From Roseibacillus sp. (GTDB lineage Bacteria > Verrucomicrobiota > Verrucomicrobiia > Verrucomicrobiales > Akkermansiaceae), in contig CBDEUM010000038.1 in assembly GCA_965242925.1 (NCBI GenBank), positions 64,001 to 128,000 of the forward strand: a stretch of DNA of 64,000 bases. The letters are read 5' to 3'. A program made the position numbers and the translations under genes. Position 1 is the stretch's first letter, and the number at the start of each line of letters is the position of its first letter. The notes under the pieces were generated by a model. That model made no database searches, had not been told where the DNA came from, and saw nothing but the letters and a program-made list of their open reading frames with translations. Shown here piece after piece: positions 1 through 64,000 of the stretch.

Positions 1-681
1 GGCAACGTGAAGCAGACTTCCCAGGGTGTTCAGTTCCAGCTGTTTGCCAAGGGCAAGTCCTATCTCGTCCGCCTGCCGCTCATCGGTCGGTTCAATGTGT
101 GCAATGCGCTGGCCGCGCTTGGGGCCGCGGCGGCCCTGCGGGTGCCCTTGCGCGAGGCGGTGGCGGCTCTTGCGGGTGTGCCTCAGGTGCCGGGACGGAT
201 GGAGTGTGTTGGATCAGTGGATGGAGCTGCGGTCTTTGTGGATTACGCGCACACGCCTGACGCTCTCGATAGTGTATGTCGCACCTTGCGCGAACTCGAC
301 CCCCGCCGTCTCATTACCGTTTTCGGTTGCGGTGGCGATCGCGATCGCAACAAGCGCCCTCTCATGGGCAGGGCGGCCTCGCAGCACAGCGACTATTGCG
401 TGGTGACTTCCGACAACCCGCGCTCGGAAGATCCGGAGAGCATCATTGCAGACATCGAGCTCGGTATGTCGGGATCAGTTTATGAGCGGGTTGTGAACAG
501 GGAAGAGGCTATTCAGACGGCGGTGCAGGAGGCCCGGGGTGGGGATGTGGTGCTTATTGCTGGCAAAGGGCACGAGGATTACCAGGAATTCGCGGACGGG
601 CGGATTCCGTTCGATGATCGCAAACAGACACGTGCGGCCATGGATGCGCGCCGCAAGGCCCGGGGAGAGGAACGCTCATGA
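1..681 (+). CDS. murE: UDP-MurNAc-tripeptide synthetase MurE, 3' part (runs off window start)
   Basis: VPGRME, VDYAHTPDAL, FGCGGDRDRNKR, TSDNPRSE (DNPR = meso-DAP type) and AGKGHE motifs; stop overlaps murF start (ATGA). Confidence 0.95.
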   Translation, partial: GNVKQTSQGVQFQLFAKGKSYLVRLPLIGRFNVCNALAALGAAAALRVPLREAVAALAGVPQVPGRMECVGSVDGAAVFVDYAHTPDALDSVCRTLRELDPRRLITVFGCGGDRDRNKRPLMGRAASQHSDYCVVTSDNPRSEDPESIIADIELGMSGSVYERVVNREEAIQTAVQEARGGDVVLIAGKGHEDYQEFADGRIPFDDRKQTRAAMDARRKARGEERS

Positions 682-2066
682 ATACCTACCCGATCCAGAA
701 ACTGAGCGATGCGATGGGGGGGGAGCTCATCTTGGGAGAAGGAAACGGACTGGTGGAATCCGGGGTGTCCACCGACACGCGTAGTCTGGTGCCGGGTGCT
801 CTTTTCTTTGCCCTCTCCGGCGAGAACTTCGATGGGCACGATTTCCTGGACCAGGCAGTGGCTGCCGGGGCCGCCGGACTGGTGGTCCGGGATCTCCCCG
901 ATGGTCTGGATCCCGGGAGGAGTGCGGTGATTCAGGTGAACGACACCCTCCTGGCGTTGCAGAAGTTGGCCCATTGGTACCGGGGAAAACTTGATGTGGT
1001 GGTGATCGGCATCACCGGATCGAATGGCAAGACCAGCACAAAGGATTTCACGTTATCCGTGATCGGACAGCGCTACCAGGTCCATGCCACGAAGGGGAAT
1101 CTCAACAATCACATCGGGTTGCCATTGACCGTATTGGAGACGGACGATGACGATGACGTGCTCGTGGTGGAGATGGGAATGAACCATTCCGGCGAAATCG
1201 CACCGTTGTGTGAGATCGCGCAGCCGCATATCGGGATTATTACCAACATCGGGTATGCGCACATCGAGTTCATGGGGAGTCGGGAGGCCATTGCGGAGGA
1301 GAAGGGAGCCCTTGCGCGTTCACTTCCGGAGGTCGGAACTCTTCTGGTAACCGCTGGCTGCGAGTTTGCAAACTACTTCGGGGCTCGGAGTCATGCACGT
1401 TCGGTTTCGGTGGGTAATGGGCGTGGTGTGATTCGAGCCGAAGGACTGCAACTTACGGAAGCTGGTTCCGAGTTCGAGCTTGTCATCGACGGGGAGGAGA
1501 GTTCCCACGTGCAGCTCGCGGTGGCCGGCAAGCACATGGTGAACAATGCTCTCCTGGCGGCGGGAGCAGGCTGGGTGCTCGGATTGGCACCGGAGGAGCT
1601 GGCCTGTGGGTTGGAGGCCGCCCAGTTGTCCAGCGGGCGCTTGCGGTGTTTCGATCATGGCGGAATCACCGTGTATGACGACACCTACAATGCCAACCCG
1701 GACTCGATGCGGGCTGCTATCGGTGTGGTGGCCGGGCTGGCCACCAGCAATGGCAGTGCCCGGACAGTTGTATTGGGAACGATGGGAGAGCTGGGCTGCT
1801 TCTCTGAAGAGATGCACCACCAGGTGGGCGCGTATGCAGCTCAGCGGAGCCTGCGGGTGGTTAGCGTGGGAGCCGAAGCGGCAGGAATAGCGGAGGGGGC
1901 CCGGGAGGGGGGAGCGCCTGAGGTGGAGCACTTTGACCAGTATGAGGACGCTGCCAGGTGGCTACGGGAGACGCTGCAGGTGGGTGACGTGATCCTCTTC
2001 AAGGGTAGCCGTGCGGCAGCCGTGGAACGGGTCATGAACCAGGTCTTCCCCGAAAACGAAAACTGA
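678..2066 (+). CDS. murF: UDP-MurNAc-tripeptide--D-Ala-D-Ala ligase MurF
   Basis: GITGSNGKTSTK P-loop, NLNNHIGLPLT, EMGMNHSGEI, DDTYNANPDSM, KGSR. Confidence 0.96.
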   Translation: MNTYPIQKLSDAMGGELILGEGNGLVESGVSTDTRSLVPGALFFALSGENFDGHDFLDQAVAAGAAGLVVRDLPDGLDPGRSAVIQVNDTLLALQKLAHWYRGKLDVVVIGITGSNGKTSTKDFTLSVIGQRYQVHATKGNLNNHIGLPLTVLETDDDDDVLVVEMGMNHSGEIAPLCEIAQPHIGIITNIGYAHIEFMGSREAIAEEKGALARSLPEVGTLLVTAGCEFANYFGARSHARSVSVGNGRGVIRAEGLQLTEAGSEFELVIDGEESSHVQLAVAGKHMVNNALLAAGAGWVLGLAPEELACGLEAAQLSSGRLRCFDHGGITVYDDTYNANPDSMRAAIGVVAGLATSNGSARTVVLGTMGELGCFSEEMHHQVGAYAAQRSLRVVSVGAEAAGIAEGAREGGAPEVEHFDQYEDAARWLRETLQVGDVILFKGSRAAAVERVMNQVFPENEN

Positions 2067-3313
2067 TGTTTTACTGGCTTTACGAACAATGGGAACAAGC
2101 CCGTGCTTCCGGGGCGGGTTGGGCTGATCCATTCAGCTTCCTCAATATCCTCCAATATATAACGGTTCGGGCGGGGCTCGCTGCCATCCTGTCCTTTCTC
2201 GTCATTCTCGCCTTTGGGCCGAGGGTAATCCGCAAACTCATCTCTCTCAAGGTGGGTCAACCCATCCGCAGTGCGGAGGAAGTGCACAGGCTGGCGGAAT
2301 TGCATGGCGACAAGGCGGGCACTCCCACCATGGGAGGGGTGCTCATCCTTGGAGCGGTCCTCGTGGCAGTGCTTCTGTGTGGCCGTCCGCTCAATCCCTT
2401 CGTTGCGGTCACCTGCTGCGTGATGCTTGCTCTTGGATTGCTGGGATTCATGGATGACTACAACAAGGTAGTCCGTAAGAACTCAGAGGGCATCAGTGCG
2501 CGGCAGAAGCTTTTCTGGCAATTTATGATTGGAGGGGTGGCGGCCTGTTTCCTCTTCTTCAAGCCCGAGGTCTCCGGATTCGGACTTAGTGACAGCAAGG
2601 TGATGGAGGAGAGACAGGGTTACTTTATTGAAGTTTTGGATGAGGTGGACACGGATGCGGGGACCGAAGTCTCCGAATCGAAAGTGCAGCCCTTCAAGGT
2701 CAGCGAGATCAGTTTCCCGTTAATGCGAAAGCCTTTTCTCAATCTCTCCTGGCTTGCCATTCCTTTCTTCATGATCATCATCGCGGGTTGTTCCAATGCG
2801 GTGAATCTTACCGATGGGCTCGACGGACTGGCTACCGGTTGTACCATCACGGTTTCTCTGGCATACGCCGTAATAGCTTATCTGGCAGGACGCCTGATAG
2901 GTCTGGAGTATCTGCACATCCCGTTCCATCCCTTGCTGGGAGAACTCACGATCGTTCTTATGGCACTGGTAGGGTCCGGGATGGGGTTCCTCTGGTGGAA
3001 TTGCCACCCCGCCAAGGTCTTCATGGGGGATACGGGTTCACTTGCCATCGGTGGTGCGTTGGCTACCGCCGCGATCTGTGTCAGGCAGGAACTTCTCCTT
3101 GTCATCATCGGTGGAGTGTTCGTGGCAGAAGCTCTCTCCGTCATCCTTCAGGTAGGCAGCTTCAAGTTGCGGGGAAAACGCATCTTCGCGATGGCTCCCG
3201 TTCACCATCATTTTGAATTACGGGGCTGGCATGAAAGTCAGGTCATTATCCGATTCTGGATTGTTTCCATTGTGCTCGCCATGGCGGGTCTGGGGCTTCT
3301 CAAGATACTTTGA
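2066..3313 (+). CDS. mraY: Phospho-MurNAc-pentapeptide transferase MraY
   Basis: KAGTPTMGG, GFMDDY, NAVNLTDGLDGLA, VFMGDTGSL, MAPVHHHFEL; multiple TM helices. Confidence 0.97.
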   Translation: MFYWLYEQWEQARASGAGWADPFSFLNILQYITVRAGLAAILSFLVILAFGPRVIRKLISLKVGQPIRSAEEVHRLAELHGDKAGTPTMGGVLILGAVLVAVLLCGRPLNPFVAVTCCVMLALGLLGFMDDYNKVVRKNSEGISARQKLFWQFMIGGVAACFLFFKPEVSGFGLSDSKVMEERQGYFIEVLDEVDTDAGTEVSESKVQPFKVSEISFPLMRKPFLNLSWLAIPFFMIIIAGCSNAVNLTDGLDGLATGCTITVSLAYAVIAYLAGRLIGLEYLHIPFHPLLGELTIVLMALVGSGMGFLWWNCHPAKVFMGDTGSLAIGGALATAAICVRQELLLVIIGGVFVAEALSVILQVGSFKLRGKRIFAMAPVHHHFELRGWHESQVIIRFWIVSIVLAMAGLGLLKIL

Positions 3314-3317
3314 CGAA

Positions 3318-4625
3318 ATGAATCTCGCTGGTCAGAAAGTTGCGATCCTGGGGGTGGGCCGGAGTGGTCGGGCTGCCGCACAGCTGGCGTTGCGGGAGGG
3401 CGGGATGGTCACTCTCTACGATTCGTCCTCTTCCGAGGCCTTCGCGGGCGTGGCGGAAGAGATTGCCCGTCATCCCGGGGCGACCACGGAGACAGGTCGG
3501 GCCTGCGAGGCTGATCTGGTAGTGATCAGTCCTGGGATCGAGACAGGAGGGGAATTTGCACAATCCTTTGCCCGGGGCGCCGGAGAATTCATAGGGGAGA
3601 CTGAATTGGCCGCGCGTTTCTATGAAGGGCGCGTGGTGGGCATCACGGGCACCAACGGGAAGACCACCACCACCGAATTGGTGCAGCACTTGGTAAGGGC
3701 CGAAGGGATGAGCTGTGAAGCATGTGGCAATTACGGCCGCCCGTTTGCCGACGTTGTTCTCGGGAGCGACCACCCGGAGGCGGTCTCCCTGGAACTGTCC
3801 TCCTTCCAACTCGAGACCATTGAGACCTTTCGTCCCGATGTGGCGGTCTGGCTCAATTTTTCTCCCGATCACATGGATCGCTATCGGAGCGTTGAAGAAT
3901 ATCATGCGGCCAAGCGGCGCATCTTCGAGAACCAGCGATCCGGGGATACTGCAGTGGTGCGTCTGGGGGAAGAAGTGGGAGACCTTGTCGCGCGACGCGT
4001 CAGTTTCTCCGGTACGGAGACTGGTGGCGATTATGAATTGCAGGGGACTTCCATCGTTTCGGACAGAAGCACGGTCCTGAACCTTTACCCAACCCGTCTG
4101 CGGGGCATTCACAATGCCGAGAATGTGATGGCTGCGGTGGCGGCTGTACAGGCCCTGGGGGTTTCACGTGAAGCAGCGTCGGAAGCGCTGGCCGGGTATG
4201 CCCCTCCGTTGCACCGTTGCGAACTGATCCGAACCCTCGATGGGGTGGAGTATATCAATGACTCCAAAGCGACCAATCTGCATGCTCTGGAAGCCGCCCT
4301 CCTCTCCCAGGATCGCCCCACTATTCTCATTGCTGGCGGAAAAGAGAAAGGACTGGACTACGAGCCGCTCCTGCCCCACCTGGAAAAGTCAGTGGAGACG
4401 GCTGTAGTGTTTGGCGAGATCCGGGATCGATTGGCTGCCATCTTTTCGCAGGCGGTGACCACCCGGGTTGCGGAGAGCCTGGAGGAAGCAGTGGGCATCG
4501 CACGGCATGCGGCCCCCCACGGAAGCACGATTCTCTTTTCTCCCGGCACTTCCTCCTTTGACATGTTTTCCGGCTATGAGGAACGCGGTGACTCGTTCCG
4601 GGCTACTGTGCAGGCCCTCAAGTGA
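3318..4625 (+). CDS. murD: UDP-MurNAc-L-Ala--D-Glu ligase MurD
   Basis: GITGTNGKTTT, ELSSFQLE, DHMDRY, NDSKATN, SFDMF; ATG at 3318 just after the mraY stop preferred over the track start at 3213. Confidence 0.95.
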   Translation: MNLAGQKVAILGVGRSGRAAAQLALREGGMVTLYDSSSSEAFAGVAEEIARHPGATTETGRACEADLVVISPGIETGGEFAQSFARGAGEFIGETELAARFYEGRVVGITGTNGKTTTTELVQHLVRAEGMSCEACGNYGRPFADVVLGSDHPEAVSLELSSFQLETIETFRPDVAVWLNFSPDHMDRYRSVEEYHAAKRRIFENQRSGDTAVVRLGEEVGDLVARRVSFSGTETGGDYELQGTSIVSDRSTVLNLYPTRLRGIHNAENVMAAVAAVQALGVSREAASEALAGYAPPLHRCELIRTLDGVEYINDSKATNLHALEAALLSQDRPTILIAGGKEKGLDYEPLLPHLEKSVETAVVFGEIRDRLAAIFSQAVTTRVAESLEEAVGIARHAAPHGSTILFSPGTSSFDMFSGYEERGDSFRATVQALK

Positions 4626-4658
4626 GGTCCGTCATTCAACCGATAACAAACACCCCAG

Positions 4659-5450
4659 ATGAAAAGACAATCGTTTCAGAAAAAAAGACTTCCGGCGGGC
4701 GGAAGAAGCCTGTTTGTGTTCCATTCCAAGATTCGCCGACGGAAAAAGCAACGGGTCGCTGCCAGTGCCGACCTGGCCTCTGAAGTTCCCAATCTCGGCG
4801 TGGCAAGAGCCCTTCTGGTGATCCTCGTCCTTCATGTGGCCGCAATTGCCGCCATCTTCATTCACAACCGGGTGACCGACGATGACGTCGTAGCCACGGA
4901 CAGTGGATCGAAAAATGCGACGGCGGCTTTCGGAACACAGAACAAGGAACCGGCGACCGCCGCCAAGGGCGGCGAGGCCTTCTACTTTGTCTCGACGGGC
5001 GATACCTATGATCGCATCGCCCGCTTGAAGAGTGTTGATGTGCAGGAGTTGCGCGATCTCAACAATGGCAAGGGACTGGATCCCGGTGCCATCCTGCGCA
5101 TTCCCATCAACAGGATTGTGCCCACGGTGGAGGCTGCATCCGGTAATCCGGATCCCGTTCCCGATGCTTCTGAACCATCAGTTGCGCCGGTCAACCAGGT
5201 GGCCGCGGTGGTGAAGCCGAGTGTGACCCAGTCAGCGGGGGGAGGGGCCGCCTCCTCCCAGCTGCAGGCCGGAGACCTCACCCGTGAGCAGGGTTCCTCA
5301 ACCAGAATCTATGCTGTACAGAGCGGCGATACCGCTTGGAGGATTGCACAGCAGCATGAGGTCTCGGTTCAGGCGCTTCTGGAAGCCAATGAAATCAAGG
5401 ATGCGCGCAGACTGCAGGTGAACATGAAACTCCGCATTCCGACCCGCTGA
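4659..5450 (+). CDS. Membrane-anchored protein with two LysM peptidoglycan-binding domains
   Basis: One TM helix; YFVSTGDTYDRIA...LRDLN and YAVQSGDTAWRIA...LLEAN LysM repeats; low-complexity linker. Confidence 0.85.
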   Translation: MKRQSFQKKRLPAGGRSLFVFHSKIRRRKKQRVAASADLASEVPNLGVARALLVILVLHVAAIAAIFIHNRVTDDDVVATDSGSKNATAAFGTQNKEPATAAKGGEAFYFVSTGDTYDRIARLKSVDVQELRDLNNGKGLDPGAILRIPINRIVPTVEAASGNPDPVPDASEPSVAPVNQVAAVVKPSVTQSAGGGAASSQLQAGDLTREQGSSTRIYAVQSGDTAWRIAQQHEVSVQALLEANEIKDARRLQVNMKLRIPTR

Positions 5451-5477
5451 GGGAAGAAATGACGCCAACCTGTCGCC

Positions 5478-6629
5478 ATGGGTCGCCGCGCTGCCATCAT
5501 CCTCTGTATCTCCGTTGCCGTTCTGGTAGCGCTGGGGCTCATCATGCTCGCGAGCACCAGTGCCTGGGTATACGGGGTGGACGATGATCCCTATCTGCTC
5601 GTCAAGCGGCAGGGGATCTTTGCCGGGGTAGGGCTCATTGCGGCCCTGGTGGCTGGATGTATTGATTACCGGATTCTGCGAAGGATGTGGATGCCACTCC
5701 TGATCGCAGGGTGCGTGCTCCTGACGCTCTGTTATGTGCCGGGGGTGCAGGTTGAGGTGAAGGGTGAAGCGCGCTGGATCTGGGCGCCCGTGATCGGACG
5801 CTTCCAGCCATCCGAGGTGGCCAAGCTGGTAGTGATCATCGCTCTGGCGGCGTGGTTTGCGCAGCACCAGGCGGAAGCCAGGTCGTTCCTGCGGGGCTTT
5901 GTGCTGCCCGGTCTGTTGCTGGGAATCCCGGTAGCGCTCATCTTCTTTGAGAAAGACATGGGGACCGCGGTGGCCCTGGGCGGAGCGGGTTTCCTCGTGA
6001 TGTTTACGGCGGGGACCCGGGTGTCACTATTGAGCCTGGTTGCGGTGGTTGGGATTCTGGGGCTCTACAAGGCAGTGGAGAGTGATCCCTATCGACGTAT
6101 GAAATTTGAAGCGCTACTGAATCTTGATGATCCGGAAGTTCAGCGCAAGGCGGGCTACCAGCAGTACCGGGCCAAGCTCGCTCTGGCATCGGGCGGACTT
6201 CTGGGGGCGGGTCTGGGTAATGGTGCCGAGAAGCACGGCTACCTGCCGGAGGCTCATACCGACTTCATCTTCCCGGTGGCGGGTGAGGAACTAGGGCTCC
6301 TCTGCACCCTGGGAATCGTTTTCTGCTTTGTTCTGATCAGTACATCAGGAATCTCGATTGCGCTGCATTCATCCGATCGGTTCGGCAAGCTGCTGGGGCT
6401 TGGGCTCACGGCGGCAATTACCCTGCCGGCCCTGATGAACATCGGAGTTGTCACCAGTGTTCTGCCCAATACCGGGCTCCCACTGCCTTTTGTCAGCTAC
6501 GGGGGCACCAATCTGGTCTTTACACTTGCGGCGGTGGGCTTGCTTGTCAGTCTGCACCGTCGCGCGTTCTACGCCGAATGTGCCGAGATGCCCGTCATCA
6601 AGGAGAGGCAGCTCGCACTAAAGATCTAG
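5478..6629 (+). CDS. ftsW: SEDS peptidoglycan glycosyltransferase FtsW
   Basis: RWI, FQPSEVAK, LPEAHTDFIF, GEELG, LPFVSYGG; position before murG. Confidence 0.93.
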   Translation: MGRRAAIILCISVAVLVALGLIMLASTSAWVYGVDDDPYLLVKRQGIFAGVGLIAALVAGCIDYRILRRMWMPLLIAGCVLLTLCYVPGVQVEVKGEARWIWAPVIGRFQPSEVAKLVVIIALAAWFAQHQAEARSFLRGFVLPGLLLGIPVALIFFEKDMGTAVALGGAGFLVMFTAGTRVSLLSLVAVVGILGLYKAVESDPYRRMKFEALLNLDDPEVQRKAGYQQYRAKLALASGGLLGAGLGNGAEKHGYLPEAHTDFIFPVAGEELGLLCTLGIVFCFVLISTSGISIALHSSDRFGKLLGLGLTAAITLPALMNIGVVTSVLPNTGLPLPFVSYGGTNLVFTLAAVGLLVSLHRRAFYAECAEMPVIKERQLALKI

Positions 6630-6689
6630 CGAGGCAAAGTCCCTGATCCGGCTCTCCAGTTAAGTCCAAGGTCTAAAGTTTCAATTTCC

Positions 6690-7775
6690 GTGCCCCAGAA
6701 ACTTTCCGTCGTCATTGCCTGTGGAGGGACCGGCGGACATCTCTTTCCCGGGATTGCGGTAGCGGAGGAACTGAAGCGTCGTGGGCACCGTCCGCTTCTC
6801 CTCATCTCACGAAAGAGGGTGGATGCCGACGCCTCCGCCAAGTATGGCACGCTGGACTTCAGAACCGTTGAGGCCATCGCGAAACCGCCGACTCTCTCTC
6901 CGAAGATGCTGCCCTTTCTCTGGCGTCTCTGGAGAACGATTCGCCAGTCCAAGGGGCTCCTCAGGGAGCAACGCGTCGAGGTGGTCCTCGGGATGGGAGG
7001 ATTTACATCACTACCGCCCGTCTATGCCGGAAAGAAGATGGGGTTGGTCACCGCCCTGCACGATTCCAATGCCCTCCCTGGGAAATCGAACCGGATGGGG
7101 GCGAGGTGGTGCAGTAAGATTCTGGTGGGACTGGAGGCGGCACGGGCCTACTTTCCGGAAGGCGAAGTGGAGGTCACCGGAACCCCTGTGCGCCGCGAGT
7201 TTGAGAACCTGCCCTCCAGAGCTGAAGCGCGGGAAGGTCTTGGGCTGTCCGTCGATCGACCGGTGGTGTTCGCCTTCGGGGGCAGCCAGGGTGCGCGGGG
7301 TCTGAACACTCTGGTGGCCGAGGCGGCGGAGATCCTTGGAGACGGAGTGCAGTGGTTACAGGTGGCGGGTCGGGACGACGAGCAGCGGGTGAAGGAACTG
7401 GTAGCGGGGAGGAGTGGCCATGTGGTCCGCGGTTTCTGCGATGACATGCCGGCGGCCTACGCCGCCAGTGACCTTGTGGTCAGCCGGGCGGGAGGTGCCA
7501 GCCTCACAGAGCTGGCTTACCTCGGACGGCCTTCGATTCTGGTGCCCTATCCTCATGCCGCTGACGATCATCAAACCTGCAATGCGCGGTGTTTCGAGCA
7601 GGCGGGGGCGGCTCTCCTGGCGCCGGAGTGCGAATTGGAGGGGGCGAAACTGGCGCAATTGATCGGGGGATTGCTGAAGTCTCCGGAAAATCTTGGTGCT
7701 ATGGAGCTGGCCGCGCGGGAGCTGTCCGTTGATGATGCGGCGGGACGGATCTGTGATATCCTTCTGCCCGGGTAA
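6690..7775 (+). CDS. murG: Lipid II GlcNAc transferase MurG
   Basis: GGTGGHLFPG, GGSQGA, SRAGGASLTE, DDHQTCNA. Confidence 0.96.
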   Translation: MPQKLSVVIACGGTGGHLFPGIAVAEELKRRGHRPLLLISRKRVDADASAKYGTLDFRTVEAIAKPPTLSPKMLPFLWRLWRTIRQSKGLLREQRVEVVLGMGGFTSLPPVYAGKKMGLVTALHDSNALPGKSNRMGARWCSKILVGLEAARAYFPEGEVEVTGTPVRREFENLPSRAEAREGLGLSVDRPVVFAFGGSQGARGLNTLVAEAAEILGDGVQWLQVAGRDDEQRVKELVAGRSGHVVRGFCDDMPAAYAASDLVVSRAGGASLTELAYLGRPSILVPYPHAADDHQTCNARCFEQAGAALLAPECELEGAKLAQLIGGLLKSPENLGAMELAARELSVDDAAGRICDILLPG

Positions 7776-7848
7776 GTGCTCGAAAGCGTTCAGATCTATT
7801 GGGGCTTTCCGCTCAACCAATTCCCGATCACCATCCCAGTCGCCCATC

Positions 7849-10149
7849 ATGATTGATGAGATCAGTCAGCGTCTTCTCGATCGAACCTGTCCGATGCGGA
7901 TTCATCTGCTGGGGGTGGCGGGGTCGGGTATGAGCGGCCTGGCGGCCCTCCTCCTTGAAATGGGGCACAGGGTGAGCGGATCGGACCGGGTCACCAGCCG
8001 CGAGACCGAGCGCCTGCAGTTGCTGGGCCTGTCGTTTTCCTCCCCCCACTCTGCGGAGGCGGTTTCCGATGTGGAGGTGGTTGTTTATTCCTCGGCGATC
8101 AAGCCCGATAACGTGGCTCTGGTGGCGGCGGACCGGGCAGGGATCCCGTCTGTCCGTCGGGCCGAGTGCCTGGCGGCCATCCTGCAGACCCGGAAGGGCG
8201 TGGTGGTTTCCGGTACGCACGGAAAGACCACCAGCTCGGCCATGTGCGCGCACGTGCTGAAGAAAAGCGGAAGGGCCATATCGCACTACGTGGGGGCGGA
8301 AATTCCAGTTTTGGGGGCAAATGCCCACTGGGACGAGGAGAGCGATTACCTCGTGGCGGAAGGAGATGAGAGCGACGGCACCCTGGCCCTGTACCGACCT
8401 TCACATGCCATCGTGCTCAACATCGAGGCAGAGCATCTGGACTTTTACAACAATCTCGAGGAAATTGTGGAAGTCTTCCGGACCCTGCTGGAGCAGACCT
8501 CGGAGAAGATCATTTACTGTGCGGAGAACGTTACGGCACGAGAACTTTGCAGCGGGCGTGAAGGAGCTCTTTCATATGGATGGGATGATGCTGACTTTAC
8601 GGCCTCCGATGTGACCGAGGGGCGCGGGGTGATCTCCTTCACGGTGTGGCGGCGGAGCGAGAAACTGGGGCGGGTGGAACTCGGCATTCCGGGACGGCAC
8701 AATGTTCTCAATGCGCTGGCGGCCATTGCGCTGGCTGACGACCTGGGGGTGGATTTCAGCCTGGTGGCGCGTTCCCTGGCCTCCTTTGCGGGAGCAAAGC
8801 GCCGCTTTGAGTCTGTCTACCTCTCCTCGCGCTTTCGCATTATTGACGACTATGGGCATCACCCGACCGAGATCGAAGCGACCCTGCAGACGGCGCATTC
8901 ACTGGAGCCGGAACGAATTGTTGTGCTCTTCCAACCGCACCGGTATTCCCGGACGCAGCAACTGGCGGAGGAGTTTGGAGTGGTGTTGCAGGACGCGGAT
9001 ATTGTTTTTGTGACGGACGTCTATCCGGCCAGCGAGGCACCCATTGAGGGTGTGAGCGGCAGGACGATCGTGGAGGCGGTGGAGCGCCATGGGAACACCA
9101 AGTGTGTATACCACCAAGACCTTACGACTGCCCATCACGTGGTCGGCAATTCGCTGCAACCGGGAGACCTTCTCATCACTCTGGGGGCAGGAAATGTGCA
9201 TGAAGCGGGAAGGAAGATTGCGGATGACCTGGTCCTGTTGGAGGCGTTACGGAGTGAGTTTGACGAGGGAAAGCTGGAGGCCCGACTCTACGAGGCGATG
9301 CGGCGGCACACCACCATGCTGGTAGGAGGACCAGCCCAGTTCTGGGTGGAACCACGGACTTTTCCGGCTTTCGGGCGGGCAGTCGCTTTTTTTAAAGAAC
9401 GGGGTGTTCCGGTGCGCGTGGTGGGACGGGGTTCAAACCTTCTGATCCGTGACGGGGGCATTCGCGGGGCCGTTATTCATCCGGCCAAGGGCGAGTTTGG
9501 CGAAGTAACGGTGGAGGCTGAACTGCTTACCGCCGGGGCGGGAGCGCGCTTAAAGAAGGTGGCCAGTGTGGCGGAGGCTGCGGGACTGGGAGGTTTTGCC
9601 TGGATGGAGGGTATCCCCGGCAATGTGGGTGGAGGTTTGCGTATGAACGCTGGGGCAATGGGGTTGGAGACATTTGACCAGGTGGTGAGCGTGATGTTCC
9701 TCGACGAGGACGGCGAGATCCGTACCCGTTCGCGTGGTGAGATTGAGGCCTTCTACCGCAATGTCCCCAAACTCCATCGCAACTATGCCTTGCAGGTGAT
9801 CTTTCGCGGGATACCGGCCGGGATGGAGGAAATCCGCGAGGAGATGTCAGAATCCAGAAATCATCGCCGCAGCACCCAGCCGGTGGCAGCCAGTGCGGGT
9901 TGCATCTTCAAGAATCCCGATAGGATCGGGGCCGGACAACTCATTGACGAACTGGGATTGAAGGGCAAGAGGGTCGGACAAGCCGAGGTTTCGGCCGAGC
10001 ATGGAAACTTCATTGTAAACCGGGGGAAGGCCGAAGCCAGCGATGTGCTCCGGCTTATTGGTGAACTGAAGGCGGAAGTGAAGGAGAAGCGGGGGATCGA
10101 CCTGGAAACGGAAGTTCAGATCCTGGGGGAGGACCAGGTGAGCTTTTGA
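7849..10149 (+). CDS. murC-murB: MurC-MurB fusion (UDP-MurNAc--L-Ala ligase plus UDP-GlcNAc-enolpyruvate reductase)
   Basis: N-terminal GVAGSGMSGLA, GTHGKTTS, DDYGHHPTEI, FQPHRYSRT; C-terminal GRGSNLL, GIPGNVGG..MNAGA, SAGCIFKNP, HGNFIVN; ATG at 7849 preferred. Confidence 0.94.
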   Translation: MIDEISQRLLDRTCPMRIHLLGVAGSGMSGLAALLLEMGHRVSGSDRVTSRETERLQLLGLSFSSPHSAEAVSDVEVVVYSSAIKPDNVALVAADRAGIPSVRRAECLAAILQTRKGVVVSGTHGKTTSSAMCAHVLKKSGRAISHYVGAEIPVLGANAHWDEESDYLVAEGDESDGTLALYRPSHAIVLNIEAEHLDFYNNLEEIVEVFRTLLEQTSEKIIYCAENVTARELCSGREGALSYGWDDADFTASDVTEGRGVISFTVWRRSEKLGRVELGIPGRHNVLNALAAIALADDLGVDFSLVARSLASFAGAKRRFESVYLSSRFRIIDDYGHHPTEIEATLQTAHSLEPERIVVLFQPHRYSRTQQLAEEFGVVLQDADIVFVTDVYPASEAPIEGVSGRTIVEAVERHGNTKCVYHQDLTTAHHVVGNSLQPGDLLITLGAGNVHEAGRKIADDLVLLEALRSEFDEGKLEARLYEAMRRHTTMLVGGPAQFWVEPRTFPAFGRAVAFFKERGVPVRVVGRGSNLLIRDGGIRGAVIHPAKGEFGEVTVEAELLTAGAGARLKKVASVAEAAGLGGFAWMEGIPGNVGGGLRMNAGAMGLETFDQVVSVMFLDEDGEIRTRSRGEIEAFYRNVPKLHRNYALQVIFRGIPAGMEEIREEMSESRNHRRSTQPVAASAGCIFKNPDRIGAGQLIDELGLKGKRVGQAEVSAEHGNFIVNRGKAEASDVLRLIGELKAEVKEKRGIDLETEVQILGEDQVSF

Positions 10150-10340
10150 AGGCTCCCCGGAGGTCGCATGGTTGGGCATTGACCTGCCCGGCCGGTGGTT
10201 TCCAGGGTTTAATTGACCGATATTATTGCTATCGACCTGCGTCCACCTCTGAGGATACAGGGCGATCGAGTGCCGCTTCATCGTGGGAATCCCAAAGCAC
10301 TGGACCGTGTGGGTCGGGTCTTTTATGATGTTGCCGTGCC

Positions 10341-11279
10341 ATGGATGAGTCGGTGTTGATTGCAGTGTTGATGGGGGGCCCGGGATCGGAGCGGGAGGTG
10401 TCGCTGAGCTCAGGGCAGGCCGTGCTGGAAGCCCTGCTGGGAGAGGACCTCACGGCGGTGGGAGTGGATGTGATTGATACCACACCGGCCCTTCCGAAAG
10501 GTGCCGGTCTGGCCTTCAATGTCATTCATGGAACCTTCGGGGAAGACGGCGTTCTGCAGGCCTATCTGGAGGATCTGGGGGTGCCTTACACGGGAGCGGG
10601 ACGGGTGAGCAGTGAACTGGCCTTTGACAAGGTGGCGAGCAAGGCGCGCTTTGTGGAGGAGGGGATCCCGACTCCCGCCTCCGAGATCGTGAATGTCGCC
10701 GGTGGAGTGGCGCTCCCGATGATGAAGCTTCCGTGCGTGGTGAAGCCGCCGCGGGAGGGGTCCAGCGTGGGGGTTCACATCGTGCACACGCCGGAAGAGG
10801 CGCGGGTAGCAATGGAGGATGCGGCGCGGTTTGGCGACGAGGTCCTGGTCGAACAATTCGTGGAGGGGAAGGAACTGACGGTTGGAATCGTGGGGGAAGA
10901 GGTCTTTCCGATCGTGCACATCGTCCCGCGGGAGGGCTTCTATGACATGAGTAACAAATACCCCTGGATGAGCGGGGAAGGGGGAACGGATTACTATTGC
11001 CCGGCCAATTTAGACGGAAAAACCACCAAAATTGTACAGGATGCGGCCTTGGCCGCCCACCGGGCGCTTGGAATTGAGGTTTACTCCCGGGTCGATATCC
11101 TGCTAGATTCCTTAAGTAATCCTTACATTTTGGAAGCTAATACGATTCCCGGAATGACGGCGAGCAGCCTTCTGCCGAAGGGTGCCGCGGCGGCCGAGCC
11201 AGGTTATGGCTTTGGAGCGCTTTGCCGTCGGATCGGAGAGCTTTCTCTATCCCTACGCAGAACCGATGCCCCGTCGTAA
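10341..11279 (+). CDS. ddl: D-alanine--D-alanine ligase
   Basis: GGPGSEREVS, HGTFGEDG, EGSSVG, LEANTIPGMT. Confidence 0.95.
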   Translation: MDESVLIAVLMGGPGSEREVSLSSGQAVLEALLGEDLTAVGVDVIDTTPALPKGAGLAFNVIHGTFGEDGVLQAYLEDLGVPYTGAGRVSSELAFDKVASKARFVEEGIPTPASEIVNVAGGVALPMMKLPCVVKPPREGSSVGVHIVHTPEEARVAMEDAARFGDEVLVEQFVEGKELTVGIVGEEVFPIVHIVPREGFYDMSNKYPWMSGEGGTDYYCPANLDGKTTKIVQDAALAAHRALGIEVYSRVDILLDSLSNPYILEANTIPGMTASSLLPKGAAAAEPGYGFGALCRRIGELSLSLRRTDAPS

Positions 11280-12207
11280 GACCTCCCGAGTCAATCTTCC
11301 CAGTCCTGAGCGCCGACTGCACCTGAGGGTCAGTTCGCCGCGTATCGTGTGCTTCAGCTGCCTGCGTCATCTCAGGCGTTCGTGCAAGTTACTGCTGGCA
11401 GGAGCACTCCTGGCAGGGGTTGGTTGGGGCGTCCAGGAGGGCCTGCGGGAGTTTTTTATCGAGAACAACGAGTTCCGGCTCCGGTATGTGGATCTGGAGA
11501 CCAATGGGGAAATGACTGCAGAGCACTTCGGCGAGTTGACCGGACTCGATCCGGATTCCAGCATCTTCGGGTTCGATTTGCGGAAACTGAAGGAGCAACT
11601 CCTGGAACGCCCCGGCATCGAGAGGGTGGAACTGGGTCGACGTCTTCCCGGGACCTTGCGAGTGAAGGTGGAGGAGCGAAAGCCTATTGCGTGGTTGGAA
11701 TGCCGTCCGTTGGGGATTATCGGCAGAAACCCTGTCGCTGGAATCCTCCTCGACAAAAGCGGGGTCTGCTTCCCCTGTGATGCCTGGTGGGAAGAGAAGG
11801 CCGGTCTTCTGCCCGTCCTGCTGGTGAGCCAGGTGGAAGAGGGTGATATCACGATCGGGAAGGAAATTCGCCATCACCAGGCGCGGCGGGGACTGGAACT
11901 GATCAGGCTTGCACAGGAGAAATTGGGAGAGGCGGAATGGTCGCTGCCGGTGGTTGCGGTGCGGAATGACTATTCCCTGGAAGCGATCACCAACACAGGT
12001 GTGCTGGCCACCTTCGGGATGCATGATCACAAGGAGCAACTCGAAAATCTCATCACCCTGCTTCGCGTTACCGCAAAGGAGGGGGAATCGATGGCAATGG
12101 TGAACCTGATTCCCAGGCGCAATATTCCGGTGGTGACCAGCGGGTCGGCAGCGCCTGTGCCGCAGAGTCGCCTGCAGCGGGATATTCAGTTACTCCTCCG
12201 GCAGTAA
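11266..12207 (+). CDS. ftsQ: Cell division protein FtsQ/DivIB (POTRA domain)
   Basis: Basic N-tail, TM helix, RRLPGTLRVKVEERKPIAW POTRA end; between ddl and ftsA; ATG at 11266 preferred. Confidence 0.85.
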   Translation: MPRRKTSRVNLPSPERRLHLRVSSPRIVCFSCLRHLRRSCKLLLAGALLAGVGWGVQEGLREFFIENNEFRLRYVDLETNGEMTAEHFGELTGLDPDSSIFGFDLRKLKEQLLERPGIERVELGRRLPGTLRVKVEERKPIAWLECRPLGIIGRNPVAGILLDKSGVCFPCDAWWEEKAGLLPVLLVSQVEEGDITIGKEIRHHQARRGLELIRLAQEKLGEAEWSLPVVAVRNDYSLEAITNTGVLATFGMHDHKEQLENLITLLRVTAKEGESMAMVNLIPRRNIPVVTSGSAAPVPQSRLQRDIQLLLRQ

Positions 12208-12258
12208 AAAGAAATGTTCATCGAGGACACTTGGGATTAGGACTGGCAGGGAAGGAAA

Positions 12259-13476
12259 ATGTCTAAGTCTCGCATTCACGTCGGCCTTGAGATCGGAACC
12301 ACCAAGACGGTGATGGTGGTGGCGGAGGTGAAACCCGATGGATCAGTCAAGGTTCTCGGACTGGGAGAGACCCGCTCGGCGGGCGTCCGCAAGGGGGAGA
12401 TCACCGACTACCCACAGGTGCGCGCCTGTGTGAAGGCGGCTCTCCTTGAGGCGGAGGACATGAGTGATGTCGATATCAGCAGTGTGTTTCTGGCAGTCAC
12501 CGGCCCCCACATAGAGGGGGCAAACAACCGCGGAACTTACCGACTGCCGGAAGGAGAGCCGGAGATCCGTCCCCGCCATGTTGAGGAGGTGAAGGATATT
12601 GCGAGCGATATCGCCATCCCCAGTGAGCATGTCTACCTCCATAGCCTGATCCGTCATTATATCGTGGACGGGCAACCCCACGCCACCATGCCGGTGGGCT
12701 TGCTGGGCAAGACTCTCGATGCGGAGTTTCATATCGTCCACGGAGTTCGCACCCGCGTCCAGAACAGCATCAAGTGTGCGCGGGAAATCCCTCTCGACGT
12801 GGATGATGTGGTCTTTGCTCCCATTGCTTCGGCCCAAATCGCCCTTGACCGGAAGCGCAAGGAGGCGGGGGCCCTGGTGGTGGATATCGGTGGAGGAACC
12901 ACCGACTACGTGCTCTATGTCGACGGCGCGATCCTTGCTTCAGGTTGCATTCCGGTGGGAGGCGACCATGTCACCAACGATATTCACCTTGTTACTCACA
13001 TTCCTCTTTCGAAGGCTGAGCAGGTCAAGAAAACCGAGGGGGACGCCTCGGGGGATCCTGCGAAATGCGAGGGAGTGGTCAGAATTCCTGATGAAGGCGG
13101 GTTCCCGGAGGTGGAAATCAAGAGGCAGATTCTAAATGATGTGATCCGCATGCGCCTCCAGGAAACGTTGGAACTGGTAAAAGATCGCCTGCCGGAGGGT
13201 GGCCTGACCCGGGTGGGGACGGGGGTGTTCCTGACAGGAGGATCCAGCCTGATGAAGGGCCTCGGTGAACTGGCCTGCGATGTGTTTGATCTGCCGGTCT
13301 ACCGACCGGAGAGTCCGGAGGTCAGCGGGGTGCACGCGTATTTTAAGGATCCGCAATACTCAACAGCTCTTGGATTAATTCGCTACGCGCAAATTCTGGA
13401 GGAAGAGCGCCCACATTCCCCCGGTCTGGGGAAGGTGGGCGGTTTTTTGCGTTCGCTCTGGCCATTTGGGGGCTAA
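12259..13476 (+). CDS. ftsA: Cell division protein FtsA
   Basis: VGLEIGTTK, VDIGGGTTD, GGDHVTNDI, LTGGSS, YSTALGL; C-terminal amphipathic tail. Confidence 0.95.
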   Translation: MSKSRIHVGLEIGTTKTVMVVAEVKPDGSVKVLGLGETRSAGVRKGEITDYPQVRACVKAALLEAEDMSDVDISSVFLAVTGPHIEGANNRGTYRLPEGEPEIRPRHVEEVKDIASDIAIPSEHVYLHSLIRHYIVDGQPHATMPVGLLGKTLDAEFHIVHGVRTRVQNSIKCAREIPLDVDDVVFAPIASAQIALDRKRKEAGALVVDIGGGTTDYVLYVDGAILASGCIPVGGDHVTNDIHLVTHIPLSKAEQVKKTEGDASGDPAKCEGVVRIPDEGGFPEVEIKRQILNDVIRMRLQETLELVKDRLPEGGLTRVGTGVFLTGGSSLMKGLGELACDVFDLPVYRPESPEVSGVHAYFKDPQYSTALGLIRYAQILEEERPHSPGLGKVGGFLRSLWPFGG

Positions 13477-13507
13477 GTCCTCTTACTTGGTCTGCAGTAG
13501 TCCCGTC

Positions 13508-15298
13508 ATGATTCCCTACGAGAGAACTCGCCAGCAGACCATCCCGAACTCGGCCGTCAAGATCATCGGAGTAGGAGGTGCCGGTGCCAACATGTTGGAC
13601 CGTATTGCTCTTGATGGCATGGAAGGAGCTGAGCTCCTCGCCTGCAATACCGATGTAAGAACCCTGACCAGTTCAGTCGCTCCGGAGAAGATCCAACTTG
13701 GCCGAAACCTGACCAAGGGACTTGGATCCGGAGGTGATCCGGCGCTTGGTAATCAGGCTGGGCAGGAGGCGGAACTTGAGATCCGGGACGCGTTGCGCGA
13801 TCGCAAGATCATCTTCATCTGCGTGGGCCTGGGGGGAGGCACCGGTTCAGGAGCTGCGCCCCTGGTGGCTCGACTGGCCCGCGATGAGGGGGCCTTTACG
13901 GTGGTCTTTGCCACCACCCCATTCAATTTCGAGGGCAAGCGTCGGCGGGACCAGGCAGAGGCCGCCCTCACTGAACTCTCGGTGCTGGCCAACGCCCTTA
14001 TCACCTTTGACAACACGCGAATGGGAGAACTCGTGCTTGCCAAGCAGGGTGTACACGAAGCCTTTTCCGCGGCCGACCGGATGATCTCGGAGAGCATCCG
14101 GGCGGTTACCAGGATCGTGATGCGTCCGGGCCTGGTGAATATCGGTCTGGACGACCTGATGGCGGCTCTGAGTTCACCCAAATCGCGCTGCCTCTTCGGA
14201 TCGGGTATCGCACACGGGGAGAATCGGTCCCAGCAGGCACTCAAGAACGCGCTGGTCAGTCCGCTTCTCGATCGTGGCAGCCTCCTTCATGATACCGATA
14301 CGGTTCTTGTCCATGTCTGCGGTGGCGAGGACATGACGCTCTACGAACTGGAGTTGCTCATGCGAGGATTGAGCAAGCACGTGCCCGAGACCGCCCAGAT
14401 CCTCTTTGGAACATCGGTGGATCCGGCCATGGCGGAAGCATTGAGCGTCACCCTGGTGAGTTCACTTCCGGAAGAACGCCTCCTGGCGGACCTTGGAACG
14501 GAGCGCGACGATGCTCCTTCCGCCCAGGCCGATCCGGAGGAGAACGGAGGTGCTGATCCCCCGGATGAACCGGATGAGGGCGAGGATGCAAAGGAGTCGT
14601 CGCCACCCGTTCGGGAGCCTCTGGCTGAACTGGATCCTTTTTCCGAGGCCGATCTCGACATCCTGCCAGAGCGGAGCTCGACGCCGGAGTTCGAAGAAGG
14701 GGAGGGCAGCGTCCCCGTCCCGGTGGTCCCGGAGGACGCCGGGAATGAAGAACTGAAACCGTCTTACAAGGGTGACCTGAAAAAGGGGCGCAGTGGCCGC
14801 AAGCCCCGGTTGAAGGTAAAAAAGAATAGATCGCAGGAGGAGGACGAGCCCGTGAAGGTTCTTCCCGTTTCTCCCAATATCGCTTCCAACGTTACCATGC
14901 GGGTGAAGCTGCCGACCCGTTCCGACGCGTCCCCGGCTGATGATGTCCCTGACCCTTCGAAGGAGATGAATCCTGATGCGGATACGGGAGAGACTCGATC
15001 GCGACCGATCGCGATCGAGGCCGTGCCCAATCTGGGCGAAACGGGGGAGTCGATTGATCTGGGGGCAGAGGGTGGCGAGATCACCTCCTTTGAGGAGGTG
15101 GAGCCAGTGGAGGGGGAGGGTCTCTCTCCCATCGAGCTGGGATCGCTGGAGGAAATCCAGGCCTCGGCTCAGGCCAAGAGGCCGCAGGGAGAACTAGCCC
15201 TCGATGGCGGGCCCAAAGGCAAGTTTGACGGGGAGGACCCGAATCTCATCGAAGGCGAGGATCTCGATATTCCGCCTTTCCTGCGGAACAAGAAATGA
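13508..15298 (+). CDS. ftsZ: Cell division protein FtsZ with long acidic linker
   Basis: GVGGAGAN, NTD, GLGGGTGSG tubulin signature, PFNFEG, C-terminal peptide EDLDIPPFLRNKK. Confidence 0.95.
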   Translation: MIPYERTRQQTIPNSAVKIIGVGGAGANMLDRIALDGMEGAELLACNTDVRTLTSSVAPEKIQLGRNLTKGLGSGGDPALGNQAGQEAELEIRDALRDRKIIFICVGLGGGTGSGAAPLVARLARDEGAFTVVFATTPFNFEGKRRRDQAEAALTELSVLANALITFDNTRMGELVLAKQGVHEAFSAADRMISESIRAVTRIVMRPGLVNIGLDDLMAALSSPKSRCLFGSGIAHGENRSQQALKNALVSPLLDRGSLLHDTDTVLVHVCGGEDMTLYELELLMRGLSKHVPETAQILFGTSVDPAMAEALSVTLVSSLPEERLLADLGTERDDAPSAQADPEENGGADPPDEPDEGEDAKESSPPVREPLAELDPFSEADLDILPERSSTPEFEEGEGSVPVPVVPEDAGNEELKPSYKGDLKKGRSGRKPRLKVKKNRSQEEDEPVKVLPVSPNIASNVTMRVKLPTRSDASPADDVPDPSKEMNPDADTGETRSRPIAIEAVPNLGETGESIDLGAEGGEITSFEEVEPVEGEGLSPIELGSLEEIQASAQAKRPQGELALDGGPKGKFDGEDPNLIEGEDLDIPPFLRNKK

Positions 15299-15424
15299 GG
15301 CTTTGAAGTCGAGGGTTTCGCGATCCCCGCGCTTGCATTTGGAGAAAAAAACCGGAGTCTCCCGGCTTCGCTCTACCAGGCCGTGATGGATTGTCATGGC
15401 AGGCGACTCATTGTCAGTTGACCC

Positions 15425-17254
15425 ATGACCGATCATATCCGGAACATCGCGATCATTGCCCATGTCGATCACGGGAAGACGACTCTGGTGGATGAGTTGC
15501 TCAAGGCCGGTGGGGCGGTGGAGGCCCACCAGCAACTTGAGGAGCGCGCCATGGACTCGATGGACCTGGAGCGTGAGAAGGGGATCACGATCAAGGCGAA
15601 GAACACTGCGGTGAAGTGGAGGGAGAATACCATCAACATCGTGGATACGCCCGGCCATGCCGACTTTGGGGGCGAGGTGGAGCGCGTGATGCGCATGGTG
15701 GACGGCGTGCTGCTGGTGGTGGACGCCTTTGAGGGGCCCCAGGCCCAGACCCGCTTCGTCCTGCGCAAGGCGCTGGCTGAAGGTCTTCTGCCGATCCTTG
15801 TCATCAACAAGCTCGACCGGGAGGCGGCTGACCCTCTGGCAGTGCAGGACAGGGTGCTGGAGTTGTTACTGGAACTGGGGGCTACCGAGGATCAGTTCGA
15901 GTTACCCGTGCTCTATGGCAGTGCCAAGGAGGGCTACTTTGTGACAGACCTCGCCGACCAGAAACGCGACAGCGTGGAACCGCTGATCGAAGTCATCCTG
16001 GAACGCGTTCCCCCTCCGCAGGTTGACGCCGGGGCACCCTTTCGCATGCTGGTGAGCAATATCGACTGGGACGATTACGTAGGACGGATCGCCCTGGGCC
16101 GGGTGGAGTCGGGAGAGGTCAGGAAAGGGGACGCGCTCTGGTTGCTGCGCCTGGACGGCAGCACGGTGCACAGCACGATCACCAAGGTGTTTGAGTATGC
16201 CAAGCTGGGCACCCAGGATGCAGCGGTGGGTGAGGCAGGCAACATCGTGGGGTTGGCGGGCTTTGAAGACGTCGACATCGGTGAAACCCTCGCGGCCTCG
16301 GAGCAGGCCGAGGTGCTGCCCTTCGTGGCCATCGATCCCCCTACCGTGCAGATGCAGTTTGCGGTGAACGACGGGCCCTTCGCGGGCCGCGATGGCAGGA
16401 ACGTGACATCCCGGGCAATCTGGGATCGCTTGCAACGGGAAGTGAAGACCAACGTTTCGATTGAAGTGACCGAATCGGAGCAGGCCGGGGTCTTCAACGT
16501 TTCGGCCCGTGGGGCGATGCAGATTGCAGTGTTGGTGGAAACCATGCGACGGGAGAATTACGAAGTGCTTGTCTCCCGTCCCAGGGTCATCACCCACAAG
16601 GAAGACGGAGTCGAAATGGAGCCCTTCGAAACCTTGTATCTTGAGCTCCCCGCAGACATGACGGGCGGCGTGATCCAGATCCTCGCGAATCGCAAGGGGG
16701 TCGTTGAAGTGATGGAGCCGCGTGGAACGATGAGCTACCTGGAGGTGACCATCCCGACGCGTGGATTGATCGGATTCGAGTTCGAATTGATGAACCTCAC
16801 GAGTGGTCATGGGGTCATGTCGCACCTCTTCAAGGACTACAGGCCGGTTGCAGGACGAATCCGCACGCGGATCCAAGGCACCCTGGTCTCGATGGCGACT
16901 GGCACGGCCATGGCCTATTCGCTGGAGAGCCTGGAAGATCGCGGGCGCCTCTTTGTGGGACCCACCGAAGAAATCTACGAGGGACAGATCGTGGGTGAGA
17001 GTGCACGGGCCGGTGACCTTCCGGTCAATCCCACCAAGGCCAAGAACCTCACCAATCACCGCTCGGCGAATAAGACGATCGACGAGGGGTTGAAGCCTCC
17101 GATCAAGATGAGCCTGGAGCGCGCCATCGAGTACATCGAGCCCGATGAGTTTGTCGAAGTGACGCCGAGCATTATTCGGCTCCGCAAACGCATTCTGTGT
17201 CCGCACGAGCGGAAGCGCAACGACAAGGCCGTGGCCGCGGGGGAGGGGGGATAG
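15425..17254 (+). CDS. typA: Translational GTPase TypA/BipA
   Basis: IRNIAIIAHVDHGKTTLVD, EREKGITI, DTPGHADFGGEVER, EVTPSIIRLRK. Confidence 0.96.
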   Translation: MTDHIRNIAIIAHVDHGKTTLVDELLKAGGAVEAHQQLEERAMDSMDLEREKGITIKAKNTAVKWRENTINIVDTPGHADFGGEVERVMRMVDGVLLVVDAFEGPQAQTRFVLRKALAEGLLPILVINKLDREAADPLAVQDRVLELLLELGATEDQFELPVLYGSAKEGYFVTDLADQKRDSVEPLIEVILERVPPPQVDAGAPFRMLVSNIDWDDYVGRIALGRVESGEVRKGDALWLLRLDGSTVHSTITKVFEYAKLGTQDAAVGEAGNIVGLAGFEDVDIGETLAASEQAEVLPFVAIDPPTVQMQFAVNDGPFAGRDGRNVTSRAIWDRLQREVKTNVSIEVTESEQAGVFNVSARGAMQIAVLVETMRRENYEVLVSRPRVITHKEDGVEMEPFETLYLELPADMTGGVIQILANRKGVVEVMEPRGTMSYLEVTIPTRGLIGFEFELMNLTSGHGVMSHLFKDYRPVAGRIRTRIQGTLVSMATGTAMAYSLESLEDRGRLFVGPTEEIYEGQIVGESARAGDLPVNPTKAKNLTNHRSANKTIDEGLKPPIKMSLERAIEYIEPDEFVEVTPSIIRLRKRILCPHERKRNDKAVAAGEGG

Positions 17255-17261
17255 GGGGATC

Positions 17262-19961
<2,700 letters not shown>

Positions 19962-19963
19962 GG

Positions 19964-21058
19964 TCAGGCAGCCGGTTTCCGGGCCAGGCGCGGCGCGTGC
20001 TGCTTGACCGCTTCCGCAATCGCTTCGATGTGGGCCGGGGTGTTGCCGCAGCAGCCACCAACGAGATTGAGCAATCCGGCCTGGGCAAACTCGGAGAGGT
20101 ATTCCGCCATGTGGTGAGGTTCAAGATCGAAGCCGGTGGGCGCAAGGGGATTGGGCAGTCCTGCGTTGGGATAGCAGGAAGTGTAGGCCGCTGCAATGTG
20201 GGCGAGCTGGGCGAGGAAGGGGCGCATGAGATCAGGGCCCAGGGAACAGTTCAGGCCGATCGCGATTGGATCAAGGTGCTGGAAGGTGATCCAGAGGGCC
20301 TCAATTCTCTGTGCGGAGATCATGGTTTCACCCCCGAGCCCAACTGCAGCGGAAATCATGATGGGAATCCGGGCCTCTTCTGCGTCGAAGAGTTCCTGGA
20401 TCGCGACCAGGGCGGCCTTGGCGTTGAGCGAATCGAAGATTGTTTCAACCATCAGGAGATCGCAACCGCCGTCCACCAGGGCTTTCGCTTGTTCGCGATA
20501 GGCCTGTTTCACCTGGTCGAAGGTGACCATCCGAAAGGCGGGATCGTCGTGATCAGTGGCGTTGGTGAGGGAGACCGTAAGGGGGCCGATGGCGCCGGCG
20601 ACATAGCGCTTGATGCCAGTCTCCTCGCCCACGCGATCCGCCCATTGGCGTGCGAGTTTGGCGCTCTCCACATTGATGTCGCGGGCGAGTTCCTGCAGAA
20701 AGGAGTTCCCAAGGATGCCCTGGAAAAACTCCGGGTCCTTGCGCCCACCAGTTGCGCGCGGATCCTCGATGAAGAATTCACTCTGCGAGATTGTGGTCGC
20801 GGAAAAGGTGTTGGTCTCGATGATGTCGGAACCCGCCTCAAGGAAGCGCTTGTGGATGTCGCCAATGGTGTCCGGTTGGGTCAGGGAGAGAATGTCGCCG
20901 TTGTTGAGCAGATCCTTGGGTGCGTCCGCGAAGCGCTTGCCGCGGGCCCCCGCCTCGTCAATCCCGTAGTTCCTGATAGTGGTCCCCATCGCACCATCGA
21001 GGAGGGTGATGCGCGACGCGAAGAGATCGTGGAGTTCGGTGGTGAGGTTGGGTCTCAT
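19964..21058 (-). CDS. metH: Methionine synthase homocysteine-binding domain (first half of split metH)
   Basis: [28 protein letters not shown] zinc ligands; stop 2 nt before the partner ATG. Confidence 0.93.
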
Positions 21059-21222
21059 CCCGGGGCGACGCTAGCGCGAGAGAGAAACCCACGCAACAAA
21101 CAAATCAACAGATCTCGATATGTTGATGCGTGATGTAGGCACTGGTTTTCCCTGTTTTTATAGGATAAAGGTAACCGGTCGTCCTAGTTTCGTGAGGAAC
21201 AAGGGCCGTTGAGGGGGCTGAC

Positions 21223-22050
21223 TTACTTTCCGGGCACGGCTCGCGTCGCACCGACCGAGATTCCCCCATCGACCAAGATAGTCTGACCGGTGACGTAGGC
21301 GCTGGCATCGGAAGCGAGCCAGACAACGGTCCCGTCGAGGTCGCCGGGGGCACCGGGGCGGTCGAGGGGAATACGCTCACGCAGATAATCCACCCATCCT
21401 TCGTCCTCGTACATGACTTTGTTCTGCTCCGTTCGGAACCATCCGGGAGCCAGGCAGTTGACGGTGAGGCCGTGGGGACCCCAGTCGTGGGCCAGGCTCA
21501 TGGTGAGCTGCTTCACGCCACCCCGGCTGGCCCCGTAGGGAGCGAGCCCGGCATAGCCTGCCACGCAGGTGACCGATCCCATGTTGATGATGCGTCCGTA
21601 GTGGCGCGGGATCATGCGGCTGGCATGGGCCTGGGCGAGGAAGAAGAGCCCACGCAGATTGGTTTCGAGGACGAGGTTCCAGTCCTCCCAGGTCACCTCA
21701 AGGGCCGGCTTGCGCACGTTGCAGCCGGCGTTGTTGACGAGGATGTCGATCTGACCGGCTTGCTCCCACGCCAGCGCGGTGGCTTCCGCAATGCTATCCT
21801 GCTCGCGCACATCGAGGGCCACCGGCCAGGCCTGGCGGCCCAGGGCCTCGATCTCGGTCCGGGTCTCGAGGAGGGGGCCATCGCCGCTACGACTGGAAAT
21901 CACGAGATCGGCACCCGCACGGGCGAGGGCGAGGGCGAAGCCCTTCCCGAGGCCGCGGCTGGCACCGCTGACAAAGGCGGTCTTTCCGGAGAGATCAAAC
22001 ATGAGGGGGGCGGGAGTTGGCAGATTCAGGTTGAAGGGATCGGATATCAT
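21223..22050 (-). CDS. Short-chain dehydrogenase (gluconate 5-dehydrogenase-like)
   Basis: SGASRGLG, LVNNAG, YGASR (catalytic YxxxK reads YxxxR), PGWFRT; true start may be the MFDLSGK ATG. Confidence 0.85.
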   Translation of the reverse strand: MISDPFNLNLPTPAPLMFDLSGKTAFVSGASRGLGKGFALALARAGADLVISSRSGDGPLLETRTEIEALGRQAWPVALDVREQDSIAEATALAWEQAGQIDILVNNAGCNVRKPALEVTWEDWNLVLETNLRGLFFLAQAHASRMIPRHYGRIINMGSVTCVAGYAGLAPYGASRGGVKQLTMSLAHDWGPHGLTVNCLAPGWFRTEQNKVMYEDEGWVDYLRERIPLDRPGAPGDLDGTVVWLASDASAYVTGQTILVDGGISVGATRAVPGK

Positions 22051-23102
22051 CCGGGACGAAGGATGACCTTGAGGAGGGGCTCCGAGCCCTCGTGGAGACG
22101 GGCAAACCAGGAGGCGCCCTCGGAGAGAGGGACCACACAGGAGGTGAGGGCTTTCACGTCGATCTCGCCCGCTGCGATGGCGGCGAGCGCATCGGGATAC
22201 TCGCCGTTGATGGCGCAGGAACCGAGCACGTCGAGTTCGCGGGTGACCGCGGCCTGGAGAGGGAACTGCACCCTGGATGCGAGATTACCCACCAGGCAGA
22301 CCCTTCCTCCCTTGCGGGCGGCATTGACCGCCAGTTCCACGGTGGGGCTGATCCCGACCACTTCCATCACGACCTCCGGACCCTCGCCACCGCTCAGGGT
22401 GCGGATTTTCTCGAGGAGGTCCTCGCGGTCAGAGCGCAGGGCGGAGGAGGCACCCAGCTGAAGGGCCAGTTCGAGTCGTTCGTCGGCCAGGTCAATGGCG
22501 ATGATGTTGGTGCAACCAGCCCGCCTGAGGGCCTGCACTACGAGGAGACCGATAAGGCCGGCGCCCACCACCACCGCGGATTCTCCCTCCGTGATCCTGA
22601 CTCGGTTGACGGCGTGGAGGGCCACCGAGACCGGTTCGGCAAAGGCGGCTTCCTCGAAGGGAATCTCATCGGGAATGCGGTGGCAGATACGAGCCGGTAC
22701 GAGGACAAAGTCGGCAAAGGCACCCTGCCGTCGGAAGTCGGGGGTGGAGACCCCGAGGACCTCCCGGTCCTCGCAGAGATTGACGTGTCCCGACTGGCAG
22801 TAGTGGCATTGGCCACAGTAGATCGTGCTGTCGAAGGTGACCCGGTCCCCCCCGGACCAGCCGGTGACCCCGGAGCCCCAGCCCTCCACCACACCACTCG
22901 CCTCGTGGCCCATCACAAGAGGCGGGATGCGCCGACCGCTGCTCCCGTCCATGCCGTGGATGTCGCTTCCGCAGATCCCGCAGGCCCGGACCGCCACCAG
23001 GAGGTCATCGGGTCCCGGTTCGGGGATGGGCATCTCCACCAGGTCAAAGGTGGAGGCAGTGATCAGTTCGAGGGCTTTCATAGGAGCGCGGGCGGCAGTC
23101 AC
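22047..23102 (-). CDS. Zinc-dependent sugar/polyol dehydrogenase (MDR family)
   Basis: CGICGSD, GHE, CGQCHYCQSGHVNLC structural zinc site, GAGLIG. Confidence 0.9.
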   Translation of the reverse strand: MTAARAPMKALELITASTFDLVEMPIPEPGPDDLLVAVRACGICGSDIHGMDGSSGRRIPPLVMGHEASGVVEGWGSGVTGWSGGDRVTFDSTIYCGQCHYCQSGHVNLCEDREVLGVSTPDFRRQGAFADFVLVPARICHRIPDEIPFEEAAFAEPVSVALHAVNRVRITEGESAVVVGAGLIGLLVVQALRRAGCTNIIAIDLADERLELALQLGASSALRSDREDLLEKIRTLSGGEGPEVVMEVVGISPTVELAVNAARKGGRVCLVGNLASRVQFPLQAAVTRELDVLGSCAINGEYPDALAAIAAGEIDVKALTSCVVPLSEGASWFARLHEGSEPLLKVILRPG

Positions 23103-24517
23103 TCACCCCGGAAATCGTAACAGATGATGCGTGGCGGAGCCCGGGTGAGCAAGTCGGGTTCGTTCTGGGAGATGTAGAGCAGTCCCTTGTGGAGGGTGGG
23201 GAGGGTCCAGCTGGAGCGGGCGGCAAAGAGGCGGACCTTCTGGAGGATTTCCGCGCCCTTGGGAGTGACCTTCAGTTCGGCCAGCACGCCGTCCTCCCCC
23301 AGGCAGAAGACCCGTCCGTCGGCCTGCAGGAGACTGCCGCGGAAGAGCCCGTGGGTGCGTCCGGCCTCCTGCCATTGCATGTCCTCTTCCCAGAGGATCT
23401 TGCCGGTGGCGGCATGGGCACACTTGAACTGGGTGTCCGGGATATTGCGTCCGGCGAAACCGTAGAGATGACCATCGATCTGGAGGGGCATCATCCAGTG
23501 CATGCCGAACCAGCGTTCCTTCCACACCACCTTCGACTTGAGGTTCTTGTCATACTCGAGAACTACCCCACCCACTCCATAGCAGTCACCGAGGTAGATG
23601 CGCCTGTCGCTGAGGATGAGGGGAGAGGAGGCCAGAACGGATTCGTGTTTGTCGGCCCGCCAGGGAAAGCGGTCGTAGACCTTGCCGGACTTGACATCGA
23701 TGACGAGAAGGCCGCCGTGTGGCGGACGGCTTTCGCCCGCGGCGGCCACCACCGCGCAGTCGACACCCTGCAGTTTGGTGATGGTGGGGGAGGCGTAGCT
23801 TGCGCCCCACGAATCCTTCACTTCCCAGAGGGTGCTGCCGTCCTTCACGGAGAGGGCTGCCACACAGACACCCGGTTCCTCCCCGGCCGCCCGGCCGCCT
23901 ACGTTGAGGATTATGCGGTCCTGCCAGACGGGACTGGGACTTGGCCCGTAACCGAAGAAGTAGGTGGGAATATTGTAATCTTTCTGCAGGTTACGCTTCC
24001 AGAGGACGGCTCCTGTCTCCAAGTCGAGACAGTGGAACATCCCGGTGATCCCGGTGACATAGACCCGTCCCTGATGCACTACTGGACTGGAGCGGGGTCC
24101 GGGACTGAAATTGTAGCGGTCGCGGTAGGTGACGGGATACTTCACGCGCCAGTGACGCTTGCCGGTGTCCGGATCAAGGCAGTCGATGGCCTCCTCCCCT
24201 GTGCCGGTGAGCGTGCTGTGATTGAGGCGATGGAAGTAGATCAGTTTTCCCCCGGCAAGGAGGGGGCTGGAATACCCCTCACCGGTTTCCAGTTCCCAGA
24301 CTTTCCTGGGTCCGCCCGCCGGCCATTTGCTCAGGAGCTTGGTTTCCCTGGAGGTGGCGTTGTGACGGTCTCCCAGGAAACGGGGCCAGTCCTCGACCAC
24401 CGCTCCCCCGGCGAGGGGCTTGGGGGCGGTATGGAAGGTCAGTTTCAGTTCCTGACCGGGACCGGGAAGCGTGCTGAGAAGAAGGACAAGCGAGGCGACG
24501 AGGATGGTTGGATTCAT
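23099..24517 (-). CDS. Secreted PQQ-like/BamB-like beta-propeller protein
   Basis: Signal peptide MNPTILVASLVLLL; DWPRFLG, GYSSP, CLDPDTGKRHW and CLDLETGAVLW blade repeats; track start at 24673 abuts the tRNA so ATG at 24517 preferred. Confidence 0.8.
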   Translation of the reverse strand: MNPTILVASLVLLLSTLPGPGQELKLTFHTAPKPLAGGAVVEDWPRFLGDRHNATSRETKLLSKWPAGGPRKVWELETGEGYSSPLLAGGKLIYFHRLNHSTLTGTGEEAIDCLDPDTGKRHWRVKYPVTYRDRYNFSPGPRSSPVVHQGRVYVTGITGMFHCLDLETGAVLWKRNLQKDYNIPTYFFGYGPSPSPVWQDRIILNVGGRAAGEEPGVCVAALSVKDGSTLWEVKDSWGASYASPTITKLQGVDCAVVAAAGESRPPHGGLLVIDVKSGKVYDRFPWRADKHESVLASSPLILSDRRIYLGDCYGVGGVVLEYDKNLKSKVVWKERWFGMHWMMPLQIDGHLYGFAGRNIPDTQFKCAHAATGKILWEEDMQWQEAGRTHGLFRGSLLQADGRVFCLGEDGVLAELKVTPKGAEILQKVRLFAARSSWTLPTLHKGLLYISQNEPDLLTRAPPRIICYDFRGE

Positions 24518-24673
24518 GGCGATTCGCTTGCGGTGAGGGTCCCACGATGGAAATACGGCGTCCAGACGTAATGAGGGGTCGCAGGGAAACTGTTGTTTCC
24601 TGATGAGGATTGGCTTGATTTTCGCTCGTTGCGCCCCTAAGCCTCCCGCCCACTGTGAAGGAAACCTCCTCAT

Positions 24674-24757
24674 GCTCGGGTGGCGGAATTGGTAGACGCG
24701 CTAGATTAAGGATCTAGTGGGGTAATACCCGTGGGGGTTCGAGTCCCCCCTCGAGCA
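24674..24757 (+). tRNA. tRNA-Leu, anticodon AAG; CCA not encoded
   Basis: Acceptor GCTCGGG/CTCGAGC plus discriminator A; D-arm GGCGGAATTGGTAGACGC; anticodon arm CTAGA-TTAAGGA-TCTAG; long variable arm; T-arm GGGGG-TTCGAGT-CCCCC. Confidence 0.95.
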
Positions 24758-24943
24758 CTTCCTTTTTTACAGGGCCAATCGGCCCTGGAGCGGTTATAGG
24801 AGCCGGGAGGAGAAAGAGGCTATTGCCCTTATACTACCCCTAAACGGCGGCTATACAGCCACAGAAAACCCCCGGAGCGCGGCGGGAAAAATCAATGGCA
24901 CCGTTGCCCCCTGCGCCTGGAGCGTGCTAGGAGTCGCGGTGCT

Positions 24944-26149
24944 ATGAAGATACTCGTCCTGCTGTTTGCCGCGCTACTGGTCGCGGGATGCGGTGAGAAG
25001 GAGCAACCCAAGGAGCAGGAAAAATCGGAGTCAAATCCGAAGGAGGAACCGAGTCCCGAGGCGAAGGCAGAGCCCAAACCGGAATCTGCGCCAGAATCGA
25101 GGGAACTTCCTCCGCTTCCCGAGACCGTGACCGCGGAATTCATCATGGGTCTGTGGGCCAAGCCGCATGACGGGACAGAGGTCATGGAGGAGTTGAAGGA
25201 TTTTGCACTCAAGCCGGGTATCTGGAAGGTCGTACGCAATATCGGTCCCAGCAAGGAAGAGCAGGTTCAACGCATCGAAGCCTCCGCCACATTGAAGTCG
25301 GTCGACCGGCGCTTTGTAGCGCAGGAATTTTCCCATGATGCCGGGGTCCAGTATTCGGTGATAACCTATGATTACGAAACGGAGAGCTATCGTTGGTGGG
25401 AGTTGCATCCGGATGGCTTCATCAATGAGTTTTCCGGAAAACGGTATTGGCGCAATCTGATGGAATGGAAATCGGTGAGGCTCCGTGAAGAGGACGTGCA
25501 GACGCGAATGCGTGAGACGGTCCGGGGGGAGAAATCATTCAAGGCAACCCTTGAGATCAAAAAGGGAGGAGAACTGGTGGCTTACGCTGAAGACGATGCG
25601 ACTTGGATCTCGGAGTTGGGGCCATCGGAGGAAGCCCAGCAGGAGGTTAAGCCTGAAGAACCCGTTGCTGAAACTAAACCTAAATCGACCTTAGTCGTGC
25701 ATGCACCCATTGAGACAGCTATTCGAAAAGTTCTTAATTACCCTAAAGGGAAACTGACCAAGCTAGACTTGAGGAAAGTGACAAAACTGGAAATCAATAA
25801 TAGGCAAATAACTGATTTGAAAGGGATTGAGAAGCTAGCAAATTTAAAAGAATTGGAGCTCAGGGACAGCGGGTTGACTGACGTTAAAAGCCTAGAGGAC
25901 CTAACCCAATTAGAAGTGCTGTTTCTAACTGAAAACAAACTGACCAATGTTAACTACATAGGAAATCTCAGGAATTTGAAAGTATTAGCTCTTGAAAACA
26001 ATGAGCTCACTGATGTGAAGGGGCTTGAGAAACTCACGAAGTTAGAGTGGCTTTATCTCGAAAATAATAATCTCACAAAGGTGCAAATTGCCGAGCTTCA
26101 AAAGGCTTTGCCAAATTGTAAAATCTACCCCAAAGCAAAATCTAAATAG
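24944..26149 (+). CDS. Mosaic lipoprotein: lipobox, unknown beta-rich domain, QQEVKPEEPVAETKPK linker, internalin-like LRR C-terminus
   Basis: MKILVLLFAALLVAGC lipobox; LxxLxLxxNxLTDV repeats; GC drops after about 25650. Confidence 0.8.
   Translation: MKILVLLFAALLVAGCGEKEQPKEQEKSESNPKEEPSPEAKAEPKPESAPESRELPPLPETVTAEFIMGLWAKPHDGTEVMEELKDFALKPGIWKVVRNIGPSKEEQVQRIEASATLKSVDRRFVAQEFSHDAGVQYSVITYDYETESYRWWELHPDGFINEFSGKRYWRNLMEWKSVRLREEDVQTRMRETVRGEKSFKATLEIKKGGELVAYAEDDATWISELGPSEEAQQEVKPEEPVAETKPKSTLVVHAPIETAIRKVLNYPKGKLTKLDLRKVTKLEINNRQITDLKGIEKLANLKELELRDSGLTDVKSLEDLTQLEVLFLTENKLTNVNYIGNLRNLKVLALENNELTDVKGLEKLTKLEWLYLENNNLTKVQIAELQKALPNCKIYPKAKSK
25637..25655 (+). repeat. 19-bp sequence CAGCAGGAGGTTAAGCCTG, copy 1 (inverted copy at 30143-30161)
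   Basis: Exact reverse-complement match read by eye. Confidence 0.9.
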
Positions 26150-26152
26150 GTA

Positions 26153-26333
26153 TTCCAATTACTCCTACAAAGACGGCATGCCAGATGGCCCCTGGACGGG
26201 GTGGGACGAGAACGGACAGAAGCAGTCCGAAGGAACCCACAAAGACGGCGAAGAGGTTTCCGCGAAATACTGGAACAGCAAAGGCGAAGAGGTTCGTTCA
26301 CATGATGAAACGTTCGAAGAGGCAGACGAGTAA
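26153..26333 (+). pseudogene. Orphan C-terminal fragment of a MORN-variant (YwqK-like) repeat protein
   Basis: YKDGMPDGPWTGWDENGQKQSEGTHKDGEEVSAKYWNSKGEEV; no credible start; begins right after the LRR gene stop. Confidence 0.75.
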
Positions 26334-26397
26334 CACCCCCGCTCCCTCAATCACGGGGCAGCAAACAGGGTGCGGTGCACGGGTTAAGGGTGCGGGG

Positions 26398-26610
26398 CTA
26401 CTGCACGCTAAAGCGGAAGAAGGCGGCGTTGTCGGTAGGCGCAAATTCCAGGCAGATGCTGCCGTCGACCACCGATAGCGATTCAGGGTTCACGGTGAGG
26501 GGTGCAAAGGTTTGCAGGTTAGCCGACTCAAAGAGGTTGAACTCCATTTGCACGTTTCCTGCCTCGTTCAAACCAATCGTGTAATCCGCTGACAGGGCAC
26601 GGATCTGGTC
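26398..26610 (-). pseudogene. Orphan 70-codon C-terminal domain, similar to the C-terminus of 30361..32292
   Basis: Hand translation DQIRALSADYTIGLNEAGNVQMEFNLFESANLQTFAPLTVNPESLSVVDGSICLEFAPTDNAAFFRFSVQ*; in-frame TAG upstream at the IS junction; absent from the ORF track. Confidence 0.75.
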
Positions 26611-26782
26611 CTAGATGAATCGGGCGTCGTGATCGAGGAATGGCGACGCTTTTACAACCGGGTCCACCCTCACAGCGGAATGGTCTTCCAAAGCCCGGAG
26701 GCCTTTGTCAGAACCATGACGCAACTAGAACCAGTCCCCGGAACCTAACATTCAAATTGGCCCAGAAAGAGTGTCCCGATCA
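26611..26782 (+). mobile_element. IS3-family remnant: transposase C-terminus and right end
   Basis: LDESGVVIEEWRRFYNRVHPHSGMVFQSPEAF matches the IS3 integrase tail (WR..YN..RPHS.L...P); followed by an end sequence finishing ...GATCA. Confidence 0.8.
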
Positions 26783-26817
26783 AGAGGTCGGCTCATGGCA
26801 TAGCTAAAACGTTAGCT
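26783..26817 (+). other. Right half of an integron attC site, truncated by the IS3 end
   Basis: L' GCATAGC, 6-nt spacer TAAAAC, R' GTTAGCT; same layout as 27985-28004; 25 nt before the next ATG. Confidence 0.6.
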
Positions 26818-26842
26818 GGAATAACTGAAATTGCCCTCGAGA

Positions 26843-27883
26843 ATGAAACCACCTGTATTCGCATTATTCTTAATACTATGGACGTCTTGTTTTGGCGCGC
26901 CGGATAAGGAATCCGCACCAGATTCTGAGTTTTTCACCCTGATCGTTCTGCCTGACACTCAAGGTTATGCTGACATCAGGCATAAGGAGACACAGAAGCA
27001 CTGGCCGGGCATTGGTGATCAGCGTTCCTGTTTCTATAAGCAGACTGAGTGGATCAAAGAAAACAGGCTGAAGCTGAATATCGTCATGGTGGCTCATGTT
27101 GGAGATATCACTCAGACAGATCACGATGAAGAATGGAAGATAGCCGATGCCGCTTTCAAGACCATTGATAACCACGTTCCCTACATATTGTGCGCGGGAA
27201 ATCATGACATGGGGTATTCACCGCAACATCGTAAGACAAGTCATTCGCGTGAAAGCCGTTTCAGCTCCTACTTCAAACCTTCGCGTTTCACAAAGAATCC
27301 TTTGTACGACTCGCATTTCGGCAGCGATAGGAATCTTCATTTTCGAGAAGAAGGGAAGATTGAAAACTACTACCTCTTTCTAAAAGCAGGAGGGATGAAG
27401 TTTCTCATTCTCACTCTGGAATTCAAACCTCGGGATGAAACCCTTGCGTGGGCGAATAAGGTTGTTGCGCAGAATCCTGATTACCGGACCATCATTGTCA
27501 CACATGGTTATCTAACGGGAAAAAAGGGACAACGGACAGGTGTTGACAGCTATTTGGTGAAAGGCAACTCAGGGAAATCAATCTGGGAGAAATTCATCAG
27601 CCATCACAAGAACATCTTTCTGGTTCTTTCAGGACATGCCCTGGAGAATTTGCTGACCAGCAAAGGCAAGAATGGAAATACGGTGCACCAGGCTCAGGCC
27701 GATTACTGGTATTGGGACATCCCTGAGATCAAGGCGGGGAGCGGTTTCTTGCGCATCATGACTTTCCGTCCTGACAAGAACACGATTGATGTTCAGACCT
27801 ATTCGCCTGTACTGGATAGATTCCTCACACGTCCCAAAAGCAATTTCTCGTTGGATTACCTCATGCAGGACAAGAAGAAATAG
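26843..27883 (+). CDS. Secreted calcineurin-like metallophosphoesterase
   Basis: Signal peptide MKPPVFALFLILW; LPDTQ, VGD, GNHD, THGY and SGH metal-binding motifs. Confidence 0.85.
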   Translation: MKPPVFALFLILWTSCFGAPDKESAPDSEFFTLIVLPDTQGYADIRHKETQKHWPGIGDQRSCFYKQTEWIKENRLKLNIVMVAHVGDITQTDHDEEWKIADAAFKTIDNHVPYILCAGNHDMGYSPQHRKTSHSRESRFSSYFKPSRFTKNPLYDSHFGSDRNLHFREEGKIENYYLFLKAGGMKFLILTLEFKPRDETLAWANKVVAQNPDYRTIIVTHGYLTGKKGQRTGVDSYLVKGNSGKSIWEKFISHHKNIFLVLSGHALENLLTSKGKNGNTVHQAQADYWYWDIPEIKAGSGFLRIMTFRPDKNTIDVQTYSPVLDRFLTRPKSNFSLDYLMQDKKK

Positions 27884-27947
27884 AGCCATTGGTAAAAACT
27901 GATGCTATTACTGACTGTGGATTTCTAACGAAAACTATGAAAATAGG

Positions 27948-28004
27948 ATCTGACAAGGAGCAGAAGGCGACGGACAAGGCCGCGCCTTAGCTTGAACGTT
28001 AGCT
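27948..28004 (+). other. Integron attC recombination site, 57 bp, slightly degenerate
   Basis: R'' ATCTGAC, 5 nt, L'' GCAGAAGG, stem CG(A)CGG-ACAAGG-CCGCG, L' CCTTAGC, 6 nt, R' GTTAGCT; two unpaired bases at the aadA-type positions. Confidence 0.75.
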
Positions 28005-28033
28005 AACAGCTAAGGCACCCAAGGAGATTCAAA

Positions 28034-28981
28034 ATGCCAATTATTCTACCACCGATCACTCGCCGTCAATTCGTTAAGGGCTCGCTCGCTCTTGGCGGCA
28101 CGGCAATGATGACGCCTTGCGCGTTGGCCGCCGCCGCGGATAGCGAACGTGTTGGGCTGGACCCAAACCGAGTTGCTTTGCTTGCGGACACGCACATCAG
28201 TGCCGATCCGGATCTTGTCTACCCGGGCACGAAGTGGCCTGGTTCGCCCGTCAAGGGGGGCGAGCATGAAAGCGTGCATATAGTAAAATGCCTTGTACAG
28301 TCGGCCAAGAGCGTAATCGCACTCAATCCTCGACCCTCTCATCTGATCGTCAACGGCGACTGCACCTTCGGCAGGGGTACTGAAGCCGAGTATAAACAGT
28401 TTCTCAAGCTTGTGGAGCCGATTCGTGCCGCGGGCATTACCATTCATGTGACAATCGGCAATCACGACAATCGTGGGAATTTGTGGAAATTACTCCCGTT
28501 CCTTAAGAAAGAGCACATGGGCGTTCAGGCGGGCGTGATTGAACTGCCGCACGCGAACCTCGTACTGTTGGACTCGGGAAATGGAGCCCTGGGAGACAAA
28601 CAGTTGAACTGGCTCGCCAAACAACTCGACGAAGGAGCGGATAAGCCAGCCCTTATCTTTAGTCACTACAACCCGTATAACAACCGCGGCGTGCGTCCCA
28701 TCAAGGGCATGCGTGATGGATCGTCTCTGTTGAAACTTCTTGCCGAACGAAAGCATGCCAAGGCCTATTTCTATGGGCACACGCATGAGTGGCAGCATGA
28801 TCGACTGGACCATCTCCATCTCATTAACCAACCGGCAGTCAGCTACTATTTCGGAAAAGGCCATGCGCATGGCTGGGTCGATATGAAGCTCACTAAAACT
28901 TCCGCTGACCTAGAGTTGCACTGCATCAACCGCACACACAAGCAGCACGGTGATCGGAGACAGGTCAGCTTGAAGGACTAG
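28034..28981 (+). CDS. Tat-exported Icc/CpdA-like metallophosphoesterase
   Basis: TRRQFVKG twin-arginine signal; ADTH, NGD, GNHD, SHY and GHTH motifs; SD AAGGAG. Confidence 0.85.
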   Translation: MPIILPPITRRQFVKGSLALGGTAMMTPCALAAAADSERVGLDPNRVALLADTHISADPDLVYPGTKWPGSPVKGGEHESVHIVKCLVQSAKSVIALNPRPSHLIVNGDCTFGRGTEAEYKQFLKLVEPIRAAGITIHVTIGNHDNRGNLWKLLPFLKKEHMGVQAGVIELPHANLVLLDSGNGALGDKQLNWLAKQLDEGADKPALIFSHYNPYNNRGVRPIKGMRDGSSLLKLLAERKHAKAYFYGHTHEWQHDRLDHLHLINQPAVSYYFGKGHAHGWVDMKLTKTSADLELHCINRTHKQHGDRRQVSLKD

Positions 28982-29068
28982 AAGACATAGAGTTAAATGC
29001 GCCGCCGCTACGCGTTGCTCTTGAGGGGCAGCGTGAACAAAGAATCTATCGAATAGAAGGAATTTAGA

Positions 29069-29884
29069 ATGAGAGCCATAAAATCATTATCCCTTGTTGT
29101 TACATGCTTGTGCGGAGCAACACTCTGTCTTTCCGCTCCAGTGCCTGACAAGCCCATTACGGTTCGTGTTGCTTCTTATAATGTTGAGTTCGGCAAAAGC
29201 GCGACCCCGGAACAAATTGGAGAGATGTTCAAGCCATACAAGCTGGATATCATCGGTTTTGACGAAGCTCCAGATGGTGATTGGACGGCTCGCGTCGGTA
29301 AGGTGCTGGGGATGCAATATAGTTTTGTGGGCAAGATCTCTTCGGCAAATCACAAGAATAAGTACAAGACGGTTCTCAGCAGGACACCGTTAGAAGGTGA
29401 TGAAGAACACAAACTCACGGGCCGGGGCTGGAATCCCGCGTCGGTTGTCAGAGCTGTGACTAAGATTGATGGAGTTTCATTCGCATTTTACTCACTGCAT
29501 ATCTGCAAGTCGGGCGCAAATGATGGCCATGCGCATAGCCTTGCGACCAAGGTTCTACCTGAGGAGGCAACTAAGAGGGTTATCGTCGTTGGGGATTACA
29601 ACAACAACATTGGCGACGCTGCCATGAAAACGGTCGAGGGGGCAGGATTTAGACCAACGTGGAACGATCTGAAGATTGATCTCTCCAAGGAGTTTACATA
29701 CAACGCCCAGAATCCCAAAAAGAATTTGGGTGTGATCGATCACATTTTGTACAACAACCTGTCTGGAGCCCAGGCAATAGCCGGAGGCATAATCGAACTA
29801 GAAAAGCCTTTGTCTGATCACAAACCAATCTGGGCGGAGATCGTATTCCCTCGAAAACTCAAGAAGGTGAAGGGCTCTGAATAG
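29069..29884 (+). CDS. Secreted endonuclease/exonuclease/phosphatase (EEP) family protein
   Basis: Signal peptide; ASYNV, DE, GDYN, IDHI and SDHKPI motifs. Confidence 0.85.
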   Translation: MRAIKSLSLVVTCLCGATLCLSAPVPDKPITVRVASYNVEFGKSATPEQIGEMFKPYKLDIIGFDEAPDGDWTARVGKVLGMQYSFVGKISSANHKNKYKTVLSRTPLEGDEEHKLTGRGWNPASVVRAVTKIDGVSFAFYSLHICKSGANDGHAHSLATKVLPEEATKRVIVVGDYNNNIGDAAMKTVEGAGFRPTWNDLKIDLSKEFTYNAQNPKKNLGVIDHILYNNLSGAQAIAGGIIELEKPLSDHKPIWAEIVFPRKLKKVKGSE

Positions 29885-29919
29885 ACGGGACGTTATTGAT
29901 TGCTAAGAATTTCCTTTCT

Positions 29920-30176
29920 GGGGCCGGTGCAGGCGTTGAAGGCAGCTGTTCCGATGCTGGTGACGCTATCGGGGTCGTGATGCTCGTCAGGCTGGTGCAT
30001 AGCAAGAAGGCCCCATCCCCGATGGTGGTGACCGATTTGCCTTCAATGAGCGCAGGAATCACCAACTTGCCCGATGCGTCTTCGTCACAGCCAGTGATAG
30101 TGACCGCATCACCTTCGGTCTGATACTTTAAATTGGGGTCAACAGGCTTAACCTCCTGCTGTTTTTCTTCGACGGC
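29920..30176 (-). pseudogene. Frameshifted BspA-type (LRR_5) fragment starting with the QQEVKP linker
   Basis: AVEEKQQEVKPVDPNLKYQTEGDAVTITGCDEDASGKLVIPALIEGKSVTTIGDGAFLLCTSLTSIT, then frame change to PDSVTSIGTAAFNACTG; no start codon. Confidence 0.8.
30143..30161 (-). repeat. 19-bp sequence, copy 2 (inverted relative to 25637-25655)
   Basis: + strand reads CAGGCTTAACCTCCTGCTG. Confidence 0.9.
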
Positions 30177-30360
30177 CTAGGGTGCGGTGCAGGCTGTAAG
30201 CTGCAAAGGTTCAGTTATCAGTGTTTCGGCTCCGTTGTCCAGTTCGCCGTGATGAGCCTGCTTGGAAAGGGCCTGGGCAGCCTTTTCGAGGCGCTCAAGG
30301 CGTTCGTGAAGGGCTTTGCCCTTTCCTTCTCTATCAGGTTTCTGATAGATCAGGAGTTAT

Positions 30361-32292
30361 ATGAAATCGCTCCTTGCTCTTCTGACTCTCTTTGCGTGCG
30401 CAGTCCTGCCCCTCCAGGCGGCTGATGTCAGCGATCTGACTTACACCACGGATGATGGGAGGGTCACCATCACCGATTGTGATGAAAATGCCTCCGGGGA
30501 ACTCCTGATTCCAGATGAGATTGAAGAAAACACCGTCACTGAAATCGGAAGCGGTGCCTTCTCTAACTGCGCCAGTCTGACGAGCATCACGATTCCCGCT
30601 GGGGTCACCGTCATCGGGAGCAGTGCGTTCAATGCATGCTCCAGCCTGACGGGCATCACAATTCCTGAAGGGGTCACCAGTGTTGGTAGGAATACCTTCT
30701 CTAGCTGTGCCAGCCTGACAAGCGTTACAATTCCTGATAGTGTCACCGCCATCGGAAGCGGTGCCTTCTCTAACTGCGCCAGCCTGACGAGCATCACGAT
30801 TCCTGAAGGGGTCACCAGTGTTGGTAGGAATACCTTCTCTAGCTGTGCCAGCCTGACAAGCGTTACAATTCCTGATAGTGTCACCGCCATCGGAAGCGGT
30901 GCTTTCCAACTCTGCACCGGCCTGACGGGCATCACGGTTCCTGCCCGCGTCACCCGCATCGAGGAAAAAGCGTTCCGAGAGTGCGCCAACCTGACGAGTG
31001 TTACCTTTCTTGGTTCAGCTCCAACCGTGGGCAATCTGGCCTTCGACAATTTAGGGGACGGGGTACAGGCAATCGTGACACCTGAGGAGAGGGCCTCCTT
31101 TGGTGATGCCGGTTCCTTGTGGAATGGGTTGCTCATCGTGGACTGTATGGATGCTCTGTGCATTCTGACTTGGAGCACGGACGATGGGGCGGTCATCATC
31201 ACCGATTGTTATGAAGAGGCCTCCGGGGACCTCCTGATTCCAGACACGATTGAAGGAAATGCCGTCATTGGAATCGGGAGTAATGCATTCGAGGACTGCG
31301 CCGGCCTGACGAGCGTTACAATTCCTGCCGGGGTCACTGTCATCGATACCAGTGCATTCGAGAACTGCACCAGCCTGACGAGCGTTACGATTCCTGCCGG
31401 GGTCACTGTCATCGATACCAGTGCATTCGAGAACTGCACCAGCCTGACGAGCGTTACAATTCCTGCCGGGGTCACTGTCATCGATGCCAGTGCCTTCGAG
31501 AACTGCACCAGCCTGACGAGCGTTACGATTCCTGCTGGGGTCACTGTCATCGATACCAGTGCATTCGAGAACTGCACCAGCCTGATGAGCATCACAATTC
31601 CTGACAGCGTCACCAGGATCGAAAGTCGTGCTTTCGCTGAATGCAGCAGCTTGGCGAGCGTTACTTTCGGGGAAAATAGCGCGTTAACCTATATCGGGGG
31701 CAGTGCTTTCACTGAATGCAGTGGTCTGACGGGTATCACAATTCCTGATAGAGTCACCAAGATTGAGGAAGACACCTTCTACGAGTGCACGAGTCTGACT
31801 GCTGTTAAGGTGGGACGCAGTGTTTATGAGATTGCTTCTGGAGCTTTCCAGAACTGTATCAATCTGTCGGAAGTTGAATTTCCCATGGGAGCTCCAGGAG
31901 AAGTGCATGTAACTTCTTTTCTCAACATCGCGGTCGGAGCCCGGGCCGTTGTTTTGCCTGAGTATTCTGCGAGCTTCGGGACCTTGGAATCGAATCTCTT
32001 CAATTTTACCCCGGTCTGGAACAACCTTGTTGTCGCTGACGGGGAGGAAGTTCCTGTCCCTTGTACGCTTGAGCAACTGCAAATACTCGCTGCTGGGGAC
32101 CCGGTCCTCAGGAAGGATCCAGATGGGTCTTTCCGGCTAAGTTTTGGCCTGCAGAAATCCACAGATTTGGAGACCTTTGTTCCATTAGATCTCTCCGGGC
32201 TTAACCCGACGATCAACGAGCAGGGGAAAATAGAGTTGCGGCTCATTTCCATAGAAGACACAGCCTTTTTCCGACTCCAATTTGGGAACTGA
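30361..32292 (+). CDS. Secreted BspA-type leucine-rich-repeat (LRR_5) surface protein with two LRR modules
   Basis: Signal peptide; many C.SLTSVTIP.GVT.I...AF 23-aa repeats; SD AGGAG; C-terminal QKSTDLETF...AFFRL domain. Confidence 0.9.
   Translation: MKSLLALLTLFACAVLPLQAADVSDLTYTTDDGRVTITDCDENASGELLIPDEIEENTVTEIGSGAFSNCASLTSITIPAGVTVIGSSAFNACSSLTGITIPEGVTSVGRNTFSSCASLTSVTIPDSVTAIGSGAFSNCASLTSITIPEGVTSVGRNTFSSCASLTSVTIPDSVTAIGSGAFQLCTGLTGITVPARVTRIEEKAFRECANLTSVTFLGSAPTVGNLAFDNLGDGVQAIVTPEERASFGDAGSLWNGLLIVDCMDALCILTWSTDDGAVIITDCYEEASGDLLIPDTIEGNAVIGIGSNAFEDCAGLTSVTIPAGVTVIDTSAFENCTSLTSVTIPAGVTVIDTSAFENCTSLTSVTIPAGVTVIDASAFENCTSLTSVTIPAGVTVIDTSAFENCTSLMSITIPDSVTRIESRAFAECSSLASVTFGENSALTYIGGSAFTECSGLTGITIPDRVTKIEEDTFYECTSLTAVKVGRSVYEIASGAFQNCINLSEVEFPMGAPGEVHVTSFLNIAVGARAVVLPEYSASFGTLESNLFNFTPVWNNLVVADGEEVPVPCTLEQLQILAAGDPVLRKDPDGSFRLSFGLQKSTDLETFVPLDLSGLNPTINEQGKIELRLISIEDTAFFRLQFGN
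30661..30902 (+). repeat. Intragenic tandem duplication, 138-bp period
   Basis: ATTCCTGAAGGGGTCACCAGTGTTGGTAGG... at 30661 and 30799, identical for about 100 bp. Confidence 0.85.
31305..31590 (+). repeat. Intragenic tandem repeat, about 4 x 69 bp, near-identical
   Basis: CCTGACGAGCGTTAC.ATTCCTGC.GGGGTCACTGTCATCGAT.CCAGTGC.TTCGAGAACTGCACCAG at 31305, 31374, 31443, 31512. Confidence 0.9.
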
Positions 32293-32569
32293 TCTGCCGT
32301 CTTGCCTGCTCCAGGTGACTAGCAGGCACAAAAAGTCACCGGAACGCAGGTGGAAGAAATCCACGTGGTATCCCAGCCTGCCGACCCGTTCCGATGCCTT
32401 GGCCGAAAACCAATTTCCCTTCCGCAACTATCCGGAGGACTTCAGTAAAAGGAGGTCGTCCGCAAATTCATTGGGAATGAGCATGAGGCAGAAAGTCCTC
32501 TCTTGACCAGAGAGTAAAACAGTTTCCCCTGTCCGGTCAGGAACCCGCTTTATCGACAGGACAATCGCC

Positions 32570-34942
32570 ATGAAAAATTACGTCGTATCATTCCGCAGTT
32601 TCGCCCCAGCCGCCCTCTTCACCATCATTGGTGGGGGGCTTCTCCTCAATTCAGCTGGAGCAGAGACCGTGTTCAGCCAGGACTTTGAAAACGGACTCGG
32701 ACCGGATGAGTCGGTGAGCGGATCGTTCAGCATCAACGACAGCCTGGCCTCCATCAACAACGGAACCCTCGTGATGGGGCACTCCGTTCCCTACGGAGCT
32801 CTGGGAGGGGCTGCAACTCCGCTGCCCGCCTACTCCTACTACGAACTGACGCTGGACTTGCGCGCCTTCACCGATGTCGAAATGCGCTTCGATTTCAGTG
32901 GAGCGATTGAAAAGGACTACGACGGATTCAATCTCATCGCGACGACCGAGCCCCAGGTATCGCCACCGACGGGACTGCTCACCCCGGCGGCCGGGTCTGC
33001 TTTCCAGTATGACGCGGATGCTCTGGTCCAGCATGGCGCTTCATCTCCAGAACTCGGAGCGATCGCCTGGTCCTCCCCTGCAGATCCGTCTATCGTGGTG
33101 AAGGACCTCGCCGCCGTCTTCGATCTCTCTGCCTTCAATGAGGAGAAGGTCATCATTCGCTTTCAGTTCGGCACCGATGCCTTCGAAGGCGGGGAAGGAG
33201 CCAATTTCGATAACATCGTGGTGGAAGGAACCTCTCTACCGGATACCGACAGCGACGGCATGCCGGATTCCTACGAGGACCGGCACGGCCTCGACCCGGC
33301 CACTGACGATGGCATGGAAGACCTGGACATGGACGGTGTCGCTAATCTGGAGGAGTACAACAACTTCACCGACCCCAATGATCCCGACACCGACGGTGAC
33401 GGACTTGATGATGGTGCCGAAACCAACACCGGTGAATTCGTCTCTCCCACCAACACGGGAACGGATCCCAGGAATCCGGACAGCGATGGCGACGGACTGG
33501 AGGACGGTGACGAAATGAACAACATCGGAACCGACCCCAATAAGGCAGACACCGACGGAGACGGATTTGAAGACAAGACGGAAATCGATCTCGGCGGGGA
33601 CCCGAGGGATCCGAGCGTCAAGCCGCCCGTATGGGTGATCGAAGATCTGGGTACCGGGACAGCAGCCCTCATCGGTGGCGACCTGACCGATCCTGAGGAC
33701 GACGGGGTGGAAGGAAACGTTCCGGGGGACGGGGATTGGACTTCGCTCAACTGGAACTGGATCAGCATCGAAGCCAGTAGCGAGAATTACTTCGGCAACT
33801 TCGGTGGTGGCGAAGGAGCATACGATGTCTTTGATAATACGATCGGTCCGGGCCAGGCAAAATGGTGCTGTGACGGCGCTCCGCAGTGGATTACGGTGGA
33901 GTTTGAGATTCCGATCTCGCTGGAATCCTTCACCCTTGCTTCGGGCAATGACGTTCCCGGCCGCGATCCGGTCAAGTGGGGGATCTATGGATCCAATGAC
34001 AACGAGACCTTCGATCCCATCTTCGAACAAGACGATCCGGGGTCTCTCTGGCCACAGCGCTTGCAAGTCCTGCACTTCATCAATCCACGGCGCGCCAAGC
34101 CTTACAAGTTCATCAAGTACCAGGTGGACACCCAGGCTTCTGGCGGCAATCACCAAATCAACGAGATCGAGTATTTCGGTACCACGACGGTGGAAAAGGT
34201 CTTCTTAAGCGTCGACCGTTCCCCCGTAGATTCAGGCATGCTCCGCCTCGGTTGGAACGGTCAATCGGGGAAGGTATACGACGTTCTCGCCAATCCCGAT
34301 CTCTCCTCGCCGGTCGAAACCTGGACCAGGCTGGACGGTGCGCAGGACATCCCCTCTGATCCTTCCGGCGACAACGTCCTGGACATTGCGTTCCCCTTTC
34401 CGGGAACGGGCTATCTGGCGATCCGTGAGAAGGATGCTCCGCCGCTCTTCTATGACGACCTCGAATCAGGAGCAGGTGATTGGACGGCTCGTGTCAACGA
34501 CGACAACAACAACACCCAGTGGGAACTGGGCGCCCCGAACGGAACAAGCGGCCCGCTCACCGGCGCCGATGACTCTGCCACGGCCTGGAGCACCAACCAG
34601 GGAGACTATGGTCCGGACTCCGATATATCTCTCCGTTCACCGTCGATCGACTTGAGTGGACTGGATGCGGCTGTTCTCAAGTTCGATCAGTATCGGGACG
34701 CTGACGGATTTTCCGATACAGCCACCATCCGCTTCCTGCGCGCCAGCGACCAGACTCAACTTGGCGCGGATATTTCCATCGACATGACGGCCCTGGACAC
34801 CGGTTGGAATCCAGCTTCCGTTGCGGTCCCGGCGGCGGCTCTGGGCGAGTCGGTTCTGGTTGAGTTCCAGTTTGTCAGTGATGGCAGTGCGGACGCCTTC
34901 AGTGGGTTGTCCCTCGACAATTTCGAGCTGAGCGCAAACTGA
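32570..34942 (+). CDS. Secreted multidomain protein with DxDxDG (thrombospondin type 3-like) calcium repeats and lectin-like beta-sandwich domains
   Basis: Signal peptide; DTDSDGMPD, DTDGDGLDDG, DSDGDGLEDG repeats; discoidin-like PQWITVEF...RDPVKWGIYGSND...QINEIEYFG; FDNIVV and LDNFEL jelly-roll ends. Confidence 0.75.
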   Translation: MKNYVVSFRSFAPAALFTIIGGGLLLNSAGAETVFSQDFENGLGPDESVSGSFSINDSLASINNGTLVMGHSVPYGALGGAATPLPAYSYYELTLDLRAFTDVEMRFDFSGAIEKDYDGFNLIATTEPQVSPPTGLLTPAAGSAFQYDADALVQHGASSPELGAIAWSSPADPSIVVKDLAAVFDLSAFNEEKVIIRFQFGTDAFEGGEGANFDNIVVEGTSLPDTDSDGMPDSYEDRHGLDPATDDGMEDLDMDGVANLEEYNNFTDPNDPDTDGDGLDDGAETNTGEFVSPTNTGTDPRNPDSDGDGLEDGDEMNNIGTDPNKADTDGDGFEDKTEIDLGGDPRDPSVKPPVWVIEDLGTGTAALIGGDLTDPEDDGVEGNVPGDGDWTSLNWNWISIEASSENYFGNFGGGEGAYDVFDNTIGPGQAKWCCDGAPQWITVEFEIPISLESFTLASGNDVPGRDPVKWGIYGSNDNETFDPIFEQDDPGSLWPQRLQVLHFINPRRAKPYKFIKYQVDTQASGGNHQINEIEYFGTTTVEKVFLSVDRSPVDSGMLRLGWNGQSGKVYDVLANPDLSSPVETWTRLDGAQDIPSDPSGDNVLDIAFPFPGTGYLAIREKDAPPLFYDDLESGAGDWTARVNDDNNNTQWELGAPNGTSGPLTGADDSATAWSTNQGDYGPDSDISLRSPSIDLSGLDAAVLKFDQYRDADGFSDTATIRFLRASDQTQLGADISIDMTALDTGWNPASVAVPAAALGESVLVEFQFVSDGSADAFSGLSLDNFELSAN

Positions 34943-35069
34943 GGCGTCAGTTCTGATTGTTTCAAGGTGGTGGGGGCGTCGCCGTCTTTCTTGTCAGATG
35001 GAAAGGTGCGATGGGATTGGTCTTGCCAATGACCCCGGGCAACGGACTAACTAGTGTCCCTGTCTATCC

Positions 35070-36134
35070 ATGGAGGCCATTCGCGCAGATTCGATCTCAA
35101 AAGACTTTGGCGAAATTCGGGCCTTGAATGAGGTCAGCATCGGGATTGAGCCCGGCGAGTTGTTCTTTCTCCTCGGGGGGAGCGGTTGTGGAAAGACAAC
35201 CCTGCTCCGCTGCATCGCGGGCCTGGAGCAACCCTCCTCGGGGCGTGTCCTCTTTGAGGGGGAGGACGTCACCGACCTTCCCACCCACAAGCGGGAGGCT
35301 GCGATGGTGTTTCAGAGCTACGCTCTCTGGCCTCATATGACGGTGGGACAGAACATCGCCTTCGGGCTGGAGGAACGGAAGGTCCCCCGCGACGAGATTG
35401 CCGATCGTGTGGGCGAGGCGCTTGAGATGGTGCGGATGCCGGGATTCCAGGAACGCGGGATCGATCAGATGTCCGGTGGCCAGCAGCAGCGGGTCTCGCT
35501 GGCCCGCGCCCTGGTGGTGAAGCCCAAGTGCCTTCTGCTGGACGAGCCGCTCTCTAATCTCGACGCACAATTGCGACTGGAAATGCGTTCGGAGATCCGC
35601 CGTATTGTAAAGGAGAACGGACTTACCGGGGTTTACGTCACCCACGACCAGGCCGAGGCGCTTTCCATGGCTGATCGCCTGGCGGTGATGGATCGGGGCC
35701 GGGTTCAACAGATTGGATGCCCGGAGGATGTTTACCGTAATCCGGCCACCTCCTGTGTGGCCTCCTTTATCGGGGAGACCAATCTCCTGGACGCAACGGT
35801 GAAGGGGCAGGGGGAAGGAGGATCGGTCGTGGTCGAAACCGAGGCAGGGGAGTATGCGGGCCGCCCTGCGGCAGAAGACTGGAGGCCGGGAGAGGGAGAC
35901 AAGGTCTTCGTTTCGGTGCGGCCGGAGGCGATCAGAATTGCTGAAACGGAGGATGGTTCCCTGGGGGAGATCATGGAGACCACCTACCTCGGGGATATCA
36001 TTCAATACCGGGTCAGGATGCATGCCGGGGTGGAGATCCAGGTCTCCGAGATGAATCCCCGGTTGGTCCTGGCCAAGGGAGTGGGGGTGACGCTGGAGGT
36101 GCATCCGGAGAATGTGGTGGTCCTGCGGGAGTGA
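35070..36134 (+). CDS. ABC transporter ATPase (FbpC/PotA-like)
   Basis: GGSGCGKTT, MSGGQQQR, LLLDEP, VTHDQ; TOBE-like tail. Confidence 0.93.
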   Translation: MEAIRADSISKDFGEIRALNEVSIGIEPGELFFLLGGSGCGKTTLLRCIAGLEQPSSGRVLFEGEDVTDLPTHKREAAMVFQSYALWPHMTVGQNIAFGLEERKVPRDEIADRVGEALEMVRMPGFQERGIDQMSGGQQQRVSLARALVVKPKCLLLDEPLSNLDAQLRLEMRSEIRRIVKENGLTGVYVTHDQAEALSMADRLAVMDRGRVQQIGCPEDVYRNPATSCVASFIGETNLLDATVKGQGEGGSVVVETEAGEYAGRPAAEDWRPGEGDKVFVSVRPEAIRIAETEDGSLGEIMETTYLGDIIQYRVRMHAGVEIQVSEMNPRLVLAKGVGVTLEVHPENVVVLRE

Positions 36135-36160
36135 CGATCCCGGGTTCCGTTTGAGAAGGC

Positions 36161-37640
36161 ATGAACAGTTGGAAGAAGATCCTCCTCATCCTCGCGCTCC
36201 TCACGGTGGTGGTTGCCGCGCCGCTGGTGTTGCGCGACAGTGGAAGGGAGGGATCTGACCAGGCGGACCTGCGGCTCGACGTCATCACTCCGCACACCGA
36301 GACGCTGCGCCGCGAATTCGGTGAGGCTTTTGCCGACTACTGGCAGAAGAAAACGGGAGAGAGTGTCTATGTGAACTTCCTCGTCCCGGGCGGAACGTCG
36401 GAATGCGTGCGCGTAATCGGGAACGGCTTCGAAGCAGCCCGGGACCGGGGAGTAACCGGGTGCAATATCGATGTTTTCTTCGGAGGGGGCGCCTACGACT
36501 TTGCCATTCAGGCCAAGCTGGACCGTTTTGAGAAACTACGGATCTTCGATACCCATCCCGGACTGTTCGAGGAAAATGGTATTCCCGCCACTCTGGGTGG
36601 AGAGACTTTCTACGATCCTGATCACGCTTGGATCGGATCGGTGCTGTCCAGCTTCGGGATCTGTTACAATACCGATCTGCTTGTGGAGCGTGGTCTTTCC
36701 CCTCCCACCAGCTGGGATGACCTGGGGGATCCCGGTTATGTGCGCGGGATCGCACTGGCCGATACCACCAAGAGTTCCTCGGTGACCAAGTCGTTTGAAA
36801 TGCTGGTCCAGCAGAAGATCCAGAACGAACTGGCCCAGGGCAGCTCCGGGGAGGAGCGCGCTGCCGTGGTTGCACGCGGTTGGGAGGCCAGCATGCACCT
36901 CATCCAGCGCATCGGCGCCAACGCACGCTATTTCACCGACAGTTCAGCCAAGATCCCGCGCGACGTGGCGCAGGGGAATGCGGTGGCCGGGATGTGTATC
37001 GATTTCTACGGCCGAACCACCAGCGAGACGCTGAAGAAGGAAGATGGATCGTCCCGCCTGAAATACATCATGCCCTCGGGTGGCAGCTCCATCAGCGTGG
37101 ACCCGGTGGCGGTCCTGAGGGGGGCTCCCCATCCCGAGCTGGCGCAGGGTTTCGTGGAATTCGTCCTTTCGAGGGAGGGTCAGATGCTCTGGGCGGCTGC
37201 CCCGGGGAGCAGCCCCGGGCCCAGATACCGGGCCCTGCGTCGTCTTCCCATCCGTCCTGATCTCTATGAGGGCGAAACCCTGGCCGCCATGATCGACGGG
37301 GAGGCCCTGCCCTTTGAGCAGGCCCGGAAGTTCACTTACGACCGAAAACTGACCGGTCACCTGTTCTCTCCGCTCAGGACCATTATCCGGGTGATGTGCA
37401 TCGATCCCCATGACGAGATGAAAGCGGCCTGGGACGCCCTGATCGAGGCAGGATTTCCGCCCCAGGCGACGGCCAGGTTTCATGACGTCAGTGCGGTGTC
37501 CTACGAGCAGGCCGGGGAGCCTGATTAAATCGACCCTGAAGAAGAGCAAGGTTGATGCGGTCAGGCTCATGAACGAACTCGGCAGTGTCTTCCGGGCAAA
37601 TTACCGGGAGGCGCAGCGCCTGGCAGAGGAAGGGAAATGA
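36161..37640 (+). CDS. ABC transporter substrate-binding protein (Fe3+/thiamine cluster), frameshifted near the 3' end
   Basis: DVFFGGG, PTSWDDL, FVEFVLSREGQ; frame stops at 37528, but removing one G from GGGG (37514-37517) extends it to TGA 37638-37640, overlapping the permease ATG. Confidence 0.8.
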
Positions 37641-39331
37641 GAGCGAGAAAGGCCATTATTCTTACAACGGCGGTGGCCCTCTTCTTCGGGGTCTTCTTCC
37701 TCTTTCCGGTCGTGATGGTGATCGGCGAGGCCTTCGTGGACAAGGAAGGCGGTTTCACGAGTGCTTACGTGGTCCAGGTTTTTGCCAACCCGGTCTATCT
37801 TGAGGGGCTCTGGAATGCGCTGCTCCTCGGGGTGATCAGCACCATTGCGGCACTGCTGATCGCCTTTCCGCTCGCCCTCTTCACACACCGCTACCGCTTT
37901 CCGCTGAAGGGCCCGCTCTCGGCTCTCATCCTCGTCCCGCTTGTCCTGCCTCCCTTCGTGGGGGCCGTGGGAGTCAAACAGATGCTCGGGGTGAAGGGGG
38001 CGCTTAACGCCTTCCTTGAGAAAATCGGGATGATGGATCCGGCCGCGCCCATCGACTGGCTGGGGGAGGGACGCTTCTGGGGTATCGTGATCATGAATGC
38101 CCTGCACCTTTATCCAATCCTCTACATGAATATCGCGGCGTCGCTCGCGCATCTTGACCCTGCCATGGAAGAGGCCGCACAAAATCTCGGCTGCTCGCCA
38201 TGGAGGCGACTGAGGCGTATCACCATGCCCCTCACCATGCCCGGAATCTTTGCGGGAGGTGCGATCGTCTTTATCTGGTCCTTCACTGAACTGGGTGTGC
38301 CATTGGTCTTCGACTACTCGCGGGTGGCCCCGGTGCAGATTTACGACGGGCTCAAGGATCTGGAGAGTAATCCGTTTCCCTACGCCCTGGTGGCGGTCAT
38401 GCTGGTCATTTCCTCGGCAGTATTTCTGCTCTCCAAGGCCTTCCTCGGGCGTTCGAGGCTGGGGACTGCCCCGCGCCCCAAGGGGCGGCAGGCGGAAAAG
38501 GTGCTGCGGGGCGGGAAAGGCTGGTTGCTCACCGCTCTCTTCCTGGGGATCTTTCTTTTCGCCTCCCTGCCGCACCTGGGCGTGATCCTGCTCTCGGTGG
38601 CCACCGACTGGTACGGTACGATCCTTCCGGAGCAGCTCACCGGGGCGCACTATGACGAGGCTCTGGGACATCCTCTGGTGGTGCCTTCCATCCAGAACAG
38701 TCTCCTTTATGCCTCGGGGGCGATGCTGGTGGACCTACTGCTGGGACTTGCTATTGCCTGGGTGATTGTAAGAAGCACCATTCGTGGTCGGGCCCTTCTC
38801 GACGCACTCGTGATGCTGCCCCTGGCGGTGCCCGGACTGGTCCTGGCCTTTGGATATCTCGCTCTGGCACAAGAAGGCCGGGCCTTCTCCTTTCTGGTCG
38901 GAGCCAACGGGAATCCCGTCATCCTGCTTGTGCTTGCCTACGCGGTGCGCCGGCTCCCCTATGTCGTGCGGGCAGCGGTGGCCGGGTTGCAGCAGAGTAA
39001 TGTCACCCTGGAGGAGGCGGCGCTCAGCCTCGGGGCCACTCCGATGCGCATGATGCGGCGGATTGCACTGCCCCTCCTCTCCGCCAATCTACTGGCTGGC
39101 GGCATTCTGGCCTTCGCCTTCGCCATGCTGGAGGTGAGTGACAGCCTGATCCTGGCCCAGCAGGCCGAGCACTTCCCGATAACGAAGGCTATTTACACGC
39201 TGCTCAACACGTTGGGGAACGGGTATGAACTGGCCTCCGCTCTCGGGGTGTGGGCCATGATTTTTCTGGGGATTTCGATCGTGGGGGCGGTTTTGCTGGC
39301 CGGGAAACGTGGGGGTCTCTTCCGCATGTAG
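37637..39331 (+). CDS. ABC transporter permease with two TM domains (FbpB-like)
   Basis: Two EAA loops (MEEAAQNLG, LEEAALSLG); about 12 TM helices. Confidence 0.92.
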   Translation: MRARKAIILTTAVALFFGVFFLFPVVMVIGEAFVDKEGGFTSAYVVQVFANPVYLEGLWNALLLGVISTIAALLIAFPLALFTHRYRFPLKGPLSALILVPLVLPPFVGAVGVKQMLGVKGALNAFLEKIGMMDPAAPIDWLGEGRFWGIVIMNALHLYPILYMNIAASLAHLDPAMEEAAQNLGCSPWRRLRRITMPLTMPGIFAGGAIVFIWSFTELGVPLVFDYSRVAPVQIYDGLKDLESNPFPYALVAVMLVISSAVFLLSKAFLGRSRLGTAPRPKGRQAEKVLRGGKGWLLTALFLGIFLFASLPHLGVILLSVATDWYGTILPEQLTGAHYDEALGHPLVVPSIQNSLLYASGAMLVDLLLGLAIAWVIVRSTIRGRALLDALVMLPLAVPGLVLAFGYLALAQEGRAFSFLVGANGNPVILLVLAYAVRRLPYVVRAAVAGLQQSNVTLEEAALSLGATPMRMMRRIALPLLSANLLAGGILAFAFAMLEVSDSLILAQQAEHFPITKAIYTLLNTLGNGYELASALGVWAMIFLGISIVGAVLLAGKRGGLFRM

Positions 39332-39337
39332 GGGGGG

Positions 39338-40240
39338 TCAATTCCGGTTTTCGGCAGGGTCAGTTGCTGCCGGAGAAGATCTGTGCCGTGCTTTGAGCCA
39401 TGGATCGAGGAAGTTGGCGATGATGATGAGGACAGTGCCGAGGTAGAAGGCAGGATGCAGTTGCTCGTACTCGTGGAAGAGGATGGCCCCGAGGAGAATG
39501 CCCCAGACGGGCTCGAAGTTCATGGTGAGATTGGCCGTGTAGGCGGTCAACCGGCGAAGGAGGTGAATGTTCCAGGTGTGAGCCACGGTGGTGCAGAGCA
39601 GGGCGAGGGTGAGAAGCGGCAACCAGTCGCGCCCGGTCGGGATCTGGAAGTGATGAGGGGAGATGAGGGGGAGAACGAGGGCTGCCATGAGGCATGCCCC
39701 GGCCATCTCGTAGAGGAGCATGCTGCGGGAAGGGGTTCCCCGGGCCACCAGTTGCCGGTTGAGGACGGGAAAGATGGAGTGAAGCAGGGCTCCCATCAGG
39801 CCCACCAGGAGGCCGAGGCGGTGGTCGTTGCCAAGGTTTCCAGCGATAAACAGAATTCCTGCAATGACGATTCCCCCGCAGAGCAACTCGCCCGGGTGGA
39901 TGGGTCTTCGTTCGATGAGGGGTTCGGTGATGGCCGTGAAGAGGGAGATGGTGGCAAAGGCAGCAAGGGCCACGGACACGTTGGAGAGGGAGATCGACCA
40001 GAAAAAGCAGACCCAATGAGCCCCTTGGAGTAATCCAAGTCCGAGGACGGCCAGCAACCGGCGGCGGGGGAGACGAAGGAGGGCAGGATTGATAGCCGCC
40101 AGCCAGAGTGCCATGGCAAGTCCCGCAATGAAGACGCGCCAGAAAACGAGGGAGGGTGCCTCGATCGAGATGATGCGTCCCAGCACCGCGGTGAGGGCGA
40201 GAATGAAAACGAGGAAATGATATTGGAGTAACGGTTTTAT
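39338..40240 (-). CDS. EamA/DMT family transporter (start uncertain)
   Basis: About 10 TM helices, LVFWRV and NFEPVWGILL; reading frame continues upstream of the GTG at 40186 to an ATA at 40240. Confidence 0.8.
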   Translation of the reverse strand: MKPLLQYHFLVFILALTAVLGRIISIEAPSLVFWRVFIAGLAMALWLAAINPALLRLPRRRLLAVLGLGLLQGAHWVCFFWSISLSNVSVALAAFATISLFTAITEPLIERRPIHPGELLCGGIVIAGILFIAGNLGNDHRLGLLVGLMGALLHSIFPVLNRQLVARGTPSRSMLLYEMAGACLMAALVLPLISPHHFQIPTGRDWLPLLTLALLCTTVAHTWNIHLLRRLTAYTANLTMNFEPVWGILLGAILFHEYEQLHPAFYLGTVLIIIANFLDPWLKARHRSSPAATDPAENRN

Positions 40241-40397
40241 GAGGAGCGGGGGTGAGGCTTTGTTCCGGAATGAAAGGGTGGATCGTGAAGGCAGTTCAGA
40301 TTGCGCGCCGCATGTCCACTGTCCACTGAATACTGGATGGACTGGTCCAGGTTACGGACCGCTTGATCTCTCTGCTCTTTCGCCATACAGTGAGGCA

Positions 40398-41999
40398 GTG
40401 ACTCCCCCCAGTATCTTCAACGATGTGCTCGGTCCCGTGATGCGGGGTCCTTCGAGTTCGCACAGCGCGGCCTCGTTGCGAATCGGGCGACTGGCGCGTG
40501 ATCTGATGGGAGGTGATGTGAAGGAGGTGGTGGTGGAGTATGATCCCAACGGCGCACTGGTCACCACGCATGAGTCGCAGGGATCGGACCTGGGGCTCTT
40601 TGGTGGTTTGATGGGATGGCAAACGGATGACGAGCGTCTCCCGGATTTCCGCGAGGAGATCGAGGAGGCAGGAATCAAGGTGGAGATCCGGTACGTGAGC
40701 TATGGGGCGGAGCACCCCAATACCTACAAACTGACCCTTCGCAACCGGGATGAGGAGCGGACCATGCAGGCGATCTCGACCGGGGGTGGCATGATCGTCG
40801 TGCAGAAAATCGAGGGTGCCGGGGTTGAAATAGAGGGCGATTACTACGAGACGCTCGTTTTTCTTTCCGATGCCGGAGCGGCTGATGGACTGGTTGGTTG
40901 GCTCTCGAGCAGCTTTTCCTTCGAAGAGGTTCAGGTCCGACCGGGGGGCAAGGAGATGTTGATTGAGATCAGGAGCCGTAGTGCGCTCGACGAGGAACTG
41001 CTGGCGGAACTCAGGGGCAATCCGGCGGTCTCGGTGGTGCGCGTGCTCCATCCGGTCCTCCCGGTGCTGTCCCGCCGGGATCTCTCCGTTCCCTGGTTGC
41101 GCTGCGCGGAGATGGAATCCTACCGGGAATGCAGGGGCGGTGAGACCGGTCTGGGCGAGCTGGGCGCGATTTACGAAGGTGAGCGCGGTGGTATTTCGGT
41201 GGAGGAGGTCAGGGAGCGTATGGGCAGGCTGGTTGAGACGATGGAGGGTTCGATCCAGACCGGGTTGCAGGGAACCAGTTTCGCTGACCGGATTCTTCCG
41301 GCGCAGTCACCGCGTTTTGCCGAAAGGATGAAGGGGGGGGAGCTGGTGCCGGGTGATGTGCTTAACCGGATGATCATGTATGTCTCTTCCCTGATGGAAG
41401 TGAAGAGCTCCATGGGGGTCATCGTGGCAGCTCCGACGGCGGGAAGTTGTGGTGCCCTTCCGGGGGCTGTTCTCGGGGTGGCCGATGCCCTGGGCAAGAG
41501 CCGCGAGGAACGGATCGAGGCGATGCTGGCGGCGGGCATGATCGGGGTGTTCATTGCAGCCCACTCGACTTTTGCGGCGGAAGAGGCGGGTTGCATGGCG
41601 GAGTGCGGATCGGGCGCGGCCATGGCAGCGGCAGGAATCGTCCTCTTGATGGAAGGGAGCTTCGAACAACAGATGGGGGCCGCGTCCATGGCCCTGCAGA
41701 ACTCCCTGGGGATGACCTGTGATACGCTCGCCAACCGGGTGGAAGCTCCCTGTCTCGGTCGCAATGTGACCGCAGCTTCCAATGCGCTTTCCTCTGCCAA
41801 CATGGCACTGGCGGACTATCAGCACCTTGTCCCCTTTGACGAGGTCGTAGACGCCATGAAACAGGTGGGCGATCTCATGCCGCGCGAGATCTGCTGCACA
41901 GGACTCGGTGGATTGGCCATCACGCCGACATCGAAAGCCTGGGAAGAACAACTGGCCCGCGGGTGTGGAACCTGCGGGAAGGTGGAGGTGGAATCCTAA
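40398..41999 (+). CDS. Fe-S L-serine dehydratase, beta and alpha parts in one chain
   Basis: SIFNDVLGPVMRGPSSSHS, STGGG, APTAGSCG, GCMAECG, GMTCD...VEAPC; GTG at 40398 preferred. Confidence 0.88.
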   Translation: MTPPSIFNDVLGPVMRGPSSSHSAASLRIGRLARDLMGGDVKEVVVEYDPNGALVTTHESQGSDLGLFGGLMGWQTDDERLPDFREEIEEAGIKVEIRYVSYGAEHPNTYKLTLRNRDEERTMQAISTGGGMIVVQKIEGAGVEIEGDYYETLVFLSDAGAADGLVGWLSSSFSFEEVQVRPGGKEMLIEIRSRSALDEELLAELRGNPAVSVVRVLHPVLPVLSRRDLSVPWLRCAEMESYRECRGGETGLGELGAIYEGERGGISVEEVRERMGRLVETMEGSIQTGLQGTSFADRILPAQSPRFAERMKGGELVPGDVLNRMIMYVSSLMEVKSSMGVIVAAPTAGSCGALPGAVLGVADALGKSREERIEAMLAAGMIGVFIAAHSTFAAEEAGCMAECGSGAAMAAAGIVLLMEGSFEQQMGAASMALQNSLGMTCDTLANRVEAPCLGRNVTAASNALSSANMALADYQHLVPFDEVVDAMKQVGDLMPREICCTGLGGLAITPTSKAWEEQLARGCGTCGKVEVES

Positions 42000-42023
42000 C
42001 TTCCGGGAGCGGGGTAGGTCACA

Positions 42024-43304
42024 CTACGGCTCAGGGGCGATGAGGTCGTCCCAGGATTGACGGTGGCGTGCAATCCTGGCCTGTGCGCCCTCGACAAGGA
42101 TCTCGGCAGGCATGGGGCGGGAATTGTAGTTGGAGGCCATGGTGAAGCTGTAGGCTCCCGCACTCATGAGGGCGATGATGTCGTTGGCCTTGAAGTCGGT
42201 GATTTCGCGATCCTGGCAGAAGAAATCGCCACTTTCGCAGATGGGGCCCACCACGTCGGCGGTGACGCGGGTGTTGGTGTCGTCTTCCCGGAGGGGAACA
42301 ATCTCGTGGTGTCCCTGGTAGAGGGCCGGGCGGATAAGATCATTCATCCCGGCATCGACAACCTTGAAGGTCTTCGCATGGCCCTTCTTCTCATGGAGGC
42401 AGGTGGTGAGAAGGACACCGGCATTCCCCGAGATGTAACGACCGGGTTCGAGAAGGATCCTGAGGTCGAGGGATTGCAGGCGGGGTGCCAGTTCGTTGGC
42501 GTAGGCCACGGGCGATAGTGGAGGGTCATCGTGCTGATCCCACCAATCCTGCTGACCGGAGGCGAGGGCGCCATCGTAGATGATGCCGATTCCTCCGCCG
42601 ATGGAGAAGAACTCAATATCGTGGGCGGACTTCAACTCGGCCACGAGAGGGATGACCCGCTCGACTGCTTCCACGAACGGGGCGACACTGGTGAGCTGGG
42701 ATCCAATGTGCATTTGCACGCCCTTGATCTGGATATGAGGGAGGTTTGCGGCGTGCTGGTAGATTTCGCTGGCGGCAGCATAGTCGATTCCAAACTTGTT
42801 CTCGGCCTTGCCGGTGGAGATGTAATCGTGGGTGCCGGCGTCCACGTTGGGGTTGATGCGCACCGCAATGGGAGCAGTTGCGCTCACACCCCCGGCTACT
42901 GTGTTGATCAGTTCGAGTTCGGCCGGCGACTCGATGTTGAAGCAGTGGATTTCGTGCTCCAGGGCATAGCGGATCTCCTCCGCAGTTTTGCCCACCCCGG
43001 CGAAGGAGCAGAGTTTTGGATCTCCGCCGGCCTTGATCACGCGGAAGAGTTCACCTCCGGAGACAATGTCGAATCCGCTGCCGAGTTCAGCGAGCAGGCC
43101 GAGGACGGAGAGATTGGAATTTGCTTTGACGGCGTAGGCGATGTGGTGATCGAGACCCTCCAGAGCCTGAGTGAGTCGATGGTAGTTGTCGCGGAAAGTC
43201 TGGGCGGAATAGACGTAGAGGGGGGTGCCGTGTTCCTCGGCCAGAGCCTGCAGGTTCACCTCCTCACAGTGGAGGATGCCTTTGCGGTAGTGGAACTGGT
43301 GCAT
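42024..43304 (-). CDS. lysA: Diaminopimelate decarboxylase
   Basis: YAVKAN PLP lysine, HIGSQ, EPGR, GPICESGD, MASNYN. Confidence 0.95.
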   Translation of the reverse strand: MHQFHYRKGILHCEEVNLQALAEEHGTPLYVYSAQTFRDNYHRLTQALEGLDHHIAYAVKANSNLSVLGLLAELGSGFDIVSGGELFRVIKAGGDPKLCSFAGVGKTAEEIRYALEHEIHCFNIESPAELELINTVAGGVSATAPIAVRINPNVDAGTHDYISTGKAENKFGIDYAAASEIYQHAANLPHIQIKGVQMHIGSQLTSVAPFVEAVERVIPLVAELKSAHDIEFFSIGGGIGIIYDGALASGQQDWWDQHDDPPLSPVAYANELAPRLQSLDLRILLEPGRYISGNAGVLLTTCLHEKKGHAKTFKVVDAGMNDLIRPALYQGHHEIVPLREDDTNTRVTADVVGPICESGDFFCQDREITDFKANDIIALMSAGAYSFTMASNYNSRPMPAEILVEGAQARIARHRQSWDDLIAPEP

Positions 43305-43404
43305 GAGTGGGGACGGGGAGTGGCAGGTGCGGGGGACCAATACGCCAGAATTCCGGGACTCCAACACTCCAAAAGCGAGGAAATGTTCTTAAAGGTGGAA
43401 CGGG

Positions 43405-44655
43405 CTACTCGACCCGGAAAGAACGGGTCCGGCGGCCGAAGAAATCCTCAGCCACGGCTTTGCTTCTGATGTTGAGGAGTTTGGTTTCGAAGCCGGAGGT
43501 GAGCCAGACGTGAGCGAAGTGGCCGGATTGTGATTCTTTCCCGGGGGGGAGGACCACGGCGGAGGTCACCCGCCTTCCCAGAGTGATCCGGTAGACGCGG
43601 TTGGGTGGAAGGGTGATACGGGTGTGCACATTGAGTTTGGTGAAGTAACCGCTGCGGCGGTGAGCCACCTCGCTTCCATCCTCGACGAAGATACGCTTGT
43701 TCTGCAGTCGGGTCCCGGGGAATCCGATTCCACGGGACTCCGTTTCGAGAAGGAGGTTGTCGCCCCCGGCGAGTTCAAGGGATCCTTCGAGGTCAAGGGT
43801 GATATGGATGGTGTCGGGCAGGCGTTTCACTTCTTCCCTGATCAGGGTGGTGGTGTTGTCCCTCGCATAGGGAAAAGACAGGCAGGTTGTGCCGATCACG
43901 GCGAAAAGGGCCACCAGGATGCCGAAGGGAGCCCAGGCCGGAATGTGTTCTCCAACCGGTGTCTTTGGTTCGTAGAGAGCCTTGCGGTGCAGTCCGAAGA
44001 CATGGAACAGGGCAGCCGAGGCGAACCAGACTACAGCCGCGGACCAGAGGATATCGCTGGCGAAGTGCAGGCCCTGTGCCAGGCATGCCACCCCGATACA
44101 GGTGCCGTAGGTCCCGGCCGCCACGATGACCAGGATGCCTGTCTTTCGTCGCCGACAGGCGAGCAGGGCAAGGCCGGCGGCAAAGAAGTAGAACCCCATG
44201 GAGGCGGGGACGCTGACGAAGGAATGGCCTTCGGTAGCGGGATCGATTGCCAGGAGCCGTTCGAATGGATCCGCTCCGCCCAGACCCTCGGTTTCATTTG
44301 GTCGGGGACGACCCCAGTGTTCCTTGAGAAGGAAATTGGCGACGAGGCCGGGCCCGGCGAGGAGGGTGAGAACGAGGAAAGCAGAGAGTTTCCGGGAGGA
44401 GGCAAGTCGGTGTCGTCCCATGCCGAGCACGAGGACAGAGAGGGCTACCGCAGCCACGACAAGGGCCGGAATGGCGCCAAGGCGGTAGAACTGAAGCCAG
44501 GGAGGTTTGCCGGAGTAGGTCCAGAGATTGGCTTTCTCATTGTAGAACTGCCGGGCGATCTCCATGTCGAGTTCGCCGGACAGAAAGGGCAGGGACCCTC
44601 CTGCGAGGAGCACCGCAGGGATGAGATAGAGAACGAGGATCCAGCGCCTGGTCAC
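43405..44655 (-). CDS. PAP2-superfamily membrane protein with degenerate active site and a soluble C-terminal domain
   Basis: KEHWGRPRP (C1) intact; C2 reads SFVSVP and C3 reads CLAQGLHFASD; GTG at 44655 preferred. Confidence 0.75.
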   Translation of the reverse strand: MTRRWILVLYLIPAVLLAGGSLPFLSGELDMEIARQFYNEKANLWTYSGKPPWLQFYRLGAIPALVVAAVALSVLVLGMGRHRLASSRKLSAFLVLTLLAGPGLVANFLLKEHWGRPRPNETEGLGGADPFERLLAIDPATEGHSFVSVPASMGFYFFAAGLALLACRRRKTGILVIVAAGTYGTCIGVACLAQGLHFASDILWSAAVVWFASAALFHVFGLHRKALYEPKTPVGEHIPAWAPFGILVALFAVIGTTCLSFPYARDNTTTLIREEVKRLPDTIHITLDLEGSLELAGGDNLLLETESRGIGFPGTRLQNKRIFVEDGSEVAHRRSGYFTKLNVHTRITLPPNRVYRITLGRRVTSAVVLPPGKESQSGHFAHVWLTSGFETKLLNIRSKAVAEDFFGRRTRSFRVE

Positions 44656-44791
44656 GGGAGGGAGGATGGTGGGGTTGAGTATCCAGTGTCCAGTTTTCAG
44701 TATGGCCGGACGGGCTCCGGGCGGGGAGGGTTGCCGGTCCGGGTCACGGACCTGATCGTGGTCAGATCCCGCAAAGGTCCGAGTCGGCCCC

Positions 44792-44821
44792 AAAAAACCG
44801 GGAACCTGGCGGTTCCCGGTT
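44792..44821 (-). terminator. Rho-independent terminator of the downstream glutamine synthetase
   Basis: CCGGGAACC-TGGC-GGTTCCCGG stem; A6 on + strand gives a U-tract on -. Confidence 0.85.
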
Positions 44822-44863
44822 CTGTATCAGTGCTGAGATTGATTTCAGTTCTTCCGGGTGCTG

Positions 44864-45865
44864 CTAGCCGTTAACAGTCTGGCAGATCCGCTGCGCCACG
44901 CGGTAGGGGTCCGCATTGGAGGCCGGGCGGCGATCTTCAAGATAGCCCTTCCAGCCGTCCTGCACGGTGCCCACCGGAATCCGGACGGATGCTCCCCGGT
45001 CAGAGACGGCATAGCTGAATTTGTCAATGGCCTGCGTCTCGTGAAGTCCGGTGAGTCGAAGTTCGTTGCACGATCCGTAAACCGCGATGTGCTCGTCATG
45101 CACCGGCGCAAACTTGTCGAGGAGAGCCCGGATGCCCTCCTCGCCGCCTTCCTCGCGGATGAAGGTGTTGGAGAAGTTGGTGTGCATGCCGGAGCCGTTC
45201 CAGTCACCGAGCACCGGCTTGGGATGAAGTTCGACGGTCACACCATACTTTTCCGCAGTGCGATAGAGGAGGTAGCGGGCGAGCCAGGCATCATCTGCCG
45301 CACGCTTGGCTCCCTCGCCGATGAGTTGGTACTCCCACTGTCCGATCATGACCTCGGCGTTGATGCCGGTGATTCCCAGGCCAGCTTCGAGGCAGAGGTC
45401 CAGGTGTTCCTCCACGATATCCCGGCCGTCCACGTTGCCGGCACCGACCGCGCAGTAGTAGGGACCCTGCGGGCCGGGATAACCCTTGGCCGGAAAGCCG
45501 AGGGGGAAGCCGTTCCTGCTCAGGACGTATTCCTGCTCGAATCCGAACCACATGTCCCCGTCGTCATCCCATCCCCCTCGAGTGTTGGAGGGATGCACGC
45601 TCCCATCGGCAGCCAGGACCTCACACATGACGAGGTAGGCATCGAGGCGATCGGGATCGGGGACCACCCGCACGGGTTTGAGGAGACAGTCGGACGAATG
45701 TCCTTCCGCCTGCTCGGTGGAGGATCCGTCGAAGGACCAGCCGGGAAGTGCCTCGGGGGCTGGAACCTCTTCCCCGTCGTAGTTCCAGATCTTGGTTTTG
45801 CTGCGAATGCTGGGCTCCGGGGTGTAGCCGTCCAGCCAGATGTATTCGAGTTTTGCTGCTGCCAT
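44864..45865 (-). CDS. glnII: Glutamine synthetase type II, copy B
   Basis: 333 aa; EYIWLDG, FDGSST, WFGFEQEY, INAEVMIGQWEYQ, GDWNGSGMH, YLEDRRPASNADPY. Confidence 0.9.
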   Translation of the reverse strand: MAAAKLEYIWLDGYTPEPSIRSKTKIWNYDGEEVPAPEALPGWSFDGSSTEQAEGHSSDCLLKPVRVVPDPDRLDAYLVMCEVLAADGSVHPSNTRGGWDDDGDMWFGFEQEYVLSRNGFPLGFPAKGYPGPQGPYYCAVGAGNVDGRDIVEEHLDLCLEAGLGITGINAEVMIGQWEYQLIGEGAKRAADDAWLARYLLYRTAEKYGVTVELHPKPVLGDWNGSGMHTNFSNTFIREEGGEEGIRALLDKFAPVHDEHIAVYGSCNELRLTGLHETQAIDKFSYAVSDRGASVRIPVGTVQDGWKGYLEDRRPASNADPYRVAQRICQTVNG

Positions 45866-45874
45866 GGCGCGCGG

Positions 45875-45902
45875 AGTTTGATTCGGCCAAAAACGCTGTC
45901 AA
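45875..45902 (-). promoter_or_regulatory. Putative sigma70-type promoter of GSII copy B
   Basis: TTGACA, 16 nt, CAAACT, ending 9 nt before the ATG; no SD. Confidence 0.5.
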
Positions 45903-45918
45903 GTGCACAGGATACACG

Positions 45919-45953
45919 AAAAACGGCCAACCCCGCTGGAGGATTGGCCGTTT
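45919..45953 (-). terminator. Rho-independent terminator between the two GS genes
   Basis: AAACGGCCAA...TTGGCCGTTT stem with a U-tract on the - strand. Confidence 0.75.
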
Positions 45954-45981
45954 GGGAATGTCAGGATATCCGTTTTTCTTT

Positions 45982-46998
45982 TCAGCTCCCGGTGGACACG
46001 GAGGCGATGGTCTGGAGAATCCGGCTCGCGATGGCGTAGGGATCGCCCTGTGAGTTCGGTCGACGGTCTTCCAGGTAGCCCTTGTAGTCGTCCCCGACGA
46101 AGGCGTGGGGGACGCGGACGGAGGCACCACGGTCAGCCACGCCGTAGGAGAACTTGTCGATCGACTGAGTCTCGTGCAGGCCGGTGAGTCGCAGGTGGTT
46201 GTCAGGACCGTAGACTGCGATGTGCTCTTCCTGGTTGGCCTCGAAGGCTCCCATGAGAGCTTCGAAGTAGTCCTTGCCTCCGGTCTCGCGTAAGTAAGTG
46301 GTGGAGAAGTTGGAGTGCATGCCGGATCCATTCCAGTCCCCCGCGAGAGGCTTGCAGTGCCAATCAATATCGACACCATATTGTTCGCAGAGGCGTAGAA
46401 GGAGGAAGCGGGCGACCCAGACATCGTCGGCGGCTTTCTTGGAGCCCTTGCCAAAGACCTGGAATTCCCACTGCCCCTTGGCCACTTCGGCATTGATGCC
46501 TTCGTGGGTGATGCCGGCGTGAAGGCACTGCCAGAGATGCTCCTCGGTGATCTTGCGGCCGAGGGCGCCGATGTTCTTGAATCCAACGCCGCAGTAATAC
46601 TCGCCCTGGGGTTCGGGGTAGCCTTCCTTGGGGAATCCGAGGGGCAGCCCATCCTGGGTGAGGAAGTATTCCTGTTCGAAGCCGAACCAGGCACCCTCGT
46701 CGTCAAGGATGGTGGCGCGCATGTTGGAGGGGTGCGGGTCGCCGTTAGGCAACATGACCTCACACATCACCAGCGCCTGTTGTTCGTTGGTCTTGTCCGG
46801 ATAAACGGCGACGGGTTTGAGGGTGCAGTCGGAATCGCTGCCGTCGGCCTGCTCGGTGGAGCTGCCGTCAAAGCCCCAGAGGGGTAGTTCAGAGAGTTCC
46901 GGAAAGGAGGCGTATTCCTTTACGCAGCACTTGGTCCGCAGGTTCGGGACGGGGGTATATCCATCCAGCCAGATGTAATCCAATTTATATTTGGGCAT
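45982..46998 (-). CDS. glnII: Glutamine synthetase type II, copy A
   Basis: 338 aa; DYIWLDG, FDGSST, WFGFEQEY, INAEVAKGQWEFQ, GDWNGSGMH, YLEDRRPNSQGDPY. Confidence 0.9.
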   Translation of the reverse strand: MPKYKLDYIWLDGYTPVPNLRTKCCVKEYASFPELSELPLWGFDGSSTEQADGSDSDCTLKPVAVYPDKTNEQQALVMCEVMLPNGDPHPSNMRATILDDEGAWFGFEQEYFLTQDGLPLGFPKEGYPEPQGEYYCGVGFKNIGALGRKITEEHLWQCLHAGITHEGINAEVAKGQWEFQVFGKGSKKAADDVWVARFLLLRLCEQYGVDIDWHCKPLAGDWNGSGMHSNFSTTYLRETGGKDYFEALMGAFEANQEEHIAVYGPDNHLRLTGLHETQSIDKFSYGVADRGASVRVPHAFVGDDYKGYLEDRRPNSQGDPYAIASRILQTIASVSTGS

Positions 46999-47095
46999 GT
47001 CGTGTTCTAGTCGGGTTGCGATTACCGCGGCACATCACACGGCACGGATCCGGAAAGCGGAGCCATGTCGCGGGGCCTTGGAGGCACTCATATGA

Positions 47096-47112
47096 AGCAG
47101 TGGCCGTGCCAA
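47096..47112 (-). promoter_or_regulatory. Sigma54 (-24/-12) promoter of GSII copy A
   Basis: - strand TTGGCACGGCCACTGCT, GG-N10-GC, close to consensus YTGGCACGNNNNTTGCW; about 100 nt upstream of the ATG. Confidence 0.75.
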
Positions 47113-47140
47113 ACTGCGTAAAAAACGCGAGCCGAAAAGC

Positions 47141-48355
47141 TCAAAGTTGGGCAATCTGGGCCACGATAAGGGTTGCATCGTCGTCGCGGCTGTTTTCCCG
47201 TGCCCGGGTGAGGATCCTGTGGGCCAGGTCTGTGGGTTCACCGTGGCGGGCCAGTTCCGTTGCCAGTCCACGCTCCCAGAGCCCGTCGATGAGACCGTCG
47301 GTGCAGAGAAGAAGGCGGTCATCGTTCTGGAGGGGATGAGATTCGATTTGCGGGTGAATGCCGGAGTGACCGCCCCCGAGGGCGTCATAGAGGGCGCTGC
47401 GACGTGGATGGGCGCGGTAGGCGAACTCATTGATTTCTCCACGGTTCCACTGTCCCCAGGCCCGGGTGTGATCAGCTGTGAGCTGGGTGGTTTTCTCCGC
47501 CCGGTGGAGATAGAGACGGGAGTCGCCGAGGTGGGCGAAATGCAGGTGTCCGGGGCTGAGCCAGACGAGGGTGAGAGTGGCGCCCATCCCGTGCAGATTG
47601 GACTCCTCCGCGGCGAGGGCGTTTAATCCCTCATGGGCGTTTTGCATGAGTTGGCGCAGCACGGATGAGGCTTCTTCCTCTCCATGGCAGTGAAGGGCCT
47701 CGTATAGATCTCCGGCCTTTCGCTTGACTGCGGCGAGGATCAGGCGGGAGGCGAGTTCGCCCGCGGAGCCCCCTCCCATGCCATCGGAGACGGCGAGGAC
47801 GAGATGCGACGGTTCAAGGAGGGCTTCGCCCTGGGCCTCGAACCGGCGTGCGCCTCCCGGACTGACTTCGAGGGCGAGGTAGGCGTCATCGTTGGAGTCG
47901 CGCATGGTTCCGCCTTCTGAGAGGGAGCACCAGGTCACCTTCCAGATCCCGCTGTTCTCTCGTTCGATGCCGCCGCGTTCGGGAAGGATTTCCGCAAGTT
48001 CAAAGTCAATGAGGCAGAAACGCCCGAGGCGGGGGCAGTAGGTGACATTGCGGGGTTCGGGATCATCGTGGCGCAAGCCGTAGTCCCGCTCAAGGTCGGC
48101 GAAAAGGGCATCGGACTTGGTGCGTGAGATCTCGGGAGCGGGTTGTCCGCAGTTGGTGGTGACGATGTAGTGCTCTTCCGGTCGGTGTTCCAGAAGTCGG
48201 GGAACGTAGGGGCAGCCACGCTCTTCGAGAGCCTTGAGGATACGCGCCTCATTCTCACAGCGTTCACCCTTTTGGTGACCCTTGAACTTTTTGTGCACCT
48301 GCCCCTTGAAGTCGATGCGGACGTGGGAGCGGATGCCATCCTTGAGGTCCTTCAC
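47141..48355 (-). CDS. Fusion of a minimal protein-kinase-like domain and a PP2C/PPM Ser/Thr phosphatase
   Basis: N-terminal HKKF, NEARIL, VPRLL, HDDPEPRNV, LIDFE; C-terminal NDDAY, VSDGMGG, HLGDSR, CTDGL, DDATL. Confidence 0.85.
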   Translation of the reverse strand: MKDLKDGIRSHVRIDFKGQVHKKFKGHQKGERCENEARILKALEERGCPYVPRLLEHRPEEHYIVTTNCGQPAPEISRTKSDALFADLERDYGLRHDDPEPRNVTYCPRLGRFCLIDFELAEILPERGGIERENSGIWKVTWCSLSEGGTMRDSNDDAYLALEVSPGGARRFEAQGEALLEPSHLVLAVSDGMGGGSAGELASRLILAAVKRKAGDLYEALHCHGEEEASSVLRQLMQNAHEGLNALAAEESNLHGMGATLTLVWLSPGHLHFAHLGDSRLYLHRAEKTTQLTADHTRAWGQWNRGEINEFAYRAHPRRSALYDALGGGHSGIHPQIESHPLQNDDRLLLCTDGLIDGLWERGLATELARHGEPTDLAHRILTRARENSRDDDATLIVAQIAQL

Positions 48356-48541
48356 GTAAGCCCAGTGAAGAGGCAGCAGGGAAGAAGGGGAAGATGAAAG
48401 TATGAGGAGAGGGAAGATGGGTAATCGGTGCGACCGGATGGGATCGGGTTGAGCCGGAACGGTGTTGTCTCGGTTGGAGCTCAGGGAGGTTTTCTATCCT
48501 TTCCTTGACCTTTAGGGGCAAGAAAGAGATTGTGGAGGAGC

Positions 48542-49174
48542 GTGGAAAAGGTCGAGATTCCAAAGAAGGCGATCTACCGTCTTTCGATATACCAGCGCGG
48601 CCTCAGCAAGTTGCAGGAGAACGGGAAGGAGACGGTGAGCTCTTCCGCACTTGCAGGAGCGGCCGGGGTGAAGCCCGCGCAGCTGCGCAAGGATCTGGCC
48701 TACTTCGGCCAGTTCGGAAAGCGTGGGCTGGGCTATTCCGTATCGGAGCTGCGGGATGCGATCCTGGAGGTACTGGGGCGGGAGCAACTGCAGCCCGTGG
48801 TCATGGTGGGGGCCGGAAACCTGGGAGTGGCCCTGCTGCGCTATCGTGGATTTGAGAAGGGGGGGTTTGAAGTGGTGGCGGCCTTTGACGCCGTGCCGGA
48901 GACGGTAATTGCACGGGGAATTTCTGTTCCGGTCTACGGGCAGGATGAGGTGGCTCGCTTCGTGCGGGAGAACGAGGTGAAGCTGGCTATTCTCTGTGTT
49001 CCGGGTGGAGTGGCCCAGGAAGCCGCCAACGAACTGGTGGATGCAGGGGTGCAGGGAATTCTTAATTTTTCTCCTACCCTGCTGCAGGTCCCCGAAGCAG
49101 TCACTGTCAACAACGTGGATCTCGCCCTGGAGTTGGAGAATCTCTCCTATTTCGTGAGCAAGGGAGAGGAATGA
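48542..49174 (+). CDS. rex: Redox-sensing transcriptional repressor Rex
   Basis: RLSIYQR, VSSSALA, QLRKDLAYFGQFGKRGLGY, VGAGNLG, GILNFSP; SD GGAGGA before GTG 48542. Confidence 0.95.
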   Translation: MEKVEIPKKAIYRLSIYQRGLSKLQENGKETVSSSALAGAAGVKPAQLRKDLAYFGQFGKRGLGYSVSELRDAILEVLGREQLQPVVMVGAGNLGVALLRYRGFEKGGFEVVAAFDAVPETVIARGISVPVYGQDEVARFVRENEVKLAILCVPGGVAQEAANELVDAGVQGILNFSPTLLQVPEAVTVNNVDLALELENLSYFVSKGEE

Positions 49175-49301
49175 GGTTGAGGAGAGCCTTGGCTTCCCGC
49201 GTTGGCGGTAGATTCCCCGGGTGCCGATAAAGGTGCGGATATTTCGCAAATAGGCCTAAGAATCTCTTTGCCAACGCGTTTCTGATGTAGTTTGAGCCCT
49301 G

Positions 49302-49841
49302 ATGGGCCGGTATGAGAACATGGTTGAGACTCACGAGCAATTCGTGGAGCAGGCCCTTGCCCAGTACGAGGGACCGCTTATCGGATACGCTTTGGGGATT
49401 GTGCATGACCTCGATCGGGCTCGCGACGTTGTCCAGGACACCTTCATCCGGCTCTACCAGCAGGATCGGGAGAAAGTGCAGCGGGGGCTCAAGGCATGGC
49501 TCTTCACGGTCTGCCGGAACCGGGCTCTCGACATCCTCCGCAAGGAGAAGCGGATGGTGGCTCTGGTTGACGAGAAGGCCGAGCGCCTGGAGGGAACCAC
49601 TGCAACTCCGGATCGCGTTGCGGACTGGGACGAGCGGGTGGCCCAGGTAATGAATGCCCTGGATCGGCTCTCCGACAACCAGAGGGAGGTTATCAGACTG
49701 AAATTCCAGCAAGAACTCAGCTATAAGGAAATCAGCGAAGCGACCGGCCTTGCGCCGGGCAATGTCGGCTTTCTGCTGCACACCGGATTGAAACGTTTGC
49801 GGGCCCTCCTTCCGGAAGACCTGCTGGAAAATTCCATGTGA
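49302..49841 (+). CDS. ECF sigma factor
   Basis: ARDVVQDTF, AWLFTVCRNRALD (region 2); LSYKEISEATG (region 4). Confidence 0.92.
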   Translation: MGRYENMVETHEQFVEQALAQYEGPLIGYALGIVHDLDRARDVVQDTFIRLYQQDREKVQRGLKAWLFTVCRNRALDILRKEKRMVALVDEKAERLEGTTATPDRVADWDERVAQVMNALDRLSDNQREVIRLKFQQELSYKEISEATGLAPGNVGFLLHTGLKRLRALLPEDLLENSM

Positions 49842-51286
49842 AAACAATGAAGCGTATTGATTCTGAAGATCCCCGCGTGACGGCTTATGCCCTGGGTGAG
49901 TTACCTGAACATGAGGAGGCTGAACTGCGCCGTGTCGCGGAGGAGCATCCCGCCGTGCAGGCTGCTCTGGACGAGACTCGTGCGCTTGCCGGGTTGATCC
50001 GGGGTGGTTTCAGGGGGGAGAGTCTGGAACTGGGGGAGGCTCGGCGGGAAGCGATCCGCCGGGCCGGGCGCAGTCCGGTCCCCGAGAACCTGGTTTCCAT
50101 CCAATCCCGCCGGTGTGACTGGTTCCGTCCCGCGGTAGTTGCGGCGGTGGCGGCGGCGTTGGTGGTCTGCGTGCTCTGGATGATGCAGCAGATCCCCGTA
50201 GGTGAGAACGAACTTGTGCGGGAGGCGACCAAAGCCGAGCAGCGGCAAGCGGTCCGGATGCAGATTCTCCTCAGCCCCACGCCCCGGTCGGCGCGACCCA
50301 TCGCGGGGGGCGCGCCTCTTCCCCGGGCGTCCGGGGAGGAGGCCTACCCCATTCTGCCGGAAGTCCCGTCCGAGGTTGTGGACGAAGAGTATCTCGCCCT
50401 GCGCGGGCTCTGGCAGAAGGATCCCGACGCATTTTTCGAGAGAGTGCGCAGCGCAGCGCGGGAGATAAACCTTCCGGTCCTGAGTCGCATGGCGTTCCTG
50501 ACGGACAATCCCTTCATCTCCACGCGGGAAGAGGCGAGCTCGATCATTCCCATCGTTTCCGGAACTGCCAGCTATCACCTGGTAGAGCGGTTTATCCGTA
50601 ACGAAAAAAGGTTGCCGCCGCCGAACAGCGTGCGCACGGAGGAGTTGATCAATCAGGTGTCCTACCCTGGCGATGGAGATGCGGACCTGGATGGGATCAA
50701 GCTGGGAGTTGAGATTGTGCGCTGTCCCTGGGACCGGGAATTGGCCCTCCTGGGGGTGCTCCTCCGTAATGAGTCCGGGAGAGTGATCGCTGAGGACGCA
50801 GTGTTGCAGGTTGAGGCGGATCCTGAGTTCGTCGGGAGCTACCGCCTGATTGGCTACGCTGGCCGGTCGGATCCGGAGGGAGAGGGCGGAGTTTCGGGAG
50901 GGCTCTTCCCGGGGAAATCAAACTATGTGCTCTATCAGTTCCGACCATCCGCTCCGGAAATCTTCAACGCCCACCGGGTGGTGGCGAGAGTGAGTTTGGG
51001 TGTCGGAGCGGAGGGCAGTGAGCTGATTGTGCCGGTGACCACCCCGCCCCGGGAGTGGGAGCTGTCCAGCAACAACCTCCAGACGGCGGTGGCTCTGGCT
51101 ACGTGGGGGATGGTCTTGCGGCAGTCTCCCTTCGGCGGGCCTCTTACCCACCTGCATATCAGGGAATTCGCAGAGAATGCCCTCCATGGTAGTGATTCGT
51201 CCGATCTCAGACGACGGGAGGCCCTGCAACTGATCCTCGATTCGTTGCCCTTCTTCGAGATTGAGCCGGAAGAGAATGAGAACTGA
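49838..51286 (+). CDS. Membrane-anchored anti-sigma/YfbK-like protein apparently lacking the central vWA domain
   Basis: TAYALGEL anti-sigma-like start, TM helix, DNPF..TASY..LPPPNSVRTEELIN..CPW, then directly IAEDAVLQVE..YRLIGY; coupled to the sigma gene (GTGA). Confidence 0.7.
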   Translation: MKTMKRIDSEDPRVTAYALGELPEHEEAELRRVAEEHPAVQAALDETRALAGLIRGGFRGESLELGEARREAIRRAGRSPVPENLVSIQSRRCDWFRPAVVAAVAAALVVCVLWMMQQIPVGENELVREATKAEQRQAVRMQILLSPTPRSARPIAGGAPLPRASGEEAYPILPEVPSEVVDEEYLALRGLWQKDPDAFFERVRSAAREINLPVLSRMAFLTDNPFISTREEASSIIPIVSGTASYHLVERFIRNEKRLPPPNSVRTEELINQVSYPGDGDADLDGIKLGVEIVRCPWDRELALLGVLLRNESGRVIAEDAVLQVEADPEFVGSYRLIGYAGRSDPEGEGGVSGGLFPGKSNYVLYQFRPSAPEIFNAHRVVARVSLGVGAEGSELIVPVTTPPREWELSSNNLQTAVALATWGMVLRQSPFGGPLTHLHIREFAENALHGSDSSDLRRREALQLILDSLPFFEIEPEENEN

Positions 51287-51358
51287 CGGGGTGCCGGCTG
51301 GCAGGAGGGAGTTTGTGGATTGCGGGAGGCGGGGTGGAGGTTAGGCTATTACAGAGTG

Positions 51359-51760
51359 ATGAATGGTCGTAGACGCGTATTCGTGATCCTGGGCGTGACC
51401 ATGGTGGTGGCTCTTGGATTGGGGTTTGGAGTCTGGAAGTGGGTGACGCGGGAAAAGCCGAGCTACGAGTCGGCCTTCGTGGAATATGTATGGATAGACT
51501 ACCCAGCCGGCAGCATGCTGGAAGTGTCTGATTTTGGTGGCGACCGGATGGACTCGATTCTGCGGGAGCGAAAGGCAGGCTATCTTGCCGGGGTGACCAG
51601 CAGGGGCGATCCTCCCGAAGTGGTGGAAGTGGAACTGGCAGTTGATCTGGATGCTCTGGAAACCAAGGTGCTGGTTGAGGAATTCAAGGGAATGGGTCTT
51701 GTTCCAAAGGAGGCGACCTTCGAGTCCGGAACCTATCCGCGGTCCGGGCTCCTCGACTAG
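51359..51760 (+). CDS. Hypothetical single-pass membrane protein
   Basis: MNGRRRVFVILGVTMVVALGLG anchor; fills the gap between neighbours on the same strand. Confidence 0.55.
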   Translation: MNGRRRVFVILGVTMVVALGLGFGVWKWVTREKPSYESAFVEYVWIDYPAGSMLEVSDFGGDRMDSILRERKAGYLAGVTSRGDPPEVVEVELAVDLDALETKVLVEEFKGMGLVPKEATFESGTYPRSGLLD

Positions 51761-51900
51761 GAGAGTCTGCCGAAAGACCCGCCTGGCGGAATGGCGTACG
51801 GGAGGGCCGGGTTCCTCGCTGAGGTCGCCGTATTCCCTTCCTTCCAATCCCCCGGTGATGACGTTTGGACATCGGGGGATGACACGATAGAGTGGGGCCA

Positions 51901-52773
51901 GTGAACGATCCTCCCTGCATTCTCCTGGTGGACAACGGTTCCCACCGTGCCGAGTCGACCCTGAGCCTGCGCCACATGGCGGAAGCCCTGGGCGGTCATG
52001 TTGGAGCAGATGTCCATCCGGTTTCGCTTCTGCATTCTACCAAGGTGGATCCTGCCGAACTGGGAGGCGCTCCGGCCCAAATTTTTGAGCCGTTCCTCCG
52101 GGCCCGGCAGGAAGAAGACAGGCATTCCTTTGTGGTGGTGCCCTTCTTCTTCGGGCACAGCGCGGCGATTTACGAGTATCTCCCCCAACGAGTCCAGGAG
52201 ATGAAGGGGAGTTGGCCGGAACTTGAAGTGCGGGTGGCGTCCTCCATGGTGAAACTGGATGAATCGGACGACACGCGGGTGGCCCGTATTCTGGGGGACC
52301 TGGTTGTGAGGAAAACGAAGGAGGAAGATCTCGAGAAACCAGCGGTGATCCTGGTGGATCATGGGACGCCACGGGTGGCGGTCAACCGGGTGCGCAATCA
52401 CATCGCGGCCCAGCTTCGCGCCGTCCTGGGTGATCGGGTGGCGACGGTGGAGGCTTCCTCCATGGAGCGCCGGGCAGGGGCGGAGTACGATTTCAACGAG
52501 CCCCTGCTGGAGGATTTGCTCGGCCGGGAGGGCTTTGACCGGGAAGTCGTCCTGGCCATGCTGTTCATTTCGCCCGGGCGTCATGCGGGACCGGGTGGGG
52601 ATATTGCCCGGATCTGTGAAGCGGCGGAAGTTCGCTGTCCCGGGTTGCGGACGCATGGAAGCGATCTCTTCGCGACACACCCCGGGGTGATCGACCTTTT
52701 GGCCCAACGCTGCGAAGAGGGGTTGGCAAGCGAACCGGTTCAAGGGGAAATCGCCGCTCCGGGGGTGGAGTGA
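51901..52773 (+). CDS. CbiX/SirB-family chelatase-like protein (two domains)
   Basis: LLVDNGS, VVPFFFG, LVDHGTP, LFISPGRHAG..GDI; GTG at 51901 preferred. Confidence 0.75.
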   Translation: MNDPPCILLVDNGSHRAESTLSLRHMAEALGGHVGADVHPVSLLHSTKVDPAELGGAPAQIFEPFLRARQEEDRHSFVVVPFFFGHSAAIYEYLPQRVQEMKGSWPELEVRVASSMVKLDESDDTRVARILGDLVVRKTKEEDLEKPAVILVDHGTPRVAVNRVRNHIAAQLRAVLGDRVATVEASSMERRAGAEYDFNEPLLEDLLGREGFDREVVLAMLFISPGRHAGPGGDIARICEAAEVRCPGLRTHGSDLFATHPGVIDLLAQRCEEGLASEPVQGEIAAPGVE

Positions 52774-52779
52774 TCCGGC

Positions 52780-53448
52780 ATGTCTGAAGTCGCCACCATT
52801 AAATTCTGGAGGGATCAGGTGGTCCGTTCGGGGCCGGAGAATATGGCAGTGGACAGTTGGCTCCTTGAACGGGAGGGGGAGCCTATCCTGCGCGTATACG
52901 ACTGGCAGGGAGAGTGGGGCAGCCTGGGCTACTTCGGGGCAGCGGCGGAAGCGCGGGCCACGATGCCCAAGGTCTCGCTGGTGCGTCGTGCCACGGGAGG
53001 GGGGTTTGTGGATCACCGTCATGACCAGACCTATACCCTCGTGCTGCCGAGGGGTTGCGGACTGGCGGGACGGAAGGGGGACGAGAGCTATCGCGTGATT
53101 CACTCAGCGCTGGCGGAAGTATTGCGGGAGGCCGGGGCAGAGGTGCGCTTGGTTCAGGAGGATGCCCGGGTGGAATCTCCGGCCTGTTTTGAAAAGCCAG
53201 TGGCGTGGGATCTCGTAGACGGGCGGGGATGCAAGGTGGCAGGAGCGGGGCAGCGGCGCAGCCGTAAGGGCTTGCTGCATCAGGGCAGCGTGATGCTCGA
53301 AGAGGGACTGGACGGGGATTCCGTGTTTAGCTCTCTGGCCGGTAGGTTGGCGAAGAAGGTGAAACGAGTTCGCCGCGAGCCCTCAGGGGAGGAACTCGCG
53401 GCGTTGATTGACCGTTTTTCCAGCCAGTCATGGGGGGAACGACGGTAG
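52780..53448 (+). CDS. Lipoate-protein ligase family protein (LplA/LipM-like)
   Basis: ENMAVD, VRRATGGGFVDH, CFEKP, KVAGAGQRR, LHQGS. Confidence 0.85.
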   Translation: MSEVATIKFWRDQVVRSGPENMAVDSWLLEREGEPILRVYDWQGEWGSLGYFGAAAEARATMPKVSLVRRATGGGFVDHRHDQTYTLVLPRGCGLAGRKGDESYRVIHSALAEVLREAGAEVRLVQEDARVESPACFEKPVAWDLVDGRGCKVAGAGQRRSRKGLLHQGSVMLEEGLDGDSVFSSLAGRLAKKVKRVRREPSGEELAALIDRFSSQSWGERR

Positions 53449-53464
53449 GGCCTGGCAGATGCGT

Positions 53465-54490
53465 TTACTTGCCCTTGGGGAGCTCCTTGTCGAGGTGCTC
53501 TTTCAGGACATCGCGGCCGAAGTCTTTATCGAAGAGGCGCCAGACGGCGTGAGCATGATTGGCTCCGTTCTGGGTGTTGGCATACTCCACCATGAATACG
53601 CCCTCATCCGTTACGCGGAAGTAGTGTGGATCGCCCTTGGTGAGGCCCCCGGCCCAGGTGAACTGCAGTGTGTCGACGGACTCGGCGATCTCATTCATGG
53701 CCGGCCTGGCAAGTTCGGACCGGGTATTACTGGCGAACTCCCGCAGGATGGCGAGGAGGAGTTTCTTCTGCTCCGCGGTCATGTCCCCACCCTTCACGCC
53801 CTGTGATTTTGGCTTGGCAGCGACCCGGTCCTGACTGGAGAGAATATCGCGCGGCGCCTTATCGGAAAACACGACCGGTTTACCGGCCTCCTTGAGAGAT
53901 TTCATGAGCGCCCGGGCCTGATCCTCCATGCGGCCCAGGGGACGGGTGCCTTTGCGGGGGCCCTTCTTCACAATAGCAGGGTTGGTGCCGAAGAAGGCCG
54001 GGGTGGCTACCACATTGCCATTGATGATGGTGTAGTTGAGGGAAAGGTGGTGTCCCTCAAATCGCCATCCCCAGACCCCGGTCTTCTGCTTGCTGGAGGG
54101 TTCCCCGAAGATTGCGATGTAGTACTTCTGGGTGTCGCGTTTGACCGGATCGTTTTCCATTTCGGCCAGGACGGCTTCCAGGCTCATGATGGTGGTAGCG
54201 TTCAGGACCCCCTTCTGGCTGAGACCACTGGCGAGGAGGGCGTAAGCATAGTGGGTCTGAGAGGGATTCAGTTCACTCAACTTGATCCCCTTGCGGTCGA
54301 GGGGGATGAAGTGCCAGTTTTCGCGCTCCTCATCGGTGAATTTGAAGGAGGCGCTGGCCTTCTGTTTGGCATCGAGGCCCTTCAGGAAATCGCGGGCAGC
54401 CCGACCCATGTCCAAAGCAGGGCTTCCAGCGTGGGCGACCGGGACGGCCAGGAGAACAGCGGCTAGTGCTAGATGTTTCTTCATAATCAA
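53465..54490 (-). CDS. Secreted DUF3500-family protein
   Basis: Signal peptide; ERENWHFIP, WGWRFEGHHLSLN, TPAFFG, NHAHAVWR..DFG. Confidence 0.8.
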   Translation of the reverse strand: MIMKKHLALAAVLLAVPVAHAGSPALDMGRAARDFLKGLDAKQKASASFKFTDEERENWHFIPLDRKGIKLSELNPSQTHYAYALLASGLSQKGVLNATTIMSLEAVLAEMENDPVKRDTQKYYIAIFGEPSSKQKTGVWGWRFEGHHLSLNYTIINGNVVATPAFFGTNPAIVKKGPRKGTRPLGRMEDQARALMKSLKEAGKPVVFSDKAPRDILSSQDRVAAKPKSQGVKGGDMTAEQKKLLLAILREFASNTRSELARPAMNEIAESVDTLQFTWAGGLTKGDPHYFRVTDEGVFMVEYANTQNGANHAHAVWRLFDKDFGRDVLKEHLDKELPKGK

Positions 54491-54600
54491 CGGGAGTCTG
54501 CGATGGCAATCCCGGAATGGAAGCAGGAATATTCTGCCGGGAGATTGGCCATTGCAGGTGGCCTGAAGAAGCGAACGGAGGCGGCGGACTGATAGCTGGT

Positions 54601-56004
54601 TCAGGGGGTCACCCCCAGCATGCTCGTGGCCACCAGCAGGTAGATGAGCATTCCGGAGACGTCTACCACGGTGGTGACGGCCGGGGCGGCGATAACGGCG
54701 GGATCGAGATGGATGGCGCGGGCGCCGAGGGGAAGCAGGGCACCGATCAAAGTGGAGGCGGTCACCTGCACGGTGAGAGCCACGGCCACCGCTGAACCAA
54801 AGCGCAGGAAACTGATACCGGGCGAGACTTCGGGATGGAAAAGCGGGAGAATGAAGATTGCCACCATCGCAATGGTGAGGCCGAGGATGAGTCCCAGCAT
54901 GGCTCCGAGGCGCAGTTCCTTCCAGGCCACCCGGAAGGCATCGCGGGCATCCAGTTCGTTCAGAGCCATGGCGCGGATGGCCACGGAGGAGGCCTGTCCT
55001 CCCGAGTTGCCGCCTGCGGCAATGATCATGGGAAGGAAGAGCATGAGGAGGGGGATGCCCTCCAGGGTTTTCTCGAAGCGGAACATGATCGCGCCAGCCG
55101 CGATGGAGAGGAGGGCCAGGCCCACCAACCAGATCACGCGGCGACTGAAGTGCGTGGTCACGCGGGTGTTGAGATAACTTTCTTCCGTTTGCTCCCCCGT
55201 CAATCCCGCCTGCTTTTCGATATCCTCGGTGGATTCCTCGCTCAGGATCTCCATTGCATCATCGGAAGTGATCACCCCGAGGAGACGGTTCTCTTTGTCC
55301 ACCACCGGAAGGGCCAGCATGTCGTACTTCAGAACGGCGGTTGAGGCCTCCTCCTGATCGGTGTCAGCCAGCACGGTGTGCTCGACCGGTTGCATGATAT
55401 CGCTCACCGGGGTCTGCCAGACATTGAAGGTGAGGTCTCGCAGCCGGATTTTGCCCGCCAGGTGATCCTGTTCGTCCAGGACAAAGATCCGGCTCAGGGT
55501 CTCGGTGTCTTCGAGATCAGGGCGGAGGTGATCAAGGGCTTCCTTCACGGTCATCCCGATGGAGATGTTGCCGATCTGAGTGGTCATGCGTCCACCCGCG
55601 GTGTCTTCGGCATACTCAAGCAGGGTGCGGGTGAGTTCGCGTTCTTCCTGCTCTTCGAGGAGTCCGATCAGTTTTTCACGCTTTTGATCATCCTCCACAT
55701 CCTGGAGCACATCCACCCGATCGTCGTCGGGAAGTTCTTCCAGAACCTCGCGTTGCTGGCTGGGCTTGAGGTGGTCAAGCGCCTCCTCCACCAGTGGGTC
55801 TGGAATTTCGGCCAGGACCTCGGAAAAGGCCTCGGAGGGAAGAGTGCGGGCAAACCACGCCTGGCCCTTGCGGGGGAGATCCTCGTAGACCGCGGCCAGG
55901 TCGGCGTGGTGAACCTCTTCGGCCGCTGACAGGAAGGCGCTCCCGTCGCGGGCCGCGATGGCTTGTCTCAAATCCCCGAGAATTTGTGGGTCCTCCTCCG
56001 GCAC
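54601..56004 (-). CDS. mgtE: Magnesium transporter MgtE
   Basis: Acidic N-domain, EDTAGGRMT CBS pair, GGNSGGQ, LDPAVIAAP..TTVVD. Confidence 0.93.
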   Translation of the reverse strand: MPEEDPQILGDLRQAIAARDGSAFLSAAEEVHHADLAAVYEDLPRKGQAWFARTLPSEAFSEVLAEIPDPLVEEALDHLKPSQQREVLEELPDDDRVDVLQDVEDDQKREKLIGLLEEQEERELTRTLLEYAEDTAGGRMTTQIGNISIGMTVKEALDHLRPDLEDTETLSRIFVLDEQDHLAGKIRLRDLTFNVWQTPVSDIMQPVEHTVLADTDQEEASTAVLKYDMLALPVVDKENRLLGVITSDDAMEILSEESTEDIEKQAGLTGEQTEESYLNTRVTTHFSRRVIWLVGLALLSIAAGAIMFRFEKTLEGIPLLMLFLPMIIAAGGNSGGQASSVAIRAMALNELDARDAFRVAWKELRLGAMLGLILGLTIAMVAIFILPLFHPEVSPGISFLRFGSAVAVALTVQVTASTLIGALLPLGARAIHLDPAVIAAPAVTTVVDVSGMLIYLLVATSMLGVTP

Positions 56005-56143
56005 CGGGGCAGATTAGGAAGCGCTTCCAATTTGAGAAGTCCAAACAGAGAGGCGAGGCGGGGACGGAGTTTTTCTTTGCGGGGCACTGCTATAGGTTGT
56101 GTATATTACTCCCGACCTCCCTCACCCCCCCCTTCCTTCCCGT

Positions 56144-59100
56144 ATGAGGTTTCCTTGGCGTCCTGCTGCCCTGCTTCTCCTGACCGTATCCCTGGTCCGG
56201 GGAGAAGCCATGCTGCAGTATTTCAACACGAGTTGGCGGGAAATCCGGCAGAAAGTCCCTGAAATAGCGGAAGCAGGGTATGAGTCGCTCTGGCTTCCTC
56301 CCCCCACCAAGGCCGGCGGAGGCTTCTCGGTGGGATACGATCTCTTTGACCGTTTCGATCTGGGGTCAAAGGACCAGAAGGGATCAGTGGCCACCCGTTA
56401 TGGAACGGAGCAGGAGTTGCTCGATCTCATCCGGGTGGCACACCGCTTCGGAATCCGGGTTTATTTCGACAGTATCATGAACCACAACGGGTTTGATGTG
56501 CCTCGCTACAACGAATTCGTGGCGGAGGATGTCTACCCGGGATTCCGCCCTGGTGACTTCCACCTGCGCGAGACCGGCGATGGGTTCTACCAAAAATGGG
56601 ATAATACGAGGGACTGGGGCAGCACGTGGCAGGTGCAGAACCTGGGGCTTTCAGGACTCATCGACATCGCCAACGAACCTGGTCCGACCAATCGTAATCA
56701 TGGTCCCTTCGAGGGCGACACCCGGAGCAAGCCTCTCTTCCTCCGTCATCCCGACAATCCGGACTACTATTGCTATGTCCCGAGTGGACCGGGACAGACC
56801 CACGCGGCCAATGAAGGCACCTACGTGGGCTTCGGAACCAGCAACGGGATCACGCGTGCTTCCCTGCAGGCCAACGAATCATTTTACCAGGAGGTGGTGG
56901 AGGATATGTTGCACCGTTCCCTGCGTTGGCAGCTTGATCGAACCAATGTGGACGGGGCACGACTCGATGCAGTCAAGCACACGCCCGCGGACTTCTTTGG
57001 AGCCACCTTCGGGGCGGACAGAGACACCTCGGACTACGGCTACCTGGGGCAGGCCCAACGGCAATTCAACCTTTCGCGTGGTTATCTCGATGCGAATCAC
57101 CGGGACACCGTCTTCAGCATCGATGCGCCACGCGATGATGCCATGTTCTTTGGCGAACACCTGGGGGCGCCGCCCGCGTATGGACCCTATATTGACGCGG
57201 GGATGCGGCTCATAGACAACGACCTCCGCAACAACCTTAACGATATTCTCGGCAATCCCTCCGCCACCCTGGCTGGCTACGACCAGCCGGGAGCCGGAGG
57301 ATTCAGTCCAAGCGTCTCGGTCATGCACGCGCAGAGTCACGACAACGACTTTGCAGTGCGTCGTGAATTGCAGCACGCCTTCTACTTCACCCGCGACGGT
57401 CTGCCGCTGGTCTACACGGATGGAAACTATCATGCCGGAACACTGGAAGGCAGCGGGGGTGCCTTTCCACGGCATGCCAATACCTCCTTCCTCGGGCAGT
57501 TTGGCGACAACCGTCTGCCCAATCTGGCCTTCCTCCACCAGCACTTCGCACGCGGTTTCCAGCGTCCCCGCTGGGCCGACAACGATTTCGTGGCCTACGA
57601 GCGCATCGACAAGAGGGAAAATGGCGGAATGAGCGACGATGCGGGAGTGGTGGCCATCGTACTGGTGAACGACAACTATGCCAGCGGGAGCAGTCGTCAT
57701 ATCGGAACCACCTTTCCCTCCACCCCCTTCGTGGACGATGCCTATCTCTACCAGTATGCCCGTGGTTATGGGAGTCAGACGGGGTTCTTCAAGTATGCCT
57801 CACAGCTTGACGAGGTGGTGGTTGATCCGGGGAGTTACATGGTCTTTTCCTACCGCACTCCGGAGGAGTCGCGGGCCTGGAGCGAGATCGGCGGACGGGC
57901 CATTGAGATTTTCCAGGAGGGTGGGCGGGCGGACAGTATGACGGTGACGCGGCGAGATGGTCCGGATGGCGATGAAGGTTTCAGCGGACCTTTTGCCAAT
58001 CCGGGATTTCATCCCCGATCCTCTGATCTCGGCGGGGTCGGGGGTACTGATTTCGAGTATGAGGTCGAGATTCCACGGGTGACCGATGTGGGCAACCTGA
58101 AGTTCGTGTTCCGCGCTGACCGTTCGACGTCCAACATTCTCTGCAAACTGGACGGGGGTGTTGATCTCAACGGGAGGCGTCCCGCCGGGAATGGCGACCC
58201 GGGCTTCCGGGACAACCCACCGGCCCTGAGCACGGATGTCTTCCTCGGGTATGAACAACCCGATTTCGTGGAACGCATGGGACCGGAGAAGTTTGCGGCC
58301 AGGAACACTTCCCGTTGTGCCCTGGACGCGGCGGAGGCGGAAAACTGGGCGATCCGGATCGGTTCGGGGAGGTTTTCGCACGTCAACGGGGAGGGGAACA
58401 ACTCCACTCCGCCGGATACCGTGCAGTTCGTGTATCACGATCCCGAAGCAGCCCTGCCGGGATCGATCGGCAATGGGAACCACTACCGGGAGACTCCCAA
58501 CTCGATTGAGGTTCACGTGAAAACGAACTCCGGACTGGGAGGATACAGGGGAGCCCTCTACTACACCCTCGATCGCAGTGTTCCGCTCGGGGCAGGTGGG
58601 ATCGGGGCAAACGCATCCACCTTGACCGTTCCCATGAACTGGGTGGGTGATGCCGAGGGCGGTAGCTGGTGGAAGGGGACCATCACGCCGCGGCGGGTGG
58701 GAACGGTTCGCTACATGGCGGCCGTTCGCCGCGCTACCGTGAATCCGCTCTTCCCGAGGGGGGCAGACGAGGTCGCTGACAAGCGGCATGGGATGACCGT
58801 CTTCGAGATCGATGGCTTTAATGGTGAGACGGTGGAGTTTTTTCCTCATAACGACTACGCCAAGACTCCTGATCAGGACTCCTTCGTGATGGAGACCGGA
58901 TTGGATGAAGGGTTTCACATTCTGCGGGCCCGGGCTTTTCTGGAGCGCACCGGGAAGGCTTCGCTCTACAACACCTTCCAGCAGACATTCTACTATGATG
59001 CTGGCAGGCCGCAGGGAGAGATCGTCTTCCCGAGCGAGAACGACATCCTGAGCGATCAGAACTTCGAGGTGGTGGTCCGGGCCGATGCGAGTGTGGGGGA

Positions 59101-60574
59101 GGCGTGGTTTTATATCGAAGATGGAGTCGGTCCCAATGACGATGACCAGACCGGGGCGGGCAACGGCAATGGACCAGGAAAGTGGGTGCGGGCTTCGGAG
59201 ACGGGGGCTGATCCAAATCTGCCGACTACCTTCTCCCGGGAGTTTCGCTTCAACTATGCGAACATCCCGCCCGGAAACGTTCCAGCGGTCCTGCATGTTC
59301 GCCTGAGGGAAGCCACCTCAGGGGTCCCCTCTACCTGGACAGGCACGGTAGGGGCAGCAGATGATACCAGGGGCTGGTATACCACCCTTACACGTAACGT
59401 AACGGCCAACGGGCCCGACCGGCGACTCTTCGTGGCCTTTCCTTCCACCGACGGGGAGGTGGTGGGCGATGATTATGTGCTCAAGGCCTACTTCTCCAAG
59501 AATCTCGGGAACGGGATTTCTGACCAGCAGCTCATCGACGAGTTCTCCATTGCAATCGGAAGCCGATTGAGCGGATCCCCGGCTGGAGCGGTGGATCAGG
59601 ACAAGGATCTCATCAGCATCGTCCGTGATGAGACGGCCGACTACCACGCCCTGGCCTTTGACGTGCCCGAACTCTGGACTGGCGATCCCGGGTTCCTGCA
59701 TCATGTCCAAGTGAGTCATTCGCGGGGAGGGATTGAACTGCTGGGCACCCGGATTGTACGGGCTGCCGAGGTGGTGGAACCCTTCGTGAGCGTGGTGCAA
59801 CCTCCGGCCTTTGACGGGGGAGGGCAGCCCTGGGTGGAGGGTATCCCTGATGTGGCCAATCCGACCCCCTGGCAGAGGGAGATTCCCATCCGGATCGGGA
59901 CGGACGCCGACGCAGGGCATCTTACCATCACCTTCGAACAGGGCAGTGGAACGCTCGTCTTTGTGCAAGTTGTTCCGGTCGGAATCCAACAGTCCTGGGA
60001 CTATCGGTGGATCGGGGTTTCCCCCGGTTTCTACCGCATCCGGGTGGATGTGAGAGTCAGCCGGACCGGTCCGATTATGGCCACCACCACCCGTGATATC
60101 ACCGTGGTCCTGGAGCCCTCGGTTCCGCCCGGGCAGGACAACGATGCGGATAGCTTGCCCGACTGGTGGGAAATCGCGCACGGACTCAACATTGCGGACA
60201 ATGGGAGTGCACCAGAAAGTGCAGGGAACGGGCCGGAGGGAGATCCTGATGGCGACGGCATTCTGAATTTCACTGAATTTCTGGTGGGGCTGGATCCCAA
60301 GCAGGCGGATCGGGGTGTCTTTCCGAGTCTCCAGGTTGCTGCCAATCGGGATGGCAGTGTCCGCTTGAGGTTCCCGGGCATTCCGGACCGCTACTATACC
60401 GTTTCCTGGAGTTCTGACCTGAAGCACTGGACCACGCTGGGCGCAATCATTGACACGGGGGCGGAGGTCCTTCCCGCAACCTACGAGGTCACTGACGCCG
60501 GTCCACCGGGGTCTCCGAGTCATCCAGCCGTCATCGGGCGGCGGTTTTACCGGTTGGAGGTTGCGCTGCCCTGA
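56144..60574 (+). CDS. Large secreted GH13 alpha-amylase-family protein
   Basis: Signal peptide; LWLPPP, GYDLFD, MNH and catalytic RLDAVKH, GE, SHD; long beta-rich extension, DxDxD repeats, C-terminal SSDLKHW...FYRL domain. Confidence 0.85.
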   Translation: MRFPWRPAALLLLTVSLVRGEAMLQYFNTSWREIRQKVPEIAEAGYESLWLPPPTKAGGGFSVGYDLFDRFDLGSKDQKGSVATRYGTEQELLDLIRVAHRFGIRVYFDSIMNHNGFDVPRYNEFVAEDVYPGFRPGDFHLRETGDGFYQKWDNTRDWGSTWQVQNLGLSGLIDIANEPGPTNRNHGPFEGDTRSKPLFLRHPDNPDYYCYVPSGPGQTHAANEGTYVGFGTSNGITRASLQANESFYQEVVEDMLHRSLRWQLDRTNVDGARLDAVKHTPADFFGATFGADRDTSDYGYLGQAQRQFNLSRGYLDANHRDTVFSIDAPRDDAMFFGEHLGAPPAYGPYIDAGMRLIDNDLRNNLNDILGNPSATLAGYDQPGAGGFSPSVSVMHAQSHDNDFAVRRELQHAFYFTRDGLPLVYTDGNYHAGTLEGSGGAFPRHANTSFLGQFGDNRLPNLAFLHQHFARGFQRPRWADNDFVAYERIDKRENGGMSDDAGVVAIVLVNDNYASGSSRHIGTTFPSTPFVDDAYLYQYARGYGSQTGFFKYASQLDEVVVDPGSYMVFSYRTPEESRAWSEIGGRAIEIFQEGGRADSMTVTRRDGPDGDEGFSGPFANPGFHPRSSDLGGVGGTDFEYEVEIPRVTDVGNLKFVFRADRSTSNILCKLDGGVDLNGRRPAGNGDPGFRDNPPALSTDVFLGYEQPDFVERMGPEKFAARNTSRCALDAAEAENWAIRIGSGRFSHVNGEGNNSTPPDTVQFVYHDPEAALPGSIGNGNHYRETPNSIEVHVKTNSGLGGYRGALYYTLDRSVPLGAGGIGANASTLTVPMNWVGDAEGGSWWKGTITPRRVGTVRYMAAVRRATVNPLFPRGADEVADKRHGMTVFEIDGFNGETVEFFPHNDYAKTPDQDSFVMETGLDEGFHILRARAFLERTGKASLYNTFQQTFYYDAGRPQGEIVFPSENDILSDQNFEVVVRADASVGEAWFYIEDGVGPNDDDQTGAGNGNGPGKWVRASETGADPNLPTTFSREFRFNYANIPPGNVPAVLHVRLREATSGVPSTWTGTVGAADDTRGWYTTLTRNVTANGPDRRLFVAFPSTDGEVVGDDYVLKAYFSKNLGNGISDQQLIDEFSIAIGSRLSGSPAGAVDQDKDLISIVRDETADYHALAFDVPELWTGDPGFLHHVQVSHSRGGIELLGTRIVRAAEVVEPFVSVVQPPAFDGGGQPWVEGIPDVANPTPWQREIPIRIGTDADAGHLTITFEQGSGTLVFVQVVPVGIQQSWDYRWIGVSPGFYRIRVDVRVSRTGPIMATTTRDITVVLEPSVPPGQDNDADSLPDWWEIAHGLNIADNGSAPESAGNGPEGDPDGDGILNFTEFLVGLDPKQADRGVFPSLQVAANRDGSVRLRFPGIPDRYYTVSWSSDLKHWTTLGAIIDTGAEVLPATYEVTDAGPPGSPSHPAVIGRRFYRLEVALP

Positions 60575-60635
60575 GGATCACTCCGCCCCCGGGCAGGGCT
60601 CCCGCAGAACAGGGAATTTCCGGGCCAACTCTTCC

Positions 60636-61487
60636 CTAGAGCACCTGTTCGACGAAGTCCGCACGGGAGAAGGCATCGAACTGGTCCGGTTCCTCACCGG
60701 TCCCGATGAAACGTGGGGGAATGTCCAGTTCCTGCTGGATGGCCACCGTCACCCCTCCCTTTCCTGATCCGTCGAGCTTGGTCACGATCACCCCATCGAG
60801 AGGGACGGCCTTGTTGAACTCGCGGGCCTGATTGAGGGCATTACTCCCCGTGGTGGCGTCGACCACCAGGAGGGTGTGGTGGGGGGCACTTTCGTCCTGC
60901 TTGCCCAGTGTGCGACGAATCTTGCCCAGCTCCTCCATCAGATTGTGACGAGTGTGAAGGCGTCCAGCCGTGTCACAGATGAGGACCTGGACACCGTCGG
61001 TGAGAGCTTTCTGGTGGGCGGTGTAACAGACCGAGGCCGGGTCGGCATTGGGGGAGCCCTTGACCAGCGGGATATCAAGGCGCTCCGCCCATCGCTCCAG
61101 CTGCTCCACTGCTGCGGCACGGAAGGTGTCCGCTGCACCGAGCAGCACCGAGATTCCCTGCTGCGCAAACAGATTGCCGAGCTTGGCTGCGGAAGTTGTC
61201 TTGCCCGTTCCGTTGACCCCTACCACCAGAATGACCAACGGGGAGCCGTCTTCAGGCAGTTCAAGGGTGTGATCGTCATCGGGAAATACCTGCAAGATAC
61301 GTTCGCGTGCGGCCTGCACCACGTCCTCGGCCGAGATCTTGCGACCCAGGTTGCGCAGATTCTCGACGATTTCCAGCGAGGTTCGCACCCCCAGGTCGGC
61401 CGCAATGAGATCGGCCTCAAGTTCGTCCCAGTCAACGTCCGCCCTGTTGGCGACCTTGTTGTAGAGGTTTTTGAAGAAGCCAGCCAT
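60636..61487 (-). CDS. ftsY: SRP receptor FtsY (NG domain only)
   Basis: GVNGTGKTT, DTFRAAA, DTAGR, TKLDGSGKGG, IGTGE. Confidence 0.96.
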   Translation of the reverse strand: MAGFFKNLYNKVANRADVDWDELEADLIAADLGVRTSLEIVENLRNLGRKISAEDVVQAARERILQVFPDDDHTLELPEDGSPLVILVVGVNGTGKTTSAAKLGNLFAQQGISVLLGAADTFRAAAVEQLERWAERLDIPLVKGSPNADPASVCYTAHQKALTDGVQVLICDTAGRLHTRHNLMEELGKIRRTLGKQDESAPHHTLLVVDATTGSNALNQAREFNKAVPLDGVIVTKLDGSGKGGVTVAIQQELDIPPRFIGTGEEPDQFDAFSRADFVEQVL

Positions 61488-61636
61488 GCGGGGTTGTCAG
61501 TGGTCGATATTCGGCAGAAGGGGGGCTTGCTGCGGCGTAGCCCAGCGAAGACGGTCGGAGGTTCTCGTATTCTTCCCCTGAGGCAAGGATTTTGCTCTCG
61601 GCGAGATCGCAGGCCCTCCAGGTGTGCGGAGCGCTC

Positions 61637-62428
61637 CTACTTCTCCAGCGTCCTCCGCAGTCTGCCGGGGAAATCGGTGGTGATGGAGCGGGATCCCATC
61701 TTCAGGAAGCGCCGGGCGATGGCAGGGTCATTGACGGTCCAGACATGGTGCTGGAACCCGGCCTTTGACAGGGTGTCGAGGTGTTTCTTGCGGAGATCCG
61801 GATGAGTGCTGGAGCCGAGTCCGTCAGCCTTGATGGTCTTCAGGATGCCGAGCAGGCGCGGGAGCTCCTTGTCGGGGGCGTTGCGGGTGCGCTTGTCGAA
61901 GCCGTAGAGCCAGTTCACGCTCCAATCCGGTCGCTTCTCCTTGACGGATTTGACCACCTTCTCATCAAAGGAAATGATGACGATCTGCCCGTCGGCAAGG
62001 CCACTGGCCGTCACAACCTTCAGGAGAGGGGGCACGATTTCAGGACCGCTCTTGATTTCGATGTAGATCTTTTTCTCCGGAGGCACGGTGGCCAGGACTT
62101 CTTCCAGGGCAGGCATGCGAGTGCCGGAAAACTTCTCGTCCTTCCAGGAGCCGGCATCAAGGGTCTGAAGTTCGGCAAATGTGCTTTTTCTGAGGGTCAG
62201 ATTCCTGCCCGTCAGCTTCTTTGTGTTGGAATCGTGAAAGCACACGATCCTTCCGTCCCTGGTGAGGTGGAAGTCTCCCTCGATAGCGTCGGCTCTCTGC
62301 TGCCAGGCAAGTTTGAAAGCTGGCAGGGTGTTTTCCGGAGCCTCCCCGGATGCCCCCCGGTGTGCTACGATGAAGGGATCAGCGAAGGAACTCACGGTGA
62401 GCAGCAGCAGACAGGCAAGGGGTTTCAT
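61637..62428 (-). CDS. Secreted glycerophosphodiester phosphodiesterase
   Basis: AHRGAS..APENT, IEGD, HD, IEIK, WTVN, ITTDFP; signal peptide MKPLACLLLL. Confidence 0.9.
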   Translation of the reverse strand: MKPLACLLLLTVSSFADPFIVAHRGASGEAPENTLPAFKLAWQQRADAIEGDFHLTRDGRIVCFHDSNTKKLTGRNLTLRKSTFAELQTLDAGSWKDEKFSGTRMPALEEVLATVPPEKKIYIEIKSGPEIVPPLLKVVTASGLADGQIVIISFDEKVVKSVKEKRPDWSVNWLYGFDKRTRNAPDKELPRLLGILKTIKADGLGSSTHPDLRKKHLDTLSKAGFQHHVWTVNDPAIARRFLKMGSRSITTDFPGRLRRTLEK

Positions 62429-62785
62429 GATCGAAAGAGGGCCAAGGGAACACTCTTGGCCGGGCTTCTGCAACTGTCCAGCGCCTCCGCGTGTTCCTGC
62501 AGGAGGCAGGGAATGTCATAAGGTTGCATGCCTTTCATGCCCCAAGTCATGGGCCAGTTGAAGATCCTGGGCGTCGAGTCTCATTACGGCTCATACAGTC
62601 CCTATCCCAATGACGGTTCCTGTCGTGACACCCCCATGGAGCCGATCAGGTTTCCTTTCAGACCGAAATCCATGTCAAAGAAGCCGAAGTTATAAGGCAA
62701 AAAACAGAATGTTAGAGATTACACCGGCCATGCCGCCGCCGATTTTCCCCTTCATGATAAACAGTGCGAATTGTGAGGGATCACG

Positions 62786-63508
62786 TCACAGTTCCTTGAG
62801 ATAGAGTCGGCGCCACTTCACGTGGGCGGATTTTCCGCCGTGGACCTGCAGGGCGATGAACCCTTCCGGAGTGAAATTCTTTTCATCTGTATCCTCGAAG
62901 TCGGCGCGTGCCACTCCATTGAGCCAGGTCTGGATGCGTTTGCCGTGGCACTTGATGACGATAGTGTTCCAGTCATCCCACTTGAAACTTTCCTGGCCCC
63001 GGATGGTGAACTCCTTTCCGGCGTCCCTGTCACTCTCCCTGGAGAACTTCCCAGGATAGAGCCAGCCACGTCTGGCCTCGTCGTAGATGCCTGCCGTGTA
63101 GGAGCGGTTCCTGTTATTGTCGTGTTCGCACTGGTAGCCGAAGACCCGGCCGTTGCCGTTGCGCTGCTGGGAGCGGAACTGGCATCCTGAATTGCCGGAG
63201 GGATCAGCGAACCGGAACTGGAATACGAAGATGAAGTCCCGATAGCTCTTTTCACTGCAGAGGAAGGTGTTCCCCCGAATATTCTTCCCGTAGCCCACGA
63301 TGGCATCGTCCTCCACCTTGTATTTTCCGGTGCCCCCGGCCTTGCGCCAGCCCTTCAGCGTCTTTCCATCGAAGAGGGCAGTAAACCCGGCGTCGCTCAG
63401 GGCCTTGGGATTCGCCTTGGCCGGAAGGCCAGAATCCTTCTTCGGTTCACCATCCAGGGGAGTGGCCAGGAGCGGCAGGAGGACTGCCAGAGGGGACAGG
63501 GTCTTCAT
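62786..63508 (-). CDS. Secreted DUF1080 (3-keto-disaccharide hydrolase family) protein
   Basis: LFDGKTLKGW, NSG.QFRS, GYQ, WN, GFIALQVH; start at 63508 or 63517. Confidence 0.85.
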   Translation of the reverse strand: MKTLSPLAVLLPLLATPLDGEPKKDSGLPAKANPKALSDAGFTALFDGKTLKGWRKAGGTGKYKVEDDAIVGYGKNIRGNTFLCSEKSYRDFIFVFQFRFADPSGNSGCQFRSQQRNGNGRVFGYQCEHDNNRNRSYTAGIYDEARRGWLYPGKFSRESDRDAGKEFTIRGQESFKWDDWNTIVIKCHGKRIQTWLNGVARADFEDTDEKNFTPEGFIALQVHGGKSAHVKWRRLYLKEL

Positions 63509-63555
63509 TCCCGTCATGGTCAGAGAGGAAATCAGTCGTGACGAGGACAAACCAG

Positions 63556-64000
63556 TCAGCTCAGTGTCAGTAAGTTTTTGTGCAAGCTCCTGACCTGCTC
63601 TTCCTCATGGGCAGCGGAGAGGGTGATCCGCAGCCGGGCAGAGCCCCGGGGAACAGTGGGAAAGCGCACGGCAGGTGCCAGATACCCGGCCCCCAGAAGC
63701 GAGCGAGCTGCTTGCAGGGCGGGTTCGTTTTCACCAAAAATCAGAGGAGCAATCGCACTCCGGGCTTCCGTTCCCCGCAGCTTTGAGAAAGTCGAGATGT
63801 TGGACCACAGACGCTCGCGCAGATTCCGGCCGCGTGCGGAAGCGATGACCCTGAGGCCGCGGCTTGAAGCCGCCACCTGGGCGGGAGGAGGAGCCGTTGA
63901 GTAGACGAACGGGCGCGCCTTGTTGAGAAGAAGGTCGATCCATCTGCGCTCGGCTGCCAGATAGCCTCCCGCAGAACCAACCGCTTTGCCCAGCGTGCCC
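63556..64000 (-). CDS. bioF: 8-amino-7-oxononanoate synthase, 3' part (runs off window end)
   Basis: Hand translation GTLGKAVGSAGGY, FVYSTAPPP, AVRFPTVPRGSARLRITLSAAH. Confidence 0.9.
   Translation of the reverse strand, partial: GTLGKAVGSAGGYLAAERRWIDLLLNKARPFVYSTAPPPAQVAASSRGLRVIASARGRNLRERLWSNISTFSKLRGTEARSAIAPLIFGENEPALQAARSLLGAGYLAPAVRFPTVPRGSARLRITLSAAHEEEQVRSLHKNLLTLS

Follow-up and report, generated by a model that had tools for sequence, protein, structure and literature searches.

An inverted 19-nt repeat pair in Roseibacillus and a modular lipoprotein family with domain exchange at a shared tether

Does an exact inverted repeat in a lipoprotein gene of Roseibacillus sp. mark a DNA switch, or does it have a different origin? 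Our window, a stretch of 64,000 nucleotides of contig CBDEUM010000038.1, contains the 19-mer CAGCAGGAGGTTAAGCCTG once on either strand, and both copies are read as QQEVKP in codon phase 0. A sequence-only reading had interpreted this pair as a shufflon-like layout, in which inversion of the intervening 4.5 kb could swap the C-terminal domain of the lipoprotein. The explanation we consider probable is a different one: the inverted 19-mers are differently truncated copies of a tether core of about 56 nt from a modular lipoprotein family, the domains of which were swapped at this linker on an evolutionary scale.

The repeat pair and its surroundings

Searching the window with up to three mismatches yielded these two matches and no others, while 100 shuffles averaged 0.02 matches and never reached two; positions, strands and reading phase as previously described were all borne out. 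Around the 19-mers, the inverted repeat stretches to 36 nt at 81% (25628-25663 / 30135-30170). Copy 1 is in the frame of the plus-strand gene beginning at 24944, copy 2 in a stop-to-stop frame on the minus strand that reads AVEEKQQEVKPVDPNLKYQ... The pair is not private to the window. The same genome has a third exact copy on a different contig, at C30:318048-318066, inside a broken family gene with a complete core; it shares 97.6% identity with copy 1 in a 42-nt alignment and 92% with copy 2 in one of 39 nt. The coordinates of all features are collected in Table 1.

Table 1. Features of the window around the inverted 19-mers
Feature	Position	Strand	Remarks
tRNA-Leu (anticodon AAG)	24674..24758	+	ARAGORN; Rfam tRNA 55.3 bits
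Family leader	24897..25000	+	~47 nt 5' UTR plus lipoprotein signal peptide MKILVLLFAALLVAGC-GEK
Chimeric lipoprotein gene	24944..26149	+	intact, 401 aa; leader, calycin-like N-domain, tether, LRR_4 module
N-domain	25091..25636	+	10-stranded beta-barrel, calycin type (predicted structure); no Pfam family
19-mer copy 1 (QQEVKP)	25637..25655	+	left flank N-domain-type, right flank tether-type
3' part of tether core (QQEVKPEEPVAETKPK)	25637..25681	+	
LRR_4 ('internalin-type') module	25682..26149	+	Pfam LRR_4 2.1e-15
MORN_2-repeat gene, 3' remnant	26150..26333	+	other frame, directly behind stop codon; Pfam MORN_2 7e-4
Exported-protein gene, 3'-end remnant	26387..26640	-	80.6% over 288 nt to C30:331153-331440; translation read by eye
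IS3-family transposase orfB, 3' remnant	26624..26782	+	95% over 159 nt to intact IS at C29
Three intact genes between the 19-mers	26831..29884	+	exported, 45-57% GC (Pfam)
Two calcineurin-like metallophosphoesterases	26831-27883, 28034-28981	+	
Endonuclease/exonuclease/phosphatase-family (EEP) protein	29069-29884	+	
Tether-BspA lipoprotein gene relic	29859..30176	-	no start, no signal peptide, stop directly upstream
19-mer copy 2 (QQEVKP)	30143..30161	-	upstream flank tether-type (GTCGAAGAAAAA = VEEK), downstream flank BspA cap
BspA-type LRR protein	30361..32292	+	intact, 643 aa, ordinary signal peptide; Pfam LRR_5 1.5e-123

The chimeric gene holding copy 1 falls in cluster P0001 (401 aa, 98% identical, 11 members). 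Unrelated lipoprotein genes of the same genome carry the same leader, conserved in its DNA sequence, and eight leader copies were aligned; blastn matches of 79-93% map to C30 (3 loci), C34 (2) and the 15.4-kb contig C23 (4). The N-domain model (pLDDT 89.4, pTM 0.84) was matched by Foldseek to OlmO/OssO and nitrobindin with TM 0.62-0.67 and E about 2e-5. In most homologues, the N-domain is a stand-alone lipoprotein ending at the tether, and the orthologues in G011 and in the congener G015 have their stop codon inside or beside the 19-mer position. The adjoining tether and those of BspA genes on the metagenome contigs L040, L047 and L048 show 100% identity along 46 nt. The LRR_4 module shares 92% protein identity with P0091 (219 aa), a stand-alone leader-tether-LRR_4 lipoprotein, and has no close relative among 400 genomes of the bacterial family. 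GC content amounts to 55.4% in the N-terminal part (24944-25636) and 38.5% in the LRR part (25682-26149), compared to 60.1% for the genome; the GC drop noticed earlier behind copy 1 is thus borne out, and the hand counts given for it (34/60, 24/60, 20/60) are exact.

Copy 2 heads a relic that is about 80% identical at the nucleotide level to the BspA gene of L041, and the junction QQEVKP/VDPNLKY is common to both. The relic has a 1-nt frameshift near 29985 and ends after about two LRR units beside the EEP gene; a Pfam scan of its 105-aa frame gave no match. The sequence-only reading had described this module as start-less and decayed, in agreement with upstream stop, frameshift and truncation. 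Its expectation that inversion would fuse the lipoprotein N-terminus in frame to BspA repeats held for the joining of the frames, but the in-silico product consists of the N-domain and a single LRR unit followed by an out-of-frame tail.

The window lies in a variable island behind the tRNA-Leu, where remnants of genes and a piece of an IS3 element are scattered, and the tRNA forms the left border of this lower-GC region. Synteny with G015 comprises SDR, ADH, PQQ propeller, tRNA and N-domain gene and is lost just 3' of the latter, while the N-domain genes of G004 and G011 lie in a different genomic context. The MORN_2 remnant matches MORN genes of C34 and C23 at 82-87% (blastn), and the same remnant is present behind the related gene of metagenome contig L037. 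The 643-aa BspA protein is divergent from the relic and is the source of the many inverted and direct LRR repeats of the region; it is not a tether gene.

A tether family with varying domain pairings

The tether core comes from a family of modular lipoproteins found in a narrow clade within the marine Akkermansiaceae. The exact 19-mer occurs in 23 metagenome contigs, 16 of which carry family genes and seven of which are unrelated chance matches, as are all four matches in the genome collection. Upstream partners on the 16 contigs are the N-domain (2), another domain of ~190 aa (3), a leader with MORN (1), the leader alone (3), and other lipoprotein signal peptides (7). Downstream, we found BspA (11), LRR_4 (2), MORN (1), a small domain (1) and one broken partner; in the genes of L033, L041, L043, L047 and L048, Pfam matches bore out LRR_5 or MORN_2, and the other partners were read by eye. 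The gene of L041 (685 aa, leader-MORN-tether-BspA) is intact and contains the junction VEEKQQEVKP/VDPNLKY. Congener G012 has an intact signal peptide-tether-BspA gene, whose 19-mer copy shows one mismatch. Allowing up to two mismatches, a pattern search of 18 congeners revealed a true copy in G012 only, with one other match comparable to what the reversed-pattern control gives.

The core of ~56 nt is composed of GTCGAAGAAAAA, the 19-mer and AAGAACCCGTTGCTGAAACTAAACCT, and reads VEEKQQEVKPEEPVAETKP. Across contexts, the unascertained core flanks reach 95-96% pairwise identity, the upstream spacer 93.5%, the BspA cap 82-83% and the repeats 76%; the value for the core is biased upward because the loci were ascertained by the exact 19-mer. 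Changes in the core are both synonymous and non-synonymous (K>E, P>S and V>A in G012; V>L plus silent changes in L043), and tether length varies via deletions between short repeats (L041, L048, P0091, P0038).

Among 90 N-domain homologues, 86 comprise 132-282 aa and four are fusions of 379-403 aa, each with a different partner: LRR_4, MORN_2, BspA LRR_5, and an unknown domain. Between P0038 and the L037 gene, 172 of 178 N-domain residues (97%) agree; BspA repeats follow in the former and LRR_4 in the latter, the switch lying at the tether. P0038 is the N-domain-BspA fusion that had been foreseen from the window. At the DNA level, window and L037 form a mosaic with 95-97% identity at 25087-25206, 55-83% at 25207-25566 and 93-100% at 25567-26226, such that breakpoints also fall within the barrel. 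Fixed pairings of N- and C-terminal domains had been named as evidence against a recombination joint in the linker; among the 90 homologues, the pairings vary. Since they are not fixed, the linker is a joint for lipoprotein domain recombination at the evolutionary level, as the four fusions and the P0038/L037 switch illustrate.

Origin of the inverted pair

Family genes are built like beads: a leader or other signal peptide, an optional first globular module, the E/K/P-rich tether, and finally a C-terminal module that varies (BspA LRR_5, LRR_4, MORN_2 or a small domain). In the explanation by truncated core copies, copy 1 retains the 3' part of the core, where a formerly stand-alone barrel lipoprotein was presumably joined to the tether and a low-GC LRR_4 module, and copy 2 retains the 5' part at the head of the dead relic. 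The 19 nt would then represent the overlap between the two retained core pieces. Modules may have been traded between paralogues and strains via homologous recombination of the ordinary RecA type, or via gene conversion, with leader and tether as portable homology; within the repetitive tether, deletions and fusions through short homology may also have contributed. Binding modules tethered to the cell envelope are the most likely role of the proteins, to judge by their LRR, MORN and calycin-like domains. In our view, the locus is static at present, and nothing suggests flipping on demand.

It appears very improbable that a site-specific recombinase inverts the 4.5 kb, alternating the C-terminus between LRR_4 and BspA repeats. 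Such a switch would account for the 19-mers, which are exact, inverted and in frame where two domains meet, and for a partner devoid of a start codon, and an N-domain-BspA fusion exists in nature (P0038). However, none of the 42 window ORFs matched a recombinase family in a Pfam scan, as the earlier caveat had stated, and no tyrosine, serine or IS110-type recombinase is encoded on the contig of the window. In the genome (89.9% complete), the three matches to PF00589 lie on C13, C31 and C30 only, and PF00239 and PF01548 (serine, IS110-type) gave no match. The 27 neighbouring ORFs scanned on the 16 metagenome contigs with the core likewise contain no recombinase family. There are only two repeats, the inversion product breaks down after one LRR unit, and the fused LRR_4 form is stable in the 11-sequence cluster and in contigs L035 and L037. 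The P0038 junction, EEEVKPTEEAP, does not result from a crossover in the 19-mer. Among the joints listed (15 of 43), no assembled Logan contig has the inverted form, a weak test as assemblies drop rare variants; an 'opposite strands' joint of 25682 and 30145 occurs in one contig from one of four runs. With no recombinase on the contig, two repeats, a dead partner, and junctions found separately elsewhere, the proposed invertible layout is not supported at this locus, and the alternative offered alongside it, a relic or shared paralogous linker, fits the window better.

A single past inversion, by tether crossover between an N-domain-BspA gene (+) and an inverted leader-tether-LRR_4 gene (-), whose BspA product lost its leader and decayed, is unlikely. 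All four flanks fit such a reciprocal exchange (N-domain to tether at copy 1, tether to BspA cap at copy 2), and each presumed parent is represented by a protein, P0038-like and P0091, respectively. But the contigs L035 and L037, whose genomic context differs, also carry the N-domain-tether-LRR_4 gene followed by the same MORN remnant, and the junction of copy 2 is present in the intact L041 gene. Because both junctions thus exist independently elsewhere, each without an inverted partner, an inversion is not needed. Nor was an un-inverted arrangement found in G015, syntenic only up to the N-domain gene, or in the differing contexts of G004 and G011. We regard it as quite unlikely that the core is kept at the DNA level for itself, as a dedicated recombination site or hotspot of some enzyme rather than by recent copying. 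The core is the best conserved part, and many switch points fall on its edges; against this stand the ascertainment of the sample, the mixed core changes and varying tether length, the true copy in one of 18 congeners, the breakpoints inside the N-domain, and the lack of a linked candidate enzyme. Chance or convergent likeness of two E/K/P-rich linkers has a practically negligible probability. The peptide is of low complexity and unrelated matches do occur, but no shuffle of the window reproduced the pair, and flanking homology refutes this reading, since both copies align to the family core over 31-46 nt.

Comparison with known systems

The sfx repeats of the plasmid shufflon are about 19 bp long, and rci adjoins them. 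As outlined in PMC5430464 and bioRxiv 10.1101/2024.10.25.620183, the shufflon of IncI1/IncI2 plasmids combines the Rci invertase, sfx repeats and PilV C-terminal variants; as in the window, short in-frame inverted repeats mark where the constant N-terminal portion of a surface protein meets its alternative C-terminal segments, which do not carry a start themselves. Unlike the shufflon, the present locus has no tyrosine recombinase on its contig, two repeats instead of a cluster and a dead partner, and mixed orientation was absent among the joints listed from assembled contigs.

In Rhs and CdiA polymorphic toxins, a conserved stretch upstream of the variable C-terminal module serves as homology for module displacement, and start-less 'orphan' modules with a piece of this stretch lie nearby. 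Our locus shares the conserved stretch before a variable C-terminal module and the nearby start-less orphan. In contrast, its modules are LRR_4, BspA LRR, MORN_2 and a calycin-like barrel, with no toxin or immunity domain found, and the orphan is inverted rather than direct, and decayed.

In the variable lipoprotein families of mycoplasmas, the 5' UTR and the signal peptide are highly conserved among the members. The accounts in PMC2268961, PMC5634654 and PMC3047005 of Vpma/Xer1 in M. agalactiae, vsa in M. pulmonis and MBA-locus inversions in Ureaplasma outline a similar principle, in that lipoproteins share their 5' end, mature parts vary, and chimeras arise via short-repeat recombination. 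There, high-frequency switching of expression inside one clone is the work of a linked site-specific recombinase, whereas here none is linked, each intact gene has its own leader, and the variation is seen between strains, species and paralogues rather than within a clone.

The inverted 19-mers and their surroundings

The sequence CAGCAGGAGGTTAAGCCTG occurs in the window, which spans 64001-128000 of contig C38 in genome G000, on the plus strand within a 401-aa lipoprotein gene (copy 1) and, inverted, within a stop-to-stop frame of the minus strand (copy 2) that translates as AVEEKQQEVKPVDPNLKYQTEGDAVTITGCD.... Both copies lie in codon phase 0 of their frames. At up to three mismatches the window contains no further match; across 100 shuffles the mean was 0.02 matches, and two were never reached. 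The inverted repeat can be extended to 36 nt at 81% identity. GC content is 55.4% in the N-terminal part of the lipoprotein gene versus 38.5% in its LRR part and 60.1% in the genome. The sequence-only reading, which proposed a shufflon-like layout, was thus accurate in every point of observation, namely both 19-mers, their codon phase and the drop in GC behind copy 1, and its hand counts of GC proved exact on recounting.

Alignment of the flanks (alignment A1) places the 3' end of the gene encoding the N-terminal domain (N-domain) to the left of copy 1 and an E/K/P-rich linker, here called the tether, to its right; in two congeners (G011 and G015) the stop codon of the orthologues falls inside or next to this position. 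Copy 2 is flanked on the left by the tether (GTCGAAGAAAAA) and on the right by a BspA-type LRR cap. A third exact copy resides on another contig of the genome (C30) in a broken gene, which starts with the signal peptide MKMLVLLFAALLVAGCG, common to the window gene, and reads ...SEEVKPVEEKQQEVKPEEPVAETEKPE before a small domain. It matches copy 1 on the 3' side (42 nt at 97.6%) and copy 2 on the 5' side (39 nt at 92%); therefore, the whole segment is present in C30 and one half of it with each window copy. On these alignments, the 19 nt are what two differing truncations of a single longer element have in common.

Directly upstream of the minus-strand module lies a stop codon, and the module lacks a start and a signal peptide. 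Near 29985 its frame is shifted by one base, and after some two repeats it breaks off beside a gene for an EEP-family protein. Its 105-aa frame does not reach the threshold of the BspA-type family LRR_5 (PF13306) and matches no Pfam family at E ≤ 0.01. The junction of VEEKQQEVKP to VDPNLKY is shared with an intact 685-aa gene on metagenome contig L041. Because nucleotide identity to this gene is about 80% and the cap is also common to a gene on contig L019 (the L041 gene scores with LRR_5, the L019 gene was assigned by eye), we regard the module as a pseudogene, a relic of an L041-like tether-BspA gene.

Coordinates of the features discussed (window positions unless a contig of the same genome is named)
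Feature	Position	Remark
tRNA-Leu(AAG)	24674-24758	island begins behind it
Leader	24897-25000	one of ten copies in the genome
Lipoprotein gene	24944-26149	401 aa
N-domain	25091-25636	
19-mer, copy 1	25637-25655 (+)	
Gene remnants	26150-26782	three remnants
MORN remnant		between the repeats, directly behind the lipoprotein gene
3' remnant, another exported-protein gene	26387-26640 (-)	
IS3-family orfB remnant	26624-26782	last 159 nt; 95% identical to intact IS on C29
Two exported metallophosphoesterases and EEP-family protein	26831-29884	lower-GC block, 45-57%
Minus-strand module	29859-30176 (-)	pseudogene
19-mer, copy 2	30143-30161 (-)	
C-terminal segment of 643-aa BspA protein	32100-32292 (+)	AFFRF/AFFRLQFGN type
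19-mer, third copy	C30:318048	exact
Gene with AFFRF/AFFRLQFGN-type segment	C30:331153-331440	
Further leader copies	C30:317617, C30:321015, C30:341839, C34:307377, C34:40505, C23:13206, C23:9045, C23:4007, C23:154	
Intact IS3 copy	1477-2624 of L053 (G000:C29:363500-367500)	orfA 99 aa, orfB 284 aa
Tyrosine recombinase	C30:199841	411 aa

Synteny with G015 extends from an SDR gene to the N-domain gene only and ends just past the latter, and in G011 and another congener, G004, the N-domain gene stands in a different context. The stretch between the repeats, with its remnants, is decaying and rearranged, a fitting place for relics. In G004, an EEP homologue (68% amino acid identity) is found 8.5 kb away from a fragment of the N-domain gene, the relative orientation of the two being reversed; it was rejected as an un-inverted ancestor, the intervening genes being unrelated. 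An Rfam search of 24000-33000 returned the tRNA only, and a promoter and terminator scan of 24600-26900 remained at shuffle level. A reading of these genes as immunity-protein arrays of polymorphic toxins (MORN_2/YwqK, LRR) may also be entertained; no gene for a toxin came to light in the window. By eye, a C-terminal segment ...AFFRF/AFFRLQFGN recurs on three exported proteins (one of them the minus-strand remnant between the repeats) and may be a sorting or anchoring tag.

A chimeric lipoprotein

The 401-aa product is a predicted lipoprotein (Lgt/LspA substrate), whose lipobox signal peptide with the invariant Cys, MKILVLLFAALLVAGC followed by GEK, was read directly from the sequence. Pfam matches to LRR_4 and related families are confined to the C-terminal part, with LRR_4 (PF12799) at residues 279-386 scoring 56.8 bits against a gathering threshold of 27 (E 2.1e-15); the Pfam search of the N-domain returned no family. 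A model of the N-domain derived from an alignment of 40 homologues forms a ten-stranded barrel (pLDDT 89.4). In Foldseek, it matched OlmO (7sfn, TM 0.66-0.67) and nitrobindin (2a13, TM 0.62) with E values of 2e-5 to 1e-4 and 10-13% identity; across OlmO/OssO spirocyclases, nitrobindins and fatty-acid-binding proteins, the superpositions give TM 0.62-0.67 with E of about 2e-5. The model is a calycin-like barrel of the nitrobindin/FABP/OlmO fold, an assignment limited to the fold.

Among proteins of 132-422 aa, 90 homologues of the N-domain were found, 86 of which measure 132-282 aa; full-length short homologues (protein clusters P0002 and P0005) terminate in ...EE(A)(Q/S)EEE. The remaining four are fusions: P0001 (401 aa, 11 members), which is of the window type and 98% identical; P0011 (403 aa), a metagenome protein with the reversed module order leader, MORN_2 repeats, spacer, N-domain; P0029, with another C-terminal domain; and P0038, in which EEEVKPTEEAP links the N-domain to VDPNLKY... 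and BspA repeats. The approximately 90 homologues come from marine metagenomes. In P0011, a second joint lies in the spacer GENP(S/T)AP..., and the same spacer precedes the tether in L041.

A stand-alone lipoprotein of the build leader-tether-LRR_4, P0091 (219 aa), shares 92% identity with the C-terminal module of the window gene. Searched against 400 family genomes, the LRR_4 module matched nothing but the window at E ≤ 1e-30. The absence of a close relative among the matches in these 400 genomes and the GC content of 38.5% together point to a foreign origin of the module. Directly past the lipoprotein stop codon, in another frame, follows the 3' end of a MORN gene, and a leader-tether-MORN gene on contig L043 diverges from the window sequence immediately after AETKPK. 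We infer that an LRR_4 cassette replaced the front of such a tether-MORN gene; the resulting tether-LRR_4 gene would later have been fused to the barrel gene via the similar E/Q-rich 3' end of the latter (GAAGCCCAGGAGGAGG-type in G011). The 401-aa gene is a recent chimera.

Leader, tether and the exchange of modules

Two DNA segments recur on genes of this kind. The leader of about 105 nt consists of some 47 nt of 5' UTR and a coding part for the lipobox signal peptide (MKxLVLLFAALLVAGCGEK) and GEKSSSEGSES, with GEK in common. In the window's genome, it precedes unrelated mature parts at 79-93% DNA identity (three loci on C30, two on C34 and four on C23, a contig of 15.4 kb), which together with the window's gives ten copies; behind it follow, among others, a 495-aa MORN_2 protein, a 199-aa BspA protein and several genes in truncated form. 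Many congeners contain the leader too (matches to query positions 198-301), and on the window gene it has taken the place of the signal peptide borne by the G011 and G015 orthologues.

The second segment is the tether core of about 56 nt, composed of GTCGAAGAAAAA, the 19-mer and AAGAACCCGTTGCTGAAACTAAACCT. It is present in three copies in the genome, in the congener G012 and in 16 metagenome contigs. The latter were obtained from 23 loci with the exact 19-mer in JGI metagenome contigs, 7 of which are unrelated chance matches. Partners at the core of these 16 contigs comprise at least five types upstream and at least four downstream. Upstream stand the N-domain (L035, L037), another domain of about 190 aa (L033, L038, L052), the leader plus MORN repeats (L041), the family leader alone (L032, L040, L043) or one of four other lipoprotein signal peptides (L039, L045, L047-L051). 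Downstream follow BspA repeats (11 loci), LRR_4 (2 loci), MORN repeats (L043), the small domain of the C30 gene (L032) or a broken frame (L045). LRR_5 or MORN_2 was confirmed by Pfam for the genes of L033, L041, L043, L047 and L048, the remaining partners being assigned by eye. Pairwise identity amounts to 95-96% in the unascertained flanks of the core, 93.5% in the upstream spacer, 82-83% in the BspA cap and 76% in the repeats, figures biased upward by the selection of the sample through the exact 19-mer. Silent as well as replacement changes are present in the tether, and length variants have arisen by deletion between short repeats, GTTAAGCCTG being present twice (L041, L048, P0091 and P0038 variants). 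In L032, L040, L043 and L048, family genes form tight tandem arrays, each gene with its own leader and two or three leaders per 1.3-1.9 kb; such arrays are the arrangement easiest for unequal crossover and gene conversion.

G012 encodes an intact signal peptide-tether-BspA gene, whose 19-mer copy has one mismatch. When 201 family genomes were searched at up to two mismatches, true copies were found only in the window's genome and G012, the other matches staying at the level of a reversed-pattern control. A collection of species-representative genomes gave four 19-mer matches, all in unrelated phyla and close to the hand-estimated chance number. Because of these two results, the tether element appears confined to a narrow marine clade. 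Homologues carry the names 'Roseibacillus sp.' and 'Akkermansiaceae bacterium' in NCBI sources.

The proposal that the linker acts as a recombination joint is borne out on an evolutionary scale, by the varying partners and by the comparison of P0038 with the L037 gene. These two are identical at 172 of 178 N-domain residues and split at ...ISELGPPEE, beyond which P0038 continues into BspA repeats and the L037 gene into AQQEVKPEEPVAETKPK and LRR_4. The pairing of N-domain and BspA module foreseen in the sequence-only reading hence exists in nature as P0038. Fixed N/C pairings, named beforehand as speaking against such a joint, were not found, P0038 and L037 differing in their C-terminal module. 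In bins of 60 nt, the window matches L037 at 95-97% over 25087-25206, at 55-83% over 25207-25566, and at 93-100% over 25567-26226, a stretch that takes in the tether and the LRR_4 module and reaches into the MORN remnant. Breakpoints are accordingly not limited to the tether joint, and the mosaic profile probably reflects homologous recombination of the ordinary kind, with alleles as its substrates, rather than site-specific cutting at the 19-mer.

Leader and tether stand on otherwise unrelated genes, a module has been re-paired at a common segment, and alleles are mosaic. The window gene and its relatives are thus a mosaic, modular family of surface or envelope lipoproteins with an unusually clean pair of DNA-level joints. 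A more far-reaching view holds that a marine Akkermansiaceae clade maintains the leader and the tether core as portable joints for combinatorial exchange of N- and C-terminal modules in envelope lipoproteins, the core being selected at the DNA level or served by an unknown recombinase, and inverted pairs such as the window's occasionally flipping into new fusions. We consider this very improbable.

The proposed inversion at the locus and comparison with known systems

Nothing supports a shufflon-like switch at this locus: a linked recombinase, several crossover sites and functional alternative segments were looked for and not found. A Pfam scan of the 42 window ORFs found no recombinase family, in line with the sequence-only caveat that the window holds no recombinase. 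Throughout the 4.58-Mb assembly (89.9% complete), neither the resolvase/invertase family PF00239 nor the DEDD-type family PF01548 (IS110/Piv) had a match. Three tyrosine recombinases (PF00589) are located on C13, C31 and C30, none of them on the window's contig C38; two of 303-321 aa are taken to be XerC/D-like by size alone, and the C30 one is 118 kb from the C30 19-mer copy. The 27 ORFs neighbouring family genes on eight metagenome contigs likewise matched no recombinase family. On L047, 4.4 kb from the tether-BspA gene, a truncated ORF at 9453-10019 (+), MGAQYGHMAYLYKRGRIYWVKF..., runs off the locus end; judged by eye, it resembles the N-terminal end of a phage-type integrase, with no Pfam match at E ≤ 0.001. 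A shufflon has several inverted crossover repeats that delimit several invertible segments, and alternative C-terminal segments that complete a protein when joined. The window holds only two copies of the repeat at up to three mismatches. Inverted in silico, the stretch yields the barrel and one LRR unit, then a frameshifted tail and a stop.

With regard to both orientations being present in one population, assembled Logan contigs of four runs from four studies (X18, X1, X3, X6) were compared with 23500-32500. Among the 15 of 43 joints listed, in contigs from which rare variants are dropped, there was no 25655/30142 joint. One joint between opposite strands, 25682/30145, occurred in a single contig, in X1 only among the joints listed; by its coordinates it would read tether and BspA cap in frame, as for a paralogue with a full tether. 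Loose ends ACGGGTTCTT ahead of 30143 (X18, X6) equal the genome's own C30 copy, and those behind 30145 (X3, X6) resemble other tether variants (...AVSVDPNLKY). These joints and loose ends speak neither for nor against inversion.

A single past inversion might still have produced the present layout, and the four flanks of the two 19-mers are compatible with one. However, both junctions are known elsewhere without an inverted partner, in L035/L037 and in L041; therefore, no inversion, past ones included, has to be assumed, and we judge a single past one improbable. An identity of 19 bp is below the usual minimal length for efficient RecA-dependent exchange in E. coli. For the window, the caveat of a shared paralogous linker or relic was the right one, the copies being a truncated family core and the partner a pseudogene.

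An in-frame inverted repeat paired with a start-less module, however attractive, can hence be nothing more than the part that two truncated paralogous linkers share, and the readings become separable by gathering the other copies of the repeat and their flanks. For annotation, the 401-aa gene is chimeric, the minus-strand module should be listed as a pseudogene, and 26150-26782 holds three remnants. Beyond the window, the analysis documents an apparently undescribed modular lipoprotein family of abundant marine Verrucomicrobia, in which modules of barrel, LRR, BspA and MORN type change partners at a linker of near-identical DNA, with one clean natural C-terminal swap on a 97%-identical N-domain. 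It is a tractable case for domain shuffling diversifying surface or envelope binding proteins in free-living bacteria.

The window pair is like the IncI shufflon in layout (PMC5430464, 10.1101/2024.10.25.620183). In family structure, the tether family has parallels in the variable lipoprotein loci known from mycoplasmas and in Ureaplasma inversions that give rise to chimeras (PMC2268961, PMC5634654, PMC3047005). Of the features that define such switches, the linked recombinase, the several crossover sites and the functional alternative segments were not found here, and mixed orientations did not appear among the contig joints listed. Hin/Gin serine-invertase and Piv/IS110-type switches differ in their defining recombinase gene, which was not found in the 89.9% complete assembly. 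In Rhs/CdiA genes, C-terminal modules are replaced by recombination at a conserved stretch. By analogy, this replacement would be the closest counterpart in mechanism to the exchange of modules at the tether.
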